From Candidatus Omnitrophota bacterium (GTDB taxonomy: Bacteria; Omnitrophota; Gorgyraeia; Zapsychrales; Zapsychraceae): a DNA stretch of 64,000 nucleotides. This document shows positions 1 through 64,000 of the stretch, in pieces (positions within the stretch are counted from its first letter, which is position 1; each line of letters begins with the position of its first letter). The stretch covers positions 157 to 64,156 of the forward strand of contig JAJDCA010000066.1 in the NCBI GenBank assembly GCA_029261055.1, given 5' to 3'. The position numbers and the translations under genes are program-made. The notes under the pieces are model-generated. The model searched no databases. It worked only from the letters and a program-made list of their open reading frames with translations, and was not told where the DNA came from.

Positions 1-557
1 CCGCAAATTTTACCTCTAATAAATCCTGGGTACGAGATTTCCGAGAAGTCACCTTCACTAACACATCAAGCAATTTAGATTCCAATGCAACATTCTTATG
101 GCATTTTGGGGATGGGGGAACTAGCACATTAAAAAACCCGAAACACACTTATCCCAAAAATACAGGTTTTACTAAACCTTATAATGTAACCCTGACAGTT
201 ATTAATCCGGGAGATAAAACAAATTCTAAATTTAAACGTAACTTTATTGAAGTTAGAACCGCAACTTCGACAGCTGTACAACCCACTGCAAATTTTATTT
301 CTGATAAAACTTGGGTAAGAAGTTTGCGGACAATAAAATTCACAAACACATCAACTAATTTAGACTCCAACACAACATTTTTATGGCATTTTGGGGATGG
401 GGGAACTAGCACATTGAAAAACCCATCGCACAAGTATCCAAAAAATACAAATATTTTGAATAGATCAAACTTCTATGATGTAACTCTAACTGTTACTAAT
501 CCGGGAAATAAAACATCTAGAAAATTTAAACACAACTTAATAGAAGTAAAAAAATAA
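1..557 (+). CDS. C-terminal part of a PKD-domain tandem-repeat protein (5' partial; extends upstream of the window)
   Basis: Open frame from position 3 to TAA at 555-557. Two ~95-aa repeats each show FTNTS.NLDSN.TFLWHFGDGGTSTLKNP.H.YPKNT...Y.VTLTV.NPG.KT..KFK.N.IEV, which is typical of PKD domains. The repeat is also visible as a ~280-bp nucleotide tandem duplication. Confidence 0.6.
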   Translation, partial: ANFTSNKSWVRDFREVTFTNTSSNLDSNATFLWHFGDGGTSTLKNPKHTYPKNTGFTKPYNVTLTVINPGDKTNSKFKRNFIEVRTATSTAVQPTANFISDKTWVRSLRTIKFTNTSTNLDSNTTFLWHFGDGGTSTLKNPSHKYPKNTNILNRSNFYDVTLTVTNPGNKTSRKFKHNLIEVKK

Positions 558-629
558 TCAATAGTTATAAAACATCAATTTAGATTTTCTCTTGCCGTAA
601 GCCGAGCGTCGATATACAATGCTCGTCTT

Positions 630-1961
630 ATGGCTGAAAAAGAATTCCTCACAGTTTCTGAACTTAACAATCTTATTAAAGATGTCGTCAATACCGGTTT
701 TCCGTATCCCGTGTGGGTCTGCGGGGAAATTCAAGGTTACAACCGTAATAGAAGTAAGAATCATATTTTCTTTGAACTTGTCGAAAAGGATGCTAAATCC
801 AAAGACTTCAAAGCCAAAATCGGTTTGGTTATCTTTGCCGGAAAAAAATTCCAAATTGCTCAAATACTACGTAAAGGGGGAAGCCCTTTTGAACTGAAAG
901 ATGATATCGAAGTTAAATTTGCCTGCAAGATTGACTTTTATGCTCCACACGGCGCGATGCGGCTTGTTGTCGAAAGCATTGATCCGGTTTATACCTTAGG
1001 AAAACTTGCCCAAGCTAAACAAAAACTTATTGCCGAACTTAAAGAGAAAGGGACTCTGGATAAAAACAAACAACAGGAATTATCTCTGGTTCCCCTTAAA
1101 ATCGGCCTGATAACATCGGATGACTCGGCTGCGTACAATGACTTTCGTTCGGAGTTGCAAAAAAGTGGATTTGGCTTTAAGATTCTTCTTCACAATGCCA
1201 CGATGCAAGGCAAAAAGACAGAGGGAGAGGTGGCCAAGGCCATCGCGACTCTCAATAAAATAAAAGATTTAGACTGTATTGTTGTGACACGCGGCGGCGG
1301 TTCGATTGCGGATTTAAGTTGTTTTGACAGTCAAAAAATTGCCGAAGCTATTGCAGATTCTAATCTGCCAGTATTAAGCGGCATCGGACATGAAATTGAT
1401 ATGAGTATTACGGATATGGCCGCTCACACGTATGCCAAAACACCGACGGCAATTGCAAAGTTTTTAATCACGCTCATCGAAGAATTTCTTACTCGTATTG
1501 ATGAATACAAAGATCGTATTTGTAATTATGCGCTTACTAAAATGGATACAGAAAAAAACCAGCTTAAAAATTCGGCCGTACGCTTACAAAATGGAACCCT
1601 GCAATATCTCAAAGATCACAATACCCAAATCATACGCTTTAGCGAAATCATACGGCAACGGCCAAATATGTTATTAAAAGATCAGCAAAAAATACTCGTC
1701 ACCCAAAGCGACGCTCTGACAAAAACAATTAAACGACGACTCGAAAATACTCAGCTACAACTGAAAAACTATCAGAAAGTAATCGATGTCCTGCATCCGG
1801 CCAATACATTAAAACGCGGATTCAGTATTACACGCAAAAAGAATGGCCAGGCCGTAAAAAGTATTTCTGATGTATCTAATAAACAAGAATTAGTCACTGA
1901 ACTCATTGATGGCACGATTGAAAGCCAAGTCGTGAGTAATCTTAAACAAGTAGGGGTTTGA
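630..1961 (+). CDS. xseA: exodeoxyribonuclease VII large subunit
   Basis: 443 aa. N-terminal OB-fold region (GFPYPVWVCGEIQGYNR), VVTRGGGSIADL motif and C-terminal coiled region, as in XseA. Immediately followed by xseB. Confidence 0.85.
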   Translation: MAEKEFLTVSELNNLIKDVVNTGFPYPVWVCGEIQGYNRNRSKNHIFFELVEKDAKSKDFKAKIGLVIFAGKKFQIAQILRKGGSPFELKDDIEVKFACKIDFYAPHGAMRLVVESIDPVYTLGKLAQAKQKLIAELKEKGTLDKNKQQELSLVPLKIGLITSDDSAAYNDFRSELQKSGFGFKILLHNATMQGKKTEGEVAKAIATLNKIKDLDCIVVTRGGGSIADLSCFDSQKIAEAIADSNLPVLSGIGHEIDMSITDMAAHTYAKTPTAIAKFLITLIEEFLTRIDEYKDRICNYALTKMDTEKNQLKNSAVRLQNGTLQYLKDHNTQIIRFSEIIRQRPNMLLKDQQKILVTQSDALTKTIKRRLENTQLQLKNYQKVIDVLHPANTLKRGFSITRKKNGQAVKSISDVSNKQELVTELIDGTIESQVVSNLKQVGV

Positions 1962-2001
1962 TTAATCAAACCCAATAAAAGGACTTTAAGGAAAATACCC
2001 C

Positions 2002-2208
2002 ATGAGTGAAGTCAAATACAGTAAATCGATTAAAAAATTAGAAGAGATCATCGATAAAATCGAAAGCGAAGAAATCGATGTAGATGAACTCTCGGAAAAA
2101 GTTAAAGAGGCCGTGACACTAATCAAGACCTGCAAAGATAAAATTGAAAAAGCAGAATTGGAAGTCAAAAAAGTGGTCGATGAATTAGGGACACAAGAAA
2201 ACGATTAA
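2002..2208 (+). CDS. xseB: exodeoxyribonuclease VII small subunit
   Basis: 68 aa. Helical protein (SIKKLEEIIDKIESEEIDVDEL...) of XseB size and composition, positioned directly after xseA. Confidence 0.8.
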   Translation: MSEVKYSKSIKKLEEIIDKIESEEIDVDELSEKVKEAVTLIKTCKDKIEKAELEVKKVVDELGTQEND

Positions 2209-2211
2209 AGC

Positions 2212-2277
2212 GTCATCAGACATCAGACTTCAGCCTAACATCAATGGCTGATAACTGACGACTGAAAACTGAAAGCT
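2212..2277. repeat. GACTGA/CATCAG-rich palindromic intergenic element, copy 1
   Basis: gtcatcagacatcagacttcagcc...ggctgataactgacgactgaaaactgaaagc. Shares ctgataNctgacgactga and catcag blocks with the copy at 35045-35105. The arms are self-complementary. Confidence 0.4.
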
Positions 2278-2285
2278 ATCAAAAA

Positions 2286-3188
2286 ATGCTATCAATATCT
2301 ACATCCTGGATGAGCAACCCTGAGCTGGGTATGAAACATTGGTTGAAACAAGTCAAAGACCTTGGCATTAATGCCGTTGAGCTCAGCTACAAACTATCCG
2401 TTGCACAACTCAATGAAATAGAAGAGGGCATCAAGGAACTCGACATGCACGTATCCAGCATTCACAATTTCTGCCCTTCACCCAACGATGAAATCTCACC
2501 AAGACATCTGTCTAATTATTACCGTCTATCATCTACAGACGAACACGAACGCCAGCAAGCCATCAAATGGACCAACATTGCCGTGGACACCGCCCAACGT
2601 GTTGGGGCAAAAGTAGTCGTCATTCACGCCGGAACACTCGATTTTGAAGATGAACGCTCCCCGGAATTATTTAAATTATATGTCGATGGACAAAAAGACA
2701 CCGACGCCTTCCGTGACGAACGCCAACGCATCTTAACAGTACGTCAAGAAAAAAAAGGCCCGTATATTCAAGCCCTGGAAAAAAGTTTAGACGAAGTCGT
2801 GGCCCACGCACGATCAAAAAATATTAAAATCGGTCTGGAAACACGCTATTACCCCATCGAAATCCCAAACTTTGAGGAAGTCGGCTTTTTCCTAAAGAAA
2901 TTTGATGCTGATGTAATGGGCTATTGGCACGACGTCGGCCACGCCGAAATGAACGATCGCCTCGGCATCACATCCCATTTAGACTTTTTAGAAACCTACA
3001 AAGACCGCCTCATCGGCGTCCACATCCACGGCATCAAGGGCCGAAGAGACCACCTAGCCCCGTTTGAGGGAGAGATGGACTTAAACAAATTCTTACCCTA
3101 CTTCAAACCAAATATCATCCGCGTCATCGAATCCAAACCCTTTGCGTCCGAAGAATTAATCAAAGCAGCGGTAGGGAAGTTAAAATAA
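2286..3188 (+). CDS. sugar phosphate isomerase/epimerase (xylose-isomerase-like TIM barrel)
   Basis: 300 aa. Pattern of conserved His/Asp/Glu positions (VVIHAG, GLETRYYP, WHDVGHAE, GVHIHG) typical of the AP_endonuc_2/xylose isomerase-like fold. Confidence 0.6.
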   Translation: MLSISTSWMSNPELGMKHWLKQVKDLGINAVELSYKLSVAQLNEIEEGIKELDMHVSSIHNFCPSPNDEISPRHLSNYYRLSSTDEHERQQAIKWTNIAVDTAQRVGAKVVVIHAGTLDFEDERSPELFKLYVDGQKDTDAFRDERQRILTVRQEKKGPYIQALEKSLDEVVAHARSKNIKIGLETRYYPIEIPNFEEVGFFLKKFDADVMGYWHDVGHAEMNDRLGITSHLDFLETYKDRLIGVHIHGIKGRRDHLAPFEGEMDLNKFLPYFKPNIIRVIESKPFASEELIKAAVGKLK

Positions 3189-3284
3189 TTCTAAACGTCT
3201 AGTACTTCGAGATCTCAGCAGGTAAACAATCCGGTAAATAAATTTTAAAATTTGTTTACTGGTTTGTCGATGGTTACAACATTC

Positions 3285-3355
3285 CGACCGCGCGGTCGCA
3301 TTTCAATCCCGAGCGCAAGTTCCGAAAACCTAATCAAATCCCGAGCGCGCGCTCG
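3285..3355. repeat. pair of related GC-rich 14-bp perfect palindromes (CGACCGCGCGGTCG at 3285-3298 and CGAGCGCGCGCTCG at 3342-3355) inside an AT-rich spacer
   Basis: Read directly. An additional half-site CCCGAGCGC lies at 3308-3316. Confidence 0.4.
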
Positions 3356-3817
3356 CAAATACAGATTCATCCGCAGTAAACTACTCTACAAACAGCTCAC
3401 CACAGAAACAGCCCAGGTCTAATTTCTTTCATTTGCATAAAAAGCCTGTCGCTTAGATGGATAGAAGGCATTGTAATAATTAAAAATCTAATTCTTTTTA
3501 TGTTGAATTAATTAATAAATATATCTATTACATGAGTATTAACGTATACTTGTAGTAGATCATGTAAGTAGATATCCTGTCAAAAACAGACCTCTCCATT
3601 ATTTTCCTCTTGGCCGTCTGCCAGAATTATCATCTATTTATCGGTCTCAAATTTTTACAAATGAACACAATAATTGATTGATTTGATGTGCATCGAAGGA
3701 GTATCAATACCCCTCATCTAACAGGATGTTATTGGGGGCAGGCTGCTTTGGGAGAAGGTGATTCAGTTTGGTTTGAGAGAGTACGGGGAAAAGGCAATAA
3801 ACATTAAATCGTGTTAA

Positions 3818-3900
3818 TGAAGTCTCCCCGGGGCAAGCCTCGAGGAATTAAATCCGTTGGAGATTGGCTAAATAATTTGTTCAGCCAATCTCTTAATTAA
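3818..3900 (+). promoter_or_regulatory. conserved leader element (GGGGCAAGCCTCG core, downstream hairpin, then TAATTAAAT), copy A
   Basis: gaagtctccccggggcaagcctcgaggaattaaat, then hairpin gagattggc/gccaatctc (3860-3892), then ttaattaaat, RBS and ATG at 3920. Related copies at 51644-51723 and 57374-57462. Confidence 0.4.
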
Positions 3901-3919
3901 ATAATAAAGGAGAAAACTA

Positions 3920-4003
3920 ATGGGTGACAAAGGAAAGAAAGACAAAACAAAAAGCAATAAACAAAAACAAGATAAACAAAATAAAAAAGCAAACAAAAGC
4001 TAA
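3920..4003 (+). CDS. 27-aa lysine-rich peptide (MGDKGKKDKTKSNKQKQDKQNKKANKS)
   Basis: AAAGGAG RBS 6 nt upstream of the ATG. Preceded by leader copy A and followed by a perfect 48-bp palindrome. Below the 60-aa cutoff of the ORF track. Confidence 0.35.
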   Translation: MGDKGKKDKTKSNKQKQDKQNKKANKS

Positions 4004-4068
4004 TAGACAAACCTCATTTAGTTTGCAGGTTGTTCCCTTGAAATTAGTTAGGCCCTTAAATCGTATAC

Positions 4069-4117
4069 CTATAAATTAAATATGGGTTGTCTACTAGTAG
4101 ACAACCCATATTTAATT
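4069..4117. terminator. perfect 24/24-bp inverted repeat (taaattaaatatgggttgtctact|agtagacaacccatatttaattta); candidate terminator or operator
   Basis: Exact self-complementarity read from the sequence, located downstream of the tiny K-rich ORF. Confidence 0.45.
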
Positions 4118-4168
4118 TACTGATTACCCTTAGGAAAATATATATTTTTAAGAAAGATGTGATTAATA

Positions 4169-4315
4169 ATGCCCCCTAAAAAAACAAAAAAAAATGGTCC
4201 TGTAAAAAATTTTAAAGCAGGGAGAATGTGTAAAAAGTTCGGGTGTAAACAAAAACTGAGTATTTATAACTCAGAGGAATATTGTAATGTTCATCGAGGC
4301 GAAATCTTGAGATGA
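4169..4315 (+). CDS. 48-aa basic Cys/His small protein (MPPKKTKKNGPVKNFKAGRMCKKFGCKQKLSIYNSEEYCNVHRGEILR)
   Basis: ORF immediately upstream of the GT4 gene. C-x4-C...C-x2-H spacing suggests a small zinc-ribbon-like fold. Below the ORF-track cutoff. Confidence 0.35.
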   Translation: MPPKKTKKNGPVKNFKAGRMCKKFGCKQKLSIYNSEEYCNVHRGEILR

Positions 4316-4328
4316 GAAAAGATATCAA

Positions 4329-5525
4329 ATGATAAAAGCGCTAGCAAAAATAAGTGTTCTCCATGTCGCGACGCTAAATAGACCAATCAGGCAAGACTTG
4401 GGTTATGGTCCTATTGAAACGGTTATTTATAATATTGATAAAGGACTGCATAAATTAGGACAGCGTTCGATTGTTGCTTGTTCCGGTGATTCGTGTGTTG
4501 ACGGTGAACACTACACCACTATTGAAAAAAGTTTTAGTGAATATCACAGTAAAGACACGCGTATGCAGCGAGACAATATGCGTAAACATCTTCTTATGTC
4601 TCTTGAAAGAGCAAAAAAAGGCGACATTGATATTATCCATATGCATGACTCTGCCATGGTTGAATATATTTTTAAAGGAATTTTTAAAAGTCCTGTTCCT
4701 ATTGTGATGACGCTTCATGTTCCTGCCGAAGATAAAGGATCATTTCAACGTTGGAATGAATCGCTGCTTGCTTCTTCTGCCGCATATTTTGTTCCCATCA
4801 GTGAATATCAGAAAAAACAACATCAGGGCTTAGTCAACGCACAGAAGGTTATTCATCACGGTGTTGATGTGGCAGACTATCCGTACAAAAGTAATATTCG
4901 GAAATACGATTATTTGTTTTCAATCGGAAGAATCACCCAGGATAAAGGGCAGGATAAAGCTATTAAGATTGCAAAAAAAACAGGTTCGCGGCTTATCCTT
5001 GCCGGGAATATTCAGAACAAAGCAAAAGACCGGGCATTCTTTAAGGAATTGGAAAAATCAATTGACCTTGTGACGGACGTAAGCAAACCTTGTGCCCCGG
5101 ACGAGTATTATGAAAAAGTCATGAAACCCATTTTAGACTCAGACAATCAGATTATCTATATCGGCGAAGTTACTAGTGAGCAAAAGAAGTTGTGGTACAG
5201 TCACGCCCGAGCGACACTCTTTACTATTCAATGGGGCGAACCTTTTGGGCTTGTTTTGATAGAATCTATGGCTTGCGGAACCCCAGTGCTCGCATTCAAT
5301 AAAGGCTCGGTTCCCGAAATTGTTGTTCATGGTAAAACAGGATTTGTTGAGGACTCAATGGATGGCATGATTGAGGCTGTTAGGTCAATTCAGCTTATAA
5401 AATCCAAGGATTGTCGTAATCACATTAAAAATAATTTTTCAATTACGAGTATGGCTGAAAAATATTCCAAGTTATATCAGCAAATTATGGATGAAAGGAC
5501 GTCATGCCTAAAGATATCCCAGTAA
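4329..5525 (+). CDS. glycosyltransferase family 4 (GT-B, group 1)
   Basis: 398 aa. C-terminal EPFGLVLIESMACGTPVLAFNKGSVPEIVVHGKTGFV is the GT4 retaining-transferase signature. Confidence 0.8.
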   Translation: MIKALAKISVLHVATLNRPIRQDLGYGPIETVIYNIDKGLHKLGQRSIVACSGDSCVDGEHYTTIEKSFSEYHSKDTRMQRDNMRKHLLMSLERAKKGDIDIIHMHDSAMVEYIFKGIFKSPVPIVMTLHVPAEDKGSFQRWNESLLASSAAYFVPISEYQKKQHQGLVNAQKVIHHGVDVADYPYKSNIRKYDYLFSIGRITQDKGQDKAIKIAKKTGSRLILAGNIQNKAKDRAFFKELEKSIDLVTDVSKPCAPDEYYEKVMKPILDSDNQIIYIGEVTSEQKKLWYSHARATLFTIQWGEPFGLVLIESMACGTPVLAFNKGSVPEIVVHGKTGFVEDSMDGMIEAVRSIQLIKSKDCRNHIKNNFSITSMAEKYSKLYQQIMDERTSCLKISQ

Positions 5526-7465
5526 GCAACGGATCATTTCTTTTAAATTTTGATTCGGATTATCAAATTCGGGATATTTATTTCCCTTTTATTGGTCAGG
5601 AAAATCATTCCAGTGGACGTCCTTTTATTTTTGGTGTCTGGGTAGACGGGCATTATTCGAAAATGGGGCCGGATTGGACAAAAGATTTAAGATATCATAA
5701 CAATAGTCTTGTAACAGATGTCTTTTTAAAAAATGAAGTTTTAGGGCTGGAGTTGCGATGTTCAGATGTAGTAGATATGGATTTGAATATATATATTAAG
5801 AAAATTGAAGTGATCAATCTCAAAGATGAAGATCGTCAAGTTCGACTTTTTTTTAGTCATGAATTTAATCTTTATGGTAATGGCATTGGAGGGACGGCTT
5901 ATTTTGATCCTCGAACGTGTTCGATTATTCACTACAAAGTCCATCGATATTTTTTGATCAGCTGTTGGGCGCATGATAAATGGGGTGTACAGCATTTTGC
6001 TTGTGGAAGAAGAGAAGCTTCAGGAGAATTGGAAACACTCAAAGAAGCAGAAAATGGAGAGCTTATTGGAGATGCCTGTGCATGGGGATCACCGCATTCT
6101 ACCATTGGTATTTGGTTGGACGTGCCTGCGAAGGGAACAACAGATGCTTATTATTGGATGGCAGCGGGTACGACGTATTCAGATGTTGCAAACCTTAATT
6201 TACAAGTTCATGAAAAAACACCAGAAAAGCTCATCAGTCGTTCATCAAAATATTGGAGAACTTGGGTTCATAAGGATTCATTACAGCTTGAAAGTTTGCC
6301 TGATTCCGTAACACATATTTTTAATCGAAGTTTGCTTATATTACGGACACAAATTGATAACGGTGGAGCTATTATAGCGGCCAATGATTCAGACATTATT
6401 CGTTTTGGAAAAGACACTTATTCGTATATGTGGGGGCGTGATGGTGCTTTTGTTGCCGCTGCCTTAGCAAAGGCCGGTTATTCGCATGCGTGTATGAAAT
6501 ATTTTGATTTTTGTGCGCGCGCTTTAACAGACGAAGGGTATTTATTTCAACATTACAATCCAGATGGTTCTCTTGCGAGTAATTGGCATTCTTGGTTGGT
6601 CGAGGGTAAAGAAGTTCTTCCTATTCAGGAAGACTCGACGGCTTTAACTCTTTGGGCCCTTTGGATTCACTACGAGAGTTTGAAAGATATAGAATTTATT
6701 AGGCCTCTTTACAATAGTCTCATTAGAAAAGCTGCAGATTTTTTAGTCAGTTATCTAGATCCTCAGACAATGTTGCCGTTACCTTCCTATGATTTATGGG
6801 AAGAGCGTTATGCACTGCATACTTATACCGTTGCTTCCGTGATTGCCGGATTAAGAGCGGCTTCGAATTTTGCAAAAATATTTGAAGATGCTTCTTTGGC
6901 GCAAGAGTATGACTCTGTTGCCGAAGAAATGACGGAAGGGATCAAGAAACATCTTTACCATGATGGCTTAAAGCGATATGCCCGTTCGGGCTCCAGAATA
7001 GAAGGAGGGTATAAGCTTAATGAAGTCATTGATATCAGTTTATTAAGCTTGGCAACTCTTGGAGTTTTGGATCCTAAAGATCCACGCATGGTTGAAACAG
7101 CTAACGCTGTACGTGAACAATTGTGGCTTAAAACTTCTGTTGAAGGTTGCGCCAGATATCAGGGGGATGTTTACCAACGTGCGGAAGATAGTCCCAAAGA
7201 TATTCCTGGGAATCCATGGTTTATTTCAACATTATGGCTGGCAGAATATTTTATTGATCAGGCAGAGAATCAAGAACAGCTTCAAGAAACCCTTCCTTAT
7301 CTTGAATGGTGCGGAAAAAATGCACTTCCTTCCGGCGTGCTTGCTGAACAGGTGCATCCTGTGAGTGGCGCACCTCTTTGTGTCTCACCTCTTACGTGGA
7401 GCCATTCGGCTTTTGTTTGGACTGTTCTAAGATACACCGAGAAACACAAAACACTTAAGAAATAG
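5504..7465 (+). CDS. glycoside hydrolase family 15 (glucoamylase / trehalase-like)
   Basis: 653 aa. N-terminal beta-sandwich domain plus (alpha/alpha)6 catalytic domain with WEERYALHTYTVASVIAGL and W..SHSAF motifs characteristic of GH15. Overlaps the GT4 stop by 22 nt, so the two are probably co-transcribed. Confidence 0.75.
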   Translation: MPKDIPVSNGSFLLNFDSDYQIRDIYFPFIGQENHSSGRPFIFGVWVDGHYSKMGPDWTKDLRYHNNSLVTDVFLKNEVLGLELRCSDVVDMDLNIYIKKIEVINLKDEDRQVRLFFSHEFNLYGNGIGGTAYFDPRTCSIIHYKVHRYFLISCWAHDKWGVQHFACGRREASGELETLKEAENGELIGDACAWGSPHSTIGIWLDVPAKGTTDAYYWMAAGTTYSDVANLNLQVHEKTPEKLISRSSKYWRTWVHKDSLQLESLPDSVTHIFNRSLLILRTQIDNGGAIIAANDSDIIRFGKDTYSYMWGRDGAFVAAALAKAGYSHACMKYFDFCARALTDEGYLFQHYNPDGSLASNWHSWLVEGKEVLPIQEDSTALTLWALWIHYESLKDIEFIRPLYNSLIRKAADFLVSYLDPQTMLPLPSYDLWEERYALHTYTVASVIAGLRAASNFAKIFEDASLAQEYDSVAEEMTEGIKKHLYHDGLKRYARSGSRIEGGYKLNEVIDISLLSLATLGVLDPKDPRMVETANAVREQLWLKTSVEGCARYQGDVYQRAEDSPKDIPGNPWFISTLWLAEYFIDQAENQEQLQETLPYLEWCGKNALPSGVLAEQVHPVSGAPLCVSPLTWSHSAFVWTVLRYTEKHKTLKK

Positions 7466-7489
7466 AATTAGTCATAGGAGAATTGATTT

Positions 7490-8119
7490 ATGCATTCAGA
7501 CGAAGCGGTGTTTGATCGATGCAGTCAACATATTTCTAACGATAATTATTCCGTCATTGATCAATTCTTAACTTCCGAGGAAGTATCGGATATTTTGGTT
7601 GGCGTGGAGAATAAATATTCTCAAGACAAATTTAAAAAAGCAGGGGTTGGACAAAATGATGATTACAACAACACTTCTCAAGTGAGAGGAGATTTGATTT
7701 ATTGGATTGATTCTCAAAAAGTGTTTGAACTTAAACGACGATTTCTTCCATATCTTAATAAGTTTATAACCCATTTAAATCAAAAGTGTTTTTTGTCGAT
7801 TAAAGATTACGAAATGCATTATTCTGTGTATCCAAAAGGAACGTATTATAAGCGACATCTGGATCAATTCAAAAAGGATGATAATCGCGTTCTTACATTC
7901 ATTTGTTATTTAAATTTTGATTGGAGAAAAGGTGATGGAGGCGATTTACGGCTTTATACCAATCAAAAAAATACCGATGCTCAATATATAGATATCTTGC
8001 CTGAAGCAGGCCGTTTTGTTTGTTTTAAAAGTGATGTTTTAGAGCATGAAGTTTTAGTCACAAACAAAACACGATATAGTTTGACTGGATGGATGCTAAC
8101 ACGCGCCATGGATTCGTAA
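7490..8119 (+). CDS. 2OG-Fe(II) oxygenase, prolyl-4-hydroxylase-like
   Basis: 209 aa. H-x-D (KRHLDQF) ... H (LEHEV) iron triad and P4Hc-like core (LTFICYLN...GGDLRLY...GRFVCF). Confidence 0.7.
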   Translation: MHSDEAVFDRCSQHISNDNYSVIDQFLTSEEVSDILVGVENKYSQDKFKKAGVGQNDDYNNTSQVRGDLIYWIDSQKVFELKRRFLPYLNKFITHLNQKCFLSIKDYEMHYSVYPKGTYYKRHLDQFKKDDNRVLTFICYLNFDWRKGDGGDLRLYTNQKNTDAQYIDILPEAGRFVCFKSDVLEHEVLVTNKTRYSLTGWMLTRAMDS

Positions 8120-8394
8120 TGATTAAAATTCTGGGGTGGAAATAATCGTGTCGTTTCTCATAACTCAATATATCACAAGTATTTTTGAGTAATTAATGTA
8201 AACCGTGGCAAATTTTGAATTAACGATATCTTTCGCTTTTTGATAAAGTTGTCGCCATGTCCCGAGTGTAATGCCCCATTAATTACCGATATTCCAACTA
8301 CCTCAAAAACTCCACCCCGAAGAAAAAATTATTCCGGAAATAAAAATTTTACTTTTCATTCAACTTTTTAAATGTTATGATTTCAACTAATATT

Positions 8395-8471
8395 GCGCCT
8401 GTAGCTCAGCTGGATAGAGCACCTGCCTTCGGAGCAGGGTGTCGGGGGTTCGAATCCTCCCAGGCGCGCCA
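8395..8471 (+). tRNA. tRNA-Arg (anticodon TCG)
   Basis: Manual fold: acceptor GCGCCTG/CAGGCGC, D-arm GCTC-AGCTGGATA-GAGC, anticodon stem CCTGC/GCAGG with loop CTTCGGA, T-arm GGGGG-TTCGAAT-CCTCC, encoded CCA. Body is nearly identical to E. coli tRNA-Arg. Confidence 0.8.
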
Positions 8472-8624
8472 GTCTTCGCCAAAGAGCTTTCGCATTTGGC
8501 TTCGTCTGGCTTTGCCTGATATAAGTAAAATCGCTGCGGCAAGAATGAATTCGTATCAACGGAAAAATCCTGGCGAAAATACTTTGATCATTTCAATTAT
8601 GCCTGTAGGCTAAATCACTAAAAA

Positions 8625-9719
8625 ATGCAAGCAACTCTTCAAAAAACTCCACTCTATGACAATCACACATCACTCGACGCGCGTATCGTGGAGTTTGGTG
8701 GCTGGGCGATGCCGGTGCAGTATGACGGTATTCTGGCGGAATATAAACAGACACGAACACACACGGCATTATTTGATATTTCTCATATGGGAGAATTTAT
8801 TATGGAAGGGGATTGTGTAGAAATCGGTTTAGATCGTCTTGTCACATCAGCCATTGCTGATATGCCGATTAAATCCTGCCGATATGGCGCTATGCTGAAT
8901 GAACAAGGAGGGGTATTGGATGACCTCATTGTTTTTCGTATCGAAAAAGAAAAATGGTTTATCGTGGTCAATGCCTCGACGACAGAAAAGGATGCACAAC
9001 ATATTCAAAAACACCTTAAGCCAGGCACAACCTTCCAAGATGTTTCTTTAAAAACAGGGAAAATTGATATTCAAGGGCCGTTAGCTCGCGAAGTCCTTAG
9101 CCCTTTAGCTCCGGGCATCGAAAAACTAAACTTCTACACATTTGATCATTTTGATTTATTAGGACAACATGTTCTTATCAGCCGCACCGGATACACCGGC
9201 GAACTCGGCTATGAAATTTATTTCCCGTGGGAACACACGCCGGAACTTTGGCAAAAACTTTTAGAACACAAACACGTCAAACCGGCAGGCCTGGGAGCAC
9301 GTGATCTTCTTCGTCTTGAAGTCGGATATAGCCTGTACGGACACGAACTTGATGAAAACACTTCGGTGTTAGAATCCGGGCTTAATCGTTTTATTGATTT
9401 TAAAAAAAATTTTTTCGGTAAGGAATCTCTTTTAAAACAAAAAGAGTCAGGGTTAAAAAGAAAACTGATTGGATTTATAGCTGATTCTCGTCGATCTCCA
9501 CGGCAAGGACATAAAATTTATTCCGAATCTCAAGACGAAATAGGGGAGGTCACCAGCGGTTCCTTTTCACCCCATTTGCAAAAAGGAATCGGTTTGGGTT
9601 TTGTCTTGACTGAAGAAGGCATCCGTGATAAAAAAATTTTCTTTGGCAATGACAAAAATAAAATACCCGCTATAATTACGCCAAAAATATTTTATAAAAA
9701 CGGATCATTAAAAGATTGA
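8625..9719 (+). CDS. gcvT: glycine cleavage system T protein (aminomethyltransferase)
   Basis: 364 aa. Typical GcvT N-terminus (TPLYDNH...ARIVEFGGWAMPVQY) and domain layout. First gene of gcvT-H-PA-PB. Confidence 0.9.
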   Translation: MQATLQKTPLYDNHTSLDARIVEFGGWAMPVQYDGILAEYKQTRTHTALFDISHMGEFIMEGDCVEIGLDRLVTSAIADMPIKSCRYGAMLNEQGGVLDDLIVFRIEKEKWFIVVNASTTEKDAQHIQKHLKPGTTFQDVSLKTGKIDIQGPLAREVLSPLAPGIEKLNFYTFDHFDLLGQHVLISRTGYTGELGYEIYFPWEHTPELWQKLLEHKHVKPAGLGARDLLRLEVGYSLYGHELDENTSVLESGLNRFIDFKKNFFGKESLLKQKESGLKRKLIGFIADSRRSPRQGHKIYSESQDEIGEVTSGSFSPHLQKGIGLGFVLTEEGIRDKKIFFGNDKNKIPAIITPKIFYKNGSLKD

Positions 9720-9734
9720 ACTGGGAGAACGCAC

Positions 9735-10121
9735 ATGGAAATTATTGATCATTATCTTTATACCAAAGAACATGAATGGATTAACATTGAAGAAAATCAA
9801 GGTACCATTGGCATTTCAGAATATGCTCAGAGCTCATTAGGCGACATTACGTTTGTTGAATTACCGGCTGCTGATGACGAATTTGATCAAGCCGCTCAAT
9901 TTGCTTCCGTGGAATCCGTGAAAGCTGCTAGCGATATTTATTCACCAATGTCTGGAAAAATTATTGAAGTTAATGAAGATTTAGTCGAAGAACCAGAACT
10001 CATCAATAAATCAGCTTATGAAAACGGTTGGATTGCAAAAATAAAGCTTGCCGATCTCAGTGAGACCGAAGATCTTATGACGGCGGATGATTACCGTAAA
10101 TTTTTAGAAAGTATCGTCTAG
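9735..10121 (+). CDS. gcvH: glycine cleavage system H protein
   Basis: 128 aa. Lipoyl-lysine motif region ESVKAASDIYSPMSG and the Y.KEHEW N-terminus. Confidence 0.9.
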   Translation: MEIIDHYLYTKEHEWINIEENQGTIGISEYAQSSLGDITFVELPAADDEFDQAAQFASVESVKAASDIYSPMSGKIIEVNEDLVEEPELINKSAYENGWIAKIKLADLSETEDLMTADDYRKFLESIV

Positions 10122-10122
10122 T

Positions 10123-11463
10123 TTGAATCCCTACATCGCTAACACAAAAAACGACACAAAAGATATGCTGAAGGTCATTGGTGTAAATACCATCGATGAC
10201 CTTTTTGCCGATATACAACCTCACCAAAAGCCTAAGTCTTTTGATCTGCCAAACGGCCTATCTGAGTTTGAAGTCATCGAAAAAATTAAACGTATCGCCG
10301 AAAAAAATACGACCAACCTTATTTCGTTTTTAGGGGGAGGGTATTACGACCATTATGTGCCCGCCGCTGTAACAGCGCTCATTTCTCGAGGAGAATTTTC
10401 CACGGCGTATACGCCGTATCAGCCGGAATGTTCTCAAGGCACACTACAAGCCTTGTACGAATATCAAAGTGCTATTTGTACTTTAACTGAAATGGATGTG
10501 GCCAATGCATCACTCTACGACGGAGGGACAGCCCTTTACGAAGCGATTATGATGGCTATTCGTATTACACGACGAAAAAAAATTGTTATGGACGGCGGCG
10601 TAAGTCCTATCTATCGAAAAATTATCCATAGCTATACAAATAACTTAAATATTGAATTCAAAGAAACCCCTGTTGTGCATGGCCAAAGCGACCGCGATCA
10701 AATCAACAATCTCCTCGACAAAGACACAGCGGCCATTATTTTGCAAAACCCCAATTTCTTTGGTACCATTGATGATCATTCTGACATTATCCAAAAAGCA
10801 CATGAACAAGGTATATTAGTTATTGAAAGTGTTTATCCTGTTTCCCTGGGCATTGTCAAAACACCGGGCGAAATGGGGGTGGACATTGTCACCGGCGAAG
10901 GGCAAAGCCTGGGATTACCGCTTAATTTTGGCGGACCTTATCTTGGATTCATGTCCACGCGTAAAAAATATATCCGGAAAATGCCGGGACGTATTGTCGG
11001 TAAAACAATCGATAGCAGCGGAAAATCATGTTTTGTAAATACCTTGCAGGCACGGGAACAACATATCCGACGAGAAAAAGCGACCTCCAATATTTGCACG
11101 AATGTTTCTCTGTGTGCTGTACAATCTCTCATATATATGTCCTTATTGGGTAAACAAGGATTTGTTAATTTATCTCAACTCAATTTAGATAAAGCTGAAT
11201 TTATGCGCAAAACACTGGAAACGATAGAAGGGGTCGAGGTTAAACGCAGCTCCCCAACATTTAATGAATTCACCGTACGCCTTGCCAAAGAAGCGTCTGT
11301 CGTTATTAACGCTATGATTGAAAAAGGATTTGCCGCGGGCTTCCCGTTAGGACGCTATTATAAAGGAATGGAAAACTATATGATCGTGGCGGTGACCGAA
11401 AAACGAACCAAAGAAGAAATATTAAAATATGCGGAATGCTTGAAGGAAATTTTATCCCAATGA
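10123..11463 (+). CDS. gcvPA: glycine dehydrogenase (decarboxylating) subunit 1
   Basis: 446 aa. N-terminal half of a split P-protein (YTPYQPE, SQGTLQA motifs). Confidence 0.9.
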   Translation: MNPYIANTKNDTKDMLKVIGVNTIDDLFADIQPHQKPKSFDLPNGLSEFEVIEKIKRIAEKNTTNLISFLGGGYYDHYVPAAVTALISRGEFSTAYTPYQPECSQGTLQALYEYQSAICTLTEMDVANASLYDGGTALYEAIMMAIRITRRKKIVMDGGVSPIYRKIIHSYTNNLNIEFKETPVVHGQSDRDQINNLLDKDTAAIILQNPNFFGTIDDHSDIIQKAHEQGILVIESVYPVSLGIVKTPGEMGVDIVTGEGQSLGLPLNFGGPYLGFMSTRKKYIRKMPGRIVGKTIDSSGKSCFVNTLQAREQHIRREKATSNICTNVSLCAVQSLIYMSLLGKQGFVNLSQLNLDKAEFMRKTLETIEGVEVKRSSPTFNEFTVRLAKEASVVINAMIEKGFAAGFPLGRYYKGMENYMIVAVTEKRTKEEILKYAECLKEILSQ

Positions 11464-12911
11464 AACTCATATTTGAAAAAAGTGTAGAAGGTCGGCAAGG
11501 TTTTGGAATCCCTCAATCAGATGTCGGCCCGCAAGAGGGCATCCCCGAAAAATATAAAAGGGAAAAGCCTGCTTGCTTTCCTGAAGCTTCTGAACTTGAT
11601 ATTGTCCGTCATTTTACCGACTTAGCCCATAAAAATTTTTCCATTGATACGCATTTTTATCCTTTGGGGTCGTGTACAATGAAATACAATCCTAAATTTG
11701 CCGATGTTGTTACACAAATTCCAGGATTTGCTAATTTACATCCTCTTTTACCGCAATTAACCAAAGGAGAAACACTATCCCAAGGGGCCATTGAAGTACT
11801 TTATGAAACAGAACAATGGCTGTGTGAAATGACAGGAATGGATCATTTTACCATGCAACCTTTAGCCGGCGCGCATGGAGAATTGACCGGTGTTATGATG
11901 ATGGCAGCCTATCATAAAGCCAAAGGCAATCAAAAAACCCATATTATTGTTCCGGATTCTTCCCATGGAACCAATCCGGCCACAGCCGCCATTGCCGGAT
12001 ATAATATCGTAGCAGTCCCATCCGATGAAAACGGGGTTATGAATATGGAAGAATTAGCCAAGCGTATTACCGATGAAACAGCCGGTCTTATGTTAACGTG
12101 TCCCAATACACACGGTATCTTTAATTCTAATATTGATAAAATCGCCAAAATGATTCACGCCGTCGATGGCATTATGTATTATGATGGCGCCAATCTCAAT
12201 GCTATTTTAGGACGCTGCCGTCCAGGAGATATTGGCTTTGATGTCATTCATATTAATGTGCATAAAACATTTGCCACACCGCACGGAGGGGGTGGTCCTG
12301 GAGCAGGTCCTGTGGGCGTGACAAAAAAATTGGAGCCTTATTTACCCATTTCCCGCGTTGTCAAACATGAAAATGGCCAATTTGGACTCGATTACGATTA
12401 TCCACATTCCATAGGTTATGTGGCCCCTTTTTATGGTAATTTTGGAATTATTTTGCGCGCCTATGCGTATATGCTGATGTTAGGCCAAGAGGGCCTTAAA
12501 CAAACAAGTAATCATGCCGTTTTGAATGCCAATTATATTAAGGAACGTTTAAAAGAACATTATGCTTTGGCGTATGACCATATATGCATGCATGAATCCG
12601 TTTTTTCTGCATCCCTACAAGCTCAAAGAGGTGTACACGCGATCGACATTGCCAAATTTTTAATTGATAAAAACATCCATCCTCCAACCATTTATTTTCC
12701 CTTAACTGTTAAAGAGGCCATTATGATTGAACCAACAGAAACAGAGTCCAAAGAAACGCTGGATGAATTTATTGAAACCATGATTGAAGCTGATTCTTTA
12801 AGTAAAACTGATCCCGATAGCTTTCACAACTGCCCACAATCCACTCCGATTAACCGCCCTGATGAAGTCAAAGCTGCCAAAGAGATGAATACGAATTATT
12901 TTGCATCATGA
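11460..12911 (+). CDS. gcvPB: glycine dehydrogenase (decarboxylating) subunit 2
   Basis: PLP-lysine region NVHKTFATPHGGGGPGAGP. I chose the ATG at 11460 (ATGA overlap with the gcvPA stop, N-terminus MKLIFEKS) over the in-frame upstream ATG at 11436. Confidence 0.9.
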   Translation: MKLIFEKSVEGRQGFGIPQSDVGPQEGIPEKYKREKPACFPEASELDIVRHFTDLAHKNFSIDTHFYPLGSCTMKYNPKFADVVTQIPGFANLHPLLPQLTKGETLSQGAIEVLYETEQWLCEMTGMDHFTMQPLAGAHGELTGVMMMAAYHKAKGNQKTHIIVPDSSHGTNPATAAIAGYNIVAVPSDENGVMNMEELAKRITDETAGLMLTCPNTHGIFNSNIDKIAKMIHAVDGIMYYDGANLNAILGRCRPGDIGFDVIHINVHKTFATPHGGGGPGAGPVGVTKKLEPYLPISRVVKHENGQFGLDYDYPHSIGYVAPFYGNFGIILRAYAYMLMLGQEGLKQTSNHAVLNANYIKERLKEHYALAYDHICMHESVFSASLQAQRGVHAIDIAKFLIDKNIHPPTIYFPLTVKEAIMIEPTETESKETLDEFIETMIEADSLSKTDPDSFHNCPQSTPINRPDEVKAAKEMNTNYFAS

Positions 12912-13615
12912 TTCTCAAAGACATTTCATTTTCAACTCCTCACGAAAATATCGCCTATGATGATACCCTTTTGAAATTGGCTGAAGAAGGGCAAGAGGGA
13001 GAGGTTCTACGATTTTGGGAATCGCCCGAAATGTTCGTTGTCCTGGGACGTATTTCCAAAGAAGAAGAGGATGTCGATAAAGAAGCCGTTACACGCGATA
13101 ATATCCCCATTTTACGCCGCTCTTCAGGAGGAGGCACTGTTTTACAAGGCCCCGGATGCCTCAATTATACGTTAATCTTATCCAAAAAATGCCGCCCAGA
13201 AGTGGCTGATTTAAAAAAATCGTATCAATATATTCTTAATAAAATCATCGCCGCCTTAGAAACCCTGGGTGTAGAGGCCTTTTTTCACCCCATATCAGAC
13301 ATAACCGTAAACAGACCCCGGGGGTCTGTTTCAACGGTTCAAACCAAAACAGACCCCCGGGGTCTGTTTACGGTTCCATTAAAAATATCAGGAAACGCCC
13401 AAAAAAGAGGACGAAACTATATTTTGCATCATGGAACCATTCTGTATGACTTTAACCTTAAAAATATCGAAAAATATCTTAAAATACCTAAAAGCATACC
13501 CGAATATCGGGAAAAACGTCCTCATCTGGACTTTGTAACGAATATCGCACTTTCAGTCACAAGTCTTAAACAAGAGGTTCAAAAACAATTTGATCAATCT
13601 GATGAAAAAAATTGA
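12908..13615 (+). CDS. lipoate-protein ligase / octanoyltransferase family (BPL_LplA_LipB catalytic domain)
   Basis: 235 aa. RRSSGGGTVLQGPG and K-ISGNAQKR (catalytic Lys) motifs. Last gene of the gcv operon, overlapping the gcvPB stop. Contains an in-frame palindromic insertion (see repeat at 13305-13373). Confidence 0.7.
   Translation: MILKDISFSTPHENIAYDDTLLKLAEEGQEGEVLRFWESPEMFVVLGRISKEEEDVDKEAVTRDNIPILRRSSGGGTVLQGPGCLNYTLILSKKCRPEVADLKKSYQYILNKIIAALETLGVEAFFHPISDITVNRPRGSVSTVQTKTDPRGLFTVPLKISGNAQKRGRNYILHHGTILYDFNLKNIEKYLKIPKSIPEYREKRPHLDFVTNIALSVTSLKQEVQKQFDQSDEKN
13305..13373. repeat. 69-bp compound palindromic element inserted in frame inside the lipoate-ligase CDS
   Basis: ccgtaaacagaccccgggggtctgtttcaacggttcaaaccaaaacagacccccggggtctgtttacgg. 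The unit aaacagacccc|ggggtctgttt occurs twice and is self-complementary. 23 codons, no stop. Encodes NRPRGSVSTVQTKTDPRGLFTVP just before the catalytic K-ISGNAQ motif. Confidence 0.5.
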
Positions 13616-13942
13616 TTTAGAAATGAAAATATTTATCAATATTTTCTCTAAAAACAAACAAAACCTGCCCCAATCTGAGAAATTATGAAGTCTCTCTGAT
13701 TCCGATTCAAGAATACCCATTACAAATTTTTCTGACAATTTCTAAATCCCCCCCTCTTTGCGCAGAATTAGAAAAAAATTTCAAATAATTTTTTATTATA
13801 CGCATAACCATATGTTATTACTATAGTTAAAATTTATAAAGAATATTTCCTCGGTGGCAATTTACCCCTTCAATATGTTATATTTATTATACGTTGAAGA
13901 AAAGACTTTCTTCCTTTCTAAATATAGCAAAAAATCAAAAAA

Positions 13943-13957
13943 ATCGCCTACGCTGAT
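13943..13957. promoter_or_regulatory. near-palindromic operator-like site ATCGCCTACGCTGAT, 33 nt upstream of the giant-protein-1 start
   Basis: Near-identical (22/24 nt) to the motif aaaatcgcctacggcgataacc at 38558-38579 upstream of the histone-like gene. Confidence 0.35.
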
Positions 13958-13989
13958 AACCAAAATTACAGTACAGGAGAAAATAAGCC

Positions 13990-16900
13990 ATGCATATTTA
14001 CACAACAAAAAAACGATCAAATTTAATGTATCGAATCCTCTCAGCATTTATTGCAATAGTATTTTTAAGCACCACTATTGTGCCGCGAGGGTATACCCAA
14101 ACAGTGGTTTTACCAACAGCCACTATACTTAATTTACCTGTGCCGGGTACGATGGTAGGCATAACCGAAGGTTTTACACCTGCGATTATCAAAGGAATGA
14201 CGATTCATCCGGATAATCCTTTGGAATTTGATTTTATTGTGGGCCGCGGTGATAAAAATTTACAAGGAGATGATTTAAAAAAAGAAGGCATCAAAATAAT
14301 CAAATATTTTCTGGCTGCACTGACAACTCCTAAAGAGGACATGTGGGTAAACCTTTCCCCGTATGAAAAGAATCGTATTATTGCCGAAGGATTCGGACAA
14401 ACTGAAATGGGAGGAGATCTTTTATCTCAAGACTATCTTTTAAAACAGCTGACATCGTCATTAATGTATCCGGAAGATGAATTAGGCGGTGATTTTTGGG
14501 AAAAAGTGCATAAAAAAGCCTATGAACAGTTCGGAACAACCGATATTCCCATGAATACTTTTAATAAAATCTGGATTGTTCCAGAAAATGCCATGGTATA
14601 TGAGCATGAATCAAGCGCATTCGTAGTAGGCCGGCATTTAAAAGTGATGTTGGAGCAGGATTTTGTAGCTATGGATCATCAAAATTCTGGCATGCAAGGC
14701 ATAAAATTTGAGGTTACGACTGACAATATTGAACGAAAAAGCACGATAACTACGGAATTAATTCGTGAAATCCTTATCCCTGAGATTGAACGCGAGGTCA
14801 ATGAAGGTGAAAACTTTGCCAATTTACGTCAAATTTATAATTCTATGATTTTGGCTACATGGTATAAGCAAAACTTGAAAGAAAGTTTATTAGGACAAGT
14901 ATATATTGATAAAAATAAAATATTAGGCGTCGATGTGGAAGATAAAGATATCAAACATAAAATTTACAATCAATATATCCAGGCATTCAAAAAGGGCGTT
15001 TATAACTATATTAAGGAGGATTATGATTCTGTAACACATCAGGTCATTCCACGAAAATATTTTTCCGGAGGAACTTTATGGGTAAACGAAATTTCAGAAG
15101 TGGATAATTTAGAGGGCATTAACCTTAAACCTAAAATGATTCCTAATAAAACAGATGCTTCAATATTAACAAGTATTGTAGATGCAGGAGATGGTGCGGA
15201 TACGATTTATATTGAAGAAGTGATGAATCAATATGATGGCTCAATGTTAACCGTTCAGAGTGAGCTGGTTAGATTGAGAAATGATTTACCTTTAAATTTT
15301 TCTGGTAATTCGGATGAAATCATGGAAATTAAGAACTGGCCAAAGGTGGAACAGACAGTGAAAAACATCTCTGATGCTACCAAACAACTAATTCTTTTAT
15401 CAACAGTAAAAAATAACCTTTTTCGAGAATCAGTTCAAAAAGAAGTAGGTTTTATTTATGCCATTGCTTATTTCAGACAGCTTCTTCCGAATGATAAAAA
15501 GAAAGTTATAGAGGATTTTAATACATTGGGCCATAAGAATACTGCTGCGTGGTTAATGGAGAATAACAATTTGCATCTTGATGAATTAAAAGCCAAAATT
15601 CAGGACAAATTTGAAATTAATCTTAATCAAGAAACGGTAGAGTATATCAAAATGCATGATGAAACGGTGCGTCGATCAAGGGGGTTACGCTTAGCGGCAG
15701 ATTCTTTGAAAATATCTACCAGTGATCTTGATGTGATTTTCAAAAATCAAAGTTTGCTTGATGTTATTTTGGGATTACGCAAAGGAGCTGTTGTTGAAAT
15801 CCGACAACCTTTAAACAATTTAGAAAAAGTGCTACGACGGCTAAGATTGGCTGAAGGAGAGGCTATTCAATTTGTTCATCTTGGAAAAAATCAATATTAC
15901 GTCTATGAAGAACATCAGCTGAAACGGTTGGCGCAGGACAATGATTTAAATTATGGATTACACAGGAGTGGACTAAACCATTTGATCCAATTGGATATGG
16001 CAAAAAAACAAGGTATATTTTTTGAAGAAGCAAATAAAACAATTAATACAGATGCCCAAAAGAATATACATAGAATAAGCAGTTCCATCACTCTTTCAGA
16101 TACAAATAGAACTATGTATTTTGACGAAAAAGAAAAATTTTGGCGTGCTGATAAAACAGCCTCCCAGATTTTTGAAATTGAAAGAGTGGGAGCAGAACGA
16201 TCATATATTGCAACTATTCAAAGGGCAAAAGGATTTAAAAATGTTTTAGAATCCCAACTTGAAAATTTTTTAATATTTAATGTACAAACCCCAATCACCG
16301 TTATTGATGATTCTAACGAAACTGAACTTGAAATTAATATAAAGACAGTTAAAGAGTTTCAAAAAAAATATCAAATAGAAATTAAACATATAACAAAAAA
16401 AGAATGGGATGAAGAGTATGGATATTATGCAAAATATTTAAAGAAAACTTGGGAACAACAGCTAAATCAAGAAGTTTTACCTAACACTATTAAAGAATTT
16501 CTTTTAGAGACTGAAATTTTGCAAAAAAATATAATTAATGATGAAAAAATAGTCGAAGTCCTGCGTAGTCCAGAATTTTATCATACGTCCGGATTTCGAA
16601 ACAGACAATTTCTGATGGCTGTAGGGGAACCGATTATCCATGGATGGGATGACGATGCCCCTGCACATGTTTACGCGGTGACCGATAAAAAACGCGATCA
16701 ACTTCGCGAAGATGCCTTAAATGACAAAAAACCAATTATGCAGAACATGTTTCAAAAAGTTGGAAAAATGATTAACACAACCATTAAAAGTGAAAAAGCG
16801 TTCTATAAAGAACTCGCTAAGAACGATAATTATGACAACCCTAAAATCAAAGAGATTCTTGACAACTATTTTGGTTATGACCCCCAAGATGATCATAAAG

Positions 16901-18765
16901 GCTTAATTCCTCAAGCAGCAGAAGAAATAATTACATTGGAAAACAAAATGGATGGCATTAATCCTTATTCTGTCCAGAGGTATTCTCCTTTTATGCGAAA
17001 ATTCATTCCAAAACAAGCTCTTAGGATGGGAGACAATTATTCCCATAAACCTAGGATAAGTGATGATAAAGAAAATACATGTTGTATCATTATGCCGGCT
17101 AATCACCTGGGGCATTCCAGACGTGTTGGGCAAAGAATAGGGGATACTAATTTCTTCCTTGGGCAGGTTCCTTATAGGGGATTACTTAATACGCCTACAA
17201 ATAAAAATGAATCAAATGATTTAAAAGATCGCACTACCCATTTTCTGGGGCATGATTTTAATAATGACATCGATACGCAGGCCGGCAAACATTTGGAAGC
17301 TTATATTAATTCAGATGATCATCATATGAAACACATACAGCATACACATCAATCTGTTCTTTTGGTTGAGGGAGCTTTTGGTTTTGCTTCACTTCTTGGG
17401 TATCCTGTTTTTAATCGTAATTCAATGTTTGTGGGCGATTTTCCTCTGCCATCTTTGGGTGGACCGCTGCGTATTGAAGAACCCAAGATGTATCGATGGG
17501 TCGTCGGCCCATTGTTACTTAACACGGTAGCAGCTGCTAATGATAATATTGCAGGCGGACAAAAGCGTCATTTAGAAAATCGATTATATCGCAATTCTTA
17601 CCAAGACCTTACCGAAGTTGTGGGAGGGAACATTGCGGGTGATTTTTACGAAGCGGCCAAAGAGAAATATTACAAAATACTTCCAGAGAAATACAAAAAA
17701 GATTTATGGGGAGATTTATATAATCGACTTATCGTTTTAGCGAATGTTTTTCTTGAAGCTGGGACTGAAGTTAATTTAACAACCAAGCATAAAGAAAAGG
17801 CCTTAGAAGAACGTCAATTGAGAGCCCAATCCATTTCACGATTAGCATTAAAACGAAGCAAGAAAGTTATTAAATTAGAGAAAAATCCAGATGAAAATTT
17901 AAAACAGGAGATAAAAGATATTGATTTAATGATTCTCGACTATGCCGATCATTTTGGTTATTACGCTCCACAAAATACTAAAAATAAAAATTATAATCCG
18001 ATAAATCCTGAAGAAGATTATTTTTATAAAATCAAGGTTGATGGAAATTATTTAAAATGGCAAGCGGTATATCCTGATATGGAAGTCGCTGATCAGAATG
18101 GAGTTTCTTCAGTCAAGAGCAGTGAATGGAAAAATTTGCAAAAAAAATCAGGTGAAACCCGACTAAGTAATTGGGTAAAAGGAGAAACTATTTCTTTAGA
18201 AAATGGCCGGTCCATTCTTTTAGACGAACTGCCAGATAACGATATTGAAATAATTGTACCGGGCTTACGCTCCGACCTTGAAAAAGAATATTTAAAAGAA
18301 GTTCAACAAATTATTATAAAACAGCTTAAAGCCGATGGTAATCAAATGATTATCTGGCCAGATATGGTTGCAGCCGCTAAGCAAAGAAAAAAAGATTCCG
18401 CCATGGCAACAAAAAATGTAAAAAATAACCTTACTTTTAATACAAAACAGACTATAAATGAAGTCGGTGGTATCGATCTTAATCCTGATTTATTAAATTT
18501 ACAAATCAAACGTGATGGAAATGGCGTGCCGTTACCAGTAGCGATGCAGCCTATTGAAAATATGCATATTGAAGGGTTTTTCCCTATTATTATCAATATT
18601 ACACCTGTCAATCTTCCACTTCTTGGTTTTGGAGACACTCTTCCGAAAGAAAACTATCCCAAACCATCACCTGAACTCAGCTTTTGGGAAGAACAAGAGA
18701 GAAAAGCTTTTCTGAGAAGTAAATTAGGTGATAGAAATACACAACTAATACAAGAAAACACCTAA
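13990..18765 (+). CDS. giant secreted protein (1591 aa) with a conserved N-terminal domain of unknown function; paralog of 53880-57287
   Basis: Uninterrupted 4.8-kb ORF with a signal-peptide-like N-terminus (MYRILSAFIAIVFLSTTIV). The first ~350 aa are ~55-60% identical to the N-terminus of the 1135-aa protein at 53880 (LNLPVPGTMV...IKG...DPL.FDF; WVNLSPYE.NRII...GQTEMG.DLL.QDYLLKQLT.SLMYPE.ELG; IPRKYFSGG). The rest is unique and carries no domain I recognise. Confidence 0.7.
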   Translation: MHIYTTKKRSNLMYRILSAFIAIVFLSTTIVPRGYTQTVVLPTATILNLPVPGTMVGITEGFTPAIIKGMTIHPDNPLEFDFIVGRGDKNLQGDDLKKEGIKIIKYFLAALTTPKEDMWVNLSPYEKNRIIAEGFGQTEMGGDLLSQDYLLKQLTSSLMYPEDELGGDFWEKVHKKAYEQFGTTDIPMNTFNKIWIVPENAMVYEHESSAFVVGRHLKVMLEQDFVAMDHQNSGMQGIKFEVTTDNIERKSTITTELIREILIPEIEREVNEGENFANLRQIYNSMILATWYKQNLKESLLGQVYIDKNKILGVDVEDKDIKHKIYNQYIQAFKKGVYNYIKEDYDSVTHQVIPRKYFSGGTLWVNEISEVDNLEGINLKPKMIPNKTDASILTSIVDAGDGADTIYIEEVMNQYDGSMLTVQSELVRLRNDLPLNFSGNSDEIMEIKNWPKVEQTVKNISDATKQLILLSTVKNNLFRESVQKEVGFIYAIAYFRQLLPNDKKKVIEDFNTLGHKNTAAWLMENNNLHLDELKAKIQDKFEINLNQETVEYIKMHDETVRRSRGLRLAADSLKISTSDLDVIFKNQSLLDVILGLRKGAVVEIRQPLNNLEKVLRRLRLAEGEAIQFVHLGKNQYYVYEEHQLKRLAQDNDLNYGLHRSGLNHLIQLDMAKKQGIFFEEANKTINTDAQKNIHRISSSITLSDTNRTMYFDEKEKFWRADKTASQIFEIERVGAERSYIATIQRAKGFKNVLESQLENFLIFNVQTPITVIDDSNETELEINIKTVKEFQKKYQIEIKHITKKEWDEEYGYYAKYLKKTWEQQLNQEVLPNTIKEFLLETEILQKNIINDEKIVEVLRSPEFYHTSGFRNRQFLMAVGEPIIHGWDDDAPAHVYAVTDKKRDQLREDALNDKKPIMQNMFQKVGKMINTTIKSEKAFYKELAKNDNYDNPKIKEILDNYFGYDPQDDHKGLIPQAAEEIITLENKMDGINPYSVQRYSPFMRKFIPKQALRMGDNYSHKPRISDDKENTCCIIMPANHLGHSRRVGQRIGDTNFFLGQVPYRGLLNTPTNKNESNDLKDRTTHFLGHDFNNDIDTQAGKHLEAYINSDDHHMKHIQHTHQSVLLVEGAFGFASLLGYPVFNRNSMFVGDFPLPSLGGPLRIEEPKMYRWVVGPLLLNTVAAANDNIAGGQKRHLENRLYRNSYQDLTEVVGGNIAGDFYEAAKEKYYKILPEKYKKDLWGDLYNRLIVLANVFLEAGTEVNLTTKHKEKALEERQLRAQSISRLALKRSKKVIKLEKNPDENLKQEIKDIDLMILDYADHFGYYAPQNTKNKNYNPINPEEDYFYKIKVDGNYLKWQAVYPDMEVADQNGVSSVKSSEWKNLQKKSGETRLSNWVKGETISLENGRSILLDELPDNDIEIIVPGLRSDLEKEYLKEVQQIIIKQLKADGNQMIIWPDMVAAAKQRKKDSAMATKNVKNNLTFNTKQTINEVGGIDLNPDLLNLQIKRDGNGVPLPVAMQPIENMHIEGFFPIIINITPVNLPLLGFGDTLPKENYPKPSPELSFWEEQERKAFLRSKLGDRNTQLIQENT

Positions 18766-18775
18766 TAAAAAAACA

Positions 18776-18803
18776 TTGACATTTTCTAAAAAAGTGATAT
18801 ATT
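18776..18803 (+). promoter_or_regulatory. sigma70-like promoter (TTGACA, 16-nt spacer, TATATT) for rplM-rpsI
   Basis: Read from sequence. The -35 plus spacer (ttgacattttctaaaaaag) is almost identical to the promoter at 42202. Confidence 0.5.
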
Positions 18804-18833
18804 TACGGTTCATCTTTTACGAGGAGAGTTTAA

Positions 18834-19268
18834 ATGATACAAAAAACATACATGGCCAAGGCATCTGAAATAGAACGTAAGTGTTATATTATTGATGCCA
18901 AAGATAAAATTTTAGGACGTATTGCTGCCAAGGCGGCTACTATTTTGCGTGGTAAACATAAAGCCATTTATACACCACATGTGGATACAGGTGACATGGT
19001 TGTGATTATTAATGCGGAGAAAGTCAAAGTTACAGGTAAAAAGTTGGAACAAAAAGAATATCAACGCTACTCTGGTTATCCTTCAGGACAAAAATCTGTC
19101 AAGCTGAGTGTTATGTTAGAAAAAGCCCCGACACGAGTACTACGTCTTGCTATAAACCGTATGATTCCAAGCGGTCCATTAGGAAATCAAGTCAAAACAA
19201 AATTAAAAATTTATGCTGGGGACCAACATCCTCATCAAGCACAAAAACCGATTGCTTTAGCGGTTTAA
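18834..19268 (+). CDS. rplM: 50S ribosomal protein L13
   Basis: ILGRIAAKAATILRGKHKAIYTPHVDTGD is diagnostic of L13. The true start could be the ATG at 18852 (MAKASE...). Confidence 0.9.
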   Translation: MIQKTYMAKASEIERKCYIIDAKDKILGRIAAKAATILRGKHKAIYTPHVDTGDMVVIINAEKVKVTGKKLEQKEYQRYSGYPSGQKSVKLSVMLEKAPTRVLRLAINRMIPSGPLGNQVKTKLKIYAGDQHPHQAQKPIALAV

Positions 19269-19291
19269 TCTAATTTAAGGAGTTTGATCAC

Positions 19292-19687
19292 ATGGTTGAA
19301 ACAGTAAAATACGGAGCTACCGGACGTCGAAAATCTTCTATTGCCCGCGTCAATTTAATTCCTGGTGAAGGAACTATTCGTGTTAATAAACGCACATTCG
19401 AAAATTATTTTCCGCGTGAGACAGACCGTATTACCATTTTAAAACCTCTTAACCTCACCAATACGCTTGGAAAATTTAATATTGAAGCTAAAGTTTCTGG
19501 TGGTGGAAGCACTGGCCAAACAGGAGCTCTTTGCTTAGGAATTTCCCGCGCTTTAGCTTTATGTGATCCTGAAAATAAACCTGTCCTCAAAAAAGCCACT
19601 CTTCTAAGACGCGATCCCAGAATGAAAGAAAGACAAAAGCCCGGTCAAAAGGGAGCGCGAAAGAAATTCCAGTGGGTTAAACGATAA
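19292..19687 (+). CDS. rpsI: 30S ribosomal protein S9
   Basis: 131 aa. YGATGRRKSSIARV N-terminus and the ...FQWVKR C-terminus typical of S9. Confidence 0.9.
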   Translation: MVETVKYGATGRRKSSIARVNLIPGEGTIRVNKRTFENYFPRETDRITILKPLNLTNTLGKFNIEAKVSGGGSTGQTGALCLGISRALALCDPENKPVLKKATLLRRDPRMKERQKPGQKGARKKFQWVKR

Positions 19688-19744
19688 CGGTTGGATATTT
19701 CTGAACGTATCGTTCAGAATTACTCACCACACATTTCAGTAATA

Positions 19745-19797
19745 AAAAGCCTATCTCCCTTTGAAAAACAATTGACGAGATAGGCTTTTTATTTTAT
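19745..19797 (+). terminator. Rho-independent terminator after rpsI
   Basis: 13-bp stem aaaagcctatctc / gagataggctttt followed by a T-run. Confidence 0.55.
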
Positions 19798-19830
19798 TAT
19801 GATTTCTAATTATTTGTCGTGGAGGATTTT

Positions 19831-20850
19831 ATGATTAAAACAGGTATAGTTGGGATTAGTGGTTATTCCGGAGGCATACTTCTAGAAATTTTATTGAAGC
19901 ACCCTCAAGTGCGCGTCACTTATGTAAGTGCCAATAATACGCACGGAAAAGTGGACACCATCTGGCCACAAGTGGCGGGATACACTAATCTTACATGTGA
20001 AAAATTTGATGTAAAAAAAGCAGCTAAACATTGTGATTTTATATTTTTAGCTGTGCCGCACACCATTGCTATGCAAGTCACGCCAGGCTTGTTAAAAGCC
20101 GGACTTCGTGTCATTGATTTAAGCGGCGATTATCGCCTTAATTCTATTCAACAATATAAAAAATGGTACGGAGCTGCACATACAGATGCCAAAAATATTA
20201 AAAAAGCGGTCTATGGGTTACCCGAGCTTTACCGTGAAAATATCAAAAAGGCCAACCTCATTGCTAATCCAGGGTGTTATCCAACAGCTGCTTTACTAGG
20301 CTTAATACCTTTAACTTCTACGCATGCCACGGCTATTCAATCTATTATTATCGATGCAAAATCAGGCGTCACAGGGGCAGGACGTAAAGCTAAACTACAA
20401 CTCAATTTTTCTGAAATAAACGAAAATTTTAAAGCGTACAAAGTTTTAAATCACCAACATGTCCCGGAAATGGAATTATATTTATCTAAAATATCTAAAG
20501 AAAAATTCACGATCAACTTTGTCCCACATTTATTACCAGTAAACCGCGGCATTTTAGAAACTATCTATGTACAAGTGAATAAATGTTTACCCTTAAAAGA
20601 TATTCATAAAATTTATACACGTTTTTATAAAACAGAACCTTTTGTACGCATTCTTCCATTAGGACAACAACCGGAATTAAATAATGTTACAAAAAATAAT
20701 TATTGTGATATCGGCCTGGCAACAGATGCAACCAATCAACTCTTGGTCATCACATCTGTCATTGACAATCTAATGAAGGGCGCTGCAGGCCAAGCCGTGC
20801 AAAATATGAATATCATGTGTGGATTTGACGAAAAAGAAGGATTACATTAA
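19831..20850 (+). CDS. argC: N-acetyl-gamma-glutamyl-phosphate reductase
   Basis: Catalytic-Cys motif GCYPTAALLGLIPL. Start placed at the ATG at 19831 behind a GGAGGA RBS. The ORF-track start at 19819 is a GTG. Confidence 0.9.
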   Translation: MIKTGIVGISGYSGGILLEILLKHPQVRVTYVSANNTHGKVDTIWPQVAGYTNLTCEKFDVKKAAKHCDFIFLAVPHTIAMQVTPGLLKAGLRVIDLSGDYRLNSIQQYKKWYGAAHTDAKNIKKAVYGLPELYRENIKKANLIANPGCYPTAALLGLIPLTSTHATAIQSIIIDAKSGVTGAGRKAKLQLNFSEINENFKAYKVLNHQHVPEMELYLSKISKEKFTINFVPHLLPVNRGILETIYVQVNKCLPLKDIHKIYTRFYKTEPFVRILPLGQQPELNNVTKNNYCDIGLATDATNQLLVITSVIDNLMKGAAGQAVQNMNIMCGFDEKEGLH

Positions 20851-20852
20851 AA

Positions 20853-21995
20853 ATGAAAATCATAAAAGGTGGAATAACACAACCTCAAGGCTTTAAATCT
20901 AACGGTATTGCCTGTGGGCTTAAAAAATCTGGAAAACTGGATCTCGGATTAATTACCAGCGATATTCCCGCAGTGTCATCTGCTGTATTCACAAAGAGTT
21001 CCATTAAAGCGGCTCCGTTGCTCGTGTGTCAAGAACACATTCGCAATCATATAACCCAGGCTATTGTTATTAATAGTGGTAATGCTAATTGTTTTACAGG
21101 AAAACAAGGCCTTGCTTGCGCTCAAAAGACCACGGAATTAATTGGCAAAAAACTCGCGATTCCTCACGAAGATGTCCTTGTCGCCTCTACAGGTATTATT
21201 GGAAAACAATTATCTTTTACAAAAATTCAAGATGGCGCCAAAAAGTTAATTAAAGGATTAAGTCCTCACGGGGCAGATAAAACCGCTCGCGCGATTTTAA
21301 CAACAGACATTACAACCAAAGAAATCACTGTTGAAATCACCTTAAGCGGCAAAAAAGTAACGATCGGTGCTTGCGCCAAAGGTTCAGGAATGATTGCCCC
21401 GAACATGGCGACCATGTTGGCGTTTATCACCACCGATGCCGCTATTAGTGCAAAAATGCTGAATACAGCCCTTAAAAGTGCGTCCGATCAATCCTTCAAT
21501 TGTATTTCTGTAGACGGATGCATGAGCACCAATGATATGGTTTCAGTAATGGCCAATGGATTGGCCAAAAATAAGAAAATTACAACGGCGAATAAAGATT
21601 ATAAAACATTCTGCAATGCCCTCAATCATGTCTGCCTTGATTTAGCTAAAAAAATTGTCTTAGATGGAGAGGGCGCCACAAAATTTATTGAAATCCAAGT
21701 TGTCGGCGCAAAAAACTATAAGCAGGCTCAAGAAGTTGGCTTAAAAGTCGCCAACTCAAATCTTGTTAAAACCGCCGCTTACGGCAATAATCCTAACTGG
21801 GGACGCGTCGCCGCTGCCGTAGGTTCCGTAGGAATTAAAGAAGTTACCGAAAATAAAATCAAATTCAAATTCAGCCCGTTCACACGAAAACATATTATCA
21901 TCCATATTAATCTTAATATCGGTGCGCACAAAGCCGTCGTCTACACCTCAGATTTATCTTATAAATACGTAAAAATTAATGTGGAGTACACCTAA
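20853..21995 (+). CDS. argJ: bifunctional ornithine acetyltransferase / N-acetylglutamate synthase
   Basis: 380 aa. ATMLAFITTDA self-cleavage site region typical of ArgJ. Confidence 0.9.
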   Translation: MKIIKGGITQPQGFKSNGIACGLKKSGKLDLGLITSDIPAVSSAVFTKSSIKAAPLLVCQEHIRNHITQAIVINSGNANCFTGKQGLACAQKTTELIGKKLAIPHEDVLVASTGIIGKQLSFTKIQDGAKKLIKGLSPHGADKTARAILTTDITTKEITVEITLSGKKVTIGACAKGSGMIAPNMATMLAFITTDAAISAKMLNTALKSASDQSFNCISVDGCMSTNDMVSVMANGLAKNKKITTANKDYKTFCNALNHVCLDLAKKIVLDGEGATKFIEIQVVGAKNYKQAQEVGLKVANSNLVKTAAYGNNPNWGRVAAAVGSVGIKEVTENKIKFKFSPFTRKHIIIHINLNIGAHKAVVYTSDLSYKYVKINVEYT

Positions 21996-22874
21996 ATGGA
22001 AGACGTCATTAAAAAAGCTGGAATTCTTGTTGAAGCGATTCCTTATATTCATGCCTTTCGACGTAAAGTATTTGTCATTAAATATGGTGGCAGTATCCTT
22101 GATCATGATGCGATCCGAAAAAACATACTCGAAGATATTGTTTTTTTGAGTTACGTTGGCATTCATACCATTCTTGTTCATGGGGGAGGGCCCCACATCA
22201 GCGGCCGCTTAAAAGAGGCCGGTGTTAAACCTGAATTCCACAATGGTATTCGTGTGACCGATAAACAAACCCTCGCTATTGTTAGCGAAGAATTAGGAAA
22301 ATTAAATAAATCTATCGTCGAAGAAATCAAAAGTTTAAAAGGGGATGTTACCGGATTAAAAGGGCATGAAAATATTATCCATGTCAAAAAACGTAAATCA
22401 TCTAAAGATCTTGGATATGTCGGAACGATTACCAACATTGAAAAAGAAGCTTTGGAAACACATTTAAAAAAAGGACACATCACCGTTGTTTCACCAATGG
22501 GTATTTCGGTAGAAAAACAACCGCATAACATCAATGCTGATGAAGTCGCTAGTGCGATTGCCACGTCTATGAACGCAGAAAAATTAGTTTTGCTCACTAA
22601 TGTACAAGGTGTCATGCGTAAAGCAGATGATCCTGAGTCATTAATTTCCACCTTAAACATCGATGAAATTCAAAATTTAATTGAACTCAATGTTATTCAA
22701 GGAGGTATGATTCCTAAAGTCAACTCTTGCGTCGAAGCTTTACACGGTGGTGTTAAAAAAACACATATCGTGGACGCCCGTATCCCGCATGCCCTCTTAC
22801 TTGAATTTTTTACCACTCTTGGTATTGGAACTCAAATACTGAAGAAATCCCATGAAAAAAAATCAAATTCTTGA
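21996..22874 (+). CDS. argB: acetylglutamate kinase
   Basis: 292 aa. VIKYGGS and HGGGP amino-acid-kinase motifs. Confidence 0.9.
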   Translation: MEDVIKKAGILVEAIPYIHAFRRKVFVIKYGGSILDHDAIRKNILEDIVFLSYVGIHTILVHGGGPHISGRLKEAGVKPEFHNGIRVTDKQTLAIVSEELGKLNKSIVEEIKSLKGDVTGLKGHENIIHVKKRKSSKDLGYVGTITNIEKEALETHLKKGHITVVSPMGISVEKQPHNINADEVASAIATSMNAEKLVLLTNVQGVMRKADDPESLISTLNIDEIQNLIELNVIQGGMIPKVNSCVEALHGGVKKTHIVDARIPHALLLEFFTTLGIGTQILKKSHEKKSNS

Positions 22875-24045
22875 AAATTACGACAAATATATCCTGTCCA
22901 CGTACACACGCACGCCCGCAATCTTTGTAAAAGGCAAAGGGATGAATCTTGTAGATATTGACGGAAAAAAATATCTCGATTTCTTTCCCGGATGGGGCGT
23001 TAACAATGTTGGGCATTGTCATCCGAAAGTTATGTCGGGCGTTCGTGATCAAATTTCAAAATTGATTCACATCCCAAATAATTTTTATCATCCTAATCAG
23101 GTCAAATTAGCCAAAGAAATCATCCGTTGTTCCTTCAAAGGAAAAGTCTTTTTTTGCAACAGTGGGGCTGAAGGCAATGAAGCGGCCATAAAATTTGCTA
23201 GGGTCTACGGCAAAGGGCAACGTCACGAGATTATTACGATGAAAAATTCCTTTCACGGACGCACTTTAGGCGCCTTAGCCGCTACAGGGCAACCCAAATA
23301 CCACGAAGGATTTGAACCATTACCTAAAGGATTTAAAACCGTACCTTTTAATGATTGGAACGCATTAGAGTCTGCTGTCACTGAAAAAACAACGGCCATT
23401 TTATTAGAATTGGTTCAAGGGGAAGGTGGCGTCAATATTGCACCTAAAGAATATATTCAAAAAATACGAAAATTATGCGATCAAAAAGATATTCTGTTAA
23501 TCCTTGATGAAGTTCAGACGGGGATGGGGCGCACAGGAACGATGTTTGCTTTTCAACAATATGATATTCAACCGGATGTCATGATTCTTGCCAAGGCTCT
23601 TGGTGGAGGATTACCGATCGGCGCTATTGTGGTTAAAGATAGTATCGCCGATACATTTCAACCTGGCATGCATGCATCCACGTTTGGTGGAAGTCCGCTT
23701 GTCAGTAAAGCGGCCTTAGGCACATTTAAAGCTATTTTCAGCGATAAAATGTTACAAAATGCAAAAAAAATCGGGGCTTATATCCTTAAAGAGCTAACGC
23801 AATTGAAACAAGAAATTCCCTACATTGTTGATGTCCGCGGTCTTGGACTGATGATTGGTATTGAGCTTAATATGGAAGGTAAAGAAATTTATGAAGAGTG
23901 CTTCAAAAATGGACTTATCATCAACTGCACACAGGGAAACATTTTACGCTTTATGCCGGCGTTAAACGTCACCAAAAAACAAGCGGATAAAGCTATTTAT
24001 ATCCTTAAAAAATCATTAACAAAGGTAACCCAAAATGAAACGTGA
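22852..24045 (+). CDS. argD: acetylornithine aminotransferase
   Basis: 397 aa. Class-III aminotransferase (LILDEVQTGMGRTG, PLP-lysine region), sitting in the arg operon. Confidence 0.85.
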   Translation: MKKNQILENYDKYILSTYTRTPAIFVKGKGMNLVDIDGKKYLDFFPGWGVNNVGHCHPKVMSGVRDQISKLIHIPNNFYHPNQVKLAKEIIRCSFKGKVFFCNSGAEGNEAAIKFARVYGKGQRHEIITMKNSFHGRTLGALAATGQPKYHEGFEPLPKGFKTVPFNDWNALESAVTEKTTAILLELVQGEGGVNIAPKEYIQKIRKLCDQKDILLILDEVQTGMGRTGTMFAFQQYDIQPDVMILAKALGGGLPIGAIVVKDSIADTFQPGMHASTFGGSPLVSKAALGTFKAIFSDKMLQNAKKIGAYILKELTQLKQEIPYIVDVRGLGLMIGIELNMEGKEIYEECFKNGLIINCTQGNILRFMPALNVTKKQADKAIYILKKSLTKVTQNET

Positions 24046-24973
24046 CTTAATGAGTTTACATGATTTATCATCCGACGAAATTCTGCATATTCTAGATCTT
24101 ACGCAAAAAATCAAAAATGATAAAACAATGGGGAAGGCAATTCTCAAAGACCAATCGATTGGTCTTGTATTCCAAAAACCATCCAACCGAACACGCGTAT
24201 CATTTGAAGTCGGTGTCACGCAGCTTGGCGGACATTGTTTGTACTTAGGGCCGGATGAAATTAATTTAGGTGTCCGTGAATCAACAGCTGACGTTTCCAA
24301 AACATTATCCCGGTATTTAAACGGTATTGTCGCTCGAACGCATACCCACCAGGATATTGAAGACCTTTGTCGTTATTCATCTGTCCCTGTAATTAACGGC
24401 CTGTCGGATTTATATCATCCTTGCCAGGCGTTAACTGATCTTTTTTCAATTAAAGAAAAATTTGAACAGATTAAAGGTTTAACTTTTGCTTATATCGGAG
24501 ATGGCAACAATGTCTGCCACTCCTTATTAATCGGATGTGCTAAAGTCGGCATTCATATAAATGTAGCAACACCCAAAGGATATGAACCTGACGAAGACGT
24601 TATCGAAACGGCTAAGACTTATGCAGAACAATCCGGCGTCAGCATTGATTTAAGCAACTCTCCCGAGGAAGCCGTTGGACAAGCCGATGTCATTTATACC
24701 GATGTTTGGGTCAGCATGGGACAGGAAAAAGAATCTGAAAAACGCTTAGCTGATTTTGATAATTTTCAAATCAACGAAAAACTCATGCAATTAGCCAACA
24801 ATAAACACATCTTCATGCACTGCCTGCCAGCTCACCGCGGCCAGGAAGTCACCGCAGAAGTGATCGACGGCCCCAATTCCATCGTCTTCGACCAAGCCGA
24901 AAACCGGTTACATACGCAAAAAGCAGTACTGATGTTTTTATTCCAAACACAAGAGACCTGTCAAACTGAATAA
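24035..24973 (+). CDS. argF: ornithine carbamoyltransferase
   Basis: 312 aa. STRTR carbamoyl-phosphate motif and HCLP ornithine-binding motif. Confidence 0.85.
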   Translation: MKRDLMSLHDLSSDEILHILDLTQKIKNDKTMGKAILKDQSIGLVFQKPSNRTRVSFEVGVTQLGGHCLYLGPDEINLGVRESTADVSKTLSRYLNGIVARTHTHQDIEDLCRYSSVPVINGLSDLYHPCQALTDLFSIKEKFEQIKGLTFAYIGDGNNVCHSLLIGCAKVGIHINVATPKGYEPDEDVIETAKTYAEQSGVSIDLSNSPEEAVGQADVIYTDVWVSMGQEKESEKRLADFDNFQINEKLMQLANNKHIFMHCLPAHRGQEVTAEVIDGPNSIVFDQAENRLHTQKAVLMFLFQTQETCQTE

Positions 24974-26310
24974 TGAAAGAATCTGAAACAACTGAACTTA
25001 AAAAGTCTACCGCTGAATTGAAAGATGCCGTTATTTCCATTGCAGCGATTCTCAATAAACATAGCCAGGGAGATATATATTTTGGGATAAAGGATAATGG
25101 GACTATCGTTGGACAGACGGTTGGTCGCCATACTATTAAAGAAGTCACGCAGACAATTGTGGACAATATTGAACCAAAAATTTATCCCAAAATTGAAGCA
25201 AAAAAAATCAAAGGCAAAGAGTGCGTCGTTGTAGAATTTCAAGGTTTGAACAGTCCCTATTTTGCTTATGGCCGGGCGTATATGCGCGTTGGAGAGTCTG
25301 ACAAACAACTAACTGTTAAGGAAATCGAAGAACAGATTGTGAAAAGAAAAAAATTTCTATGGGAAAGTGAGATTTCTAAGAAAACCTTGGAGGATGTTAA
25401 TGACGCAGCTATCCAAGAGTTTATGCGCAAAGCAAAAGAGGCTGGCCGGATTAATTTTGAGTTTACAAGCACGAAAGAGACACTTCGGAAACTTAGCTTG
25501 CTATCTGGAGATCAGTTAACAATGGCCGCCGAAATTTTGTTTTGCGATAACAGTCGTATGGAAATTCAGGCTGCTGTTTTTGCTACAGCAGTAAAGGCCA
25601 CTTTTCTTGATATCAGTAAATTTGAAGGAAATCTTTTTAGCCTGCGTAAACAGGCGGAAGCCTATGTCAAAGAGCACATGAAATGGCGAGCAGACATGAC
25701 TGGAAGTCGACGCAAAGAAATTCCAGAAATTCCCATACGAGCACTTTCCGAAGCAATTGGAAATTCATTGTGCCATCGGGATTATTCAAATCCAAAAGGT
25801 AATGAGGTTGCAATTTTCAAAGACCGAATTGAAATTTACAACCCAGGACAATTTCCAAATGAATTAGATCCGGATGATTTTATCAAAGGTGACGGATATT
25901 CTGTTTTACGTAATCCTTTGATTGCAGAAACAATGTACCGTTCTGAAGATATTGAAAAATGGGCGAGTGGCCTAAGACGGATTTACGATGAGTGTATGAC
26001 GAATCAGGTAAAGGTCGAGTTCAAAAGAGTTAAAACAGGATTTGTTGTGTGTTTTTATCGGCCTAAATGGGAAAACGGCGAAGGTTTAGAACAAAACATC
26101 CAGGAAGGTAAAGAGAAAAGTTCGGAGAAAAGTTCGGAGAAAATACTTCGCTTACTTAAAGAAAATAACACCATTTCTGCCCAAGAATTATCAGGATTAA
26201 TCGGAATAAGCTCCCGTGCCGTTGAAAAACATTTAGCCACATTGAAGAAATTAAACAAAATTAAACGTGTCGGCCCGGATAAGGGGGGGCATTGGGAAGC
26301 TGTGGAATAA
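24973..26310 (+). CDS. AlbA_2 (divergent AAA / Schlafen-like) plus HATPase_c_4/wHTH putative DNA-binding regulator (often mis-annotated as RecG-like)
   Basis: 445 aa. N-terminal ESETTELKKS...GDIYFGIKDNGTIVG (AlbA_2 core). Central IRALSEAIGNSLCHRDY (HATPase_c_4). C-terminal wHTH (ISAQELSGLIGISSRAVEKHLATLKKL). Its start overlaps the argF stop (TAATG). Confidence 0.6.
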   Translation: MKESETTELKKSTAELKDAVISIAAILNKHSQGDIYFGIKDNGTIVGQTVGRHTIKEVTQTIVDNIEPKIYPKIEAKKIKGKECVVVEFQGLNSPYFAYGRAYMRVGESDKQLTVKEIEEQIVKRKKFLWESEISKKTLEDVNDAAIQEFMRKAKEAGRINFEFTSTKETLRKLSLLSGDQLTMAAEILFCDNSRMEIQAAVFATAVKATFLDISKFEGNLFSLRKQAEAYVKEHMKWRADMTGSRRKEIPEIPIRALSEAIGNSLCHRDYSNPKGNEVAIFKDRIEIYNPGQFPNELDPDDFIKGDGYSVLRNPLIAETMYRSEDIEKWASGLRRIYDECMTNQVKVEFKRVKTGFVVCFYRPKWENGEGLEQNIQEGKEKSSEKSSEKILRLLKENNTISAQELSGLIGISSRAVEKHLATLKKLNKIKRVGPDKGGHWEAVE

Positions 26311-26403
26311 TATTTTCTTGATATTGCATCATAACTCCATCGAATTCGATGGGTTTAAAAATATATTAAATTCAAATATAAAAAACTCAGAACTTGCTAT
26401 TAC

Positions 26404-28494
26404 ATGAAAAACTTCATCTATACACTCTTATTTACCCTTAGCATCCTTTTATTTTGCCAAGCTGAGGCAGGTTTCACAAAAGTCACTTCATCAATGGATA
26501 CCAAAAAAACACCTATCCCGGCAGAAGAAATTATTCAAAAACTTATAAATACTTATGCGGTTATGGAAAACTATCAAAGTGAGGCCAAATATATAGGGCA
26601 GTTTGAAATCGATGGACAGATTGTAAAAACTGAAACGACTATGTTGATCAAATTAGGCAAGCCAAACTTATATCACATCAATTGGAAATCTCAGGAGAAC
26701 CAATTTGGCGAAAGCCCAGGAACAATTTGGAACGCCGGGAAAGGAGCATTTAAGTATACCGAATCAACAAATACTTATATCCAAATTTCAGAAATGCCAC
26801 AAGAATCATGTGAGATGAAAAATCAAAAAGAATGGTTGAATATAACAGAGCCATTGTTTGACATTTTCTTTAATTGCAACAATACCTCTTCAAAAATAAC
26901 ACAATTTAGATTAGTAGGAACAGATACGATCAACGGAGAAGACAACTACATCCTCCATCAAACCAATGATTCTTACAAACACACTTTATGGATTTCTAAA
27001 AAAGATTTCTTGATCAATAGGTATAAAAAAGAACCCCTGACAGAAGATTTAAGTATAGATGCCTTATCTGCAAGCCTGATAGATTCTTATGAAGATATGG
27101 GAATTGATCTTACTGAACAGGACAAATCAAAAATAAACAAATTTACGGGAATTTCTTATTTCTCATTAAATACAAGTGAATTTAAAAATATGCACATAGC
27201 ACTAAATTTTTATAATAATTTAATTGATGAAATAAAAGATAATAATGAATTCATATATTCTCTTCCTGAAAATGCTCAACTAAAATCATCTGAAAATATT
27301 ATTCCAAACAAAGAATCTATGCTACGCATACTAAAAAATCTAGATGGATTAAATTATACAATGTTATACACAAAAGGTCTTGAGCTTAGCGAAGAATCCG
27401 TAAGCGACCTCGAGAAAGAATTAGAAAACGATCCTTATAATTTTGAAATACGTTTGCAGATAATAGGGTATTACAGTGCTGATACTGACTCCGAAGAATA
27501 TCGCAGAATTAAAAATAAACACATTCTGTGGATTATTGAAAACCAACCGGATTATAAGGAAGGTAGTAGTATAATCTCTTCCCTATTTTATATTTTTCCT
27601 GACATTAATCCAAATGCCTATGATAAAGCCAAATCATTGTGGTTAAAACAAATTGAACTTCATAAAGATAATCCTGTTGTACTTACGAACGCATCTAAAT
27701 TTTTTTACCTTGTAGACAGTGAACTCTCAAAAGAAATTTTAAATATTGGAAAAAATATTGATCCAGATAATCTTTATTGGGAAGAAAGATTAAAATTCTT
27801 AAATTCATTAAATCCAAAAGATGGTATTCATAAAGAGTATTATGTCAACGGAAAATTAAAATTAGAGACAGAATATAAAGACGGCAAATACAATGGAATA
27901 TATAAAACATATTATGAAAGCGGCTCTTTAAAATTTGATGGAAATGTTAAAAATGGCGTTTATCACGGGATGGGAAAAAAGTATTATGAAAATGGACAAA
28001 TAAGTTTTATCGGGAATTTCAAAGAAGGAGCAAATGATGGTCTGTATAAATTTTTTCATGAAAGTGGTGAATTAATGCACACGTGTACGCAACAATTTAA
28101 AAAAGAAGGATTTACCCGAAAAGACTGCCAACAATATTCTTCAACAGGTGAAATAGAAAAAGAATATTATGCATTAATTTATAAACAGGATAAAGGTACT
28201 ACTCTGGAAAAAATATTTACAAACGATCATCTGTCTATTGAAAAAATCTATGATGAAAATGGGACTATTATAAAAGAAAAAGCATATACTAACGATGGGA
28301 AGCTAAAAGATGGCATTAATTATAACTACTATGATACTGGTAAAGTTCATTATGCACTAAATTACAAAAAGGGGATAAGAAAAGGTGTTAGTAAAGAGTA
28401 TTATGAAAACGGCAGCTTAAAAAAAGAAGTATCTTACACAAAGACGGCAAAAGAATTGGAATTTACAAAGAATTTTATGAAACTGGGGAAATAA
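26404..28494 (+). CDS. secreted MORN-variant (YwqK-like) repeat protein; apparent frameshift near 28436, with the repeat array continuing in another frame to 28583
   Basis: 696 aa. Signal peptide and a C-terminal array of YYENG.LK.E..YK.GK..G repeats. After the annotated stop, the +1 frame reads KDGKRIGIYKEFYETGEIKEEWSYKEGELIRKKKY...*, i.e. two further perfect MORN-variant repeats. Confidence 0.7.
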   Translation: MKNFIYTLLFTLSILLFCQAEAGFTKVTSSMDTKKTPIPAEEIIQKLINTYAVMENYQSEAKYIGQFEIDGQIVKTETTMLIKLGKPNLYHINWKSQENQFGESPGTIWNAGKGAFKYTESTNTYIQISEMPQESCEMKNQKEWLNITEPLFDIFFNCNNTSSKITQFRLVGTDTINGEDNYILHQTNDSYKHTLWISKKDFLINRYKKEPLTEDLSIDALSASLIDSYEDMGIDLTEQDKSKINKFTGISYFSLNTSEFKNMHIALNFYNNLIDEIKDNNEFIYSLPENAQLKSSENIIPNKESMLRILKNLDGLNYTMLYTKGLELSEESVSDLEKELENDPYNFEIRLQIIGYYSADTDSEEYRRIKNKHILWIIENQPDYKEGSSIISSLFYIFPDINPNAYDKAKSLWLKQIELHKDNPVVLTNASKFFYLVDSELSKEILNIGKNIDPDNLYWEERLKFLNSLNPKDGIHKEYYVNGKLKLETEYKDGKYNGIYKTYYESGSLKFDGNVKNGVYHGMGKKYYENGQISFIGNFKEGANDGLYKFFHESGELMHTCTQQFKKEGFTRKDCQQYSSTGEIEKEYYALIYKQDKGTTLEKIFTNDHLSIEKIYDENGTIIKEKAYTNDGKLKDGINYNYYDTGKVHYALNYKKGIRKGVSKEYYENGSLKKEVSYTKTAKELEFTKNFMKLGK

Positions 28495-28623
28495 AGGAAG
28501 AGTGGAGTTACAAAGAAGGAGAATTAATTCGTAAAAAGAAATATGCTACATCAGGTAATATGCTTTCTGTAGAAAATTACTAAACCAAAAAATATACTAT
28601 TACATTGCTTTAGGAGAAACCAC

Positions 28624-29790
28624 ATGAAAAAAATTGTACTTGCTTACTCGGGGGGGTTAGATACCTCGTGTCTTATCAAATGGTTTGAGGAAAAAGGGTA
28701 TGATGTTATTGCCTTTATTGCGGATGTGGGGCAGGGGGAGGACTTTACTTCCATCAAAAAGCGTGCTCTGGCTACAGGAGCATCCAAGGTCTACTGTCTG
28801 AATTTACAAAAAGAGTTTGTGACGGATTATGTATTTCCGGCGCTTAAGGCTGGGGCGCTTTATGAAGAGAAATATAATTTAGCTTGCGCGTTATCTCGGC
28901 CATTGATTGCCAAGCATCTTGTGGACATTGCCCATAAAGAAAAGGCCCACGCAATTGCGCACGGGTGTACTGGTAAAGGTAACGATCAAGTACGATTTGA
29001 AGTGACCGCGCGTTTGATTGACCCTAAAATTGAAATTATCGCACCCGTGCGTTTTTGGGAGTTTAAAACACGGGACGAAGAAATTGAATATGCAAAATCT
29101 AAAAAAATTCCTGTGAGTGTAACCAAAAAAAGTCCGTACAGTATTGATGTCAATCTCTACGGCCGTGCGATTGAATGCGGTGTCTTAGAGGATCCTTGGC
29201 AAGAACCTCCGGAAGATATTTATGCGTTGACGGAAAACCCGATCAAGGCGCCTAATAAACCGACTTATGTCACCATTGATTTTGTGAAGGGTATTCCTCA
29301 AAAAATTGATGGCAAGGCGTATGCGCCTGTTACCTTAATCCAAAAACTGAATCAAATTGGTGGGAAAAATAGCGTCGGCCGTGTCGATATGGTAGAAAAC
29401 CGTTTGGTAGGTATTAAATCCCGTGAAATTTACGAAAATCCCGCTGGGACGATTCTTTACGCCGCTCTGCACGAATTAGAATGTTTAGTCTTAGACCGCG
29501 AAACTATGCGTTACAAACAAGCGGCCGCACAAAAGTATGCGGAGTTGACCTATAACGGTCTTTGGTGTATACCTTTAAAGACTCAATTGGATTCTTATTT
29601 TAACACAGTCCATAAAAACACCACCGGCACCGTTCGTCTAAAACTTTTCAAAGGAAATTGTACGGTCGCAGGACGTAAATCAAAATATTCGCGATACAAA
29701 GAAGAAATGGCAACCTACGGGGAAAAAGACATCTTCGACCAAAAACAATCCGAAGGCTTTGTCAAACTCTGGGGCATGCCTTTTGCATAA
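28624..29790 (+). CDS. argG: argininosuccinate synthase
   Basis: 388 aa. AYSGGLDTS PP-loop and the rest of the ArgG fold. Confidence 0.9.
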   Translation: MKKIVLAYSGGLDTSCLIKWFEEKGYDVIAFIADVGQGEDFTSIKKRALATGASKVYCLNLQKEFVTDYVFPALKAGALYEEKYNLACALSRPLIAKHLVDIAHKEKAHAIAHGCTGKGNDQVRFEVTARLIDPKIEIIAPVRFWEFKTRDEEIEYAKSKKIPVSVTKKSPYSIDVNLYGRAIECGVLEDPWQEPPEDIYALTENPIKAPNKPTYVTIDFVKGIPQKIDGKAYAPVTLIQKLNQIGGKNSVGRVDMVENRLVGIKSREIYENPAGTILYAALHELECLVLDRETMRYKQAAAQKYAELTYNGLWCIPLKTQLDSYFNTVHKNTTGTVRLKLFKGNCTVAGRKSKYSRYKEEMATYGEKDIFDQKQSEGFVKLWGMPFA

Positions 29791-29794
29791 TTGA

Positions 29795-29905
29795 AATAGA
29801 AGCAGAGAAGCAAAGAAGCAAAATGCAAAGAAAAAAACAACTAATCTAAACATTTTATCTCTCTGCCTCTTGCCGCTTTACACCTCTGCCTCTTTAAATT
29901 GGAGT
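29795..29905. repeat. GA-arm / CT-arm hairpin intergenic repeat, copy 1 (argG|argH spacer)
   Basis: aatagaagcagagaagcaaagaagcaaa...tctctgcctcttgccgctttacacctctgcctctttaaattgg. Related copies at 36301-36415 and 45291-45420. All three end in ctcttt(t)aaa just before the next gene. Confidence 0.5.
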
Positions 29906-29912
29906 TAGAACT

Positions 29913-31286
29913 ATGACAAAATTTTGGGGAAGTCGATTTGCTAAGAAAACAGATAGCCTCGCTGATCAATTTAGCTTTAGTATCAGCTATGATTATCGTT
30001 TAGCTATATATGATGTCCTGGGTAGCATTGCTCATGCCAATATGCTTGGCAAATGCAAAATCATCAGTAAAAAAGATGCTTCTGAAATTGTTTCAGGTTT
30101 GAAGAAAATAGGGAAGCAATTGGAAGAAGAGACCTTCAAATTTGATACTAAAGCCGAAGATATTCATACCAACATTCAATCAGCACTTAAAAAATTAATA
30201 GGGCCAGCGGCTGATAAACTGCATACGGCACGTTCCCGCAATGATCTTATTGCACTGGACATGAAATTATATTGTCTCGTCGAATTGACGATGATTATGG
30301 ATTTGATAGCTAAACTACAAAAATCTATCATCAAATTTGCGGATAAACATCAAGATGTTATTGTCCCGGCCTATACGCACCTTCAAGCCGCCCAAGTGGT
30401 TTTATTATCCCATCATATGCTGGCTTATGTCGAAATGCTTGACCGTGACAAAAATCGTTTGATGGATACACTCAACCGCACAGATGTTATGCCCTTGGGA
30501 AGTTGCGCCTTATCCGGAACATCGCTTGAAACGGACCGTGACTTTGTGACCAAAGAATTAGGCTTTTTAGCGACAACCCAAAATAGCATCGATTCTGTCA
30601 GCGACCGCGACTTTATTATTGAATCCTTATCGAATTTGGCAATGCTTGGCATACACGCGTCCCGTATCTCAGAAGATTTTATTATCTGGGCGACAAGTGA
30701 ATTTAATTTTATCAATATCGACTGGTCCTTATGTACAGGGTCATCCATAATGCCGCACAAAAAGAATCCGGATATTTTAGAATTAGTCCGTGGAGAGACG
30801 GCCAAGCTCTGCAGCAATTTAAATGAAATATTAATTTTGATGAAAGGTCTACCGTTGACATATAACCGTGATATGCAACTGGACAAACCGCCACTTTTTG
30901 AATCTGTGGAAAAATCAAAAGAGATATTACAACTATTGTCGTCATTGTTTACAGGACTTAAGGTCAATAAAAAAGTCCTCAAAGAACGTATCAACGATGA
31001 ATCATTTTTTTCTGTCGACATTATGGAATACTTAATCAAAAAAGGTATTTCTTACCGCGAAGCGCATGATATCGTTGGAACAATGATCAAAGAATGCGTT
31101 GATAAAGGAAACAAAATTGCAGACTTAAGCAAAGAAGAATTAAAAAAGTATTGCCCAAAGTTCGATACTGATGTAAAAGAACTGCTTAATCCGGAGACGT
31201 CAGTAAAAATGAAAAAATCTCTCGGGTCAACGAATCCTCAAATGGTTAAAAAACAGATTGAGGGATGGAAGAAAAAATTGTTGTAA
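29913..31286 (+). CDS. argH: argininosuccinate lyase
   Basis: 457 aa. Fumarase/aspartase family with the GSS.MPHKKNPD signature. Confidence 0.9.
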   Translation: MTKFWGSRFAKKTDSLADQFSFSISYDYRLAIYDVLGSIAHANMLGKCKIISKKDASEIVSGLKKIGKQLEEETFKFDTKAEDIHTNIQSALKKLIGPAADKLHTARSRNDLIALDMKLYCLVELTMIMDLIAKLQKSIIKFADKHQDVIVPAYTHLQAAQVVLLSHHMLAYVEMLDRDKNRLMDTLNRTDVMPLGSCALSGTSLETDRDFVTKELGFLATTQNSIDSVSDRDFIIESLSNLAMLGIHASRISEDFIIWATSEFNFINIDWSLCTGSSIMPHKKNPDILELVRGETAKLCSNLNEILILMKGLPLTYNRDMQLDKPPLFESVEKSKEILQLLSSLFTGLKVNKKVLKERINDESFFSVDIMEYLIKKGISYREAHDIVGTMIKECVDKGNKIADLSKEELKKYCPKFDTDVKELLNPETSVKMKKSLGSTNPQMVKKQIEGWKKKLL

Positions 31287-31316
31287 CAATGGTAAGATGT
31301 AAGCGAGGCTAAATTA

Positions 31317-32573
31317 ATGCACGATTTTAAATTTAAAAATAATGAATTACATTGCGAATCGGTTAAGGTAAGCACGATTGCTAAAAAGGTGGGGACGCCA
31401 TTTTATCTTTATAGTCACCATACGCTTGTCGATCATTTTACAAAAATTCAAAAAGCTTTTAAGAAAATTGATCCGATAATCTGCTTTGCCATGAAAGCTA
31501 ATGATAATTTAGCGGTGCTTAAAACCTTGGCAGATGAGGGAGCAGGTTTTGATATTGTTTCTGTAGGTGAACTAAAAAAGGTAAAAAAAGTCGGGGCCGA
31601 TCCGAAAAAAATCGTATTTGCTTCTGTTGGCAAAACCGAAGAAGAAATAACAGCGGCGATCAAAGCTGGCATCTTATTTTTTAATGTCGAATCTCTGCCG
31701 GAACTGGAAGAAATCAATGCCATTGCAAAAAAATTAAAAAAGAAAACACAAATTGCTTTGCGTATCAATCCGGATGTGGAAGCTGCGACTCATGCCAAAA
31801 TTACAACAGGGACATTAAGAAATAAATTTGGTATTGATTTACAAACAGCGCGTCACATTTTAAACGAACAAAAGAAATATCCGTTCCTTAAAATCAATGG
31901 ACTACATGTACACATCGGTTCACAAATCACAAGTAGCGCTCCTTTTATTCATGCAATTAAAAAAGTCATCGACTTCATTGGTGTTTTACAAAAAGAAGGT
32001 ATTCCGTTAGAATATCTCGATATTGGCGGCGGCTTAGGGATTGTTTATCATGATGAAAAACCCCAAACGGCACAAGATTTTGCCAATGCTATTTTACCGT
32101 ATCTTGAAAAAACTGGCCTGAAGATTGTGATGGAACCCGGACGATTTATTGCTGGAAACGCCGGAATTTTTGTCACACAAGTTTTGTATCTTAAAGATAA
32201 TGGTTTTAAAAAATTTCTGATTGTTGATGGTGGCATGAATGATTTACTACGGCCTTCTCTATATGATGCCTACCATGACGTTGTGGCATTAAAAAAATCG
32301 AATGCCAAAAAAGTAAAGATGGACATTGTAGGCCCCATTTGCGAAAGCGGTGATTTTTTTGCTAAAGACCGTATTTTTCCACAGTTAAAAAAAGGCGATC
32401 TGATCGCCGTTATGAGCACCGGTGCCTACGGTTATGTTATGGCGAGTAATTACAATGTTCGAGGACGTCCTCCGGAAGTCATGGTTCGTGGGAATAAATA
32501 TGCAATAACTAAAAAACGTGAAACCTTTCAAGATTTGATGCGTGGCGAATGTATACCAGAATTTCTAAAATAA
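31317..32573 (+). CDS. lysA: diaminopimelate decarboxylase
   Basis: 418 aa. PLP-lysine (CFAMKAN) and fold-III decarboxylase motifs (GGGLGI, EPGR, CESGD). Confidence 0.9.
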   Translation: MHDFKFKNNELHCESVKVSTIAKKVGTPFYLYSHHTLVDHFTKIQKAFKKIDPIICFAMKANDNLAVLKTLADEGAGFDIVSVGELKKVKKVGADPKKIVFASVGKTEEEITAAIKAGILFFNVESLPELEEINAIAKKLKKKTQIALRINPDVEAATHAKITTGTLRNKFGIDLQTARHILNEQKKYPFLKINGLHVHIGSQITSSAPFIHAIKKVIDFIGVLQKEGIPLEYLDIGGGLGIVYHDEKPQTAQDFANAILPYLEKTGLKIVMEPGRFIAGNAGIFVTQVLYLKDNGFKKFLIVDGGMNDLLRPSLYDAYHDVVALKKSNAKKVKMDIVGPICESGDFFAKDRIFPQLKKGDLIAVMSTGAYGYVMASNYNVRGRPPEVMVRGNKYAITKKRETFQDLMRGECIPEFLK

Positions 32574-33397
32574 AAAAAATCCCTTTCACAAAAATGGCCG
32601 GAGCCGGAAATGATTTTATTATCGTTGAAGCCCCTGTTGAAGGTGTTCGTTTAAAACGATTAGCAATCCAGGTCTGTGACCGAACCAATGGTATTGGGGC
32701 TGATGGGCTGCTCGTTTTAGATAAATCTAAAAAAGCGGATTACAAAATGCGCATTATCAATGCGGATGGGTCTATAGCAGAAATGTGTGGTAACGGCGCT
32801 CGTTGTATGGCTTCTTACATTGCTCAATATAAAAAACCAAAAAAGAAATTATTTAATATGGAAACATTAGCTGGACTCGTATTAGGAGAAGCCGCAGGTG
32901 AAATTGCCAATGTTCGCTTAAGTAATCCCGTCAATTATAAACCGGATATTCCTATTGTCCTTATGGGCCGAAAAATTTCGGTGCATTATATTAATACTGG
33001 TGTACCTCATACAATTGTGTATGTTGACGACCTTGCGAATATTGACGTAGCTAAAATTGGCCACATTATCCGCCACCATGATGAATTTGAACCGAGAGGA
33101 TGTAATGTCAATTTTGTGGAACAAATTAATCAAAACACCGTAAGCGCGCGCACTTATGAACGTGGTGTTGAAGATGAAACCAAGGCATGTGGGACAGGTA
33201 GTGTCGCGGCAGCTATTATTTCTTATTTAAAGGCAAACTTAATCGTCGTTAATAAATCAAATGCCCGAATGAAAGTAAAAACAACCGGGGGCGAAACCCT
33301 GGAAGTAACATTCGATGTCAAAGAAGGTAAAATTTCCAATGTGTGGTTAAAAGGCAGTGCTAAATTTATCGCCAGTGGAAAATTTTATTTTAAATAG
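32549..33397 (+). CDS. dapF: diaminopimelate epimerase
   Basis: FTKMAGAGNDFIIVE N-terminal motif plus CGNGARC and ACGTGS catalytic-Cys motifs. Confidence 0.85.
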   Translation: MYTRISKIKKIPFTKMAGAGNDFIIVEAPVEGVRLKRLAIQVCDRTNGIGADGLLVLDKSKKADYKMRIINADGSIAEMCGNGARCMASYIAQYKKPKKKLFNMETLAGLVLGEAAGEIANVRLSNPVNYKPDIPIVLMGRKISVHYINTGVPHTIVYVDDLANIDVAKIGHIIRHHDEFEPRGCNVNFVEQINQNTVSARTYERGVEDETKACGTGSVAAAIISYLKANLIVVNKSNARMKVKTTGGETLEVTFDVKEGKISNVWLKGSAKFIASGKFYFK

Positions 33398-33412
33398 AGA
33401 AAGGATTCAAAC

Positions 33413-34318
33413 ATGTTAAAAGGATCTATTGTTGCGCTTGTGACCCCATTTAAAAACGGACAAGTCGATCAAGACAAACTTAAAGAATTAGTAGAATTTC
33501 AAATTAAAAATGGCACAAACGGTATTCTTCCGTGTGGAACAACCGGAGAATCACCGACATTGTCACACGATGAGCATAATCTAGTTGTAGAAACCTGTAT
33601 TCAAGCCGCTAATGGTCGTGTGCCTGTTATGGCCGGAACCGGATCAAATTCAACCTCAGAAGCCGTGGCTTTAACTAAACATGCAGCCGAGGCAGGCGCA
33701 GATGCAGCCCTTATTGTTTCCCCTTATTATAATAAGCCAACACAAAAAGGACTTTATTTACATTTCAAAGAAATTGCCGATAATGTCGACATTCCTATTA
33801 TTCTCTATAATATTGCCGGACGTACCGCTGTCAACATCGAACCAGACACCATCGCCAAACTAGCCAAAGATTGTAAAAATATTATAGGCGTTAAAGAAGC
33901 CTCAGGTTCTTTAGGACAAATGCAGGCGATCAAGCAATTATGTCCTGATAGTTTTTTAATGTTTTCAGGCGATGACAATTTAACCTTGCCTGTGCTGAGC
34001 ATCGGGGGCGTCGGCGTTATTTCTGTATTAGCTAATATTGTGCCAGCTGATATTGCCAAAGTGATTGAATATTATAACAATGGCCAAATAAAAGAAGCAC
34101 AAACACTACATTACAAACTTTTACCATTAGTCAAAGCGATGTTTGTAGAAACTAATCCTACTCCTGTTAAAAAAGCGATGGAATTGCTAGGCCTTTGCTC
34201 AGCTGAACTACGACTTCCTTTATGTGCTATGGCAGAAGAAAATGTAGCAACAGTAAAAGCCGCTTTAAAAGATTACGGTTTGAATTCTTCTAACGTGATG
34301 GTGAAGGAGGCCGCATGA
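33413..34318 (+). CDS. dapA: 4-hydroxy-tetrahydrodipicolinate synthase
   Basis: 301 aa. GS.VALVTPF, GTTGES and the K-containing IIGVKEASG motifs. Confidence 0.9.
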   Translation: MLKGSIVALVTPFKNGQVDQDKLKELVEFQIKNGTNGILPCGTTGESPTLSHDEHNLVVETCIQAANGRVPVMAGTGSNSTSEAVALTKHAAEAGADAALIVSPYYNKPTQKGLYLHFKEIADNVDIPIILYNIAGRTAVNIEPDTIAKLAKDCKNIIGVKEASGSLGQMQAIKQLCPDSFLMFSGDDNLTLPVLSIGGVGVISVLANIVPADIAKVIEYYNNGQIKEAQTLHYKLLPLVKAMFVETNPTPVKKAMELLGLCSAELRLPLCAMAEENVATVKAALKDYGLNSSNVMVKEAA

Positions 34319-35037
34319 TAAAATTAGGCGTTAGCGGGTGTCAAGGGAGGATGGGGCAAAGTATTCGTCGATTAGCCCTTGAAGATAAAGCCTTTGAATT
34401 AACAACCCTCTTAGAACATAAAGCTCACCCAAAAGCGAATGAAACAGTTCATAATATTGCTATTAGCACGGATAATGCTTCTTTAAACAAAGACACAGAC
34501 GTTCTTATTGAATTTACATTACCGGAAGGGACCATCGAGAATCTGAAAGCTTGTGTTCAATATGGTGTCAAGATGGTGATTGGTACAACAGGATTTACAC
34601 CGGAACAAATCAAAGCCATTGAAGACGCTTCTAAAAAAATTCCGATCGTATTTGCTTCTAATATGTCTGTTGGAGTAAATATCTTATTTAAATTAACACA
34701 AATGGTAGCTGAAAAAACTGGTGAATCATATTCCATTAATATGACAGAAGCTCATCATATCCACAAAAAAGATGCGCCATCAGGCACAGCAAAAACTTTA
34801 GCAGAAATCGCTGAGGCTTCATCCGGACAGAAGGTTGAAAACATTGATTCAATCCGTGAAGGAGAAATTATCGGGGATCATGACGTCGTTTTTGAAAGTG
34901 CCGAGGATATTATTAAAATTTCTCATCACGCCAAAAACCGGGACATTTTTGCCAAAGGAGCGCTTGTTGCCGCAAAATTCCTAGCCAATAAAGAAAAAGG
35001 CTTGTTCAACATGCAGGATGTATTAGGATTAAATTAG
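34315..35037 (+). CDS. dapB: 4-hydroxy-tetrahydrodipicolinate reductase
   Basis: 240 aa. N-terminal Rossmann fold (KLGVSGCQGRMG) and the EAHHIHKKDAPSGTA motif. Confidence 0.8.
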   Translation: MIKLGVSGCQGRMGQSIRRLALEDKAFELTTLLEHKAHPKANETVHNIAISTDNASLNKDTDVLIEFTLPEGTIENLKACVQYGVKMVIGTTGFTPEQIKAIEDASKKIPIVFASNMSVGVNILFKLTQMVAEKTGESYSINMTEAHHIHKKDAPSGTAKTLAEIAEASSGQKVENIDSIREGEIIGDHDVVFESAEDIIKISHHAKNRDIFAKGALVAAKFLANKEKGLFNMQDVLGLN

Positions 35038-35044
35038 GCCGCTT

Positions 35045-35105
35045 TCAGCCATCAGTCATCAGTAAAAAAATACTGAAGTCTGATAGCTGACGACTGATGA
35101 CTATT
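35045..35105. repeat. GACTGA/CATCAG-rich palindromic intergenic element, copy 2 (dapB|dapL spacer)
   Basis: gctttcagccatcagtcatcagt...actgaagtctgatagctgacgactgatgact. Shares ctgatagctgacgactga with the copy at 2212-2277. Confidence 0.4.
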
Positions 35106-35125
35106 AAGAAAGGATTCAAAGATCT

Positions 35126-36292
35126 ATGTCAATTTCCATCGAATTTTCCGAACGATTAAAAAATTTACCACCATACCTTTTTGTTGCCATCGATAAAGCC
35201 AAAAGAGCTGCTATGGCTGAAGGACGGGATGTTATTAATCTTGGTATCGGTGATCCGGATTCTGGAACCCCACAACATATTATTGATGCCCTTAAACAAG
35301 CGGTTGAAGATTCAGCGAATCATCATTATGCTTTGGATTCTGGCTTACCAGAATTAAGAAAAGAAATTGCTATCTGGTTTCAAAACCGCTTTCAAGTATC
35401 TCTGGATATTGATTCAGAAATATATCCTCTCATCGGAACTAAGGAAGGGTTGGCCCATTTACCTTTAGGCATTATTAACCCTAAAGACAAAGTGCTTCTT
35501 ACAGATCCAGCTTACCCAGCATACCGGCCTTCCATTGAATTTGCCGGAGGAAAAATCGTTAATATCCCTTTAAAAGCTAATCGTGGATTTTTACCAGATC
35601 TAGAAAAGATTGAAAAAATGAGGGATGTTAAAATGTTGGTGATTAACTACCCCAACAATCCAACCGCCACAACAGCAACCAAAGAATTCTACACAGACTT
35701 AGTAAAACTCGCTCAAGAAAAAGAATTTATCATTGTCTCAGATATGGCCTATTCAGAAGTTTATTACGATGGAGAAAAACCTCTTAGCATCCTGGAAATT
35801 GATGGGGCAAAGGATGTTGCCATAGAATTTCATTCTTTATCTAAGACATATTACATGACTGGCTGGCGTATTGGATGGGCTTGTGGTAATCCAACGCTTG
35901 TGGCAGCTCTGGCTAAAGTCAAATCAAACTTTGATTCTGGTATTTTTCAAGCAATTCAAGTGGCTGGTATTGCAGCCTTAAAAAGTGATCCTCAAATCAC
36001 TGAAGACATGCGCACACTTTATCAAGATAGACGCGATTATCTTGTAAATGGACTAAGAGGCATCGGGTGGAAAGTGCCCGCACCTCAAGCCGCTTTCTAT
36101 GTTTGGGCTAAAATTCCAAAAGGATTTTCCAGCTCTATGGAAACCTCAAAAGCATTTTTGGACAAAGCCGATATCGTGGCTACCCCTGGAAATGGATTTG
36201 GAGAGGCAGGGGAGGGTTACATTCGCATGGCGCTTACTGTTTCAAAAGACCGAATTAATGAAGCCGTAGAAAGATTACGAAAGGTTTTGTAG
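35126..36292 (+). CDS. LL-diaminopimelate aminotransferase-type class-I aminotransferase (DapL-like)
   Basis: 388 aa fold-type-I aminotransferase (NLGIGDPD, SKTYYMTGWRIGW). Sits directly after dapFAB, and no dapD/dapC/dapE is present, which is consistent with the DapL route. Confidence 0.65.
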   Translation: MSISIEFSERLKNLPPYLFVAIDKAKRAAMAEGRDVINLGIGDPDSGTPQHIIDALKQAVEDSANHHYALDSGLPELRKEIAIWFQNRFQVSLDIDSEIYPLIGTKEGLAHLPLGIINPKDKVLLTDPAYPAYRPSIEFAGGKIVNIPLKANRGFLPDLEKIEKMRDVKMLVINYPNNPTATTATKEFYTDLVKLAQEKEFIIVSDMAYSEVYYDGEKPLSILEIDGAKDVAIEFHSLSKTYYMTGWRIGWACGNPTLVAALAKVKSNFDSGIFQAIQVAGIAALKSDPQITEDMRTLYQDRRDYLVNGLRGIGWKVPAPQAAFYVWAKIPKGFSSSMETSKAFLDKADIVATPGNGFGEAGEGYIRMALTVSKDRINEAVERLRKVL

Positions 36293-36300
36293 TCTATTTA

Positions 36301-36415
36301 AATATAGAAGCAAGATGCATAGAGGTAAGAGGCAGAGAATAAAAACATTAGTTAGCTTTATTTTTTGCTTTGCTTCTTGTGTCTCTATTTCTCTGCTTCT
36401 TTAAATAGGAAGGAA
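36301..36415. repeat. GA-arm / CT-arm hairpin intergenic repeat, copy 2 (dapL|folK spacer)
   Basis: aatatagaagcaagatgcatagaggtaagaggcagagaat...ttttttgctttgcttcttgtgtctctatttctctgcttctttaaatagg. The two arms are reverse complements of each other. Confidence 0.5.
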
Positions 36416-36420
36416 AAGAT

Positions 36421-36852
36421 TTGGAAACCGTTTACCTTGGGTTGGGTTCCAATATGGGAAATCGTCAAGAAAACATCAAAAAATCCTTAGAACTTTTAGA
36501 AAACAATTTGATCAAAATTCTAAAATGCGCAACGATTATTGAAACCGATCCCGTAGGAGGACCTAAACAGGATAAATACCTCAACACAGTTGCCGAGGCT
36601 AAAACCTCATTGTCCCCACAAGATTTACTTACACAACTCCATCAAATCGAGAAACAACTCGGTCGTATTCGAACCATCAAAAATGGACCACGTCCTATTG
36701 ATATCGATATTCTTCTTTATGGAAATATAAATATACAAACACCTCAACTTACTATTCCACATCCGCGCATGCTGAAACGCGATTTTGTGATGATCCCACT
36801 TAAAGAAATTTCTCCTAAAACGGTAGAGGCATTGCTCCATGCGCGTCATTAA
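36421..36852 (+). CDS. folK: 2-amino-4-hydroxy-6-hydroxymethyldihydropteridine pyrophosphokinase
   Basis: 143 aa. VYLGLGSNMGNR N-terminus and PRPIDIDILLYG motifs of HPPK. Apparent TTG start. Confidence 0.8.
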   Translation: METVYLGLGSNMGNRQENIKKSLELLENNLIKILKCATIIETDPVGGPKQDKYLNTVAEAKTSLSPQDLLTQLHQIEKQLGRIRTIKNGPRPIDIDILLYGNINIQTPQLTIPHPRMLKRDFVMIPLKEISPKTVEALLHARH

Positions 36853-37687
36853 ATCCATAAAATCAATCCGAACCTTCCTTAAAACGATAAAAATAAAAAA
36901 TAAAAGAATCGGCCTTGTCCCGACTATGGGAGCCCTTCATAAAGGACACCTTTCGCTTATACAAAAATCTCGACGAGAAAATGACATTATCATCTTAAGT
37001 ATTTTTGTAAACCCAAAACAATTCGGTCCAAAGGAGGATTTCACCCAATATCCTCGACAAGAAAAAAAAGATGAATTATTGGCAAAAAAAGAAAAAGTTG
37101 ATATAATATTTTATCCGTCGGTCGAGGAGCTTTATCCGAAGGATTATTTGACATACGTTTTTGTTGACGAATTAGGTGAAAAATTATGCGGCCAGTCACG
37201 ACCAAATCATTTTCAAGGCGTTACAACTATCGTCGCTAAACTTTTAAATATCATTACCCCTGATACATTGTATCTAGGGCAAAAAGATGCTCAGCAGGTC
37301 ATTATTATAAATAAAATGATCCAAAATTTAAATATTCCTGTAAAAGTAAAAACCTGTCCTATTATTCGAGAACCTGACGGACTTGCCATGAGTTCACGTA
37401 ATCGTTATCTTTCAAGCCGCCAACGAAAAGAAGCCCCAATCCTTTTTCAATCACTCAAATCAGCTAAAAAAAGAATTCAAAAAGGCGAACACAGAAGCGC
37501 AGCTTTGCTTCAAATGATCCAATCTAATATTGAAAGAAATAGTTCCGGCCGTATTGATTATCTTGAATGCGTAGACAATCAATCACTAAACCCTTTAAAA
37601 AAAATTACATCAAGTGGTATGATTGCTCTGGCTGTAAAATTTGGTTCTACACGACTCATAGATAACATTGAATTTAAAATAAAATGA
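36839..37687 (+). CDS. panC: pantoate--beta-alanine ligase
   Basis: 282 aa. VPTMGALHKGHLSL HIGH-type motif. Confidence 0.9.
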   Translation: MRVIKSIKSIRTFLKTIKIKNKRIGLVPTMGALHKGHLSLIQKSRRENDIIILSIFVNPKQFGPKEDFTQYPRQEKKDELLAKKEKVDIIFYPSVEELYPKDYLTYVFVDELGEKLCGQSRPNHFQGVTTIVAKLLNIITPDTLYLGQKDAQQVIIINKMIQNLNIPVKVKTCPIIREPDGLAMSSRNRYLSSRQRKEAPILFQSLKSAKKRIQKGEHRSAALLQMIQSNIERNSSGRIDYLECVDNQSLNPLKKITSSGMIALAVKFGSTRLIDNIEFKIK

Positions 37688-38514
37688 AATCAAGAAATTA
37701 CAAAGTTAAAATTGGTATTGTTGGCTGTGGCGCGATTGGATCCCGAATGGCACAAGCTATTCATCACGACTTTAAGGATGATTGCAAAATATCTGGACTC
37801 TACGACATCAATGCAAAAAAAACTGAAGAACTTGGTAAGAAACTATCCCTCAAAAAATCGCTCTACACTCTATCGCTCCCGGAACTGATAAAAACCTGTG
37901 ATTGTATGGTTGAAGCTATAAACGCAGAAAATACACTTGATATTATTCGTCAGGCATTGAAAGCCAAAAAAAGTGTCTTAGCTATGAGCGTAGGCAAACT
38001 TCTAAATGCTCAAGATTTATTTCAACTAGCCAGAAAAAACCGACGATATATTCTATTGCCTTCCGGAGCAATCGCCGGTATTGACGCTATAAAAGCTGCA
38101 AGCCTTGTTAATGTTAAGAAAATTACACTCACCTCAAGCAAGCCTCCTCAGGGGTTTAAAAATAATCCTTATTTCCTTGAAAAGAAAATTGATGTGTCTA
38201 AGATAAAGAGGAAGACAATACTATTTGAAGGAGATGTGAATACGGCTGTAAAACTTTTCCCGCAAAACATCAATGTTGCTGCAACTTTAGCGCTTGCTTG
38301 TCAAGTAAGGAAAAAAATACACATTCGTATTATCACTTCTCCTAAATATAAAACAAATTCGCATGAAATTGAAATGACAGGAGACTTTGGTAGCTTAATA
38401 ACAAAAACGGATAACGTTATTTGTCCCGACAACCCGAAATCAAGTTACCTAGCCGTGCTGTCAGGACTACAAACTTTAAAACAATATTGCACCGGTATAG
38501 TGATCGGAACATAA
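37684..38514 (+). CDS. aspartate dehydrogenase-like protein (NAD-binding; DUF108-type)
   Basis: 276 aa. KIGIVGCGAIGSRMAQAI Rossmann N-terminus and the general layout of L-aspartate dehydrogenases. Function inferred only. Confidence 0.5.
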   Translation: MKSRNYKVKIGIVGCGAIGSRMAQAIHHDFKDDCKISGLYDINAKKTEELGKKLSLKKSLYTLSLPELIKTCDCMVEAINAENTLDIIRQALKAKKSVLAMSVGKLLNAQDLFQLARKNRRYILLPSGAIAGIDAIKAASLVNVKKITLTSSKPPQGFKNNPYFLEKKIDVSKIKRKTILFEGDVNTAVKLFPQNINVAATLALACQVRKKIHIRIITSPKYKTNSHEIEMTGDFGSLITKTDNVICPDNPKSSYLAVLSGLQTLKQYCTGIVIGT

Positions 38515-38560
38515 ATACGCTTGTACAAAACTAAGTATTACCCTTTTTCTATCCAAGAAA

Positions 38561-38575
38561 ATCGCCTACGGCGAT
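38561..38575. promoter_or_regulatory. perfect palindrome ATCGCCTACGGCGAT, 85 nt upstream of the histone-like gene
   Basis: Read directly. The 22-bp context matches 13940-13961. Confidence 0.35.
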
Positions 38576-38659
38576 AACCTGAAGCGATTTTTAATGCCGA
38601 TAGGAAAGTTTAATACTTTTTTATACGGAAAAAATTAATAAGAAAGGAGGAACACACAC

Positions 38660-39088
38660 ATGGCCAAGAAAGTTGCAAAAGTTGGTATAAAAAAAGAGAG
38701 TGGATATCTTTATTTTGTCGACAAAGCTGGTGATATTTCTTGTGCAAAGATGGCCCGTGGCAACAAAAAAGGGGGTAAACCCAAAAAAGTTGCAAAAGTC
38801 GGTATAGAAAAAGAATCAGGATTTCTTTACTTCATCGACAAAAACGGAGATATCTCCTGCGCTAAGATGGTTCGTGGTGGAAAGAAAAAGAAAGCCACTA
38901 AGAAAAAAGCCGCTAAGAAGACAACGAAGAAAAAAGTAGTTAAAAAAGCAACAAAGAAAACAGCAACAAAAAAAACAGCTACTAAGAAAAAAGCTGTCAA
39001 AAAAGCTGTAACAAAGAAAAAAGCAACAAAGAAAACAGCTACTAAAAAAAAAGCTACTAAGAAAAAAGCAACAAAAAAAAGAAAATAA
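38660..39088 (+). CDS. lysine-rich histone H1-like basic protein with a duplicated ~35-aa N-terminal module
   Basis: 142 aa. Two copies of KKVAKVGI.KESG.LYF.DK.GDISCAKM.RG, followed by a K/A/T-rich tail (KKKATKKKAAKKTTKKK...). Strong RBS AAAGGAGG. Confidence 0.6.
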   Translation: MAKKVAKVGIKKESGYLYFVDKAGDISCAKMARGNKKGGKPKKVAKVGIEKESGFLYFIDKNGDISCAKMVRGGKKKKATKKKAAKKTTKKKVVKKATKKTATKKTATKKKAVKKAVTKKKATKKTATKKKATKKKATKKRK

Positions 39089-39128
39089 ACCATTTCAAAC
39101 GGCCCTCGTATACTTCGATCTGTTCGAC

Positions 39129-40406
39129 ATGTGCCTGGGCCGTCTTGAAATAATGAAGAGATATACTATGTTTAATCGTCCAATAAAATCAATTGTTATT
39201 TTTCTTACCCTATTCAACATTCTCTGCATGTGGAACTTAAAATCAGGCTATGCGGAGAAAAGCAAAGAAGGCATCATCAAAGAATTTTATCCTGATGGAT
39301 CCTTAGAGACTCAACGACACTATAAAGCCAATAAACTTAATGGAAAAAGTCAAACATTTTACAATAACGGCCAATTAATGAGTGAAGCAACCTACAAAGA
39401 TGATATCCTTAATGATACTTACAAAACTTTTTATGAAAATGGTAAAACATATTTTATTAAAAGATTTAACAAAGGAATTCAAGATGGTGAAGCTAAAGAA
39501 TATTATGAAAATGGCCAATTAAAAAGTGAAGAAACTTACGTCAACGACAAACTACAAGGTTTAAGTAAATATTATTTTGATGATGGTCAACTTAAATATT
39601 TTATGAATTTTAAAAAGGGCCAGTTAGAAGGAATCAGTAAAGAATACTACCAGAATGGAAAAATAAAAAGCACTGTTACCTATAAAGATGGGAAGTGGCA
39701 TGGATTAGTAAAAGAACACGAGGAAACCGGACATTTAATAGCTGAATGGGAATATCTCAATGGGAAAAGAAACGGTATTTCCAAAATCTTTTATCCTGAT
39801 GGTAAATTAAAATGGAAAGCAAATTTCAAAAATGATGAAATGAATGGCCCCAGTCTTGCCTTTGCCAAAAACGGCCAACAAATCATGGAAACAAATTTTA
39901 ACCAAAATAAATTGCATGGGCTCGTTACAGAAAACTATTCAGATGGAACATTAAAACGTGTTTCTCATTATAAAAATGACTTAAAAAATGGCCTTACAAA
40001 AGAATACTTTGAAAATGGCACATTAAGCCTCGAACGACATTATAAAGAGGCTAGAGAAGTAGGCGTTTCAAAAGAATATTATGAGGATGGAAGCCTCTGG
40101 ATTACAAGAACCTACTTAAATGAAAATAACGATGGAACATTGCGAGAATATTACGAAACAGGTGAATTAAAACAACAATGGATCATAAAAAACGGCCTCA
40201 TTCATGATATCAGTAAGTCCTACTACAAAATTGGCAAATTAATGACCGAAGAATACTATTTTGAAGGAAAGAAAAATGGTATCAGCCGTCTATACCGCCA
40301 AAATGGATCAATCGTCTATGAAGATACATACATGGATGGCGCCAGAATAAACCGAAAAATGTTTGATGAAAACGGAAAAATAATACAACCCGCCGATAAA
40401 AACTAA
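39129..40406 (+). CDS. secreted MORN-variant (YwqK-like) repeat protein
   Basis: 425 aa. Hydrophobic N-terminus, then about 14 repeats of the YYENGQLK.E..Y...K.G form. The start may instead be 39144. Confidence 0.7.
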   Translation: MCLGRLEIMKRYTMFNRPIKSIVIFLTLFNILCMWNLKSGYAEKSKEGIIKEFYPDGSLETQRHYKANKLNGKSQTFYNNGQLMSEATYKDDILNDTYKTFYENGKTYFIKRFNKGIQDGEAKEYYENGQLKSEETYVNDKLQGLSKYYFDDGQLKYFMNFKKGQLEGISKEYYQNGKIKSTVTYKDGKWHGLVKEHEETGHLIAEWEYLNGKRNGISKIFYPDGKLKWKANFKNDEMNGPSLAFAKNGQQIMETNFNQNKLHGLVTENYSDGTLKRVSHYKNDLKNGLTKEYFENGTLSLERHYKEAREVGVSKEYYEDGSLWITRTYLNENNDGTLREYYETGELKQQWIIKNGLIHDISKSYYKIGKLMTEEYYFEGKKNGISRLYRQNGSIVYEDTYMDGARINRKMFDENGKIIQPADKN

Positions 40407-41878
40407 TGAAAAAAAAACAAAAACAAAATTTTGCTTTATCTATCGAAAAAGAATCAATTTTAAGAAAATTCACTATTTTATTTTTGTTAATGTCTTTCCT
40501 TCCAATGAGCCTTCTTTATTACCTATATTTTCAAATTAAAGAATATGGCTCCGTTCAAATCAGCGAAGAAAACTTTAACCTCACTTTATCTATCATTATC
40601 ATTGGAATTATTGTCGGTTATTTTGCCATGCGTTCTGTAATAAAAAAAGTCATGGAATTAGCTCATGCTAATCGAAAAGCTCTGGAAAAAATACTAAGCC
40701 CGGATAAAATTAAAGAACTCAGCAATGAAAAAAATGAAATTGCTGTTTTAGCTAAATCATTTAAAAGTATCACTCAACGGTTGGAAGAAAATGTCCAAAA
40801 TCTCAAGAGTGCCAAACAGACACTTCATGCCGTTATGACGAAAATTGGCCATGGTATTTCCAACATACAAAATATTGACACTTTTTTAGAATTAATTTTA
40901 GAAACCATCACAGACGCATTCTTAGGGGAAGTAGGGGTCTTATTGGTTCGTACTGAAAAAGAGAATGAACTACAAATAAGGACTATTCATGGAATAAAAT
41001 CTAAACGATTGAAGAAAAATAAAATATCTTTTGAATCTGAGTCTGTTTTTGCTGATATTTTAGCATCAAAAAAACCCCGCATCATATCGGACATAGAGCC
41101 AGAAACTCTTGAACTCAAAAAATATGACCCCTTATTTAAACCGCCGTTGCTATGTTCCCCTTTAATTGTCCACGAAAACTGTTGTGGTATTATTGCTGTA
41201 AGCGGAAAAATAAAAAGTAAAAACTTTGGTGAAGATGAACTAAATCAATTTTTTAATTTTGCATCCCAGACAGCCGTTGCTTTAGAAAACTCTCGATTAA
41301 ATAAAAACATTGAAAAAACCTATTTTGAGACTATATCGGCTCTAGCTTTGGCGGTAGATGCAAAAGATAAATATTCTCGAGGACACCTGGAGCGCGTTTC
41401 CAAATATTGCGTTCAAACAGCAGAAAAACTTGGACTCGAAGAAGAAGATATAAACACCTTACGGGATGCCGCTAAACTGCATGATTTAGGAAAAATTGGT
41501 ATTCCAGATGAAGTTTTAGCTAAAAAAGGACCTCTAAACGATCAAGAATGGGCTTTAATGCGTAAACATCCTGAAATTGGAGAAAGCATCATCAAACCTA
41601 TTCGCTCCCTAAACCATTTATGTGACATCATCCGCCATCATCATGAAAAACTTGACGGAAGCGGATATCCTGATGGAATAAAAGGGGATAACATCACGCC
41701 GTTAGTTAGAATTCTTACCGTTGCTGATATCTACGATGCACTAACTACAAATCGATCTTATAGAGAAAGAATGCCTAAAGAAAAAGCCTATCAGCTCCTT
41801 CGTAACATGCAAGATCAAATTGATCAAGACATCGTAGAAACCTTTATTGAAACATTAGAAGAAGAGACCCTTCCATAA
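40406..41878 (+). CDS. membrane-anchored GAF + HD-GYP c-di-GMP phosphodiesterase-type protein
   Basis: 490 aa. Two N-terminal TM helices and an HD-GYP domain (HDLGKIGIPDEVL ... HHEKLDGSGYP). Confidence 0.75.
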   Translation: MKKKQKQNFALSIEKESILRKFTILFLLMSFLPMSLLYYLYFQIKEYGSVQISEENFNLTLSIIIIGIIVGYFAMRSVIKKVMELAHANRKALEKILSPDKIKELSNEKNEIAVLAKSFKSITQRLEENVQNLKSAKQTLHAVMTKIGHGISNIQNIDTFLELILETITDAFLGEVGVLLVRTEKENELQIRTIHGIKSKRLKKNKISFESESVFADILASKKPRIISDIEPETLELKKYDPLFKPPLLCSPLIVHENCCGIIAVSGKIKSKNFGEDELNQFFNFASQTAVALENSRLNKNIEKTYFETISALALAVDAKDKYSRGHLERVSKYCVQTAEKLGLEEEDINTLRDAAKLHDLGKIGIPDEVLAKKGPLNDQEWALMRKHPEIGESIIKPIRSLNHLCDIIRHHHEKLDGSGYPDGIKGDNITPLVRILTVADIYDALTTNRSYRERMPKEKAYQLLRNMQDQIDQDIVETFIETLEEETLP

Positions 41879-41891
41879 AAAATTATTCCAA

Positions 41892-41978
41892 GGAGAGATG
41901 CCAGAGCGGTTGAATGGGACGGTCTCGAAAATCGTTGCCCTACTGGGGCCCTGGGTTCGAATCCCAGTCTCTCCGCCA
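41892..41978 (+). tRNA. tRNA-Ser (anticodon CGA)
   Basis: Manual fold: acceptor GGAGAGA/TCTCTCC, anticodon stem ACGGT/ATCGT with loop CTCGAAA, long variable arm, T-arm CTGGG-TTCGAAT-CCCAG, encoded CCA. Close to E. coli tRNA-Ser(CGA). Confidence 0.8.
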
Positions 41979-42041
41979 AATTTTGCTACGCAAAATTTGG
42001 CGAGATCTCGCCATTTTGCAGAGCAAAATGGCGGATCCGCC
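41978..42041. repeat. array of four consecutive short palindromes immediately 3' of tRNA-Ser
   Basis: aaattttgcTACgcaaaattt | ggcgagatctcgcc | attttgcAGAgcaaaat | ggcggatccgcc. Two alternating hairpin types. Confidence 0.4.
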
Positions 42042-42060
42042 AACAAAATCATCCACTATT

Positions 42061-42168
42061 ATGTATTACGTTTATATTCTATTAAATGAAAAAAAGACAC
42101 GGACGTATACAGGAGCTGCAAAAAATGTTGAAAAACGATTGAAAGAAATACTTTCTAGACTTGAATAA
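42061..42168 (+). pseudogene. truncated GIY-YIG nuclease remnant (35 codons)
   Basis: MYYVYILLNEKKTRTYTGAAKNVEKRLKEI matches the N-terminal GIY-YIG motifs. The ORF stops where the conserved H-N-x-G segment should follow. Confidence 0.4.
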
Positions 42169-42201
42169 TAGGGGCATTTACCCCAAAATCCAGATTTTTT
42201 A

Positions 42202-42229
42202 TTGACTTTTCTAAAAAAAGCACTATAAT
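42202..42229 (+). promoter_or_regulatory. sigma70-like promoter (TTGACT, 16-nt spacer, TATAAT) for the IMPDH-family gene and guaA
   Basis: Read from sequence. The spacer is nearly identical to the rplM promoter. Confidence 0.5.
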
Positions 42230-42282
42230 ATAGCTTTAATTTACCCGCAAAATACCCACAATTCAATTGGAGGAAAATATAC

Positions 42283-43443
42283 ATGGCAGAATGGATTGGA
42301 ATTGGCCGCAGGGCTAGACGATGTTATGGATTTGATGAAGTAGCTCTTGTCCCAGGAGCTCTAACAGTTAACCCTAACGATGTGGACCCCAGCTGGACCC
42401 TTGGAGGAAAGAAATTTAAAGTTCCTATCCTCGCAGCCGCTATGGATGGCGTGGTAGACGTCAATTTTGCCATTGCGATGGGCAAATTAGGTGGTATTGC
42501 CGTGCTTAATTTAGACGGTATTCAAACGCGGTATGATAACCCCGATGAAGTTCTTGAAAAAATTGCTAATGCCTCACCTGACGAAGCCACAAAATTGGTA
42601 CAAACCGTTTATTTAAAACCAATTAAAGAAGATCTTATTGCTAAACGTGTTGAACAAATCAAAGCCAAAAAAGTTCCTGCCGTTGTAAGCTGCATTCCTC
42701 AAAATGCTAAAAAATTCTCCAAGATTGCACAAGAGGCAGGATGTGATATTTTTGTTGTCCAATCAACCGTAGCTTCAGTAAAGCACCTTTCAACAGAATA
42801 CAAAGCCTTGGACTTAGAAAAACTTTGTAATGAGCTTAAAATCCCTGTTATTATCGGAAACTGCGTTACATACGAAATTGCCCTGGAACTTATGGAAATA
42901 GGCTCTTCAGGTTTATTGGTAGGTATCGGACCCGGTGCGGCGTGTACAACACGAGGTGTTTTAGGCATCGGTGTCCCACAAATTACAACCACCGTTGATA
43001 CAGCGGCTGCACGTGATCATTTTTATAAACGCAAAGGAAAATACATACCTATCATTACAGATGGTGGGATGCGTATCGGTGGCGAAATATGCAAAGCCTT
43101 TGCTGCAGGGGCTGATGCCGTTATGGTTGGTTCCGCTTTTGCCAAAACCCAAGAGGCCCCTGGAAGGGGATTCCATTGGGGCATGGCTACATCACACGCC
43201 AACCTACCACGCGGAACACGTGTGCATGTCCGAACGACAGGAACGGTTAAAGATGTCCTCTTTGGCCCGGCAAAAGTAGACGATGGTTCCCAAAACCTTG
43301 TCGGAGCTCTACAAACTTCTATGGGCTCTCTTGGAGCCTCAAACTTAAAAGAAATGCATGATGTGGAAATTATTATGGCGCCATCTATTCAGACAGAAGG
43401 TAAAGTCTTCCAAGTCGGACAACGTGTGGGAATGGGTAAATAA
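42283..43443 (+). CDS. IMP dehydrogenase / GMP reductase family protein lacking the CBS subdomain
   Basis: 386 aa. Catalytic-Cys loop GIGPGAACTTR, GVPQIT and GGMRIGGEICKA motifs. Located upstream of guaA. Confidence 0.75.
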   Translation: MAEWIGIGRRARRCYGFDEVALVPGALTVNPNDVDPSWTLGGKKFKVPILAAAMDGVVDVNFAIAMGKLGGIAVLNLDGIQTRYDNPDEVLEKIANASPDEATKLVQTVYLKPIKEDLIAKRVEQIKAKKVPAVVSCIPQNAKKFSKIAQEAGCDIFVVQSTVASVKHLSTEYKALDLEKLCNELKIPVIIGNCVTYEIALELMEIGSSGLLVGIGPGAACTTRGVLGIGVPQITTTVDTAAARDHFYKRKGKYIPIITDGGMRIGGEICKAFAAGADAVMVGSAFAKTQEAPGRGFHWGMATSHANLPRGTRVHVRTTGTVKDVLFGPAKVDDGSQNLVGALQTSMGSLGASNLKEMHDVEIIMAPSIQTEGKVFQVGQRVGMGK

Positions 43444-43541
43444 AATATATATAATAACCAGTTAAGGAATTAAAAAAAGAATACCCATCTCAAGAGAAAA
43501 AATTTCTTTCATAATTCCTAAATAATAGAAAATTAAAACAA

Positions 43542-45287
43542 ATGCCAAAAACAACTAAAAAAGCCCCTGTAAAGAAAAAAACAGCAACCAAAAAAGTAGT
43601 CACTAAAAAAGCCCCCTTAAAACCAAAAAAGAAAGTCGGTTTAAAAACACGATTCAAGGTTAACCCCAAAAAAAGTATTGGAAAACTCCCTAAACTACGA
43701 AAAATTAAGGGACGCGTCAGTGCTACAGTAAAAATCAAAAAAATACGACACAAAGATGTTATGTTAATCCTTGATTTTGGTTCCCAATATACCCAACTCA
43801 TCGCTCGTCGCATTCGAGAAAATAAAGTTTATAGTAAAATTGTACCTTATACTATTAGCCCCGATGAAATCCGAGAACTAAATCCAAAAGGAATTATTCT
43901 TTCCGGAGGCCCTTTAAGTGTTTATGACAAAAATGCACCGACCCCTTCCAAAGAAATATTTAAAATGGGGATTCCAATTCTCGGCATCTGTTATGGTATG
44001 CAGATTATAACTGAAATTTTTGGTGGTAAAGTTAAATCAAGCAACGAAAGAGAGTTTGGACGCGCTGAACTATTTGTCGACAGCAATAAAGATCTTTTTA
44101 CAAATCTTCCATCTAATTTAACCAGCTGGATGAGCCACAGTGATGAAATTAAAAAAATTCCTACAGGCTTCGTCAAACTCGCGCATACACTTAATGCCCC
44201 TGTTGCTGCTTTTGCTAACCGTGCAAAGAAAATTTATGGTGTACAATTTCACCCGGAAGTTGTTCATACTCAACGTGGTGTTCAAGTCTTAACCAACTTT
44301 GTTTTTCATATTTGTGGATGTCTCCCTCGATGGACAATGGATAAATTCATCAATGCTTCCATTAAACAAATCAAAGAAAAAGTTGGCACCAAAAAAGTTA
44401 TTCTTGGTTTAAGTGGTGGGGTTGACTCTGCTGTAGCTGCTGCCATGATTCATAAGGCTATTGGAAAAAGACTATATTGTGTTTTTATCGACAATGGACT
44501 GTTACGAAAAAATGAACTGACCTCCGTCCAAAAAACATTTAAAACAAATTTAAACATGAATTTAACATGTGTCAGTGCCGAAAAAGGATTTTTAACCCGG
44601 CTAGAAAATATCACCGACCCTGAAGAAAAAAGAAAAATTATCGGGGATGAATTCATAAAAGTTTTCCAAAATAAATCTAAAAGAATTAAGAATGCTTCTT
44701 TTCTGGCCCAAGGCACACTTTATCCAGATGTTATAGAATCCCATTCTCCGACAGGAGGGCCATCGGCTGTCATTAAAAGCCATCACAATGTTGGAGGACT
44801 CCCTAAAAACCTTAAGTTTGAACTTATCGAACCTTTGCGCGAACTTTTCAAAGATGAAGTCCGTGCGATTGGAAAGCGCCTTGACCTCCCGGAAAACATC
44901 CTTAAGCGACAGCCATTTCCTGGACCTGGACTTGCTATTCGTATCATTGGTGCGGTAACCCCAGAACGCCTGGAAATACTTAGAGAAGCCGATGAACGCG
45001 TACTTGATGAAATCAAAAAAGCCGGCCTGTATAATGAGATTTGGCAGTCTTTTGCGGTATTACTTCCTATAAAAACTGTTGGCGTTATGGGAGACCAAAG
45101 AACCTATGAAAATGTTATCGCCATCAGATGTGTAAACAGTCAGGATGGCATGACGGCAGACTGGGTACAATTGCCACACGAAATTCTTGGAAAAATATCT
45201 AACCGCATTATTAATGAAGTCAACGGTGTTAACCGTGTCGTTTACGATATAAGCTCTAAGCCTCCCGCAACGATTGAATGGGAGTAA
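43542..45287 (+). CDS. guaA: GMP synthase (glutamine-hydrolysing), with ~70 in-frame K-rich codons ahead of the conserved GATase start (possible N-terminal extension)
   Basis: GATase region [19 protein letters not shown]...GICYGMQ, ATP-PPase region GLSGGVDS and a conserved C-terminal dimerisation domain. The first ~70 codons are [18 protein letters not shown]... Confidence 0.9.
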
Positions 45288-45290
45288 TTA

Positions 45291-45420
45291 ATAGAAATAA
45301 AGAAGCAGAGAAGCAAGAGACAGAGAAGCAGAGAAAAACCTTTGTTTCTCTGTGCCTTTGCCTCTTACTTCTCGTAATATCTCTACCTCTTGCATCTCTA
45401 CTTCTTGCCTCTTTTTAAAA
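45291..45420. repeat. GA-arm / CT-arm hairpin intergenic repeat, copy 3 (guaA|dnaE spacer)
   Basis: aatagaaataaagaagcagagaagcaagagacagagaagcagagaaaaa...tctctgtgcctttgcctcttacttctcg...cttgcctctttttaaaat. Confidence 0.5.
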
Positions 45421-45421
45421 T

Positions 45422-48400
45422 ATGAACCAAGCCGAATTCGTCCATCTCCACGTCCACACACAATACAGCCTCCTTGATGGGGCTTGTCGCATTAAAAAAT
45501 TAATCCAAAAAGCTGTTGATTACAATATGCCGGCCCTTGGCATGACTGACCACGGAAATTTATTTGGCGCTATCGATTTTTATCAAACGGCCGTTAAAAT
45601 GGGTGTCAAACCTATTATCGGCTGTGAAGCCTACATGGCGGTCAATGGCAGTCGTTTAGAAAAAACACCTCGAAATAAAGCAACCGCACACCTTATTTTA
45701 TTTGCACGCAATAAAGACGGTTATCAAAACTTACTAAAATTAGTTTCTGCATCTTATCTAGATGGTTTTTATTATCATCCTCGGATGGATAAAGAAATCC
45801 TTTCCCAACATTCCGAAGGACTGCTTTGTACCTCAGGCTGTATCCGGGGAGAGGTTGCCTGGAACCTCAAGGAAGGAAATTATGATGCCGCATTAAAAGC
45901 GGCTGACGACCTGTCTCAAATTTTTGGCAAAGGCAACTTTTACCTCGAAGTGATGAACCACGGACTTAATGAGGAAAGAATTGTTAACGAAGGTATTCTA
46001 AAAATTTCCAAACAATTAAACCTTCCTATTGTCGCCACTAATGATGTTCATTTCTTAGAACAATGCCAATCCAACGCTCACGATGCCTTGCTGTGTATTC
46101 AAACACAAACAACGCTCAGCGACCCCAAACACATGTCCTTACAATCGGATCAATTTTATTTTAAAGATCCTGACTCAATGAGAAAAGCCTTTGATTGGAT
46201 TCCTGAAGCATTAACCAATACATTAGAAATTGCCGAGAAATGTAATCTGGATTTAAGTTTTAACAAATTTCATTTGCCACGTTTTGATCCCCCCAAAGAC
46301 ACAAAGAATGACCAGTATCTTCATCAACTTTGCACAGAAGGCCTGGCAAAACGTTATCCAGAAATCACAGACGAAATACAACAACGCCTTGACCATGAAT
46401 TAAAAACTATCGAAAAAATGGGCTTTGTCAGTTACTTTCTCATTGTCTGGGATTTTATTCGTTTTGCAAAAAGTGAAAATATTCCTGTTGGACCGGGAAG
46501 AGGATCAGCGGCTGGAAGTATTGTCAGTTATCTTTTGGGAATCACAGACTTGGATCCGTTAAAATATGGCCTCTTGTTTGAACGCTTTCTTAATCCGGAC
46601 CGCTCCGGTATGCCCGATATTGATATTGACTTTTGTTATGAACGACGCCCGGAAGTCATTGAGTATGTGACTCGAAAATATGGAAAACATAATGTCGCCC
46701 AAATCATAACATTCGGAACCATGCAAGCCCGCGCGGCGATTCGTGATGTAGGGCGCGTAATGGATGTGCCTTATTCCGATGTTGACCGTATTGCCAAATT
46801 AATCCCAAATGATTTAGGTATTACCCTTACTGAAGCGCTTGAAAAAGAACCTCAGCTAAAAAAACTATGTGACGAAGACCCCACCACAAAAAAAGTCATT
46901 GAAACAGCCCAAATCCTTGAAGGTCTCAACCGTCACGCCTCAACACACGCCGCTGGTGTCGTTATTTCGGATAAGCCGCTCAATGAGTACACGCCGCTTT
47001 TTAAAACAAGTGACGATCAAATCACCACCGGATATTCAATGAACGGGATTGCCCTCATCGGTCTTTTAAAAATGGACTTTTTAGGCTTGCGTACCCTTAC
47101 AGTCATTAGCCAATCCGTGCAACTTATTAAAGAAAATCACAATATTGATATCGACATAAGTAAAGTCCCACTTGATGACAAAAAAACGTATGAAAATTTA
47201 AGCCAAGCAAATAGTTTCGGCGTGTTCCAGCTGGAAAGTGCTGGTATGCGAGAACTGTTAAAACGGCTTCAACCATCTGAATTTGAAGATTTGATATCCA
47301 TCCTGGCCCTTTACCGACCGGGCCCAATGGGAAGTGGCATGTTAGAAGACTTCATCAAGCGTAAAAGAGGCGAAGTGCCCATTGTATATGACCACCCAAA
47401 ACTTGAACCTATCCTAAAGTCTACCTACGGTATCATTGTTTACCAGGAACAAGTTATGCAAATCCCAGTTGCCCTGGCTGGCTTTTCAATGACAGATGCC
47501 GACCACCTTCGACGGGCGATGAGTAAGAAAATTGCGTCGGTCATGGAGAAGATACGTAAAGATTTTGTATCTGGATGTCAAAAATACAGTGATATTACCG
47601 AAATAGCGGGTAACAAACTCTTTGACCTCATTGACTATTTTTCCGGTTATGGGTTTAACCGCAGCCATTCGGCGGCCTATGCCTTAATTACCTATCAAAC
47701 GGCGTATCTCAAGGCCAATTATCCAGTTGAATTTATGTGCGCCATATTAAACAGTGAAAAAAATAATACCGATAAAATTGTTGAGTATGTCAAAGAATCA
47801 AAAGCGATGGGCATCACCATCGTGCCACCTGATATTAACAATAGCTTTAAAGAATTTCACGTTGTCGATTCAAAAACGATACAATTCGGACTTTTAGCTA
47901 TAAAAAATGTTGGATCAACAGCCATTGATTCTATTGTTGATAAACGAAAATCAGGCCCGTACAAAAACATCTATGAATTATGCGAGAGAATTGACTTACG
48001 TTTAGCCAATAAAAAAGTCATTGAAAGTCTTATCAAATGTGGGGCAGTGGATTGTTTAGGGGTATTCCGCTCTCAAATGATGGCGGTTTCAGACAGAGCC
48101 CTTGAACAGGGATCTAAAACACAAAAAGAAAAAGCCCAGGGCCAAGTCTCATTCTTTAATCTTGGCGCCGAAATGGGTGGTTTTACAAAAAAAATGGATG
48201 ACTTTCCTGATATCAAAGAATGGCATAAACCCCAAATTTTATCATTTGAAAAAGAAATTCTAGGATTTTATATCAGTGGTCACCCTCTAGAACATTATGA
48301 AATTGAAATTAAAAAATTTACAGACTTCTCAACAAAGAGCCTTAGAACAGCCATTGACGGAGAAGGTGTACGCCTGGTCGGACTCATCGAACATGTTAAA

Positions 48401-48856
48401 TTAACCAATACCCGCAAAAAGAACGAACGTATGGCTATTATCAAAATTGGAGATATGGAAGGGGAAGTCGAGGTTGTCATTTTTCCTTCAACCTATGCAA
48501 CTTTAGCCTCGTATCTCACTGAAGGAGAAGTTGTTTTCATAAACGGAACAGTAAACATCCGACAAGATACTCCCACTATCATTGCCAATGATATGCGCCG
48601 TATTCAAGACGTTTATAGTGCCATCAAGGCCATTACACTGGACTTATCCAAAGTTGAAAAACAAAATTTTATGGACCTAAAAAGACGCCTTTTGACTTTC
48701 CCTGGAAAAGTCCCTGTATATCTACAAATGAGTACAAAATCCAACAAAAGCGTCCAAATCCGCGTCGGCGAAGACCTCTGCGTGACGCCGAATGAAAATT
48801 TGATGAATGAAGTAAAGAAATTAGTAGGCCAAGAAGGATTGTCTGTAGCGTTTTAA
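45422..48856 (+). CDS. dnaE: DNA polymerase III alpha subunit
   Basis: 1144 aa. PHP domain (HLHVHTQYSLLDG, MTDHGNLFG), polymerase core, OB-fold. Confidence 0.95.
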   Translation: MNQAEFVHLHVHTQYSLLDGACRIKKLIQKAVDYNMPALGMTDHGNLFGAIDFYQTAVKMGVKPIIGCEAYMAVNGSRLEKTPRNKATAHLILFARNKDGYQNLLKLVSASYLDGFYYHPRMDKEILSQHSEGLLCTSGCIRGEVAWNLKEGNYDAALKAADDLSQIFGKGNFYLEVMNHGLNEERIVNEGILKISKQLNLPIVATNDVHFLEQCQSNAHDALLCIQTQTTLSDPKHMSLQSDQFYFKDPDSMRKAFDWIPEALTNTLEIAEKCNLDLSFNKFHLPRFDPPKDTKNDQYLHQLCTEGLAKRYPEITDEIQQRLDHELKTIEKMGFVSYFLIVWDFIRFAKSENIPVGPGRGSAAGSIVSYLLGITDLDPLKYGLLFERFLNPDRSGMPDIDIDFCYERRPEVIEYVTRKYGKHNVAQIITFGTMQARAAIRDVGRVMDVPYSDVDRIAKLIPNDLGITLTEALEKEPQLKKLCDEDPTTKKVIETAQILEGLNRHASTHAAGVVISDKPLNEYTPLFKTSDDQITTGYSMNGIALIGLLKMDFLGLRTLTVISQSVQLIKENHNIDIDISKVPLDDKKTYENLSQANSFGVFQLESAGMRELLKRLQPSEFEDLISILALYRPGPMGSGMLEDFIKRKRGEVPIVYDHPKLEPILKSTYGIIVYQEQVMQIPVALAGFSMTDADHLRRAMSKKIASVMEKIRKDFVSGCQKYSDITEIAGNKLFDLIDYFSGYGFNRSHSAAYALITYQTAYLKANYPVEFMCAILNSEKNNTDKIVEYVKESKAMGITIVPPDINNSFKEFHVVDSKTIQFGLLAIKNVGSTAIDSIVDKRKSGPYKNIYELCERIDLRLANKKVIESLIKCGAVDCLGVFRSQMMAVSDRALEQGSKTQKEKAQGQVSFFNLGAEMGGFTKKMDDFPDIKEWHKPQILSFEKEILGFYISGHPLEHYEIEIKKFTDFSTKSLRTAIDGEGVRLVGLIEHVKLTNTRKKNERMAIIKIGDMEGEVEVVIFPSTYATLASYLTEGEVVFINGTVNIRQDTPTIIANDMRRIQDVYSAIKAITLDLSKVEKQNFMDLKRRLLTFPGKVPVYLQMSTKSNKSVQIRVGEDLCVTPNENLMNEVKKLVGQEGLSVAF

Positions 48857-48888
48857 ATCGAAGCCCCCATCGAAGGCCCACATAACAT

Positions 48889-48916
48889 TTGTCCTTCCTA
48901 ATTTTAGTGCTATAAT
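48889..48916 (+). promoter_or_regulatory. sigma70-like promoter (TTGTCC, 16 nt, TATAAT) upstream of the zeta-like gene
   Basis: Read from sequence; 10 nt before the ATG. Confidence 0.45.
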
Positions 48917-48925
48917 TTCCGTATT

Positions 48926-49510
48926 ATGAAAAGTAAAAACGTTTATATTATTGCTGGATCAAACGGTTCTGGGAAGACAACTTTTGCCAAAACGTTTTTA
49001 CCCGAGTACGCCAAGTGTATTCGATTTATCAATGCGGATTTGATTGCGGCAGGATTATCACCCTTTTTGCCTCAACAAGTCGCCATCAAATCAGGCAAAC
49101 TTGTCTTGGAACAAATCAAGGAATATGCAGAAGCTGGTATCGATTTTTGTTTTGAAACAACCATGTCCGGAACAACTTATCTGAAATATTTTAAAATGTT
49201 GAAAGAAAAAGGCTACAAAATACATATTTTCTTTTTATGGATTCCAAGTGCGCAATTAGCGATGATCCGCATTAAAGACCGTGTCGCTCAGGGAGGGCAT
49301 GATGTTCCTGTGAAAGATATAAAACGTCGCTTTGAACGTAGCCTTAACAAATTCTTCACTGAATACCGTTTATTAACTGATAAATGGATTTTATTTGATA
49401 ACGCCGAAGCCACACCAAAAATTATCGCTAAAAAATCTAATGCTCATATCGATATTATTAATGCCGATAAATTTAAAAAGATTACAAAAAAAATTGGAAT
49501 AACATTATGA
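48926..49510 (+). CDS. zeta-toxin-like P-loop kinase (Zeta_toxin/AAA_33 family)
   Basis: 194 aa. Walker A IIAGSNGSGKTTFAK, Walker B-like DFCFETT and the overall zeta/PezT-like layout. Confidence 0.7.
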   Translation: MKSKNVYIIAGSNGSGKTTFAKTFLPEYAKCIRFINADLIAAGLSPFLPQQVAIKSGKLVLEQIKEYAEAGIDFCFETTMSGTTYLKYFKMLKEKGYKIHIFFLWIPSAQLAMIRIKDRVAQGGHDVPVKDIKRRFERSLNKFFTEYRLLTDKWILFDNAEATPKIIAKKSNAHIDIINADKFKKITKKIGITL

Positions 49511-49656
49511 AAAAGAAAAAAAGATTGTCGATCCTGGATAAAGCTGAATTGGCGATGAAAAAGGCGATTGCGGGGGTTGTGGAAGAGCATCGAAAATCTG
49601 GTCGCCCACTTGCTATCTGGAGAAATGGGCGGGTTGTTCGCATCAAAGTTAAATAA
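49507..49656 (+). CDS. 49-aa basic small protein translationally coupled to the zeta-like gene (MKKKKRLSILDKAELAMKKAIAGVVEEHRKSGRPLAIWRNGRVVRIKVK)
   Basis: ATGA start/stop overlap with the upstream gene. Below the ORF-track cutoff. Candidate partner/antitoxin. Confidence 0.4.
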   Translation: MKKKKRLSILDKAELAMKKAIAGVVEEHRKSGRPLAIWRNGRVVRIKVK

Positions 49657-49672
49657 AATGAAAGGAGTTAAA

Positions 49673-50623
49673 ATGAACTTCTCAAAATGGATTAAATTAA
49701 ATTTTTATGTTTTAACAGCCGGTGTTTTAAATTCTACTCTTGCCTTCGCACAAACAAAAACTTCTACATCAACATCAACGGAAGCGCAAAGTCTTCAGGA
49801 TGTGGCTGTATCTCAAATCGAGACGGCTAAAAGTTTGGTGAATATGATTATTGAATTCTTTGTGAAATACAGTTTTCAAGTTTTAGGCGGTATTATTGTT
49901 CTTGTAATCGGATGGGCGGTGGCGGGATATGTTGCTAACATTATTAATAAGCTGCTTGCTAAAAAAGGAATAGATGTCACGATCAACAAATTTGCGGTTG
50001 GTTCGATCAAATTAATGATTGTGAGTTTTGCCGTAATTGTGGCTTTGGGAAAATTTGGAATTGAAATTGCGCCCTTGATCGCCGGTATCAGTGTCGCAGG
50101 CTTCGGTTTAAGTTTTGCTTTACAAGGCCCCTTGTCTAATTATGCAGCAGGTATCGCCCTTATTTTCACGAAACCATTTAAAGTTGGACAAATCATTGAA
50201 GTCGCCGGTGTGATGGGGGAAGTGATCGACATGAAACTGCCGCGTACAGACATTAAAACGGTTGACGGTAATATGGTTGTTATCCCTAATAAACATATCA
50301 TTGGTGAAATTATCCACAATTATTCAACCGCCAAACGATTAGATATTAATGTCGGCGTCAGTTACAAAGCAGATGTAGAATCCGCTATTAATGTTGTCAA
50401 AGACATCATTAAAAAAGATGCGCGAACCGTTAAAGAACCTAACGTAGGCATCTCCGAATTTGCTGACTCCAGCGTCAATATTTATGCCCGACTCTGGTGT
50501 AAGCAGGACGATTACTGGAATACAAAATTTGATCTCAATAAAAAAATATTTGATGCGTTTAATGCTAAGGGCATCGAAATCCCATTCCCACAACGCGACG
50601 TGCATTTGATAAAGGAGGCCTGA
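49673..50623 (+). CDS. mscS: small-conductance mechanosensitive channel
   Basis: TM helices followed by the MscS beta-domain (GQIIEVAGVMGEVIDMKLPRTDIKTVDGNMVVIPN). Start chosen at 49673 behind an AAAGGAG RBS rather than at 49568, which would overlap the small ORF. Confidence 0.8.
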   Translation: MNFSKWIKLNFYVLTAGVLNSTLAFAQTKTSTSTSTEAQSLQDVAVSQIETAKSLVNMIIEFFVKYSFQVLGGIIVLVIGWAVAGYVANIINKLLAKKGIDVTINKFAVGSIKLMIVSFAVIVALGKFGIEIAPLIAGISVAGFGLSFALQGPLSNYAAGIALIFTKPFKVGQIIEVAGVMGEVIDMKLPRTDIKTVDGNMVVIPNKHIIGEIIHNYSTAKRLDINVGVSYKADVESAINVVKDIIKKDARTVKEPNVGISEFADSSVNIYARLWCKQDDYWNTKFDLNKKIFDAFNAKGIEIPFPQRDVHLIKEA

Positions 50624-50850
50624 TGGCAAAATTAAATGAAATTATTGAGTGGCAAGAGCTTGGAACAGAATATCGAATGTACATACGGCATCATTGGGGA
50701 GAGGATGAAAAAGTAAATATCCGAATGGTCTTTGAAGATGTCACCCACGACAAAGTAACTGAAATGAATATTCCACACACAAAAGTCAAACAATTTCTCA
50801 ATACCCTAAACGGCAATCTATTGTCCAGAAAATACGAAATTAATGTTTGA
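50623..50850 (+). CDS. 75-aa hypothetical protein translationally coupled to mscS
   Basis: TGATG overlap with the mscS stop and an AAGGAGG RBS inside the mscS 3' end. No recognisable motif. Confidence 0.45.
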   Translation: MAKLNEIIEWQELGTEYRMYIRHHWGEDEKVNIRMVFEDVTHDKVTEMNIPHTKVKQFLNTLNGNLLSRKYEINV

Positions 50851-50856
50851 GTTTTA

Positions 50857-51552
50857 ATGATCTCCAATTCCAAAACAGCACCATTTATTCTTGAAACAAT
50901 TGACCAACGCTTACAGTTACGTAAATCTGATGAACCGAAACTCGGGTCTGTCTGCGTCGATTTTGTCAAAGGCTCAAATGCTCATCGTCGTAAATTTGGT
51001 GGAGGGAGGAGGCAGGCTATTGCCAGGGCTGTCGGCCTTAAAAAAGGAGCAACACCCTCGATCTTAGATGCCACGGCCGGACTAGGGCGCGATGCGTTTG
51101 TACTGGCCTCACTCGGTTGTCGTGTTCATATGCTGGAGCGTTCACCCATCATAACGGATCTGCTTGCCGATGGATTACAGCGCGCAAAAAATGATGCTCA
51201 AATCGGTACCTGGATTTCAAAACGCCTTACACTAGACATCAAAGACAGCACCAAAGGATTATCATCTTTACCTTTTAAACCCGATGTTGTTTATTTAGAT
51301 CCGATGTACCCGGAAAAGAAAAAATCTGCTCTTGTAAAAAAAGAAATGCGCATGCTTCAATTGCTTCTCGGCAATGATCTTGATTCTGACAACCTACTAG
51401 AGATAGCTTTAAATATCGCACAACAACGTGTTGTTGTTAAACGTTCGGCACATGCCAGTCATCTCGCCGATAAAACCCCCAATGCCACAATTAAAACACA
51501 AAAAAATCGTTTTGATATTTATCTAATACCAAACCAAAATAGAAAAGATTGA
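50857..51552 (+). CDS. rsmJ: 16S rRNA (guanine1516-N2)-methyltransferase
   Basis: 231 aa. Close match to E. coli RsmJ/YhiQ over its length ([10 protein letters not shown]...DFV.G...[60 protein letters not shown]). Confidence 0.9.
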
Positions 51553-51643
51553 CGAATGAATAAACAAAGAGTATAGTGCAAACAATTAGGAATTGAAAAA
51601 AATAATTTACACATATTTAATAAAAAACCTCGTCGATTCAACT

Positions 51644-51723
51644 GAATCTCCTCGGGGCAAGCCTCGGGAAATTAGACCCTTTTGGAATTTCTTTAAAACT
51701 AGAAATTCCTAATTAAATTAAAC
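51644..51723 (+). promoter_or_regulatory. conserved leader element, copy B, within a ~320-nt 5' leader
   Basis: gaatctcctcggggcaagcctcgggaaattag, then hairpin ggaatttct/agaaattcc (51684-51709), then taattaaattaaac. Confidence 0.4.
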
Positions 51724-51874
51724 GATGATTTTATTTCTTTCCAATTGCTTGAGTAAAAGTTTTTACTTTAACCATCCTGAAATTTTAATTAACCATTTTC
51801 GTGTTCAACCTACTTTTAAACATTATCAAAATTCCTACACGCTTAGCTTTATTTAAAAGGGAGGGGAAAAATCA

Positions 51875-52105
51875 ATGATGGATATAGGGAAAATTTCAAA
51901 AATACGGCAAGACAAACACTGTGGCATGATAACATTATCTGATGGTCGAGAGGCTACGTTTAATAATCGTTGCCTTTATAAGAATGCTGATTTTAATACG
52001 TTATACGAAGGCCAAGAGGTTGAATTTTATATTCAAAGAAGCCATAAAGGTTATCTAGCTGCTTCAATTAGACCGCTCCAACCAGCAAGTACTGTAAAAG
52101 TTTAA
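51875..52105 (+). CDS. degenerate cold-shock-domain-like small protein
   Basis: 76 aa. Spacing resembles CspA (G.I..I...KG.G.IT..DG...F ... L.EGQ.V.F.I), but the aromatic residues of RNP1 are replaced (KHCGMI). Confidence 0.4.
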   Translation: MMDIGKISKIRQDKHCGMITLSDGREATFNNRCLYKNADFNTLYEGQEVEFYIQRSHKGYLAASIRPLQPASTVKV

Positions 52106-52131
52106 ACACCCTTATTTAGATATCTGCATCA

Positions 52132-52947
52132 ATGAAAAAAATTATACATATCAGTGATCTACATATCGGATACGAAGATTTTTCTGAGCGCTTTTCAAAA
52201 ATTATATCGAATTTAAAAACACAATTGGGCGAACAGGCACGTGATTATGTTCTGGTCATTACCGGTGATTTAATCGATAATGCACACAACCAGGATGATT
52301 TCTTTGTTATTCAAAAAAAATTAGAGGAATTAAAACAATCAGGCTTTGAAGAAATCCTTGTAGTGCCGGGAAATCATGATTACGGTACCGGGTCCCGCGG
52401 GGATAAAAAATTCGTTAAAGTTTTTCACGATATCTTTTATCAAGATCAAAAAACCTTTCCCCGAAAAAATATTATCGAAAATGTTGCCTTCCTTGGGCTG
52501 GACTCAATGGCCGAAGAACTCAATTGGTACGATGAAATTTGGGCCGAAGGAGAATTGGGCAACGAACAATTGCAACGTTTAGAAGCGAACTTACACGAAG
52601 ATGAAGTACGTTCTTGTGCCAAACGTGTGGTTTACCTTCATCACCATCCATTTGATTTTCGGCCACTGCACCAGCTCAAAGACTCCAGGAAATTAAAAAA
52701 AGTCCTGTGTGACGCTATTGCTGAAGGCATCAGTATTGATGCGCTTCTTTACGGGCACAATCACGAAGGCAAATCGCATAATGGTCAGTGGGACATTCCT
52801 CGGTGTTACGATGCCGGCAGCGCCACACTAAAACCTCGCCCATCGTATATTGATTGGGTTCCCGGTTTTCAAACCAAGGCCTCCGTACGTGTTATCGATC
52901 TGGAGCAACATGATGCTACACTCGACAAAGAATTGACTCTCTTATAA
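52132..52947 (+). CDS. calcineurin-like metallophosphoesterase
   Basis: 271 aa. Motifs IHISDLHIG, GDLIDN, VPGNHDYG, LHHHP, GHNHEG. Confidence 0.75.
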   Translation: MKKIIHISDLHIGYEDFSERFSKIISNLKTQLGEQARDYVLVITGDLIDNAHNQDDFFVIQKKLEELKQSGFEEILVVPGNHDYGTGSRGDKKFVKVFHDIFYQDQKTFPRKNIIENVAFLGLDSMAEELNWYDEIWAEGELGNEQLQRLEANLHEDEVRSCAKRVVYLHHHPFDFRPLHQLKDSRKLKKVLCDAIAEGISIDALLYGHNHEGKSHNGQWDIPRCYDAGSATLKPRPSYIDWVPGFQTKASVRVIDLEQHDATLDKELTLL

Positions 52948-52968
52948 AAACATACATCCTGATTATTT

Positions 52969-53751
52969 ATGCTAAAAATTAAAAAAATTCTAAGTCGTCA
53001 AAATAACCAAATCAAATGCCTCCGTAAATTATCCCTAAAGAAGTATCGCCATCAAACAAACACATTTACCGTCGAGAATTTAGCCATCATTTTCGATGCC
53101 TTAAAAAGCGATTATACATTCAAAGAATTATTTGTAACGCAGGATTTTATTGATCGACATAAAGAAAAATTTCAATATCTACAAAAACATGCCGCCTCAG
53201 CCGAATATTATTTAATTAATGAACCTTTGAATAAATATGCTTCACAACTCGACACCCCCGCTGGAATCATCGCTGTTTATGAGCAAACACCCTCTAATTT
53301 AGATCAAAGCCAGTCCGCCGTTTATCTAAACGGCATTAAAGACCCTGGTAATCTTGGCACAATCCTACGCACAGCCTTAGCCTTTAATGTACCCAACATC
53401 ATCGTGGATCCTACGTGTGTGGACGTTTATAATTTTAAAACTATTAGCGCGGCTAAAGATTCGATTTTTAAATTGAATATTACCGAAGACAAGCAGGGGA
53501 CTTGGCTAAAGGAGCATAAAGATATCTGGCCTATTTACGTGGCGAATTCCCAAGGTGGGGTGGCCTTATCAAAAGTGAAGGGGGCAAGAAAATTCTGTCT
53601 GGTTTTAGGTAACGAAAGCCACGGCGTGAGTAAAGATATCATCAAATTGGCTGATAAAAACATCTATATCGAAATCTCCGAACAAATTGAATCACTCAAT
53701 GTCGCTACCGCTGCTGCTATTTTACTACACAGATTACAACAAAAAACATAA
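52969..53751 (+). CDS. SpoU/TrmH-family RNA 2'-O-methyltransferase
   Basis: 260 aa. SPOUT motifs NPGNLGTILRTA, LVLGNESHGVS, NVATAAAILL. Confidence 0.75.
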   Translation: MLKIKKILSRQNNQIKCLRKLSLKKYRHQTNTFTVENLAIIFDALKSDYTFKELFVTQDFIDRHKEKFQYLQKHAASAEYYLINEPLNKYASQLDTPAGIIAVYEQTPSNLDQSQSAVYLNGIKDPGNLGTILRTALAFNVPNIIVDPTCVDVYNFKTISAAKDSIFKLNITEDKQGTWLKEHKDIWPIYVANSQGGVALSKVKGARKFCLVLGNESHGVSKDIIKLADKNIYIEISEQIESLNVATAAAILLHRLQQKT

Positions 53752-53879
53752 TGATGTTTGAGCAAATATGGCAATTAAGGAAACCATATAGTATACTTAA
53801 AGGAGAAAAAATTAAACGGAAATCAATAAAACCTATTCTTATGAAATCGGTTTTTATATTTTTTAGAAAATAATATTTT

Positions 53880-56800
53880 ATGAAATTACAATTTTCATTA
53901 AAATCTCAAATTATTAGTAACTTTGTCATTTTGACATTTGTATCTAGCTTGATTCTCCCTCCATCCAAGGTACAAGCCCAGACAGCACCTGCATTAACAA
54001 AAAGCGGATTAAATCTTCCTGTTCCCGGGACAATGGTACCATTGAGTGAATCATTTTTTCCTGTGGTGATAAAAGGAATAAAGGTATTTCCAGAGGATCC
54101 GCTAAAATTTGATTTTATTATGAATATGCCTGAGTCTGAATTAGAAGGCGCTGATTTAGAAAATAAAGCATTTAAACTTGTGAAATACTTTTTAGCTTCA
54201 CTCACCGTTCCTGAGAAAGATTTATGGGTTAACCTCTCTCCTTACGAAGAAAATCGTATCATTCCTGAGCAACTTGGACAAACAGAAATGGGTCGTGATT
54301 TGTTGGCACAGGATTATTTGCTAAAACAATTGACGGCATCTTTGATGTATCCGGAGGAGGAACTAGGAGAAGAATTTTGGGATCGAATATATAAAGAATC
54401 TTATGAAAAATTCGGAACAACGGATGTTCCGATAAATACATTTCATAAAGTTTGGATTATTCCTGATAAAGCGGTTGTCCATGAACAAGGAACAACTGCT
54501 TTTGTAACGGAAAGTTATTTAAAGGTAATGTTAGAAAAAGATTATTTAGCTTCCCAAAAAGGCACAAAAACCGCCCCTTCATCACAAGAAAAAGATGATT
54601 TAGAATCAAAAATTATTAAAGAGGTTATCATTCCTGCCATTGAAGAAGAAGTTAACTATGGAAAGAATTTCATTCTATTACGGCAAATTTATCATTCTTT
54701 GATTCTTGCTAAATGGTTTAAAACACGCATGAAGAGTACTTTATTAGGGAAAAATTATGCAGACAAAAGTAAAATCGTTGGCATTGAATTGGAAGATAAA
54801 GACATTTCAGAAAAAATTTATCAACAGTATGTCGAATCTTTTAAAGTAGGGGTATATGATCTAATTCGGGAAGAATATGATCCCATGACAGAGTCTATTA
54901 TTCCGAGAAAATATTTTTCCGGAGGGCTTGTTTTGGAAACACCACTTGTTATTCAAAATATCAATGGTGTAAGTATGGCCATGCTTGTGAATGATTCATT
55001 TAGTAAAGTAGCTTCCTTTACTGTAAGAATTAATCCTATTTCCTCTGGTGATAAATCAATGAGTTCGGCGGCAGATGATCTTCTTGTAAAAATAAAGCGT
55101 CGGGTTAAAAGCGAGAGCTTTACTATTATTGATGAGCCTCTAGAAGAGCTAAAAGGTCTTATTGGAAATGACAGTAAAGCTGCGAGTCAATACAAAGAAG
55201 CCGTTATTACTTTTGCCGATGGGCTACTTGAAAAGATAAAAGATCTTTCTAATCGCGAAAAATTTAATATTATTGACGGATATCTGGAACAACTAAAAGA
55301 ACTTAGTGAGGAACACACATATGTTGTCGATCAATTCAAAGAAGCCGTTATTGCTTTTGCAGATGGCTTAGTTAAAAAGATAAAAAGACTTTCTGATGAA
55401 AAGAAATTTAATATTATTGACGGATATCTGAACCAACTAAAAGAGCTTAGTGAGGAATATACATATGTTGTCGATCAATATGAAACAGCAAATTTTTATT
55501 ATCAAGAGTCTTTGCCGAGGGATAATTTATCCGGAGTTGATGAAGAAATTTATAAAAGGACTACCGAAATTAGAAAAAATCTAAATAGGGGCAATTTTAA
55601 AAAAGTGCAGGAACTTCATATAGAGAACATAGACACTGTGAAAAAACTTTCCAATCCAGAAAAAGAAGAAAAATATGGTAGACTTATCGTTAAAACATTT
55701 CTAGAAGGTCAGATAGATTCGATGAACAGAGAACAAAATTATGGAGATTTCTTTACATTAGTACAAAATGAGAGGTTTGAAGAAAATCTAAAGAATTTTG
55801 GGCATTTGCAATCAATCACGACACATAAAACTCTACAAGAAATGTATACGGATATGCTGAGAAAAAAAGCATTATTTATGAAAAACAAATTTAAGGCTCT
55901 TCCTGATGAAGAAAAATTTAGTGTTAATATAAAGAAAGAGGGCATCAGCTTTAATGATAATATTGCTGCCATAGTAGCGATTTTTTCTATAAATCAAAAG
56001 GATACAGTGATAGGGAAACATTTGATAGAAATGTTTGAGACCTACTCTGCGAGTTTATTAAGGGTATTAGAAAATGAATGGGGAAAAAATAAAAAACCCT
56101 CTTTTAAATTGATTTATACATCAGAAAAAATCCTGGAAGCTATGAAAGAAATTACAAATATTGTCCAGCTGCATGACGGACTCACGGAAAATCTTAAAAC
56201 AGCAACTTCAACATACCAGACGGCTTTAGAAAACGCCGGAATATCAGATTCCATAAGAAAGAAATTGTTAAATTTTGCAATATACTTTTTGCAAACAATT
56301 TACAACGCCAGAAGTTATGATGCAAATAAATTATTTTCTTCTTTGAAGGAAGATCCCGAGCTTCTTCAATACCCCCATTTGGAAAACGTTTATGCTGAAG
56401 GATTCTCATATTTATTTTCTGTATTCAAAGAAAATAGATTATTCTCGAGTTGGGAGAGCCTGTCTTCCGGTTGGAATATTCACCTTTTTGATTATTTGAA
56501 AACATTTTTACTGGAGAGAAATGGTGAATTTACGTTAATCAAAAAAGTTTATGAGACAAATCTAGGAGAATATGCGGTTAATTTTTCTCGAGCAATTCAG
56601 AATCAACTTGATAAAGATACAGATTGGGATGGAAGAATGACTACTCCTATTTCTGCGGTCTTAAACTCAGAACCAGTAAATATTCCAAGCGCATCAAACA
56701 TACTCTTTAAATTTTGGGAGTTCTTAGTGGATTATCCTGTTGAAAGTGTAGAGGATGTTTATGTAGAAACATTAGAAAATATTTTTAATGCAATAGAAAG

Positions 56801-57287
56801 GAATTATTCTTCAAATATTTTTGAATCGGTAAGAGAAGATTTTATGAAAACTATTCGTAGAAGATTAAATGATGCCGATCCGAATACATTTGTAAAAATA
56901 AGAGAATTTCTTGCTCATCAAGAAACTAATCCTCATAAAAATCGTCAAATAGACGCAGTTGAAAACACGCCTATAGCTTTCCCATCATTAAACCCATGGG
57001 GGCAGATTCCACGTAGAATAGTTATTTCTAATAATAGTGATGGGAGTTTTACAATTATGTTCTCTGATCTGAGTATGCTTAATAATAAAACAATATCGAC
57101 TAAAGGGGGGATTGATTTGGTTGATACAAAGATAGATATTCGGCAAGATAATGCGTTTGAACGGTTTAATAACGAAAATGTATTATTAGATTCTGCCTCA
57201 TTTGTAGGGGGGTCCTTTGATATTAATGGTGTAACCATGATTCCTAATGTTTCAGCTTATCTTAATCCTAACCCACTATCGTATTAA
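53880..57287 (+). CDS. giant secreted protein (1135 aa); paralog of 13990-18765 through the shared N-terminal ~350-aa domain
   Basis: Signal-peptide-like N-terminus ending ...VQAQT. The N-terminal domain aligns along its length with giant protein 1. The central region has an internal ~60-aa duplication (..KESFTIIDEPLEELKGL.. / ..REKFNIIDGYLEQLKELSEEHTYVVDQFKEAVIAFADGL.. x2). Confidence 0.7.
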   Translation: MKLQFSLKSQIISNFVILTFVSSLILPPSKVQAQTAPALTKSGLNLPVPGTMVPLSESFFPVVIKGIKVFPEDPLKFDFIMNMPESELEGADLENKAFKLVKYFLASLTVPEKDLWVNLSPYEENRIIPEQLGQTEMGRDLLAQDYLLKQLTASLMYPEEELGEEFWDRIYKESYEKFGTTDVPINTFHKVWIIPDKAVVHEQGTTAFVTESYLKVMLEKDYLASQKGTKTAPSSQEKDDLESKIIKEVIIPAIEEEVNYGKNFILLRQIYHSLILAKWFKTRMKSTLLGKNYADKSKIVGIELEDKDISEKIYQQYVESFKVGVYDLIREEYDPMTESIIPRKYFSGGLVLETPLVIQNINGVSMAMLVNDSFSKVASFTVRINPISSGDKSMSSAADDLLVKIKRRVKSESFTIIDEPLEELKGLIGNDSKAASQYKEAVITFADGLLEKIKDLSNREKFNIIDGYLEQLKELSEEHTYVVDQFKEAVIAFADGLVKKIKRLSDEKKFNIIDGYLNQLKELSEEYTYVVDQYETANFYYQESLPRDNLSGVDEEIYKRTTEIRKNLNRGNFKKVQELHIENIDTVKKLSNPEKEEKYGRLIVKTFLEGQIDSMNREQNYGDFFTLVQNERFEENLKNFGHLQSITTHKTLQEMYTDMLRKKALFMKNKFKALPDEEKFSVNIKKEGISFNDNIAAIVAIFSINQKDTVIGKHLIEMFETYSASLLRVLENEWGKNKKPSFKLIYTSEKILEAMKEITNIVQLHDGLTENLKTATSTYQTALENAGISDSIRKKLLNFAIYFLQTIYNARSYDANKLFSSLKEDPELLQYPHLENVYAEGFSYLFSVFKENRLFSSWESLSSGWNIHLFDYLKTFLLERNGEFTLIKKVYETNLGEYAVNFSRAIQNQLDKDTDWDGRMTTPISAVLNSEPVNIPSASNILFKFWEFLVDYPVESVEDVYVETLENIFNAIERNYSSNIFESVREDFMKTIRRRLNDADPNTFVKIREFLAHQETNPHKNRQIDAVENTPIAFPSLNPWGQIPRRIVISNNSDGSFTIMFSDLSMLNNKTISTKGGIDLVDTKIDIRQDNAFERFNNENVLLDSASFVGGSFDINGVTMIPNVSAYLNPNPLSY

Positions 57288-57373
57288 CAAAACTAATAGA
57301 ATACAACAAAAAACATAATGATTGCATTTTGATGAAAAATGCATTATACTTAATAATGAATCAAGGGTATGAA

Positions 57374-57462
57374 CAGGGCAAGCCCTGGACCCTATCAGTC
57401 GCAGCGAACTGCAGGGTATTAAACCCATTTAGAATTTCGTTAAAGCATCGAAATTCCTAAAT
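57374..57462 (+). promoter_or_regulatory. conserved leader element, copy C (more divergent), upstream of vapB
   Basis: cagggcaagccctgg..., then hairpin gaatttcg/cgaaattc (57432-57456), then ctaaatgaaaggagg. Confidence 0.35.
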
Positions 57463-57477
57463 GAAAGGAGGTTGACT

Positions 57478-57726
57478 ATGGCATCATTACAGATAAGAGA
57501 CATCCCTCTCAATATTGAAAAAAAACTAAAAAATGAAGCAAAAAAATATCATCGTAGTTTAACGCAACAGGCTATTGCGACATTAGAAAAAGGGTTAGGG
57601 TTTACAGAGCCTTCTAAAGAAAAACGCAAAAAAACTATTCAGAATTTATTAGATAATCCAATCGTAGAAGACACCTCTAAACTAAAGGATCATATTCCAT
57701 TAATTAGAGAGGACCGCAACCGATGA
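57478..57726 (+). CDS. ribbon-helix-helix antitoxin (VapB/FitA-like)
   Basis: MASLQIRDIPLNIEKKLKNEAKKYHRSLTQQAIATLEKGL is an Arc/MetJ-type RHH N-terminus. AAAGGAGG RBS. Overlaps the downstream PIN gene by ATGA. Confidence 0.65.
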   Translation: MASLQIRDIPLNIEKKLKNEAKKYHRSLTQQAIATLEKGLGFTEPSKEKRKKTIQNLLDNPIVEDTSKLKDHIPLIREDRNR

Positions 57727-58121
57727 TCATCGTCCTGGATCCCAGCGCAGCTATTGAAATTGTATTAAATAAGAAAAAAGCAAAAAATTTAATACCGCAC
57801 CTCGCGGCAGCAGATTGGGTAATTGCTCCACGATTATATGTTTCTGAAATCAACAATGTTTTCTGGAAATATTATGAATTCACACAACTTTCTAAAGAAG
57901 TTTGTGAAACAGCTATTGAAAAATCATTAGATTTAGTTGAAGAACTGTTTAATGAAAGTGATTTTTACCGGGAAGCCTTTGCGTTAGCCTGTTTAACACG
58001 CTCATCCGTGTATGATATGTTTTATCTCACCCTGGCCCGCCGAAACGATGCTCATCTTATGACTCTAGACACCAAACTTATGGCAACGGCGAAAAAACAA
58101 TCTATTAAATATTTTTTGTAA
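57723..58121 (+). CDS. vapC: PIN-domain toxin
   Basis: 132 aa. Acidic residues at PIN positions (IVLDPSA ... E ... D ... TLD). Confidence 0.75.
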   Translation: MIIVLDPSAAIEIVLNKKKAKNLIPHLAAADWVIAPRLYVSEINNVFWKYYEFTQLSKEVCETAIEKSLDLVEELFNESDFYREAFALACLTRSSVYDMFYLTLARRNDAHLMTLDTKLMATAKKQSIKYFL

Positions 58122-58181
58122 CTTTTTCCTCCCATCTGCGATAAATAAGTGTAGGATAAAACAGACAACCGGAGGGAAATA

Positions 58182-61100
58182 ATGAAAATAAAATATCTTG
58201 CAGTAGCTTGCTTATTACTCGTAGCTTTTACCACCTCACCACACTCCTTTGCCAATCCAATAGACATTGAACAATCCCTCACGCAGGCCAATCAATTCTG
58301 GCACGAAAAATCCTTTCGCCAGGCGGCTGAACATTATGCCAAATTCCTTACACAGACAGACCTTAATAAGGAAGAACAACGTGAAGTGGCGTTTAAATGG
58401 GCAGATGCGAGTTGGCGGACACAGGAAAATCGACGTTACGAAGAGGCGGTTGATGCCCTCAAAACACTGATTGAGTCTGATACAGACGACCGCTGGCGGG
58501 CTGAGGCCAATGAATCATTGGCTGAACATTATTTGCAAGTGGATCGTTGGACACATCAAGAAGACATCAAACAGTATTTCCAAAATGCCCGTGAATATTG
58601 GGCTTCTTCTAAAAATATTGAATTAGCCCGCAAACGTTTCATCAAGGTAAGTTTTACGTTTGGTGAATATCTACGCAACAATTGGGGCTGGCATTACAAT
58701 CAAATCCAACCCGTCAGCGCATTTCGTAAAACTCTTGAAACTATCCCAGATACGCCTCAATCCGGATTACATGTCCTTTATGAAGAAATACTTCAAGTTG
58801 CCACATCAGACGAAGACAAGGCCAAAGCCTATTACGCGCTGGCGATGAGTTATATGAACCAATATTATGGACAATATAAAGAAGATCTGGCTGAAAAGTA
58901 TTTCCAGAAAGTCATTGATGAATTTTCTAAAAGCGAATGGTTGGATGATGCCTATTATTATTTAGGCCAATACCATCAAAAAAACCAGGACTATGTTAAA
59001 GCCTTAAATCCTTATCAGGGATTAATACAAAGATTCAAACCGGGTGAATCCCAGTGGCTGGATAATGCCCGCAACCAAATCAAAAATATTACATCACCCA
59101 CCATTAACCTCAGCAACGGCTATACTTATCTTCCAGGATCGGAAATACTATTTTCACTCAATTGGCACAATGTATCGAAGGCAACCTTTACTATTTATAA
59201 AATGGATATTGTTAAGGAACTAGCATTGGATTTGAATAAACCGGCAGATAACCGCGAACGCGGGGTTGATAATTACCAAGACATCCTCAAACAAATCGTA
59301 GATTACCGCCGCTATCAAAGCTTTCCTAAAGTTTTATCCTGGCAAAAACCCCTTAAGAATGAAGGAAAACACAAACAACATAATGCCACCCAATCACTGG
59401 CCGACTGGCAAGCCGATGAAGGAGAAAAAGATATTGATCCAAAATCTGGCATTCTTGAACCCGGCGCGTATTTACTTTTAGTTAATGCGGCAGGTCAAAC
59501 GGCCTACGATTTAATTTTAGTGACCGAGACGGCTTTGATTTCTAAAACAGGGGGACACTCAGCCCTTTTCTTTACGATGGACAGCAAAACCGGTAAACCC
59601 AAGCCTGAAGCGACGATCAAATATCATTACCGTTATTACGACAGCAACCGTAATGATTGGTTGTGGGAAGAAGACCAGGGCGTCACCGACTCCAAAGGCT
59701 TACTGAAAATATCGCTGAAAAAAAACAACCCGCATCATTATGACAATCAGCATCAAATCTTTGCTACCGCCTCAGACGGTGTAATGCAAGCTTTTACGCA
59801 AAATAATTATTATAACTATTCGAATCAATCCAACCAATGGCACCTATACGCCCACACGGACCGCCCGGCGTATCGTCCGAATGAAAAGGTGTCCTTTAAA
59901 GCGACACTGCGGGGATACGATGATGAAGCATTTAACACGCCCTCCGGCAAAAAAGTTAAGGGCTGGATTCAGGATGCGCGGGGTCAGAAAGTCTTTGAAA
60001 AAACATTTATCCTGAATGATTTTGGTTCTCTTTATGACAGTTTCACTTTAGATGAAAAGGCTACCTTAGGCGAGTATATCCTTTATATCTATTCTGAAGA
60101 AGACAACGCATACTTGGCCCAATCCACCTTGTTCCGTTTGGAAGAATACAAACTACCGGAATTTTTGGTAAACATTAATCCCAAAGCTAAAGAAGGGCAA
60201 GAGGCGGCTGCTTATCAATTGGGCGACACGGTCAAAATCGAAGTTGCTGCTGAATATTATTTCGGCGGGCCGGTGGCTGAGGCAGAGGTAGAATATTTGG
60301 TCTATCAAAACCCCTATTATCATTATTACCGTCAACCGCGCGAATACGGTTGGTACTACGACGATATGTATCCGAATCCCCACAATTATTACAACCAAGG
60401 CCAGCTGTTGCATAAAGAAAAAATTAAAACAGATACCCACGGCAAGGCAATTTTTGAATTTCAAACACTGAAAAAAAGTGATTATGATTTAAGCTACCGT
60501 ATCGAAGTGCGCGTGGTCGATCAAAGTCGACGGGAAATTACAGCTAACCGAGAAATGAAAGTGACGCGTCAGGCCTTTTATGCCTATTTGACGCCCAAAA
60601 ATAATCTCTACCGTCCCGGTGACAAAGCTGAGATTGATATTAAAACCATCACCGCTAATAACGACCCGGTATCTGTTGACGGTAAAGTCACGGTATCACG
60701 TAATTGGTGGAAAAATCCGATTATTAAAAAAAGTACCGTCATAGAACAAGGCCGTTACGATGCGACAGAACTGTTTTCTAAATTTGTTAAAACCAATAAA
60801 AAAGGGGAAACCATCTTTTCCTTTGAACCGGGGCAAGATGGCTATTACATAATTGCCTTTACTGGATTTGATAACAAAGGTAAAGAAGTCAAAACACAAA
60901 CCAATATTTTTGTCTGTGACAAAGGAAGCCGGGATTTAGGCTACCGACACGGGGGCATCCAGATTATTGCCGAAAAAGATACCTACACAATTGGGGAAAC
61001 GGCCCGCGTGATGCTTACGGCGGACAAGCCGGATACCTGGGTATTATTTTCTGTGGAGGCGGACGAAATCTTTGATTACAATCTGTATCATTTAGATGGT

Positions 61101-64000
61101 GCCGTTAAGCTTTTAGAATTTCCTGTTCAAGAAAGCTTTACACCAAATATATTTCTAAACGCGATTTCTGGGCAAGACCACCAGTTGAAAAATCATACCC
61201 TAGCTCTGGTTGTACCTCCGGAAGAAAAATTTCTGAATATCAAGATCCAATCGGATAAGGAAGTCTATCGCCCACAGGAAGAAGGACACTTTGACGTTGA
61301 AGTCACCGACAGCCAGGGCCACCCGGTTTCAGGTGAAATGGCTTTAGGCATCGTGGATGCCAGTGTGTATTACATTCAACAAGATTATGCCGGCGACATC
61401 CGTCAATTTTTCTACGGTACCAAACGGCCGCATTCCGTGCAGACCAACGCGAGTTTTTATCAACGATCTTACGTGAAACTTGTCCGTGGGGATCAAAATC
61501 AAATAATAGATGAACGTATTACGCGTCAGGCTGGATTAACCGAAGCGAAAATATTTAGCGACTCTAGTGATACATTTGGTGGAGGACGTTTAGAACAGGA
61601 TAAATTTGCTCTACGCTCAATGAATGCCATTGCCCCAATGGGAGAAATGATTGATGCTTTAGAAAAAAAAGAAGGGAGGGGCTTTGCTAAATCTTCCCTG
61701 GCTTCCCCTGCAAAGAAAATGAAGTCCCGAAAAAATTTACCAGCATCTCAAGCCTCACCAGCACCAACCAAGGCGGGACTTGCCCAACCAGCTGTCCGTC
61801 AAGACTTCCGCTCCACGGTCTTCTGGCAACCGACGATTATCACGGATGAAGACGGCAAGGCGAGCGTCACAGTCAAATTTCCGGATTCCTTAACCACGTG
61901 GCGCACCACGGCACGTTCACTTACACGCGAGACCGCGGTGGGCACAGTGACTCACGAAAATAAAACCAGCAAAGATATCCTCGTACGCCTGCAGGCTCCG
62001 CGCTTTTTCACAGAACGCGACGAAGTCACCATTTCCGCCAACGTACACAATTACACCGATACCGAACAAAAAATTAAAGTGAACCTTAAAGCCGAAGGTC
62101 TGGATGTTCTTGGCGAAAAATCCCTTTGGGTGACCGTTGAAGCAAATGGAGAACAACGTGTGGATTGGGCCACCGTGGCCCAACAACAAGGTCAGGCCTC
62201 ATTAACAGTGATGGCCCAGGCGCAAGACGACGCCGATGCTGTCCTGCGTACGTACCCTATCATTCCACACGGCATTGAGAAATTTATCGCGCAATCAATC
62301 GTACTTAAAAGTAAAGAAGGCGAGGCTGTTAAAAACCAGTTCACACTCGATCTACCCAAAAAACGTATTAAAGAATCCACTTCGTTACAATTAACATTTT
62401 CTCCTTCACTAGCCGCCGCCTTGTTAGATGCCTTACCGTATTTAGCGGATTATCCGTACGGCTGTGTCGAACAAACAATGAGTCGATTCTTGCCAGCCGT
62501 GACTGTGAAAAAAACAATGAAGGACTTGGGTTTAACGGATACAGAAATTGCGACTTACTTAAACGATGTACTGGAACCCCGTCAAGACCCTGAACATCCA
62601 AAACGCCGCAAAGATGCCACACTGTCCAAACTCAATCAAATGACCAAAGCTAGCCTGGACCGTCTTTACGATTTTCAACACAGCGACGGCGGCTGGGGTT
62701 GGTGGAAAGAAGGGAGCAGCGACTGGTTTATGAGTGCCTACGTGGTGTGGGGATTGAGTCTCGCCAAAGAAGCCGGCATCAAGGTAAAAGGCAAAGTTTT
62801 AAACCGTGCTGTGGACTTCTTGCAAAAACAACTCGTGGAAGAAGAAAATCAACCCGATATGCTCGCCTGGATGTTGCACGCCCTTTCGGTCGCCAAATCA
62901 AAAAGTACATTTGAAAACAAACAAAGCCAACGGCTCTGGGAACAAAGGGAAAAACTTAATCCTTATACTCGCGCCTTATTTGCTTTGAGCGAACATTATC
63001 GCGGTTCGACCGAACACGCCGTGATTTTGGCCCGTAATCTGGCCAACGGCTTACACGAAGATAAAGATAACGGCACGGCCCACTGGGGTGAAGCCGGCAT
63101 TCACTACCGTTTTAGCGAAGGCGGGGTAGAGGCCACGGCCTTTGGCATTAAGGCATTGGCCAACATTCTTCCGGACAGTGAATATCTGGAACCCGCCGTC
63201 AAATGGCTGGCCTTAAACCGAAGAGGAGGCCACTGGAAAAATACACGAGATACGGCGATTGCCATTCTCGGCCTTTCCGATTATCTAAAAATTTCTAAAG
63301 AACTTGTCCCTAATTTTGACTACACGGTCACTGTCAACGGCAAGATTGCACAAAAAGGACACGTTGATCGCAGCAATATCTTCCAATTCAACCGTATTAT
63401 CACCTTGCCCAACGACGCCCTGAAAGATGGAACCAACACCGTTGACGTTAACATCAACGGCACAGGGGCCCTGTACGTTGCCGGTTACCTCAAATATTTC
63501 ACACTGGAAGAAAACATCACACCAGCCGGTAACGAAGTATTTGTCGAACGCAAATACTTTATCAACGACACCGCTGAAACCCTTTTAAAAGGCTACACCA
63601 CCGACTGGCGACCGCTTAAAGCTGGCGACACCGTCAAAAGCGGAGACCGCATCAAAGTCGAAATTACATTGGAAGCCAAGAACCACTACGAATACTTAAT
63701 TGTCGAAGACTACAAACCGGCGGGCCTTGAGGCTGTCGAACTCAAAAGCGGCACCGGTTACGCCCAACAGCTAGATCACAAAGGCAAAGAAACCGGCCGC
63801 ACAACCTGGCTTTACCAAGAATACCGCGACCAAAAAGCCGCCATCTTTATCGACAAACTCAAACAAGGCAAACACCGCATAGAATACGAACTAAGGGCTG
63901 AAATCCCCGGCCGCTTCCACGGCATGCCCAACCAGGTCCACGCAATGTACGTGCCGGAGATCCGGGCGAATAGTAGTGAAATGATTTTAACGGTAGGGGA
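58182..64000 (+). CDS. bacterial alpha-2-macroglobulin family protein (3' partial; runs past the window end)
   Basis: Signal peptide, N-terminal helical repeats, then a long beta-rich region. Thioester-region motif DYPYGCVEQTMSRFLP at ~62440-62490 (CxEQ), followed by DFQHSDGGWGWW (the thioester-containing domain). RBS GGAGGG. Confidence 0.75.
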   Translation, partial: MKIKYLAVACLLLVAFTTSPHSFANPIDIEQSLTQANQFWHEKSFRQAAEHYAKFLTQTDLNKEEQREVAFKWADASWRTQENRRYEEAVDALKTLIESDTDDRWRAEANESLAEHYLQVDRWTHQEDIKQYFQNAREYWASSKNIELARKRFIKVSFTFGEYLRNNWGWHYNQIQPVSAFRKTLETIPDTPQSGLHVLYEEILQVATSDEDKAKAYYALAMSYMNQYYGQYKEDLAEKYFQKVIDEFSKSEWLDDAYYYLGQYHQKNQDYVKALNPYQGLIQRFKPGESQWLDNARNQIKNITSPTINLSNGYTYLPGSEILFSLNWHNVSKATFTIYKMDIVKELALDLNKPADNRERGVDNYQDILKQIVDYRRYQSFPKVLSWQKPLKNEGKHKQHNATQSLADWQADEGEKDIDPKSGILEPGAYLLLVNAAGQTAYDLILVTETALISKTGGHSALFFTMDSKTGKPKPEATIKYHYRYYDSNRNDWLWEEDQGVTDSKGLLKISLKKNNPHHYDNQHQIFATASDGVMQAFTQNNYYNYSNQSNQWHLYAHTDRPAYRPNEKVSFKATLRGYDDEAFNTPSGKKVKGWIQDARGQKVFEKTFILNDFGSLYDSFTLDEKATLGEYILYIYSEEDNAYLAQSTLFRLEEYKLPEFLVNINPKAKEGQEAAAYQLGDTVKIEVAAEYYFGGPVAEAEVEYLVYQNPYYHYYRQPREYGWYYDDMYPNPHNYYNQGQLLHKEKIKTDTHGKAIFEFQTLKKSDYDLSYRIEVRVVDQSRREITANREMKVTRQAFYAYLTPKNNLYRPGDKAEIDIKTITANNDPVSVDGKVTVSRNWWKNPIIKKSTVIEQGRYDATELFSKFVKTNKKGETIFSFEPGQDGYYIIAFTGFDNKGKEVKTQTNIFVCDKGSRDLGYRHGGIQIIAEKDTYTIGETARVMLTADKPDTWVLFSVEADEIFDYNLYHLDGAVKLLEFPVQESFTPNIFLNAISGQDHQLKNHTLALVVPPEEKFLNIKIQSDKEVYRPQEEGHFDVEVTDSQGHPVSGEMALGIVDASVYYIQQDYAGDIRQFFYGTKRPHSVQTNASFYQRSYVKLVRGDQNQIIDERITRQAGLTEAKIFSDSSDTFGGGRLEQDKFALRSMNAIAPMGEMIDALEKKEGRGFAKSSLASPAKKMKSRKNLPASQASPAPTKAGLAQPAVRQDFRSTVFWQPTIITDEDGKASVTVKFPDSLTTWRTTARSLTRETAVGTVTHENKTSKDILVRLQAPRFFTERDEVTISANVHNYTDTEQKIKVNLKAEGLDVLGEKSLWVTVEANGEQRVDWATVAQQQGQASLTVMAQAQDDADAVLRTYPIIPHGIEKFIAQSIVLKSKEGEAVKNQFTLDLPKKRIKESTSLQLTFSPSLAAALLDALPYLADYPYGCVEQTMSRFLPAVTVKKTMKDLGLTDTEIATYLNDVLEPRQDPEHPKRRKDATLSKLNQMTKASLDRLYDFQHSDGGWGWWKEGSSDWFMSAYVVWGLSLAKEAGIKVKGKVLNRAVDFLQKQLVEEENQPDMLAWMLHALSVAKSKSTFENKQSQRLWEQREKLNPYTRALFALSEHYRGSTEHAVILARNLANGLHEDKDNGTAHWGEAGIHYRFSEGGVEATAFGIKALANILPDSEYLEPAVKWLALNRRGGHWKNTRDTAIAILGLSDYLKISKELVPNFDYTVTVNGKIAQKGHVDRSNIFQFNRIITLPNDALKDGTNTVDVNINGTGALYVAGYLKYFTLEENITPAGNEVFVERKYFINDTAETLLKGYTTDWRPLKAGDTVKSGDRIKVEITLEAKNHYEYLIVEDYKPAGLEAVELKSGTGYAQQLDHKGKETGRTTWLYQEYRDQKAAIFIDKLKQGKHRIEYELRAEIPGRFHGMPNQVHAMYVPEIRANSSEMILTVG

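Follow-up and report, generated by a model that had tools for sequence, protein, structure and literature searches.

A probable frameshift mutation near the 3' end of a MORN_2 repeat gene in an Omnitrophota genome

The window (the whole stretch of DNA that was analysed, 64,000 nucleotides long) contains two genes with MORN_2 repeats, the first of which, located upstream of argG, is the subject of this analysis (Table 1). As it stands, this gene encodes a protein of 696 amino acids that ends in ...YYENGSLKKEVSYTKTAKELEFTKNFMKLGK (also given as ...KEYYENGSLKKEVSYTKTAKELEFTKNFMKLGK). From the N-terminus to the C-terminus, the protein consists of a signal-like peptide, a DUF2092 domain, a helical middle domain and an array of MORN_2 repeats. 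The N-terminal segment MKNFIYTLLFTLSILLFCQAEA resembles a signal peptide, suggesting that the protein is exported. Membership in the MORN_2 family (PF07661) is clear from the Pfam score of 64.5 bits against a gathering threshold of 29.6, and the LolA-like DUF2092 domain (PF09865) is recognized at residues 45-204 with 28.1 bits against a threshold of 21.2. The protein does not belong to the LIC20035 family adhesins (NCBIfam NF033566): its score of 37-40 bits, compared with the curated cut-off of 250, reflects common repeat similarity. The helical middle region (residues ~310-470; gene part 26404-27813) belongs to no Pfam family, with 1605 proteins among 1.8 billion cluster representatives matching it at E <= 0.001, often in the form of an independent module of ~150 amino acids, and may represent an uncurated domain family.

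The units of the repeat array start at residues 478, 502, 526, 550, 577, 615, 641 and 665, and most of them are 24 amino acids (72 nt) long, with irregular units of 27, 38 and 26 amino acids in the middle of the array. The DNA contains a 51-nt repeat family, denoted D1, whose members start 72 and 72 nt apart to either side of the irregular mid-array. The 72-nt spacing, together with the 24-residue register that is obtained after removal of 2 nt (see below), corresponds to the tandem units of ~22-24 residues in constant register that are typical of MORN_2. In the ORF as it stands, this register breaks 18 codons ahead of the stop codon at 28492-28494.

Table 1. Features of the argF-argG interval and the second MORN_2 gene (window coordinates)
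Feature	Position	Strand	Basis and remarks
argF	24035..24973	+	precedes the 445-aa gene
AlbA_2 / HATPase_c_4 / HTH protein, 445 aa	24973..26310	+	Pfam; upstream neighbour of the MORN gene
Truncated CDS of the MORN gene	26404..28494	+	696 aa, from the ORF list
MORN_2 repeat array, frame 0	27835..28437	+	unit coordinates; 72-nt spacing of DNA repeat family D1
A7 run, in phase A_AAA_AAA	28419..28425	+	sequence; not the inferred lesion site
Inferred indel site TACACAAAG	28436..28443	+	repair scan, Pfam, DNA unit spacing
Out-of-frame missense tail TKTAKELEFTKNFMKLGK and premature TAA	28438..28494	+	read from the sequence
Stranded original 3' end, frame +2	28440..28583	+	Pfam, paralogue match, composition, unit coordinates
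GGAGAAA ribosome-binding site and argG ATG	28612..28626	+	sequence; argG starts at 28624
Second MORN_2 gene	39129..40406	+	Pfam, 174.7 bits; signal-like N-terminus, fifteen 24-aa units

Five loci from the nearest Omnitrophota relatives have the gene order rpsI-argC-argJ-argB-argD-argF-(71-aa ORF, present in four of the five)-argG-argH-lysA-dapF-dapA-dapB, and neither the 445-aa gene nor the MORN gene is found between argF and argG. These two genes thus look like a lineage-specific insertion in a conserved arg-lys operon. The ArgG protein of the window shares 80-81% identity with proteins of Candidatus Omnitrophica/Omnitrophota MAGs. The gap between the MORN gene and argG is 40 nt when counted from the original stop codon described below and 129 nt from the premature one, and contains no terminator or promoter beyond what is expected by chance. 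The G+C content of the MORN gene is 30% (28.5-33% over positions 26300-28600), compared with 38% for the window and 38-44% for the flanks. As a sign of foreign origin, this low G+C content is suggestive only, given that the other MORN gene is at 33% and that a composition rich in K, N, Y and E favours AT-rich codons.

The window is 93% coding, and among the 52 ORFs chosen for its layout, only two short ones (84 and 61 amino acids) are on the minus strand. The layout includes very large ORFs at 13990-18765 (1591 amino acids), 45422-48856 (1144 amino acids) and 53880-57287 (1135 amino acids), as well as one from 58182 onward that encompasses more than 1939 amino acids and runs off the end of the window. 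An exception to the dense coding is a 1.1-kb stretch at 3189-4328 that includes no ORF of 60 or more amino acids, with an A-rich tandem repeat (3927-3992) and strong hairpins, for example at 3231-3262 and ~4064-4127; all Rfam families stay below their gathering scores in this stretch, and the fold of 3230-3900 has a z-score of -2.46. The only Rfam matches at the gathering threshold in the window are two tRNA genes on the plus strand, at 8395-8468 and 41892-41975. Just upstream of the second MORN gene, on the plus strand, lies a lysine-rich ORF of 142 amino acids (38660-39088) that contains A8/A9 runs at 38968-38975, 39044-39052 and 39073-39080, and the end of this ORF is overlapped by the open frame of the second MORN gene.

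The initial annotation proposed that the MORN gene is truncated by a frameshift near an A7 homopolymer and that the repeats continue in another frame to 28583; the end of the ORF and the repeat-bearing second frame are as described there, with coordinates that are correct apart from those of the homopolymer, which were one base too low (28418-28424). The direction of the shift, however, was given as +1, whereas the downstream frame is offset by +2 (equivalent to -1), which corresponds to a net change of +2 or -1 nt. Between the TGA at 28404-28406 and the TAA at 28581-28583, this frame contains no stop codon and translates as KRQLKKRSILHKDGKRIGIYKEFYETGEIKEEWSYKEGELIRKKKYATSGNMLSVENY*. Rather than the two perfect repeats claimed, the stranded 3' end consists of the final 10 residues of the interrupted unit (KDGKRIGIYK), a complete unit of 24 amino acids (EFYETGEIKEEWSYKEGELIRKKK) and a half unit of 13 amino acids (YATSGNMLSVENY), followed by the original TAA. 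The first start codon in the open stretch is the ATG at 28560, so that the tail is not translatable on its own. The ORF list contains no minus-strand ORFs of 30 or more amino acids that overlap the frameshift site.

Several lines of evidence bear on the origin of this tail. On its own, the 47-residue tail (28440-28580) matches Pfam MORN_2 with 27.2 bits (E = 3.1e-6), just below the whole-protein cut-off, and it aligns with the repeat units of the second MORN_2 gene with up to 42% identity (E = 9e-9). In a ranking of 1835 six-frame peptides from the window, for which a second, independently built profile derived from the C-termini of distant homologues was used, the +2-frame fragment 28407-28580 comes third with 11.9 bits, compared with 6.9 bits for the best noise match, and is outranked only by the two true MORN ORFs. 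Within the gene body, the +2 frame contains 76 stops in 666 codons (~1 per 9), and its longest open run is 39 codons; the 59 open codons of the tail have a probability of ~8e-4. The composition of the tail by codon position, when read in frame +2, agrees with that of the gene body. It could be argued that an open frame in an AT-rich, lysine-rich sequence would look repeat-like merely by chance, all the more in a gene with 30% G+C and a low-complexity-like composition, but this explanation is refuted by the Pfam and paralogue matches of the tail, by the exact 24-residue register after repair and by the improbability of the open frame. The tail is bona fide MORN_2 coding sequence. A C-terminal 'cap' that seemed to be shared with distant homologues (GELIRKKKYATSGNMLSVENY looks like GKVVKQKKYVNDKVYSIENF of homologue P0003 by eye) was dropped as evidence because the similarity is not significant: the cap profile yields 1.5-3.9 bits, and 71 of 1876 shuffles equal it.

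The regularity of the repeats allows the position of the indel to be narrowed down. A repair scan across 28396-28499 covered all possible 1-nt insertions (each of 4 bases at 104 positions) and all 2-nt deletions, and the resulting translations were scored with a 48-residue profile that, having been built from the fifteen exact 24-aa units of the paralogue, does not depend on this locus. Without repair, the sequence scores 44.6 bits with the paralogue profile and 29.6 bits with Pfam MORN_2 (last 56 amino acids). Deletion of 2 nt with a start at 28436-28439 (bases within 28436-28440) raises these scores to 101.7 and 49.5 bits, respectively. The removed pair is AC or CA; the repair turns TACACAAAG into TACAAAG and yields ...EVSY|KDGKRIG... 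in the protein. The other intact-type consensus considered at the site is TACACAAAAG. The best 1-nt insertion (28437/28438) reaches 68.8 bits with the paralogue profile, and the repair that produces YTKDGK (1 nt added at the site, corresponding to a lesion from A4 to A3) scores 46.2 bits with Pfam. Repairs in the A run fare worse: expansion of A7 to A8 gives 64.5 bits with the paralogue profile and 42.3 bits with Pfam, and contraction to A5 gives 73.7 bits with the paralogue profile, that is, 28-37 bits lower with the paralogue profile and 7 bits lower with Pfam than the repairs at the inferred site. The Pfam model ranks the repairs in the same way as the paralogue profile does (49.5 > 46.2 > 42.3 bits). 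The repaired C-terminal domain of 248 residues scores 85 bits against Pfam MORN_2.

The DNA units tell the same story in that the D1 spacing across the lesion site is 74 nt instead of 72, and removal of the 2 nt gives final units of exactly 24 + 24 + 24 + 13 amino acids. On the strength of this periodicity, the lesion was probably a 2-nt tandem duplication of AC/CA (TAC AAA -> TAC AC AAA). A 1-nt deletion (ACA AAA GAC -> ACA AAG AC, with YTKDGK in the ancestral protein) is a considerably less probable alternative that deserves consideration, because the preceding unit contains AYTNDGK and the middle units are 26-38 amino acids long, so that a unit of 25 residues is possible. A lesion in the A run itself would be a surprise. 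We infer the ancestral junction from repeat periodicity alone, no ortholog having been found. Repeat periodicity can thus place an indel within a few bases even without an ortholog.

The initial annotation had suggested comparison with orthologs as a check for a contiguous C-terminus, and none were detected in the collections searched. There is no ortholog or intact allele of the repaired protein among 5.8 billion protein clusters, none among 1.8 billion cluster representatives searched with the non-repeat N-terminal 470 amino acids, and none in GTDB species genomes and JGI metagenomes. These searches returned either repeat proteins with 25-37% identity or proteins with the same N-terminal domains but no MORN repeats. 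The repeat domain matches only TPR+MORN_2 proteins of ~1100 amino acids, with roughly 30% identity; the DUF2092 and helical modules of the N-terminal part are found elsewhere without MORN repeats, and the complete architecture (DUF2092, helical domain and MORN_2) is not present in any other protein of the collections searched. The other MORN_2 proteins that were retrieved (L002, L003 and L004-L006) are unrelated and uninformative with respect to the C-terminus. In terms of its distribution, then, the MORN gene behaves as a lineage-specific accessory gene.

The three causes put forward in the initial annotation were a sequencing indel, a recent inactivating mutation and slippage-based phase variation. 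If sequencing or assembly were at fault, the gene of the organism would be intact (725-726 amino acids), and the indel would exist only in the consensus. MAG consensus sequences can carry indels, and the protein is a singleton, the allele of which is confirmed by no second genome. However, a Logan contig from run SRR15505515 yields the very same 696-aa protein and matches the window at each of the 7381 bases compared, the site included, although both assemblies may share reads. The inferred site is not a long homopolymer; the 103 A/T runs of at least 7 bases (7-9 nt) in the window leave the long ORFs visibly undisturbed; and the ORF layout of the 64-kb window, which is 93% coding and includes the ORFs of over 1100 codons listed above, gives no sign of other broken genes. 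The assembly does not look indel-prone, and the frameshift appears to be solitary in the window. Given the base-identical Logan assembly and the otherwise clean window, an artefact is unlikely, and a read-level error is less plausible than a real mutation in the organism. The start of the Logan contig (L001) falls at window position 26114, close to where the G+C content drops and ~290 nt ahead of the MORN gene; a branch in the assembly graph, strain heterogeneity at the boundary of the insertion or simply coverage might account for this.

Phase variation would require that a hypermutable A7 or AC tract toggles the C-terminal repeats within the population. The signal-like peptide and the repeat domains, of a kind tied to adhesion and invasion in Fusobacterium (PMC4222103), would suit a phase-variable protein, and the A7 run lies 11-18 nt upstream of the inferred lesion. 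The lesion, nevertheless, does not map to this run; there is no hypermutable simple-sequence tract at the shift site, which is TACACAAAG, and (AC)2 is not such a tract either, so that the one testable feature of a contingency locus is absent. A7 runs are ubiquitous in the genome, and a switch of this type would drop only ~2 of the 10 repeats rather than turn the gene off. A single allele was found in every collection searched, and an exact-pattern scan of the JGI metagenomes for junction variants, with 0-4 variable bases at the site, produced no match. Phase variation, for which there is no supporting feature, therefore seems highly improbable. Hardly more attractive, and if anything slightly less so, is programmed or incidental recoding, whereby the ribosome or the RNA polymerase would slip by -1 on A_AAA_AAA and some of the product would read ...SLKKRSILHKDGK... 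It is true that the phase of the heptamer is suitable and that the -1 frame stays open over 28407-28583, but equivalent in-phase heptamers (A_AAA_AA[AG]) occur 53 times in the 19,297 codons of the ordinary ORFs in the window, and none of them visibly affects the long ORFs. Because both such heptamers and long A/T runs are common in the window, the A7 run next to the lesion is not special. The 111-nt region around and downstream of the heptamer has no stimulatory structure (MFE of -7 kcal/mol, z-score of +1.06, with 170 of 200 shuffles folding at least as well), and there is no Shine-Dalgarno-like or GGAG-like motif in the 30 nt upstream. The homology does not switch frames at the heptamer: frame 0 keeps the repeat consensus (EVSY) for four codons beyond the run, and the slipped product (KKRSILHKDGK) would replace the consensus EVSY with RSILH. 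Thus, of the three testable features of a programmed -1 site, only the in-phase slippery heptamer is present, and it is not specific; no orthologs were found in which its conservation could be seen. Taken together, a functional frameshift, be it by -1 slippage on the heptamer or by indel switching in the population, that would yield short and full-length forms is very doubtful; if true, an Omnitrophota cell would make two forms of an exported MORN_2 protein.

The likely explanation is a genuine, non-programmed frameshift mutation at the inferred site, 57 nt before the present stop codon, that truncates the MORN gene, and among the three proposed causes, a recent truncating mutation fits best. 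Of the original proposal, the frameshift truncation and the original C-terminus and stop one frame over stand, whereas the direction of the shift and its link to the homopolymer and to phase variation do not. Under the preferred reading, a small indel within the site would shift the frame, and the ribosome would add a junk tail of 18 wrong residues before it stops, so that the product would lose the last 47 residues, that is, ~2 of the ~10 MORN_2 units or ~6% of the protein, and the untranslated gap ahead of argG would grow from 40 to 129 nt. The junction of the truncated product would be marked by the peptide EVSYTKTAKELEFTK. The other frame still carries the complete original 3' end, which suggests that the event is recent, unless the truncation is tolerated and decay of the remnant has yet to set in. 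With only the last ~6% lost, the shortened exported protein is probably still able to fold and may well remain functional, and relaxed selection could plausibly act on an accessory gene of this type. Because only two of the ~10 terminal repeats of this accessory exported protein are missing, the biological effect is probably small. In annotation, a frameshift flag should be attached to the 696-aa product, with an original length of ~725 amino acids and the stop at 28583, and the adjacent homopolymer should not be counted as a phase-variation tract.

Comparison with known systems helps to place this gene. In programmed -1 frameshifting of the dnaX type, an A_AAA_AAG heptamer acts together with stimulators. 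The MORN gene resembles dnaX in that an open -1 frame follows a slippery, A-rich heptamer in the correct phase, but differs in that a stimulatory hairpin or a Shine-Dalgarno-like element is lacking, the homology junction lies off the heptamer and such heptamers are common. Simple-sequence contingency loci are phase-variable surface genes; the combination of an exported repeat protein and a frameshift close to a homopolymer is reminiscent of these, but the tract here is short (A7) and is not the shift site, and the protein loses a small C-terminal part instead of being switched ON or OFF. Frameshifted CDSs of the kind proposed here are a standard phenomenon, and the MORN gene shares with other frameshift-disrupted bacterial CDSs a small indel, homology that continues in another frame to the original stop and a short missense tail, although, compared with the typical cases, it loses only the last ~6%; homology-based annotation pipelines presumably would not flag this frameshift, there being no ortholog. 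With regard to the protein itself, the bacterial MORN2 family consists mostly of exported proteins with variable repeat numbers, the molecular function of which is not known, and is expanded, in the exported form, in invasive Fusobacterium (PMC4222103). The product of the MORN gene resembles the Fusobacterium MORN2 proteins (PMC4222103) in its tandem units of 22-24 amino acids with the YYxNGxL...Y.dGk..G pattern, the signal peptide and the variability of repeats and domains, and differs from them in that the host is an Omnitrophota MAG and the array is fused to DUF2092 and a helical domain.

Follow-up and report, generated by a model that had tools for sequence, protein, structure and literature searches.

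Three spacers between co-directional genes of the window, by which we mean the whole 64-kb stretch of DNA that was analyzed, are nearly filled by long imperfect palindromes. These probably represent one dispersed repeat, similar to REPINs, MITEs and STRRs, that resides in tolerant intercistronic spacers. An earlier note on this DNA had as its core claim the presence of a hairpin repeat family in the spacers between cistrons, and this is borne out here. The window has a G+C content of 38%, and its plus strand carries nearly all of the long ORFs. The best named matches of its ArgG all come from Candidatus Omnitrophota/Omnitrophica, a phylum known almost only from metagenomes, and a Logan contig (SRR15505515) matches 13.7 kb of the window without any difference.

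Anatomy and relatedness of the three copies

Copy 1 (29798..29893) is located between argG (28624-29790, stop codon at 29788-90) and argH (29913-31286, ATG at 29913). Copy 2 (36293..36409) is found between the gene of a DapL-type aminotransferase (35126-36292, stop codon at 36290-92) and folK (36421-36852, TTG start at 36421), and copy 3 (45288..45418) between guaA (43542-45287, stop codon at 45285-87) and dnaE (45422-48856), the ATG of which, at 45422, comes 4 nt past the end of the element. The products of the flanking genes were identified through Pfam as ArgG, ArgH, a DapL-type aminotransferase, HPPK (FolK), GMP synthase and the DNA polymerase III alpha subunit. The palindromes begin 0-7 nt past the stop codon and finish 4-12 nt ahead of the start codon. 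The three hairpins lie, within a few bases, where the earlier note had put them, after a stop codon and before the ribosome-binding site or start of the following gene.

All three copies share one layout when read on the plus strand, with a purine-rich arm, a short A/T-rich center and a pyrimidine-rich arm that is followed by TTTAAAT or something similar. The elements are non-coding imperfect palindromes of ca. 100-125 bp, and their arms are made of tandem 7-8-nt units, of the AGAAGCAG/AGAGGCA type in the purine-rich arm and of its complement in the other. The purine-rich arm of copy 1 (29798..29836, plus strand, as for all the arms given here) contains tandem AGAAGCAG/AGAAGCAA units (TRF period 8, 4.5 copies, 29798-29832), and its pyrimidine-rich arm (29858..29893) reads TCTCTGCCTCTTGCC...CTCTGCCTCTT, after which come TTTAAAT and the ribosome-binding site of argH, GGAG. 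Copy 2 has TTTAAATA on either side (36297-36304 and 36400-36407); its purine-rich arm (36304..36342) is built from 7+8-nt units, ATAGAAGCAAGATGCATAGAGGTAAGAGGCAGAGAA (TRF period 15, 2.4 copies, 36304-36339), and its pyrimidine-rich arm (36358..36402) reads TTATTTTTTGCTTTGCTTCTTGTGTCTCTATTTCTCTGCTTCTTT. Finally, copy 3 has a purine-rich arm (45293..45338) with tandem AGAAGCAG units (TRF period 8, 4.5 copies, 45301-45335) that is shorter than the pyrimidine-rich one (45345..45412), which carries the 7+8-nt units ATCTCTACCTCTTGC (TRF period 15, 2.3 copies, 45379-45412). Unequal arm lengths, which are as expected from replication slippage, were found in copy 3 and also in two metagenomic elements described below (L125 and L127).

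Pairs of copies have 14-17 8-mers in common, and their longest common words are 12-16 nt, compared with a mean of <1 and a maximum of 7-10 shared 8-mers in 1000 shuffles that kept the composition of each arm. The core 15-mer AGAAGCAGAGAAGCA, allowing for <=3 mismatches, had 10 matches where 1.6 were expected, and 9 of the 10 were inside the three elements. The word ATTAGTT, which is not of low complexity, is common to the loops of copy 1 and copy 2. A covariance model (A3, R1) was built from the three window copies plus the two metagenomic relatives and run with filters off; over the 64-kb window it recovered exactly the three copies, with 100-107 bits, the next match being an unrelated perfect palindrome with 27 bits. 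That the similarity might reflect nothing but simple GA/CT low complexity had been raised in the earlier note itself, and it fails by the shuffles, the 15-mer count and the covariance model alike. The arms are certainly simple in composition, and signal-peptide coding can weakly mimic the pattern, as happens in an ordinary signal-peptide coding region (L073) that scored 36 bits. However, the arm-preserving shuffles never matched the observed word sharing and nothing else in the window exceeded 27 bits, so that a chance resemblance of GA-rich/CT-rich spacers is effectively refuted.

A local and independent origin of each hairpin, by in-place slippage of GA-rich units together with fold-back or template-switch copying, the resemblance being due to convergence, seems improbable to us. 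Tandem arms with variable unit numbers and unequal lengths would be expected from it, and hairpins of comparable build but different units are found at the dapB/dapL spacer of the window (unit CATCAGT) and in a Nitrospirota genome (built from AGGCACAG). However, words of 12-16 nt, orientation-specific differences between the arms (GAGGCA versus TGCTTC) and the loop word ATTAGTT go beyond generic slippage, and no GA-rich seed was found in the spacers of the relatives. It should be noted that a shared slippage-prone unit could still supply part of the similarity between copies, which we have counted against the dispersed repeat, and that the presence of only three copies, with a column identity of ca. 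69%, counts against calling the transposition recent.

Orientation, folding and strand polarity

The two arms are not exact complements (GAGGCA is found in one and TGCTTC in the other), and thus, the orientation of each element is visible. Copy 2 is inverted with respect to copies 1 and 3, which the earlier note had missed, as indicated by inverted-repeat pairs (I1 and I7) and by 8-mer sharing: copy 2 has 17 8-mers in common with copy 1 as reverse complement and 6 in the forward sense, and 14 and 5, respectively, with copy 3. The strand of each element that folds better (hereafter strand X) corresponds to the minus strand in copy 1, antisense to the operon, the plus (sense) strand in copy 2 and the minus strand in copy 3, which has the orientation of copy 1. 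The covariance model gave 102.7 bits on the minus and 57.6 on the plus strand of copy 1, 107 on the plus and 62.5 on the minus strand of copy 2, and 99.7 on the minus and 59.1 on the plus strand of copy 3.

RNA folding, a check proposed in the earlier note, gave z-scores of -4.4 to -5.9 for the better strand across the three copies. The minimum free energy of copy 1 was -45.1 kcal/mol (z -5.5) on the minus and -22.0 (z -1.5) on the plus strand; copy 2 had -39.3 kcal/mol (z -4.4) on the plus and -29.3 on the minus strand, and copy 3 -52.8 kcal/mol (z -5.9) on the minus and -45.6 (z -6.7) on the plus strand. On the mRNA strand, copies 2 and 3 fold well and copy 1 is at the level of shuffled sequences (z -1.5). 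The stems are A/U-rich, with 35-47 pairs, and are followed by UUUAAAU; that of copy 1 is closed by the outer pair 29893:29798 and has 42 pairs, 10 of them G.U.

Strand X has 10, 8 and 7 G.U pairs in the three copies (25 in total) and no A.C mismatches, counts that are to be taken as non-independent events, coming from repeated units and related copies. Since the arms are not exact complements, each transition mismatch between them appears as G.U on strand X and as A.C on the other; the remaining 1x1 mismatches of the three copies are T/T, C/T, G/A and C/C. The energy gap between strand X and the other strand is smaller with DNA than with RNA parameters. This polarity goes with the orientation of the element, whichever chromosome strand it is on, which excludes mutation bias at the present sites as an explanation, and it is weak or absent in three of the similar elements from other genomes (L044, L125 and L088). 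As judged from the sequences, the one-strand G.U pattern is suggestive only, either of inheritance from the source copy or repeated unit or of selection on a single-stranded form.

The same polarity would be expected if the elements provided a strand-specific product or site, such as a small or antisense RNA, an array of 8-nt protein sites or a BIME-like DNA-structure site (for nucleoid proteins or gyrase). The 25 G.U pairs versus 0 A.C mismatches on one strand, the larger gap with RNA than with DNA parameters and the regular 8-nt period of the arms would all agree with such a role. Nevertheless, we consider it very improbable, given that neither an associated promoter-like site nor a small ORF or loop conserved across the copies was found, that L125, L088 and L044 show little or no polarity, that conservation in relatives is lacking and that there is no known binding protein. 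No predicted promoter-like site coincided with the elements, and the TTG...TAAAT seen by eye in the pyrimidine-rich arms has spacers of 19-20 nt, so the promoter reading was rejected. A small ORF or type I toxin on strand X was also discarded: the loop contains an ATG in copy 1 only, and not in copies 2 and 3 or in L127. At the Rfam gathering threshold, the window had matches to two tRNAs only and none to the elements; in E-value mode, the elements gave far-sub-threshold matches, mostly on strand X and mostly to eukaryotic miRNA-precursor models, i.e., generic long hairpins.

Distribution in relatives and in other genomes

We compared the spacers with those of relatives at 77-81% ArgG identity, which come from three environments (loci L115; L116 to L118; and L119 and L120) and have kept the gene order argC-J-B-D-F-G-H, lysA, dapF-A-B, dapL, folK and panC. 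No members of the family were found at argG/argH and dapL/folK in L115 to L119. The argG/argH spacer is 14 bp long in L116/L118, 53 bp in L119 and 157 bp in L115, with unrelated A/T hairpins, while the dapL/folK spacer has 34 bp in L116/L118, 32 bp in L115 and 187 bp in L119, with unrelated hairpins that are richer in G+C. The covariance model did not detect any copy in ca. 110 kb of DNA from these ArgG relatives either. Their absence at these two of the three spacers indicates that the elements are additions of the window lineage and not conserved parts of the operon, with the proviso that the nearest relatives are distant (ca. 80% amino acid identity), so that insertion is not formally separable from loss in all of them. 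Incidentally, argF and argG are adjacent in every relative examined, and the window has two extra genes between them (24973-28494), the first with SLFN AlbA_2, HATPase_c_4 and HTH domains (24973-26310) and the second with DUF2092 and MORN_2 (26404-28494).

These data bear on the possibility that the elements are functional intercistronic RNAs, under selection as transcription terminators or attenuators, as RNase III targets or as barriers to exonucleases, with segmental mRNA stability and differential expression as the outcome. Both effects have been proposed for the REP sequences of malEFG and for the STRR hairpins of the hupS/hupL spacer. All three elements are placed exactly between co-directional cistrons and leave the downstream ribosome-binding site free, L125 and L127 are placed likewise, the mRNA-strand hairpins of copies 2 and 3 are strong (-39 and -46 kcal/mol, z -4.4 and -6.7), and STRR hairpins offer a precedent (PMC2670836). 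However, the elements are not conserved at argG/argH and dapL/folK in the relatives, and neither is the L127 copy at rny/ymdB; the sense strand of copy 1 does not fold better than shuffles (z -1.5), and the orientation is mixed. With this balance, we regard a selected RNA function as rather unlikely, and the structured RNA for differential expression offered by the earlier note is not supported, given the lack of conservation and the poor folding of the copy 1 mRNA strand.

The intrinsic terminator or attenuator, which had also been put forward, fares no better. A terminator scan of the plus strand had no match at the three sites, its sole match being the inner hairpin of copy 3 on the minus strand. 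The terminator located 3' of rpsI (19740-19800), AAAAAGCCUAUCUC...GAGAUAGGCUUUUUAUUUU, has the canonical intrinsic structure with a compact GC stem and a U-run, and its sequence is conserved in L115 and L116, so we used it as a reference for the terminators of this lineage. The long A/U-rich stems with UUUAAAU, devoid of a sense-strand prediction or U-tract, do not resemble it, they are absent in the relatives, and the terminator was discarded. Besides, only 4 nt separate the end of copy 3 from the dnaE ATG, and efficient termination there would leave this essential gene without a promoter, with no room for a new one, and strong termination would be lethal. For a dispersed repeat, survivorship is the simplest explanation of why the elements fit so exactly after a stop codon and ahead of a ribosome-binding site, given that the spacers of the ancestor measured only 14-34 bp and an insert would be tolerated nowhere else. 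Based on the predicted folding, a side effect of copies 2 and 3 on the mRNA, by RNase III cleavage or 3'-end protection, is plausible; the best reading is that any such effect would be incidental and not the reason for the presence of the element.

We screened other genomes for similar elements. The pattern GAAGCAGAGAA-N40-65-TGCCTCTT matched at least ca. 113 loci in a genome collection, nearly all of them single chance matches, and the real look-alikes among the matches listed were L037, L042, L044 and L088, with a weak one in L016. With a tighter pattern, seven loci were recovered from metagenomes, two of them real (L125 and L127). The 19 matches in viral contigs were all due to chance, none being recognized by the covariance model, and a phage link was therefore dropped. 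The L127 element occupies the rny/ymdB spacer of a contig with 49% G+C, the RNase Y of which shares 91% identity with a named protein from Omnitrophica. The equivalent loci of six relatives (RNase Y identity of 87-91%) have rny/ymdB spacers of 26-97 bp that lack the element, and no copy was found in ca. 87 kb of DNA from L127 relatives. L125 comes from a groundwater contig, probably also of a member of Omnitrophota, where it separates two ketoacyl-synthase genes, and L088 comes from a MAG named Omnitrophota. L042 and L044 belong to a single Melainabacteria MAG (MFRM01), and L037 is a more distant look-alike. The sharing of 8-mers between genomes reaches the level found within the window and is specific for orientation (26 versus 2 for copy 3 and L088; 22 versus 9 for copy 1 and L125). 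Hence, of the “genome-specific” family of the earlier note, the exclusivity has to be given up, since similar elements are present in L127, L088 and probably L125 among Omnitrophota and in L042/L044 among Melainabacteria. Judging by these comparisons, the family looks sporadic, wider than the window genome and recently gained where present.

An analogous intergenic hairpin between co-directional genes appeared in a Nitrospirota MAG (L075, 3501-3636), built from a different octamer (AGGCACAG/AGGCACAA) and with almost no words in common with the other elements. From this case, tandem-unit hairpins would seem to form a wider class.

In the Melainabacteria MAG, the octamer-array hairpin is within the 5' end of ORFs (L044, 3478-3610, and L042, 1863-1975) and is translated as a signal peptide, the purine-rich and pyrimidine-rich arms being read as a basic n-region and a hydrophobic h-region. 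The leader in L044 reads MRKRSRETEKQRSRESSFFVSLPLCFFASLLLASLPLISFLLTGC, with a lipobox, and belongs to a Peripla_BP_6 protein, the domain of which begins at residue 55, compared to residue 31 in the adjacent paralogue. A protein search with this element-encoded leader peptide gave zero candidates. A bolder proposal, which we take as a long shot, is that of an undescribed hairpin element that crosses phyla (Omnitrophota and Melainabacteria), propagates through a fixed-polarity single-stranded intermediate, which would account for the G.U pairs being all on one strand in either insertion orientation, and is co-opted, when located at the 5' end of a gene, as a ready-made signal peptide. The signal-peptide part is based on these two ORFs of one genome (a Peripla_BP_6 lipoprotein at 3478-4665 in L044, and 1863-2549 in L042). 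None of the window ORFs has an element-like 5' end, and such a use inside the window was rejected.

Affinities with known repeats and other features of the window

The closest elements in build are the short tandemly repeated repetitive (STRR) sequences of cyanobacteria, such as those of the hupS/hupL spacer in Nostoc and Anabaena, where 7-bp tandem units form stem-loops; they have no known function, and a contribution to the stability of transcripts or to the coupling of translation has been suggested (PMC2670836). As in STRRs, the hairpins found here are multi-copy, have arms made of short tandem units arranged as inverted arrays and are located in the spacers between co-transcribed genes. 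However, STRR units have 7 bp and belong to filamentous cyanobacteria, and ours are 7-8-nt units of the AGAAGCAG type, with TRF periods of 8 and 15, in Omnitrophota. The STRR heptamers are CCCCAGT, TTGGTCA and CAACAGT, from which the units of the window (AGAAGCAG and ATCTCTACCTCTTGC) differ. The sole tie to the cyanobacterial lineage is the presence of look-alikes in one Melainabacteria MAG.

REPINs provide the precedent for dispersal (PMC3116915) and are the closest in presumed biology, being extragenic imperfect hairpins of ca. 100 nt, found in either orientation and with a patchy distribution. They are thought to be non-autonomous mobile DNA, with a structure that is relevant in single-stranded DNA or mRNA. 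Each arm of a REPIN includes a REP, a short palindrome in its own right that often bears a GTAG or CGTC tag (PMC3733652). In contrast, the arms of the window elements are homopurine/homopyrimidine and do not pair with themselves, neither GTAG nor CGTC was seen by eye at their ends, and no RAYT was seen: among the 30 window proteins scanned, no transposase or RAYT domains and no insertion sequence were found.

Bacterial MITEs include Correia/NEMIS, RUP and Nezha. The elements described here are similarly small and non-coding, with inverted termini (AGAAGCA...TGC(C/T)TCT at the ends, with outer TTTAA/TTAAA), located at intergenic A/T-rich sites and present in some lineages and absent in others, as seen at argG/argH, dapL/folK and rny/ymdB, always by comparison with distant relatives (77-91% amino acid identity). 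The difference is that here the whole element is one hairpin and not a core with terminal repeats around it, and that no partner insertion sequence with matching ends was found in the window. Candidate target-site duplications flank the elements, AATTG in copy 1, TTTAAATA in copy 2 and TTAA in copy 3 and L125, but they are ambiguous, being of unequal lengths, A/T-rich and partly palindromic, with relatives too diverged to provide the empty site. Rickettsia palindromic elements (RPE) are palindromic repeats that can be translated inside genes, and the signal peptides of the Melainabacteria look-alikes are reminiscent of them; however, the three copies in the window are strictly intergenic, and there is no sequence relation. 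By analogy, we class the element as one that works like the REPIN, MITE and STRR families and is not a member of any of them.

Of the options considered in the earlier note, a MITE-like element fits best, in view of the absence from the spacers of relatives, the presence of both orientations and the patchy distribution among lineages. The family would have entered very short A/T-rich spacers, in either orientation, after the split from relatives in which they measure 14-53 bp. It may be selfish or neutral DNA that depends for its spread to new sites on an enzyme from another part of the genome and that would persist only where an insert of ca. 100 bp is harmless, in the gap that separates a stop codon from the ribosome-binding site after it, and the length of the arms would change through replication slippage. 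Once inserted, it would add an imperfect hairpin of 35-47 pairs to a polycistronic mRNA, which might incidentally serve as an RNase III site or as a barrier to exonucleases. The G.U pairs of one strand could point to a step of its propagation in which the element is single-stranded, as RNA or DNA, and always of the same polarity, or to selection on such a form.

A full-text search with the 15-mer retrieved no paper, and nothing specific was found on repeats in Omnitrophota. If our interpretation is correct, this would be, to our knowledge, the first dispersed palindromic repeat family described for the phylum, and it would extend the tandem-unit hairpin of the cyanobacterial STRR type to other phyla. 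It would also provide a marker for strain typing and for checks of assembly quality, a handle to find the mobilizing enzyme and a warning to annotators that these spacers are not regulators conserved with their operons. The finding alone leaves the knowledge of gene regulation or mobile DNA unchanged.

Other repeats were found in the window. The dapB/dapL spacer (35038-35125) contains an unrelated tandem-unit hairpin made of CATCAGT/TCAGTCA heptamers with a period of 7, and thus, the same operon bears two different short-unit hairpins. A motif of ca. 45 nt, TCTCCYCGGGGCAAGCCTCGRGRAATTARAYCC, is present at 3823-3865 and 51647-51689, in the long non-coding spacers 3189-4328 and 51553-52131, and there is a perfect palindrome with 24-nt arms at 4072-4119; neither the motif nor this palindrome had a match in Rfam. 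Two large ORFs (13990-18765 and 53880-57287) had no Pfam match, and another one, at 58182-64000, has more than 1,900 residues and a signal-peptide-like start (MKIKYLAVACLLLVAFTTSPHSFA) and continues past the end of the window. GuaA has a lysine-rich N-terminal extension of ca. 70 residues (43542-43760) encoded by a 15-nt repeat of the KKAxxKK type, and the same type of repeat builds the C-terminal tail (38873-39094) of a small histone-H1-like ORF (38660-39088), the N-terminal part of which has an internal duplication of 117 nt. Finally, an ORF similar to the LplA/LipB lipoate ligases (12908-13615) includes an in-frame perfect palindrome at 13303-13375, with 29-nt arms (AACCGTAAACAGACCCCGGGGGTCTGTTT...), that encodes TVNRPRGSVSTVQTKTDPRGLFTVP just ahead of the KISGNAQ motif. 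The Pfam match spans the palindrome, which could be an RPE-like in-frame insertion or an assembly artifact.

Follow-up and report, generated by a model that had tools for sequence, protein, structure and literature searches.

A long-tailed member of an unnamed, strongly conserved family of small basic proteins in Candidatus Omnitrophota

Gene X and its neighborhood

The analyzed stretch of DNA (the window, 64,000 nucleotides) comes from a Candidatus Omnitrophota bacterium. Its GC content is 38%, and every credible gene in it lies on the plus strand, to which all coordinates below refer. We focus on one gene, here called gene X (38660–39088, stop codon included), whose open reading frame is real. 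It starts with ATG, preceded at a distance of 9 nt by a strong Shine-Dalgarno sequence, AAGGAGG (38644–38650), and encodes a protein of 142 aa with a pI of 10.7 and a net charge of about +48.

The protein begins with two tandem modules. Module 1 comprises residues 2–34 (AKKVAKVGIKKESGYLYFVDKAGDISCAKMARG, 38663–38761) and module 2 comprises residues 41–73 (PKKVAKVGIEKESGFLYFIDKNGDISCAKMVRG, 38780–38878); three beta strands are predicted in each, and each has a single cysteine, Cys28 (38741–38743) and Cys67 (38858–38860), respectively. The repeat units proper, K3–G34 and K42–G73, are offset by 39 aa (117 nt), and the modules are identical at 28/35 positions in the protein and at 78% in the DNA. 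The rest of the protein is a tail of 68 aa (residues 75–142, 38882–39085) composed of 54% K, 21% T, 18% A, and 6% V, with the net charge of about +37; the core alone has the net charge of about +11.5. In the DNA, the tail is a tandem array of 13.3 copies of a 15-nt (5-aa) unit. The architecture proposed in the earlier note, that is, a 142-aa protein with two tandem modules, one Cys in each, and a K/T/A tail, is thus confirmed by the reading frame, the positions of the two cysteines, and the identity of the modules. A K-rich extension is also present in the window before a GuaA domain.

Upstream of gene X there is a conserved block (35126–38514) of genes encoding an aminotransferase (35126–36292), HPPK (folK, 36421–36852), PanC (36839–37687), and aspartate dehydrogenase (37684–38514), the last one directly before gene X. 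Downstream are genes for a MORN_2 repeat protein and a GAF-HD protein, the MORN_2 gene replacing the usual uvrA. The order aminotransferase–folK–panC–aspartate dehydrogenase–X is shared by the window and loci L001, L003, L016, L019, L021, L022, and L026. In every Omnitrophota-type orthologous locus fetched, the family gene comes immediately after the one for aspartate dehydrogenase, and Shine-Dalgarno sites of the GGAGG type are present in all orthologous loci. The downstream gene is uvrA in the six loci where it could be identified (L001, L003, L016, L021, L022, and the more divergent L026), while only the aspartate dehydrogenase–X pair is seen in L019, whose downstream gene lacks a Pfam call. 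A distant long-tailed member of the family, P0122 (locus L025), is located elsewhere, adjoining greA and recG.

A large family with a predicted all-beta core

The earlier note had called the module novel. It is not peculiar to gene X, however, but characterizes a large family. Residues 1–78 of the gene X protein, used as the query, yielded 1,932 proteins (clusters at 90% identity), and an exhaustive HMMER scan of 1.84 billion representatives yielded 768 clusters at 50% identity with E ≤ 0.001. The best 120 of the 1,932 matches are 75–102 aa long, are 78–92% identical to the gene X core, have two modules, and share the invariant columns; none of these 120 has a Pfam domain. The matches that carry a source name are all annotated as "hypothetical protein" of Candidatus Omnitrophota or Omnitrophica. 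One family member was found on a Woesearchaeota contig, adjoining an archaeal histone gene, and hence the family reaches archaea; another one comes from Endomicrobium.

The consensus of the module across the family is xEKVxKxGIxRExGYLYFxDKxGDISRxxMxRG, and many Lys and Arg are among the invariant core residues. Two modules matching the strict motif were found in 83 of the 150 best representatives, and three to six modules in a few. The gene X protein has the characteristic pattern of the family, two tandem G[YF]LYF[IV]DKxGD[IV]SC..M.RG modules followed by a basic tail. The earlier note had also raised the issue of whether the module is duplicated in orthologues, and these always have two modules. 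Since the residues that distinguish one module from the other (MARG vs. MVRG, FVDK vs. FIDK) are kept across orthologues, the duplication is old rather than recent. Genomes in which PanC and aspartate dehydrogenase share only 52–57% identity have cores that are 80–90% identical. In this genome, gene X represents the orthologue of a protein of about 80 aa from Candidatus Omnitrophota, unnamed and very strongly conserved.

In the Omnitrophota-type set, 237 of 239 modules have the cysteine. The wider family, by contrast, has Arg at this position in 158 of 230 modules, Lys in 21, and Cys in 19. The cysteine is thus a clade-specific swap for a conserved basic residue and not a defining feature of the family. 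In Omnitrophota, one invariant cysteine per module could provide redox or metal sensitivity. We ruled out a zinc-ribbon protein, as there are only two cysteines, one per module, and the position is mostly Arg in the wider family.

All stand-alone family members end in a K/R-rich tail, which is short in every close orthologue: among the 149 closest orthologues, its length is 1–27 aa with the median of 9 aa, compared to 68 aa in gene X. A full-length search found no close relatives with a long tail in the databases, the longest protein being 107 aa; neither gene X nor the aspartate dehydrogenase of the window has an exact sequence match in the collections. In at least 12 distant representatives, e.g., P0122, P0153, P0154, and P0223/P0225, long K/R/A/T/P tails evolved independently. 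The tail of gene X has probably grown to its 68 aa through tandem amplification of the 15-nt unit, which supplied the protein with an H1/Hc1-like polycationic arm. Compared to the rest of this large unnamed family of basic, all-beta proteins, which occurs in uncultivated bacteria and archaea, gene X has an unusually long tail.

The statement of the earlier note that the N-terminal unit is unrecognized stands, as no described family or fold was matched. Neither the complete protein nor its core has a match in Pfam (none at E ≤ 10), NCBIfam, or PADLOC. In PHROGs, there were two sub-threshold partial matches to families of unknown function, with a faint one to phrog_9154 (E 5e-4). Sequence searches of PDB with two-module and single-module profiles produced chance matches only; an EF-hand-like match of the module in PDB ("DKDGDIS") was rejected, as it does not line up with the calcium loop. 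Searching with tblastn, we found no match of the core in the INPHARED phages and the PLSDB plasmids. In the literature on nucleoid-associated or histone-like proteins of Omnitrophota, we found only a survey of prokaryotic histones, where the family is not described.

Given a diverse alignment of 57 sequences, AlphaFold2 produced five models with pLDDT of 85–92, the best one having pLDDT of 91.8 and pTM of 0.75; given a shallow alignment, it produced one confident model out of five. The modeled core has no helix and consists of six strands, three from each module. Foldseek searches with two models against PDB, and also against BFVD, retrieved nothing at E < 0.4, the best match having E of about 1 and TM of about 0.27. 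The core is thus a confidently predicted all-beta fold with no neighbor in PDB or BFVD.

This bears on the name "histone H1-like" given to the protein in the earlier note. The name fits the composition of the tail, which is indeed of the H1/Hc1 type, but no H1, Hc1, or HU domain was detected. In particular, the winged helix of linker histones H1/H5 (Pfam Linker_histone) is absent, the predicted core being all-beta; the Hc1 N-terminal domain is absent (no Pfam or NCBIfam match), as is the HU/IHF fold (Bac_DNA_binding; no Pfam match and no helices predicted).

The short repeat upstream of gene X

One of two copies of a short repeat (copy 2, 38554–38579, CAAGAAAATCGCCTACGGCGATAACC) lies in the 145-nt spacer that separates gene X from the aspartate dehydrogenase gene. 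Copy 1 (13936–13961, CAAAAAAATCGCCTACGCTGATAACC) ends 28 nt before the ATG of a gene encoding a secreted protein of 1591 aa (13990–18765). The center of copy 2, ATCGCCTACGGCGAT (38561–38575), is a 6+3+6 inverted repeat with a non-symmetric 3-nt spacer. It had been described as a perfect palindrome, which is inaccurate: its reverse complement differs at three positions, and only the 6-nt arms are symmetric. The dyad at copy 1 (ATCGCCTACGCTGAT, 13943–13957) retains four of the six arm pairs, having lost two, compared to all six at 38561–38575. The identity with 13940–13961, previously given as 22/24, has to be corrected to 20/22, 21/24, or 23/26, the last value being for 13936–13961 against 38554–38579.

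The similarity of the two copies is unlikely to be due to chance: 100 shuffles yielded no matches to the 22-mer with up to three mismatches, and across the window, three pairs of 22-mers with at most two mismatches and GC content of at least 45% were observed, compared to 0.1 per shuffle. A third, weaker match (12943–12968) lies within a lipoate-ligase-like coding sequence, where it encodes ENIAYDD.

Outside the window, the repeat was found in L006, a MAG with GC content of 41% labeled Planctomycetia. Here, CAAGAAAATCGCCTACGGCGATAACC is followed by a 3-nt indel and GAAGCGATTTT, giving 37/41 identical positions with the gene X spacer, and weaker similarity extends over about 80 nt. This copy is located within an intact murD gene, in antisense orientation, and hence the repeat is shared by different genomes and is apparently not tied to promoters. 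Scans with the pattern AAATCGCCTACGNNGATAACC gave seven matches in genome contigs, four in metagenome contigs, and none in viral contigs; all of them except L006 are chance matches within coding sequences of taxa that are GC-rich or unrelated, such as KIAYGDN in L005. Two candidate explanations of the shared sequence were discarded. A leader peptide could be read in the frame KKIAY[G/A]DN, which stays open at both sites and also in L006, but a start codon is missing, and the idea was rejected for this reason. The origin of the spacer as a fragment of a murD pseudogene received no significant support (tblastn E 0.34, 26 codons with a stop).

The earlier note suggested that gene X and the gene of the 1591-aa protein are bound by the same dimeric regulator. 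ATCGCC-N3-GGCGAT would then be the operator of a transcription factor co-regulating both genes, as may be suggested by two same-strand copies directly upstream of both genes, with identity of 20/22 where none is expected by chance, and by the clean 6-bp dyad of copy 2. Such operators of dimeric helix-turn-helix proteins are likewise short 6-3-6 inverted repeats upstream of genes, with a similar sequence at a second gene; here, however, the dyad is lost at the second site, with two of six pairs missing, and there is no positional or phylogenetic conservation. The center of the motif is about 92 nt upstream of the start codon in gene X and about 40 nt upstream in the 1591-aa gene, and neither copy is overlapped by a canonical sigma-70 promoter, although TTGACA-17-TATAAT is used elsewhere in the genome. 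None of eight independent orthologous loci has the motif in the upstream region (ten upstream regions were fetched, of which L002 and L004 duplicate L001 and L003). In seven of these eight, only 17–47 nt separate the aspartate dehydrogenase gene from a strong Shine-Dalgarno sequence, leaving no room for the motif. In addition, the sole further copy within the 64-kb window is inside a coding sequence, and the related copy in L006 is inside murD. The broken dyad, the absence of the motif at the eight orthologues, and the murD copy, together with the differing distances, leave the dimeric regulator unsupported, and we consider an operator quite improbable. Even if true, it would matter little, because it would concern two genes in one genome only.

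The shared sequence could instead act at the RNA level, as a hairpin in a leader or spacer serving as a weak terminator, a processing site, an mRNA-stabilizing element, or a protein-binding element. The spacer region (38515–38662) is predicted to fold at −29 kcal/mol (z −3.3). The predicted stem AAAAUCGCC / AGCGAUUUU (38557–38592) encloses the inverted repeat, and the stem AAAAUCGC/GCGAUUUU at the window copy is followed by U residues. In L006, the stem pairing is seen as well, in the centroid fold and not in the minimum-energy fold. A second hairpin of the leader (38597–38628, −11.7 kcal/mol, z −4.7) ends some 15 nt before the Shine-Dalgarno sequence, and the likely promoter of the 1591-aa gene (13861–13890) would place copy 1 in the 5′ UTR. 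Because structure is predicted for the spacer RNA at the gene X copy, a role at the RNA level is as plausible as one at the DNA level. Still, copy 1 has neither the hairpin nor the 3′ arm, the hairpins alone are marginal (z −1.9), and there is no Rfam match, either in the window at the gathering threshold or in the spacer at the E-value threshold. As a terminator, the structure would be non-canonical, having an 18-nt loop or else a U-run 9 nt after a short stem, and the terminator scan flagged the hairpin on the minus strand only. An RNA element is also an unlikely explanation.

Overall, the 22–26-nt sequence is a real short repeat shared by different genomes and is best treated as dispersed; it could have originated as a coding relic, a mobile repeat, or an RNA element. 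It appears to be located in leader or spacer DNA that is transcribed, and the gene X copy possibly forms a hairpin in the RNA. REP/BIME and Rickettsia palindromic elements are short, hairpin-forming dispersed repeats, and those of the Rickettsia type can sit in-frame in genes. Similarly to them, the repeat considered here occurs at unrelated sites, with two intergenic copies in the window and one copy, matching at 37/41 nt, in murD. The difference is that, in the 64 kb of the window and the public scans, only three copies are seen, without terminal structure or target duplication.

Possible function and comparison with known chromatin proteins

The observation of the gene X protein in the earlier note was correct, and the protein is of more interest than it first seemed, since it belongs to an ultra-conserved uncharacterized family with a confident, unmatched fold. 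To approach its function, we considered the proteins in which the module pair is fused to other domains. Three fusions are to a HNH endonuclease (P0166, E 1e-13), to a region matching the PADLOC candidate family PDC-S18 and, weakly, NucS (P0158, E 2e-12), and to a region of a phage D5-like transcriptional regulator (P0146, E 6e-9). The others involve OmpA, TonB_C, DoxX, transmembrane segments, GAF together with RING, and zinc ribbons.

The charge of the core, the basic tails, the nuclease and regulator fusions, and the adjacency of uvrA and, in one distant member, of recG and greA, weighed against the cautions given below, suggest a non-specific nucleic-acid-binding protein of the nucleoid type, a reading for which we see the chances as evenly balanced. 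The nucleic-acid-binding part of it is built on the charge, the tails, and a small number of domain fusions (three or four). Under this reading, the two modules would pack into one small all-beta globule followed by the basic tail. The pseudo-symmetric basic globule would dock on a duplex, most probably chromosomal DNA, without sequence specificity, and the disordered lysine tail would neutralize the charge of the phosphates and either condense the DNA or bridge it, in the manner of other nucleoid-associated proteins.

The main rival is a small basic protein associated with RNA or the ribosome, such as a lineage-specific protein of the ribosome, a ribosome-accessory protein, or an RNA chaperone. 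Core identity of 80–90% against 52–57% in the neighbors is typical of ribosomal proteins, and fits this explanation equally well. The length of about 80 aa, the very basic composition, the strong Shine-Dalgarno sequence, and the usual co-transcription in a block of housekeeping genes also speak for it. On the other hand, gene X is not part of a ribosomal-protein operon and its conserved neighbor is uvrA; the module pair is fused to a HNH nuclease, to a nuclease-like region, and to the region of a D5-like regulator rather than to RNA-processing domains; and Foldseek gave no significant match to a ribosomal protein. We therefore regard a ribosome- or RNA-associated role as unlikely.

The fusions to OmpA, TonB_C, DoxX, and GAF with RING are not predicted by a pure DNA-binding role, and the module may be a general cytoplasmic one. 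The two-module unit would then be an adaptor, or a ligand- or protein-binding module, and the lysine tail a neutral low-complexity expansion. Consistent with this, the module pair is found at the N-termini of membrane and periplasmic proteins (OmpA, TonB_C, DoxX, transmembrane segments), and with GAF and RING and with zinc ribbons; the 15-nt tandem array is of a type prone to expansion by slippage; and the GuaA domain in the window is preceded by a K-rich extension as well. This explanation does not account for basic tails being universal in the stand-alone proteins and having been lengthened independently many times, for the many Lys and Arg among the invariant core residues, or for the existence of the nuclease and regulator-region fusions, and it seems to us rather improbable.

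Taken jointly, an Omnitrophota orthologue with an amplified tail, non-specific binding to nucleic acids, and an upstream repeat that is probably no operator form the best explanation of the data, one that we consider slightly favored on balance.

Omnitrophota are abundant and mostly uncultivated nanobacteria. A protein that is conserved beyond its metabolic neighbors, has no name, Pfam domain, or structural neighbor, is modeled confidently as all-beta, and reaches archaea is a concrete and cheap target: the 8-kDa family core is amenable to synthesis, DNA- and RNA-binding tests, and structure solution. If it is a nucleoid protein, a new fold would join the short list of prokaryotic chromatin proteins, and the tails of 1 to 68 aa would form a natural length series for the study of polycationic tails.

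Among known proteins, the C-terminal domain of eukaryotic linker histone H1, chlamydial Hc1/Hc2, and further bacterial proteins carrying H1-like K/A repeats (AlgP, mycobacterial Hlp/MDP1) share a long disordered K/A/T-rich tail on a small folded domain, and tails of the H1/Hc1 type condense DNA via charge neutralization. The tail of gene X (54% K, 18% A, and 21% T over 68 aa) is like them in composition only. Unlike H1, Hc1, and HU, gene X has an unrelated folded part, and its close orthologues have tails of only 1–27 aa.

Another comparison is with Cren7 and Sul7d/Sso7d of Crenarchaeota, monomeric non-specific binders of double-stranded DNA comprising 60–80 aa. Similarly to the gene X core, they are small, lysine-rich, mostly beta, and conserved within one lineage. 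No sequence or profile similarity to them was found (hhalign probability of about 0.1%), Foldseek matched no PDB chain at E < 1, and, as far as the model tells, the gene X core is an internal duplication of a three-strand unit, in contrast to the SH3-like barrel of Cren7 and Sul7d. It is conceivable, if doubtful, that the core is an unrecognized nucleic-acid-binding fold and serves Omnitrophota as their principal chromatin protein, with relatives in DPANN archaea and Elusimicrobiota. It would then correspond, on the bacterial side, to Cren7/Sul7d, and be a protein in which the length of the tail tunes compaction and the clade-specific cysteine pair responds to redox state or metals. As an analogy, Cren7 and Sul7d would seem to offer the best functional parallel for the gene X core.

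Gene layout and coding anomalies

All credible genes of the window (1-64000) are carried by the + strand, an extreme strand bias across 64 kb. They include the gene of giant protein 1 (1591 aa, 13990-18765), which has a signal or transmembrane segment at the N-terminus and no Pfam domain at E <= 1e-4, as well as genes encoding MORN_2/YwqK-like repeat proteins (26404-28494 and 39129-40406). In the GMP synthase (guaA) ORF, the usual start is preceded by a 72-aa N-terminal extension rich in K/T/A/P/V (43542-43757), and the GATase domain begins at residue 75. This could be either a real polycationic extension or the product of a mis-placed start codon.

Repeated elements

A GC-rich repeat of ∼45 nt, TCTCC(C/T)CGGGGCAAGCCTCG(A/G)G(G/A)AATTA..., is found in two intergenic copies (3821-3865 and 51645-51689) with 79% identity. 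Both have a separate hairpin plus a T/A-rich run on the 3' side. For the first copy these span 3859-3895 and precede a tiny K-rich ORF; for the second they span 51683-51708 and precede a small ORF located at 51876. The repeat resembles a leader or a riboswitch-like element, and matched no Rfam family at E-value threshold. The tiny ORF (3921-4004), immediately 3' of the element, encodes a 27-aa lysine-rich peptide (MGDKGKKDKTKSNKQKQDKQNKKANKS) and has a good Shine-Dalgarno sequence.

Several other intergenic regions contain long imperfect inverted repeats, at about 29795-29910, 36295-36420, and 45290-45420, and also at 2170-2285 and 35040-35125. Their arms are purine-rich (AGAAGCAGAGAAGCAA...) and then pyrimidine-rich (...CTCTGCCTCTTGC...), or of the CATCAGTCATCAG / CTGATGACT type. 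These repeats appear to form one hairpin family, possibly of terminators. In addition, two canonical sigma-70 promoters (18775-18810 and about 42215-42250) are nearly identical in the -35 element and spacer, with the common sequence TTGAC(A/T)TTTCTAAAAAA(A)G..TATA(T/A)T. A near-palindromic GC-rich pair, AAACAGACCCC(C)GGGGGTCTGT, is repeated 38 nt apart at 13308-13367, in the 3' portion of an LplA-like ORF (12908-13615).

Matches to gene X and its spacer in other genomes

The spacer between the aspartate dehydrogenase gene and gene X, which encodes a 142-aa basic protein, has a 37/41-nt match in an unrelated MAG with the GC content of 41% (CAZEQA010000011.1, locus positions 2102-2142). There the spacer-like copy lies antisense within the intact murD coding sequence, 1543-2898 (-), and the comparison of the window with this 8-kb locus revealed no DNA similarity beyond that match.

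As for the gene X protein itself, its core has homologs among unnamed small basic proteins, the two-module family. On one Woesearchaeota contig, a gene for a classical archaeal histone (CBFD_NFYB_HMF), at 937-1152 (-), occurs together with one for a stand-alone member of this family, at 3001-3249 (+); therefore, the two-module family coexists with histones in archaea.

Follow-up and report, generated by a model that had tools for sequence, protein, structure and literature searches.

Between rsmJ and a 76-codon open reading frame (ORF) in the window (the whole stretch of DNA analysed here, 64,000 nt long) lies a long spacer that carries a hairpin module found once more in the same DNA. A sequence-only reading of the locus had proposed that the small protein is a degenerate relative of CspA and that the spacer is a structured leader in which the recurring element senses temperature. 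Do the two features belong to one cold-shock system, or do they only stand next to each other? Here we report that the locus most likely holds two unrelated things side by side, a palindrome-associated transposable element (PATE) in the spacer and the gene of a real, divergent cold-shock-domain (CSD) protein, a reading to which we assign a probability of about 0.8. The features of the locus are:

50857-51552, + strand: rsmJ, 16S rRNA m2G1516 methyltransferase family (PF04445 SAM_MT, 319 bits; ORF list)
51549-51577, + strand: candidate sigma-70-like promoter TTGACG-17-TATAGT, over the rsmJ stop (10/12 match, weak evidence)
51642-51717, - strand: copy B of the module, resolved into its parts below
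51859-51866, + strand: strong Shine-Dalgarno (SD) sequence GGGAGGGG of the csd-like gene (sequence; predicted mean unpaired probability 0.42-0.43 at 10-42 C)
51875-52105, + strand: divergent CSD protein of 76 aa, 'CL[WY]' subfamily (PF00313, AF2, Foldseek, homologues)

The distance from the rsmJ stop (51552) to the csd-like ATG (51875) is 322 nt, in line with the earlier figure of about 320 nt. Sigma-70-like promoter sites were not significant (6 seen, 4.2 expected in shuffles). The csd-like gene, which has rsmJ, a metallophosphoesterase gene and a SpoU-type methyltransferase gene as neighbours, is probably co-transcribed with the latter two, which lie downstream. A second ATG at 51878 may be the true start of the 76-aa ORF.

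The CSD-like protein

The 76-aa product matches the Pfam CSD profile (PF00313) at 33.8 bits, over the cut-off of 27 (positions 3-64 of the 66 in the profile; E = 3.1e-8), and aligns without gaps to CspC, CspE and CspA, which are of the same length, at about 30-34% identity. Its AF2 model has five strands, with a pLDDT of 67 from the single sequence and 89.1 with an alignment. Compared by Foldseek, the alignment-based model superposes on E. coli CspA (1mjc) with TM 0.79/0.86 and an rmsd of 1.5 A, and the best PDB matches are CspA, CspC and CspE (TM up to 0.80/0.88). By prediction, the ORF is shown to encode a real small protein with a five-stranded antiparallel OB beta-barrel, the CSD fold. The CspA-like OB spacing with lost RNP1 aromatics that had been read from the sequence is borne out by the gapless alignment and the profile match, with RNP1 KGFGFI replaced by KHCGMI, and the fold itself is predicted as OB/CSD.

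Further replacements affect KWF (now SKI) and RNP2 (VFVHF, now ATFNN), and the CspA-type aromatic surface formed by RNP1, RNP2 and Trp11, the last now Lys, is absent. The window protein shares with CspA/CspE-type proteins its length, the gapless alignment and the predicted five-stranded barrel, but differs from them in the replacement of Trp11/Phe12, RNP1 Phe18/Phe20 and RNP2 His33/Phe34, in being basic (net charge about +3) rather than acidic, in a new C-L-W/Y motif and in having no cspA-type 5' UTR features. All NCBIfam Csp models scored far under their cut-offs (<=36 bits against >=115), the best being CspE with 36.2 against 120.

The loss of the canonical RNA-binding residues, and a word-indexed search of 5.8 billion proteins that returned only the 76-aa protein itself and no homologue, could mean that the ORF arose by chance or is a pseudogene in decay, with no functional protein. 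We regard this as highly improbable, as the ORF is intact, has a strong SD, passes the Pfam threshold and yields a confident AF2 model (pLDDT 89), and an exhaustive HMMER search found 49 relatives. About 10 of these are single-domain proteins of 43-56% identity that carry the same substitutions and the new conserved C-L-W/Y motif. They define a small, mostly metagenomic subfamily, here called 'CL[WY]', with a Cys-Leu-Trp/Tyr motif after strand 3 in common; Trp11 and the RNP1 aromatics are lost in the subfamily, and most of RNP2 is additionally lost in the window protein.

Judged only from its fold and residue changes, the protein probably still contacts a nucleic acid or a partner protein, by a route other than CspA-like single-strand stacking. 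Non-canonical CSDs of eukaryotic Unr/CSDE1 keep the CSD fold without the RNP1/RNP2 aromatics and serve as structural or protein-contact modules; these domains are eukaryotic and lie inside multi-domain proteins, and the likeness to the window protein is one of analogy only. A retron type V/Se72 CSD effector was considered and rejected (NCBIfam retron_eff_Se72, below its cut-off of 82 at 21 bits; PADLOC CSD_V, 20 bits), as was a defence-system role for the gene, which has no reverse transcriptase nearby and stands among rsmJ, the metallophosphoesterase and the SpoU methylase.

The repeated module and the ends of an IS200-type element

The recurrence of the module had been correctly noted from the sequence: the window has exactly two occurrences of GGGGCAAGCCTCG, one at 3830 and one at 51654, each followed by a different hairpin and then by TAATTAAAT. 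A 25-nt degenerate pattern of the module had 0 matches in 100 shuffles, and both copies fold better than their shuffles (z = -2.99 for copy B, -3.34 for copy A). The copies were scored with a covariance model, R1, built only from short modules, and are assigned to the - strand of the window, which is the transposon top strand (tnpA sense):

3817-3901, - strand: copy A, terminal-only element of the same kind as copy B, ATGAA...TTAAA (R1 58.2 bits, E = 3.9e-13)
3826-3845 and 3859-3892, - strand: chimeric hairpin and P2 of copy A (fold)
51642-51717, - strand: copy B, putative tnpA-less terminal-only IS200/IS605-type element (PATE) with adjoining target motif (R1 57.1 bits, E = 7.6e-13)
51642-51646, - strand: right-end terminal motif (TEM) of copy B, CTGAA on + and TTCAG on the top strand (matches the TTCAT/TTCAC right-end tip)
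51650-51669, - strand: chimeric subterminal palindrome P1 of copy B, CCTCGGGG-CAAG-CCTCGGGA (fold; alignments to the reverse complements of both IS ends)
51666-51679, - strand: mini-hairpin of copy B, GGG-AAATTAGA-CCC, with guide-like AATT at 51670-51673 (same arrangement in the left end of the full IS)
51684-51709, - strand: variable hairpin P2 of copy B, GGAATTTCT / AGAAATTCC (fold; the hairpin of copy A at this place differs)
51713-51717, - strand: target or transposon-adjacent motif (TAM) of copy B, TTAAA on + and TTTAA on the top strand (IS copies begin TTTAA(A/C)C)

A Lys-rich ORF of 27 aa follows 18 nt downstream of copy A.

The full-length relatives of these copies are IS elements of about 570-600 bp with a single tnpA (Y1/HUH transposase, PF01797). 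One related locus (L095) has a 155-aa PF01797 TnpA between a CAAG hairpin and a canonical module, and close TnpA homologues (P0072, P0053 and P0088) are 81-93% identical, P0072 being present on 60 contigs. For the comparison of ends, these homologues were fetched at 15 tnpA-carrying IS loci. On the tnpA-sense strand the left end (LE) reads TTTAA followed by (A/C)C-TAA-GGGGG-TGCAATT-CCCC-GAGG-CTTG-CCTC, and the right end (RE) reads CCCCGCAG-CTTG-CTGCGGGG-AGC-TTCAT up to the boundary. Every copy starts with TTTAA(A/C)C directly after a variable flank and finishes with CTGCGGGG-AGC/AGT-TTCAT or TTCAC before another variable flank. Both ends are common to all 15 loci, with the flanks diverging exactly at these points, and the full IS was found at >=10 different flanks, the short forms in many genomes.

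Built from short modules only, R1 matches both ends of all 15 IS copies, always antisense to tnpA. The 5' half of the module is the reverse complement of the IS right end (hairpin and TTCAT/TTCAC) and the 3' half that of the left end (hairpin, GGGG-AATTnnA-CCCC and target TTTAA). The same division runs through P1, which is like the RE hairpin in its 5' half and is the LE hairpin in its 3' half. Copy B is identical to the reverse-complemented right end at 24/34 positions and to the left end at 30-31/35-37, and copy A at 25-27/33 and 28-30/36-38, respectively. The LE mini-hairpin of the full IS, GGGG-AATTGCA-CCCCC, matches the arrangement in copy B. TTTAA on the top strand adjoins every IS copy as well as the two window copies, with TTCAT, TTCAC or TTCAG at the other tip. 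Since its halves are the reverse complements of the right and left IS ends, the module is, as read from its sequence, a tnpA-less, non-autonomous miniature IS200/IS605 derivative, a 'terminal-only' PATE/MITE.

The structure of the copies is consistent with this assignment. At 76 bp (B) and 85 bp (A) they are too short for a transposase gene, and no tnpA was found within the 64-kb window. Their tips, ATGAA or CTGAA at one end and TTAAA at the opposite end, form no terminal inverted repeats, and their flanks (cgtgtta...taataaag and gattcaa...ttaaacg) contain no target-site duplication. The guide-like tetranucleotide covaries with the target: G-A-ATT occurs with ATTAAA (n = 26) and G-T-ATT with AATAAA (n = 12), counts that exceed the number of independent events because many of the covarying copies are related to one another. 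Five apparent exceptions were pattern-matching misses or distant matches, leaving no clean exception.

The module is widespread. A genome-wide scan with its 19-nt core returned about 30 AT-rich loci with the same flanks, from Bacteroidota, Treponema, Verrucomicrobiota, Omnitrophota and Bdellovibrionota, and a metagenome scan added 24 loci; the viral contigs scanned gave no match. Module boundaries are sharp, and several copies, deletion derivatives among them, can occur in one genome or contig, while some long forms (L096, L101, L103 and L111) have two separate hairpins. The neighbours, compared by eye, are unrelated genes in either orientation, in several phyla and without a common gene family, and orientation relative to them is unbiased (upstream about 18 same and 23 opposite, downstream 21 same and 23 opposite).

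Proposed origin of the short copies

The window copies would have arisen by joining the reverse complements of a right and a left end inside their two similar hairpins, the core between these palindromes being deleted in a repeat-mediated event that leaves the terminal-only form. PATEs have been defined, and the formation of terminal-only versions by repeat-mediated core deletion described, in Haloquadratum, where the terminal-only elements are 52 bp long (PMC3119063). TAM and TEM motifs, DNA-guide pairing, its covariation and PATE-like elements have also been described (PMC10055086). By analogy with IS608, the element would move as single-stranded DNA, its subterminal hairpins being recognised by TnpA supplied in trans and a 4-nt DNA guide beside the hairpin pairing with the target (AATT with TTAA, or AATA with TTAT); by the same analogy, it would insert 3' of the target motif and without target duplication. 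Precise excision of 51642-51712 is predicted to leave, on the - strand, the empty site CATCGTTTAA/TTGAATCGACG. The right-end guide is lost in the terminal-only form, so that the window copies may not be mobile PATEs but immobile relics.

In the spacer, the insertion would have brought about 75 bp and two stable hairpins into an otherwise AT-rich stretch of about 245 nt, and the leader would look long and structured because of this inserted element. At the RNA level, an incidental effect of the hairpins may be to stabilise rsmJ transcripts or partly terminate them. In Salmonella, the left-end hairpin of IS200 terminates transcription in both directions (PMC4513863); no site was scored here as terminator-like.

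Several known systems resemble this arrangement. The terminal-only PATEs of Haloquadratum walsbyi (HqIRS46, ISHwa23 derivatives) are likewise too short for a transposase gene, lack terminal inverted repeats and show no duplication of the target (PMC3119063). In both groups, tnpA-carrying elements have the same near-terminal palindromes, the boundary is marked by a short, conserved terminal oligonucleotide and the core is deleted between two similar palindromes. The window copies differ in being bacterial, in having an IS200-type parent (tnpA only, about 600 bp) instead of one of the tnpB-carrying IS1341/IS605 type, and in an additional variable hairpin, P2, that separates the guide hairpin from the target. 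This P2 hairpin is absent from the fetched full-length IS copies, and the exact parent of the window copies is therefore not among them.

With IS200 of Salmonella and IS608 of Helicobacter pylori, of the IS200/IS605 family, the present elements share a Y1/HUH TnpA (PF01797), imperfect subterminal hairpins that lie on the same strand at the two ends, and insertion on the 3' side of a short, AT-rich target; their RE tip, TTCAT/TTCAC, is close to the TCAA of IS608. Guide-like tetranucleotides that covary with the target are also found in IS608 and ISGst elements (PMC10055086). The present elements differ from IS200 and IS608 in hairpin sequence (G-CTTG-C loop), in target (TTTAA/TTTAT, not TTAC) and in a shorter full element (about 570-600 bp, where IS200 has 707 bp), and the window has only tnpA-less derivatives.

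Alternative readings and implications

In the proposal from which we started, the 5' UTR of about 320 nt would be a cspA-like RNA thermometer and the GGGGCAAGCCTCG/hairpin module the thermosensor of a divergent cold-shock protein. A long upstream region before a gene with a CSD-fold product, two stable hairpins in the module and a module CUCCUC stretch complementary, as read from the sequence, to the SD GAGGGGA are all in its favour. The proposal nevertheless appears improbable in the extreme, as the module consists of the fused ends of an IS200-type element, stands beside unrelated genes in either orientation and is missing at the closest CSD-like homologues. The leader is not conserved at these loci: upstream regions there span 35-60 nt (P0009, 35 nt; P0004, 60 nt), or 437 nt at L090, with no R1 match at any of them. 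The 'long structured leader' itself holds in part: it is long and its module is unusually structured, but the 317-nt leader as a whole is equalled or surpassed in folding by 20 of 100 shuffles (z = -0.68). In silico, a ViennaRNA partition function at 10-42 C gave flat accessibility of the SD (0.42-0.43) and the AUG (0.54-0.58), with the element present or deleted, and placed the predicted SD partner at 51805-51811, outside the element. Cold-box matches with <=3 mismatches numbered 113 in the window and 0 in 51553-51874, and Rfam at E <= 10 returned nothing but noise, with no cspA thermoregulator, for 51540-51900. Nothing indicates a link between the element and temperature sensing.

Two broader readings concern the module itself. 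It might be an independent conserved structured RNA (a riboswitch, small RNA or self-cleaving ribozyme) for which the IS is only a carrier or mimic; a 20-nt hairpin and flanks nearly identical across phyla, optional inserted stems, tandem arrangements, a G-U pair in the canonical stem on the strand read here and terminator-like hairpins after some copies fit such a view. The RNA would be new, as it has no Rfam match: gathering and E-value searches, run on the window, on the regions of the two modules and on 26 related loci, gave only tRNAs and noise, and a literature search with the module string gave unrelated primers only. We find this reading very unlikely, given that both halves map exactly to tnpA-IS termini and conservation stops at the IS boundaries, that decayed and deleted copies are present and viral contigs hold none, that orientation to downstream genes is unbiased with no common gene family nearby, and that the one clear covariation fits the IS608-type DNA guide/target rule, not an RNA helix. 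The other possibility, a REP-like sequence served by a domesticated single-copy RAYT transposase, is quite unlikely, although JGI labels some TnpA homologues 'REP element-mobilizing transposase RayT' and the architecture is REP-like, with a short conserved motif adjacent to an imperfect palindrome, intergenic and in either orientation, related to IS200-type Y1 transposases. The same TnpA occurs at many sites (P0072 on 60 contigs, with >=8 different flanks fetched), LE and RE are defined and in direct orientation in a unit of about 600 bp, as in an active IS, and no BIME-like inverted pairs were seen. REPs usually number hundreds per genome, whereas module copy number is low (2 in 64 kb, 1-3 per locus).

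A few narrower candidates were set aside. The module does not behave as a conserved peptide (the frame differs between copies and many have no start codon), and URAA is not the stop codon of an upstream ORF, since no ORF ends there in either window copy. Hammerhead, twister and pistol cores, k-turn, T-loop, RAT/ANTAR hairpins and boxA/boxB did not fit by eye, and had no Rfam support; sigma-54 and sigma-70 promoter patterns, judged in the same way, did not fit either. An RGG/CCY RNA helix, drawn from the A/G-U/C covariation after the hairpin, was also set aside: the left-end mini-hairpin of the IS, together with the guide/target rule, accounts better for the inserted stems and the W/W covariation. 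Likeness to 16S helix 45, the RsmJ substrate, is superficial, and other copies of the module show no link to rsmJ.

Both window copies lie in sense directly upstream of genes for small basic proteins, the 27-aa Lys-rich ORF and the CSD-like gene. Their shared orientation with the small genes directly downstream is compatible with secondary co-option and does not demonstrate it. We consider it unlikely that the remnant has been co-opted as a cis RNA element (for example an insulator or partial terminator, or a transcript stabiliser) and, as a separate matter, that the CL[WY] proteins form a new functional class of bacterial non-canonical CSDs that has swapped single-strand stacking for another ligand.

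Based on these observations, the locus is an ordinary mobile-element remnant beside a member of a mildly interesting divergent CSD subfamily. A false lead is thereby removed: a repeated, cross-phylum, hairpin-rich 'leader module' with the look of a riboswitch or thermometer corresponds, on sequence comparison, to the two ends, joined together, of a very small IS200-type IS, and recognition of the family prevents its mis-annotation as regulatory RNA in motif screens. With elements of about 600 bp and tnpA-less derivatives of 60-90 bp in Bacteroidota, Spirochaetota, Verrucomicrobiota, Omnitrophota, Bdellovibrionota and this window, the series naturally displays both repeat-mediated core deletion and the covariation of guide and target. 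The CSD-like protein adds something more modest, a bacterial subfamily in which the cold-shock fold is kept and the canonical nucleic-acid-binding aromatics are replaced.

The module between rsmJ and the cold-shock-fold gene

Between rsmJ and a 76-aa ORF resembling a cold-shock domain (CSD), the sequence-only reading placed a long structured leader whose recurring element would act as a thermosensor. The element, here called the module, has two copies in the window, and the transposon top strand discussed below corresponds to the window's minus strand.

Features at the two module copies
3817-3896, top strand minus: module copy A, with its target at 3897-3901
3920-4003: 27-aa Lys-rich ORF (MGDKGKKDKTKSNKQKQDKQNKKANKS), downstream of copy A
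50857-51552, plus strand: rsmJ (PF04445, 319 bits)
Between rsmJ and the 76-aa ORF: AT-rich spacer (leader) of 322 nt
51642-51712, top strand minus: module copy B, with target TTTAA at 51713-51717 on the plus strand
51875-52105, plus strand: 76-aa CSD-like ORF, with a strong Shine-Dalgarno (SD) sequence, GGGAGGGG, upstream
From 27 nt past the 76-aa ORF stop: metallophosphoesterase gene, then a SpoU-type methyltransferase gene

The sequence GGGGCAAGCCTCG occurs exactly twice in the 64-kb window, at 3830 and 51654, and a 25-nt degenerate version finds the same two sites and no match in 100 shuffles. Modules A and B have about 43 nt in common at 79% identity, followed in both by a hairpin of differing sequence and by TAATTAAAT. 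The two copies fold better than their own shuffles (z = -3.0 and -3.3), whereas the whole leader (51584-51900) does not (z = -0.68; 20 of 100 shuffles were equally good). The observation of unusual structure is therefore confirmed, but as a property of the module and not of the leader: the long spacer and its structured module stand, a leader structured overall does not.

The Lys-rich ORF and its strong SD (AAGGAG) follow copy A at a distance of 18 nt. The ORF has no family match in NCBIfam, and downstream of it lies a near-perfect long hairpin (4064-4127, …aaatatgggttgtctactagtagacaacccatattt…), probably a terminator, whose plant-microRNA matches in an Rfam E-value search were spurious. Elsewhere the window contains a perfect, 100% complementary 29-nt inverted repeat with a 15-nt spacer (AACCGTAAACAGACCCCGGGGGTCTGTTT; 13303-13375), 15-nt-period coding repeats rich in Lys/Ala/Thr (AAGAAAGCxACTAAG…; 38873-39094 and 43530-43622) that resemble histone-H1/Hc1-like basic tails, and ~72-nt repeated coding units of YYENGxLK (MORN-like) type in two separate genes (27816-28501 and 39479-40033). 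Direct repeats of 162 nt (81% identity; 3-164 and 288-449) and 97 nt (78%; 38664-38760 and 38781-38877) are also present.

Relation to the ends of an IS200-type element

Rfam holds no family for the module. A scan with a 19-nt core, using one genome per species, returned 87 loci, about 30 of which match the window copies in their flanks, all in AT-rich or moderate-GC genomes (Bacteroidota, Treponema, Verrucomicrobiota, Omnitrophota and Bdellovibrionota); a metagenome scan yielded 24 further loci. On the 5' side the shared sequence is RTGAA or GTAAA, set off from the hairpin by three or four bases; on the 3' side come G-W-ATT-N-AACC, a short variable hairpin and then A-W-TAAA. We trained a covariance model, R1, on 18 short modules. 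In the window it found only copies A and B; related loci gave additional copies that had diverged or suffered partial deletion, along with tandem clusters and a "long form" in which two CAAG-loop hairpins stand apart.

At metagenome locus L095, a gene for a 155-aa IS200-type transposase (tnpA, PF01797) lies exactly between a CAAG hairpin and the canonical module, on the strand opposite to the module. Close TnpA homologues (81-93% identical) were fetched at 15 loci, and one of them is present on 60 different contigs. The tnpA-carrying unit measures ~570-600 bp, and all 15 loci have the same two ends, exactly where the flanks diverge. On the tnpA-sense strand, the left end runs from variable flank into TTTAA(A/C)C-TAA-GGGGG-TGCAATT-CCCC-GAGG-CTTG-CCTC, and the right end reads CCCCGCAG-CTTG-CTGCGGGG-AGC-TTCAT or TTCAC before variable flank. 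The reverse complements of the right end (ATGAA-GCT-CCCCGCAG-CAAG-...) and left end (...GAGG-CAAG-CCTC-GGGG-AATTGCA-CCCCC-TTA-GTTTAAA), joined inside their similar hairpins, give the window module; window copies are identical to them at 24-27 of 33-34 and 28-31 of 35-38 positions, respectively. R1, built without any IS input, matches both ends of 15/15 IS copies, always antisense to tnpA.

The two W bases, one in the G-W-ATT next to the hairpin and one in the boundary motif A-W-TAAA, covary (26 A/T and 12 T/A pairs over all copies), the five apparent exceptions being pattern-matching misses or distant matches. Read on the transposon top strand, AATT goes with TTAA and AATA with TTAT, which fits the DNA-guide/target pairing known for IS608 and ISGst elements (PMC10055086). 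Because both IS ends match the module and guide and target covary, we consider it very likely (probability about 0.8) that the module is a tnpA-less, "terminal-only" palindrome-associated transposable element (PATE). Dyall-Smith and colleagues reported PATEs of IS605-type transposons, including 52-bp versions that arise by repeat-mediated deletion between two near-terminal palindromes (PMC3119063). No tnpA lies within the 64-kb window, and P2, the variable hairpin between guide mini-hairpin and target motif, is absent from the fetched tnpA-carrying IS copies.

Related loci show further arrangements. Several Opitutales-type Verrucomicrobiota genomes (L061, 3228-3420; L084, L043, L077, L004) conserve a ~190-nt version with a GC-rich central domain between two CAAG-loop hairpins and no Rfam match; it may represent a cargo-carrying PATE or an independent RNA. 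In a Treponema MAG (L033, 6180-6900, minus strand) a non-coding stretch of 700 nt holds three copies, whose hairpin stems show compensatory changes (CCTCGGGG/CCCCGAGG and CCGAGG/CCTCGG). On TARA scaffold L101 (~4860-5120, minus strand), a long-form copy begins ~28 nt past a 441-aa reverse-transcriptase-like ORF, with a short-form copy ~1 kb beyond. On several metagenome contigs (tnpA loci L118, L122, L125), an IS3-type (rve) transposase gene has the small IS200-type element in its upstream region, ~70 nt away, which suggests insertion into or beside another IS.

The element as a proposed regulator

A cis-regulatory leader was rejected as the module's identity because it faces either way in roughly equal numbers with respect to the genes on each side, its boundaries are sharp among the compared loci and its neighbours have no function in common. 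The genes for the closest CSD-like homologues have upstream spacers of 60 and 35 nt (437 nt upstream in L090), and the element is absent from these loci, L090 included; the leader is not conserved there. The leader contains no cold box, which had been suggested as a check, and no Rfam match. Predicted unpaired probabilities at 10, 20, 30, 37 and 42 °C stay at 0.42-0.43 for the SD and 0.54-0.58 for the AUG, deletion of 51642-51718 leaves them unchanged, and the predicted SD partner (51805-51811) lies outside the element. Taken together, these results do not support the thermosensor model.

A sigma-70-like candidate at 51549-51577, a match not above chance, would put the element inside the 5' UTR. 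The Salmonella IS200 left-end hairpin is a bidirectional terminator (PMC4513863), and by analogy the element could conceivably influence read-through from rsmJ as a side effect; no terminator-like site was scored here, so we infer this from the analogy.

The 76-aa cold-shock-fold protein

The ORF, the only CSD in the window, had been read as a degenerate CSD without its RNP1 aromatics, and this held up: it passes Pfam CSD (33.8 bits, threshold 27) and its alignment with CspC, CspE and CspA is gapless (~30-34% identity), with Trp11-Phe12 replaced by Lys-Ile, RNP1 KGFGFI by KHCGMI and RNP2 VFVHF by ATFNN. Structure prediction likewise bore out the fold. A single-sequence AlphaFold model already has five strands (pLDDT 67) and finds cold-shock proteins as its best PDB matches; with a 19-sequence alignment pLDDT reaches 89.1, and superposition on E. 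coli CspA (1mjc) gives TM 0.79/0.86, with an rmsd of 1.5 Å across 68 columns.

A word-indexed search of 5.8 billion proteins returned nothing beyond the protein itself, and HMMER, run exhaustively over 1.84 billion representatives, gave 49 relatives. About 10 are single-domain (66-76 aa, 43-56% identity), share with it the loss of Trp11 and the RNP1 phenylalanines, and carry a Cys-Leu-Trp/Tyr motif following strand 3 that is both new and conserved. The protein thus belongs to a small subfamily under selection and is not a gene in decay. The NCBIfam Csp equivalogs fall well short of their cut-offs, and a retron CSD effector was rejected, with weak matches only and no reverse transcriptase nearby. 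The best HMMER matches also include metagenomic proteins (P0005-P0010) with 3-7 tandem cold-shock domains and up to 1,699 aa.

The subfamily is a mild curiosity. The finding between rsmJ and the csd gene is an ordinary mobile-element remnant beside a real, divergent cold-shock-fold protein, and the module is an additional member of an already known element class.
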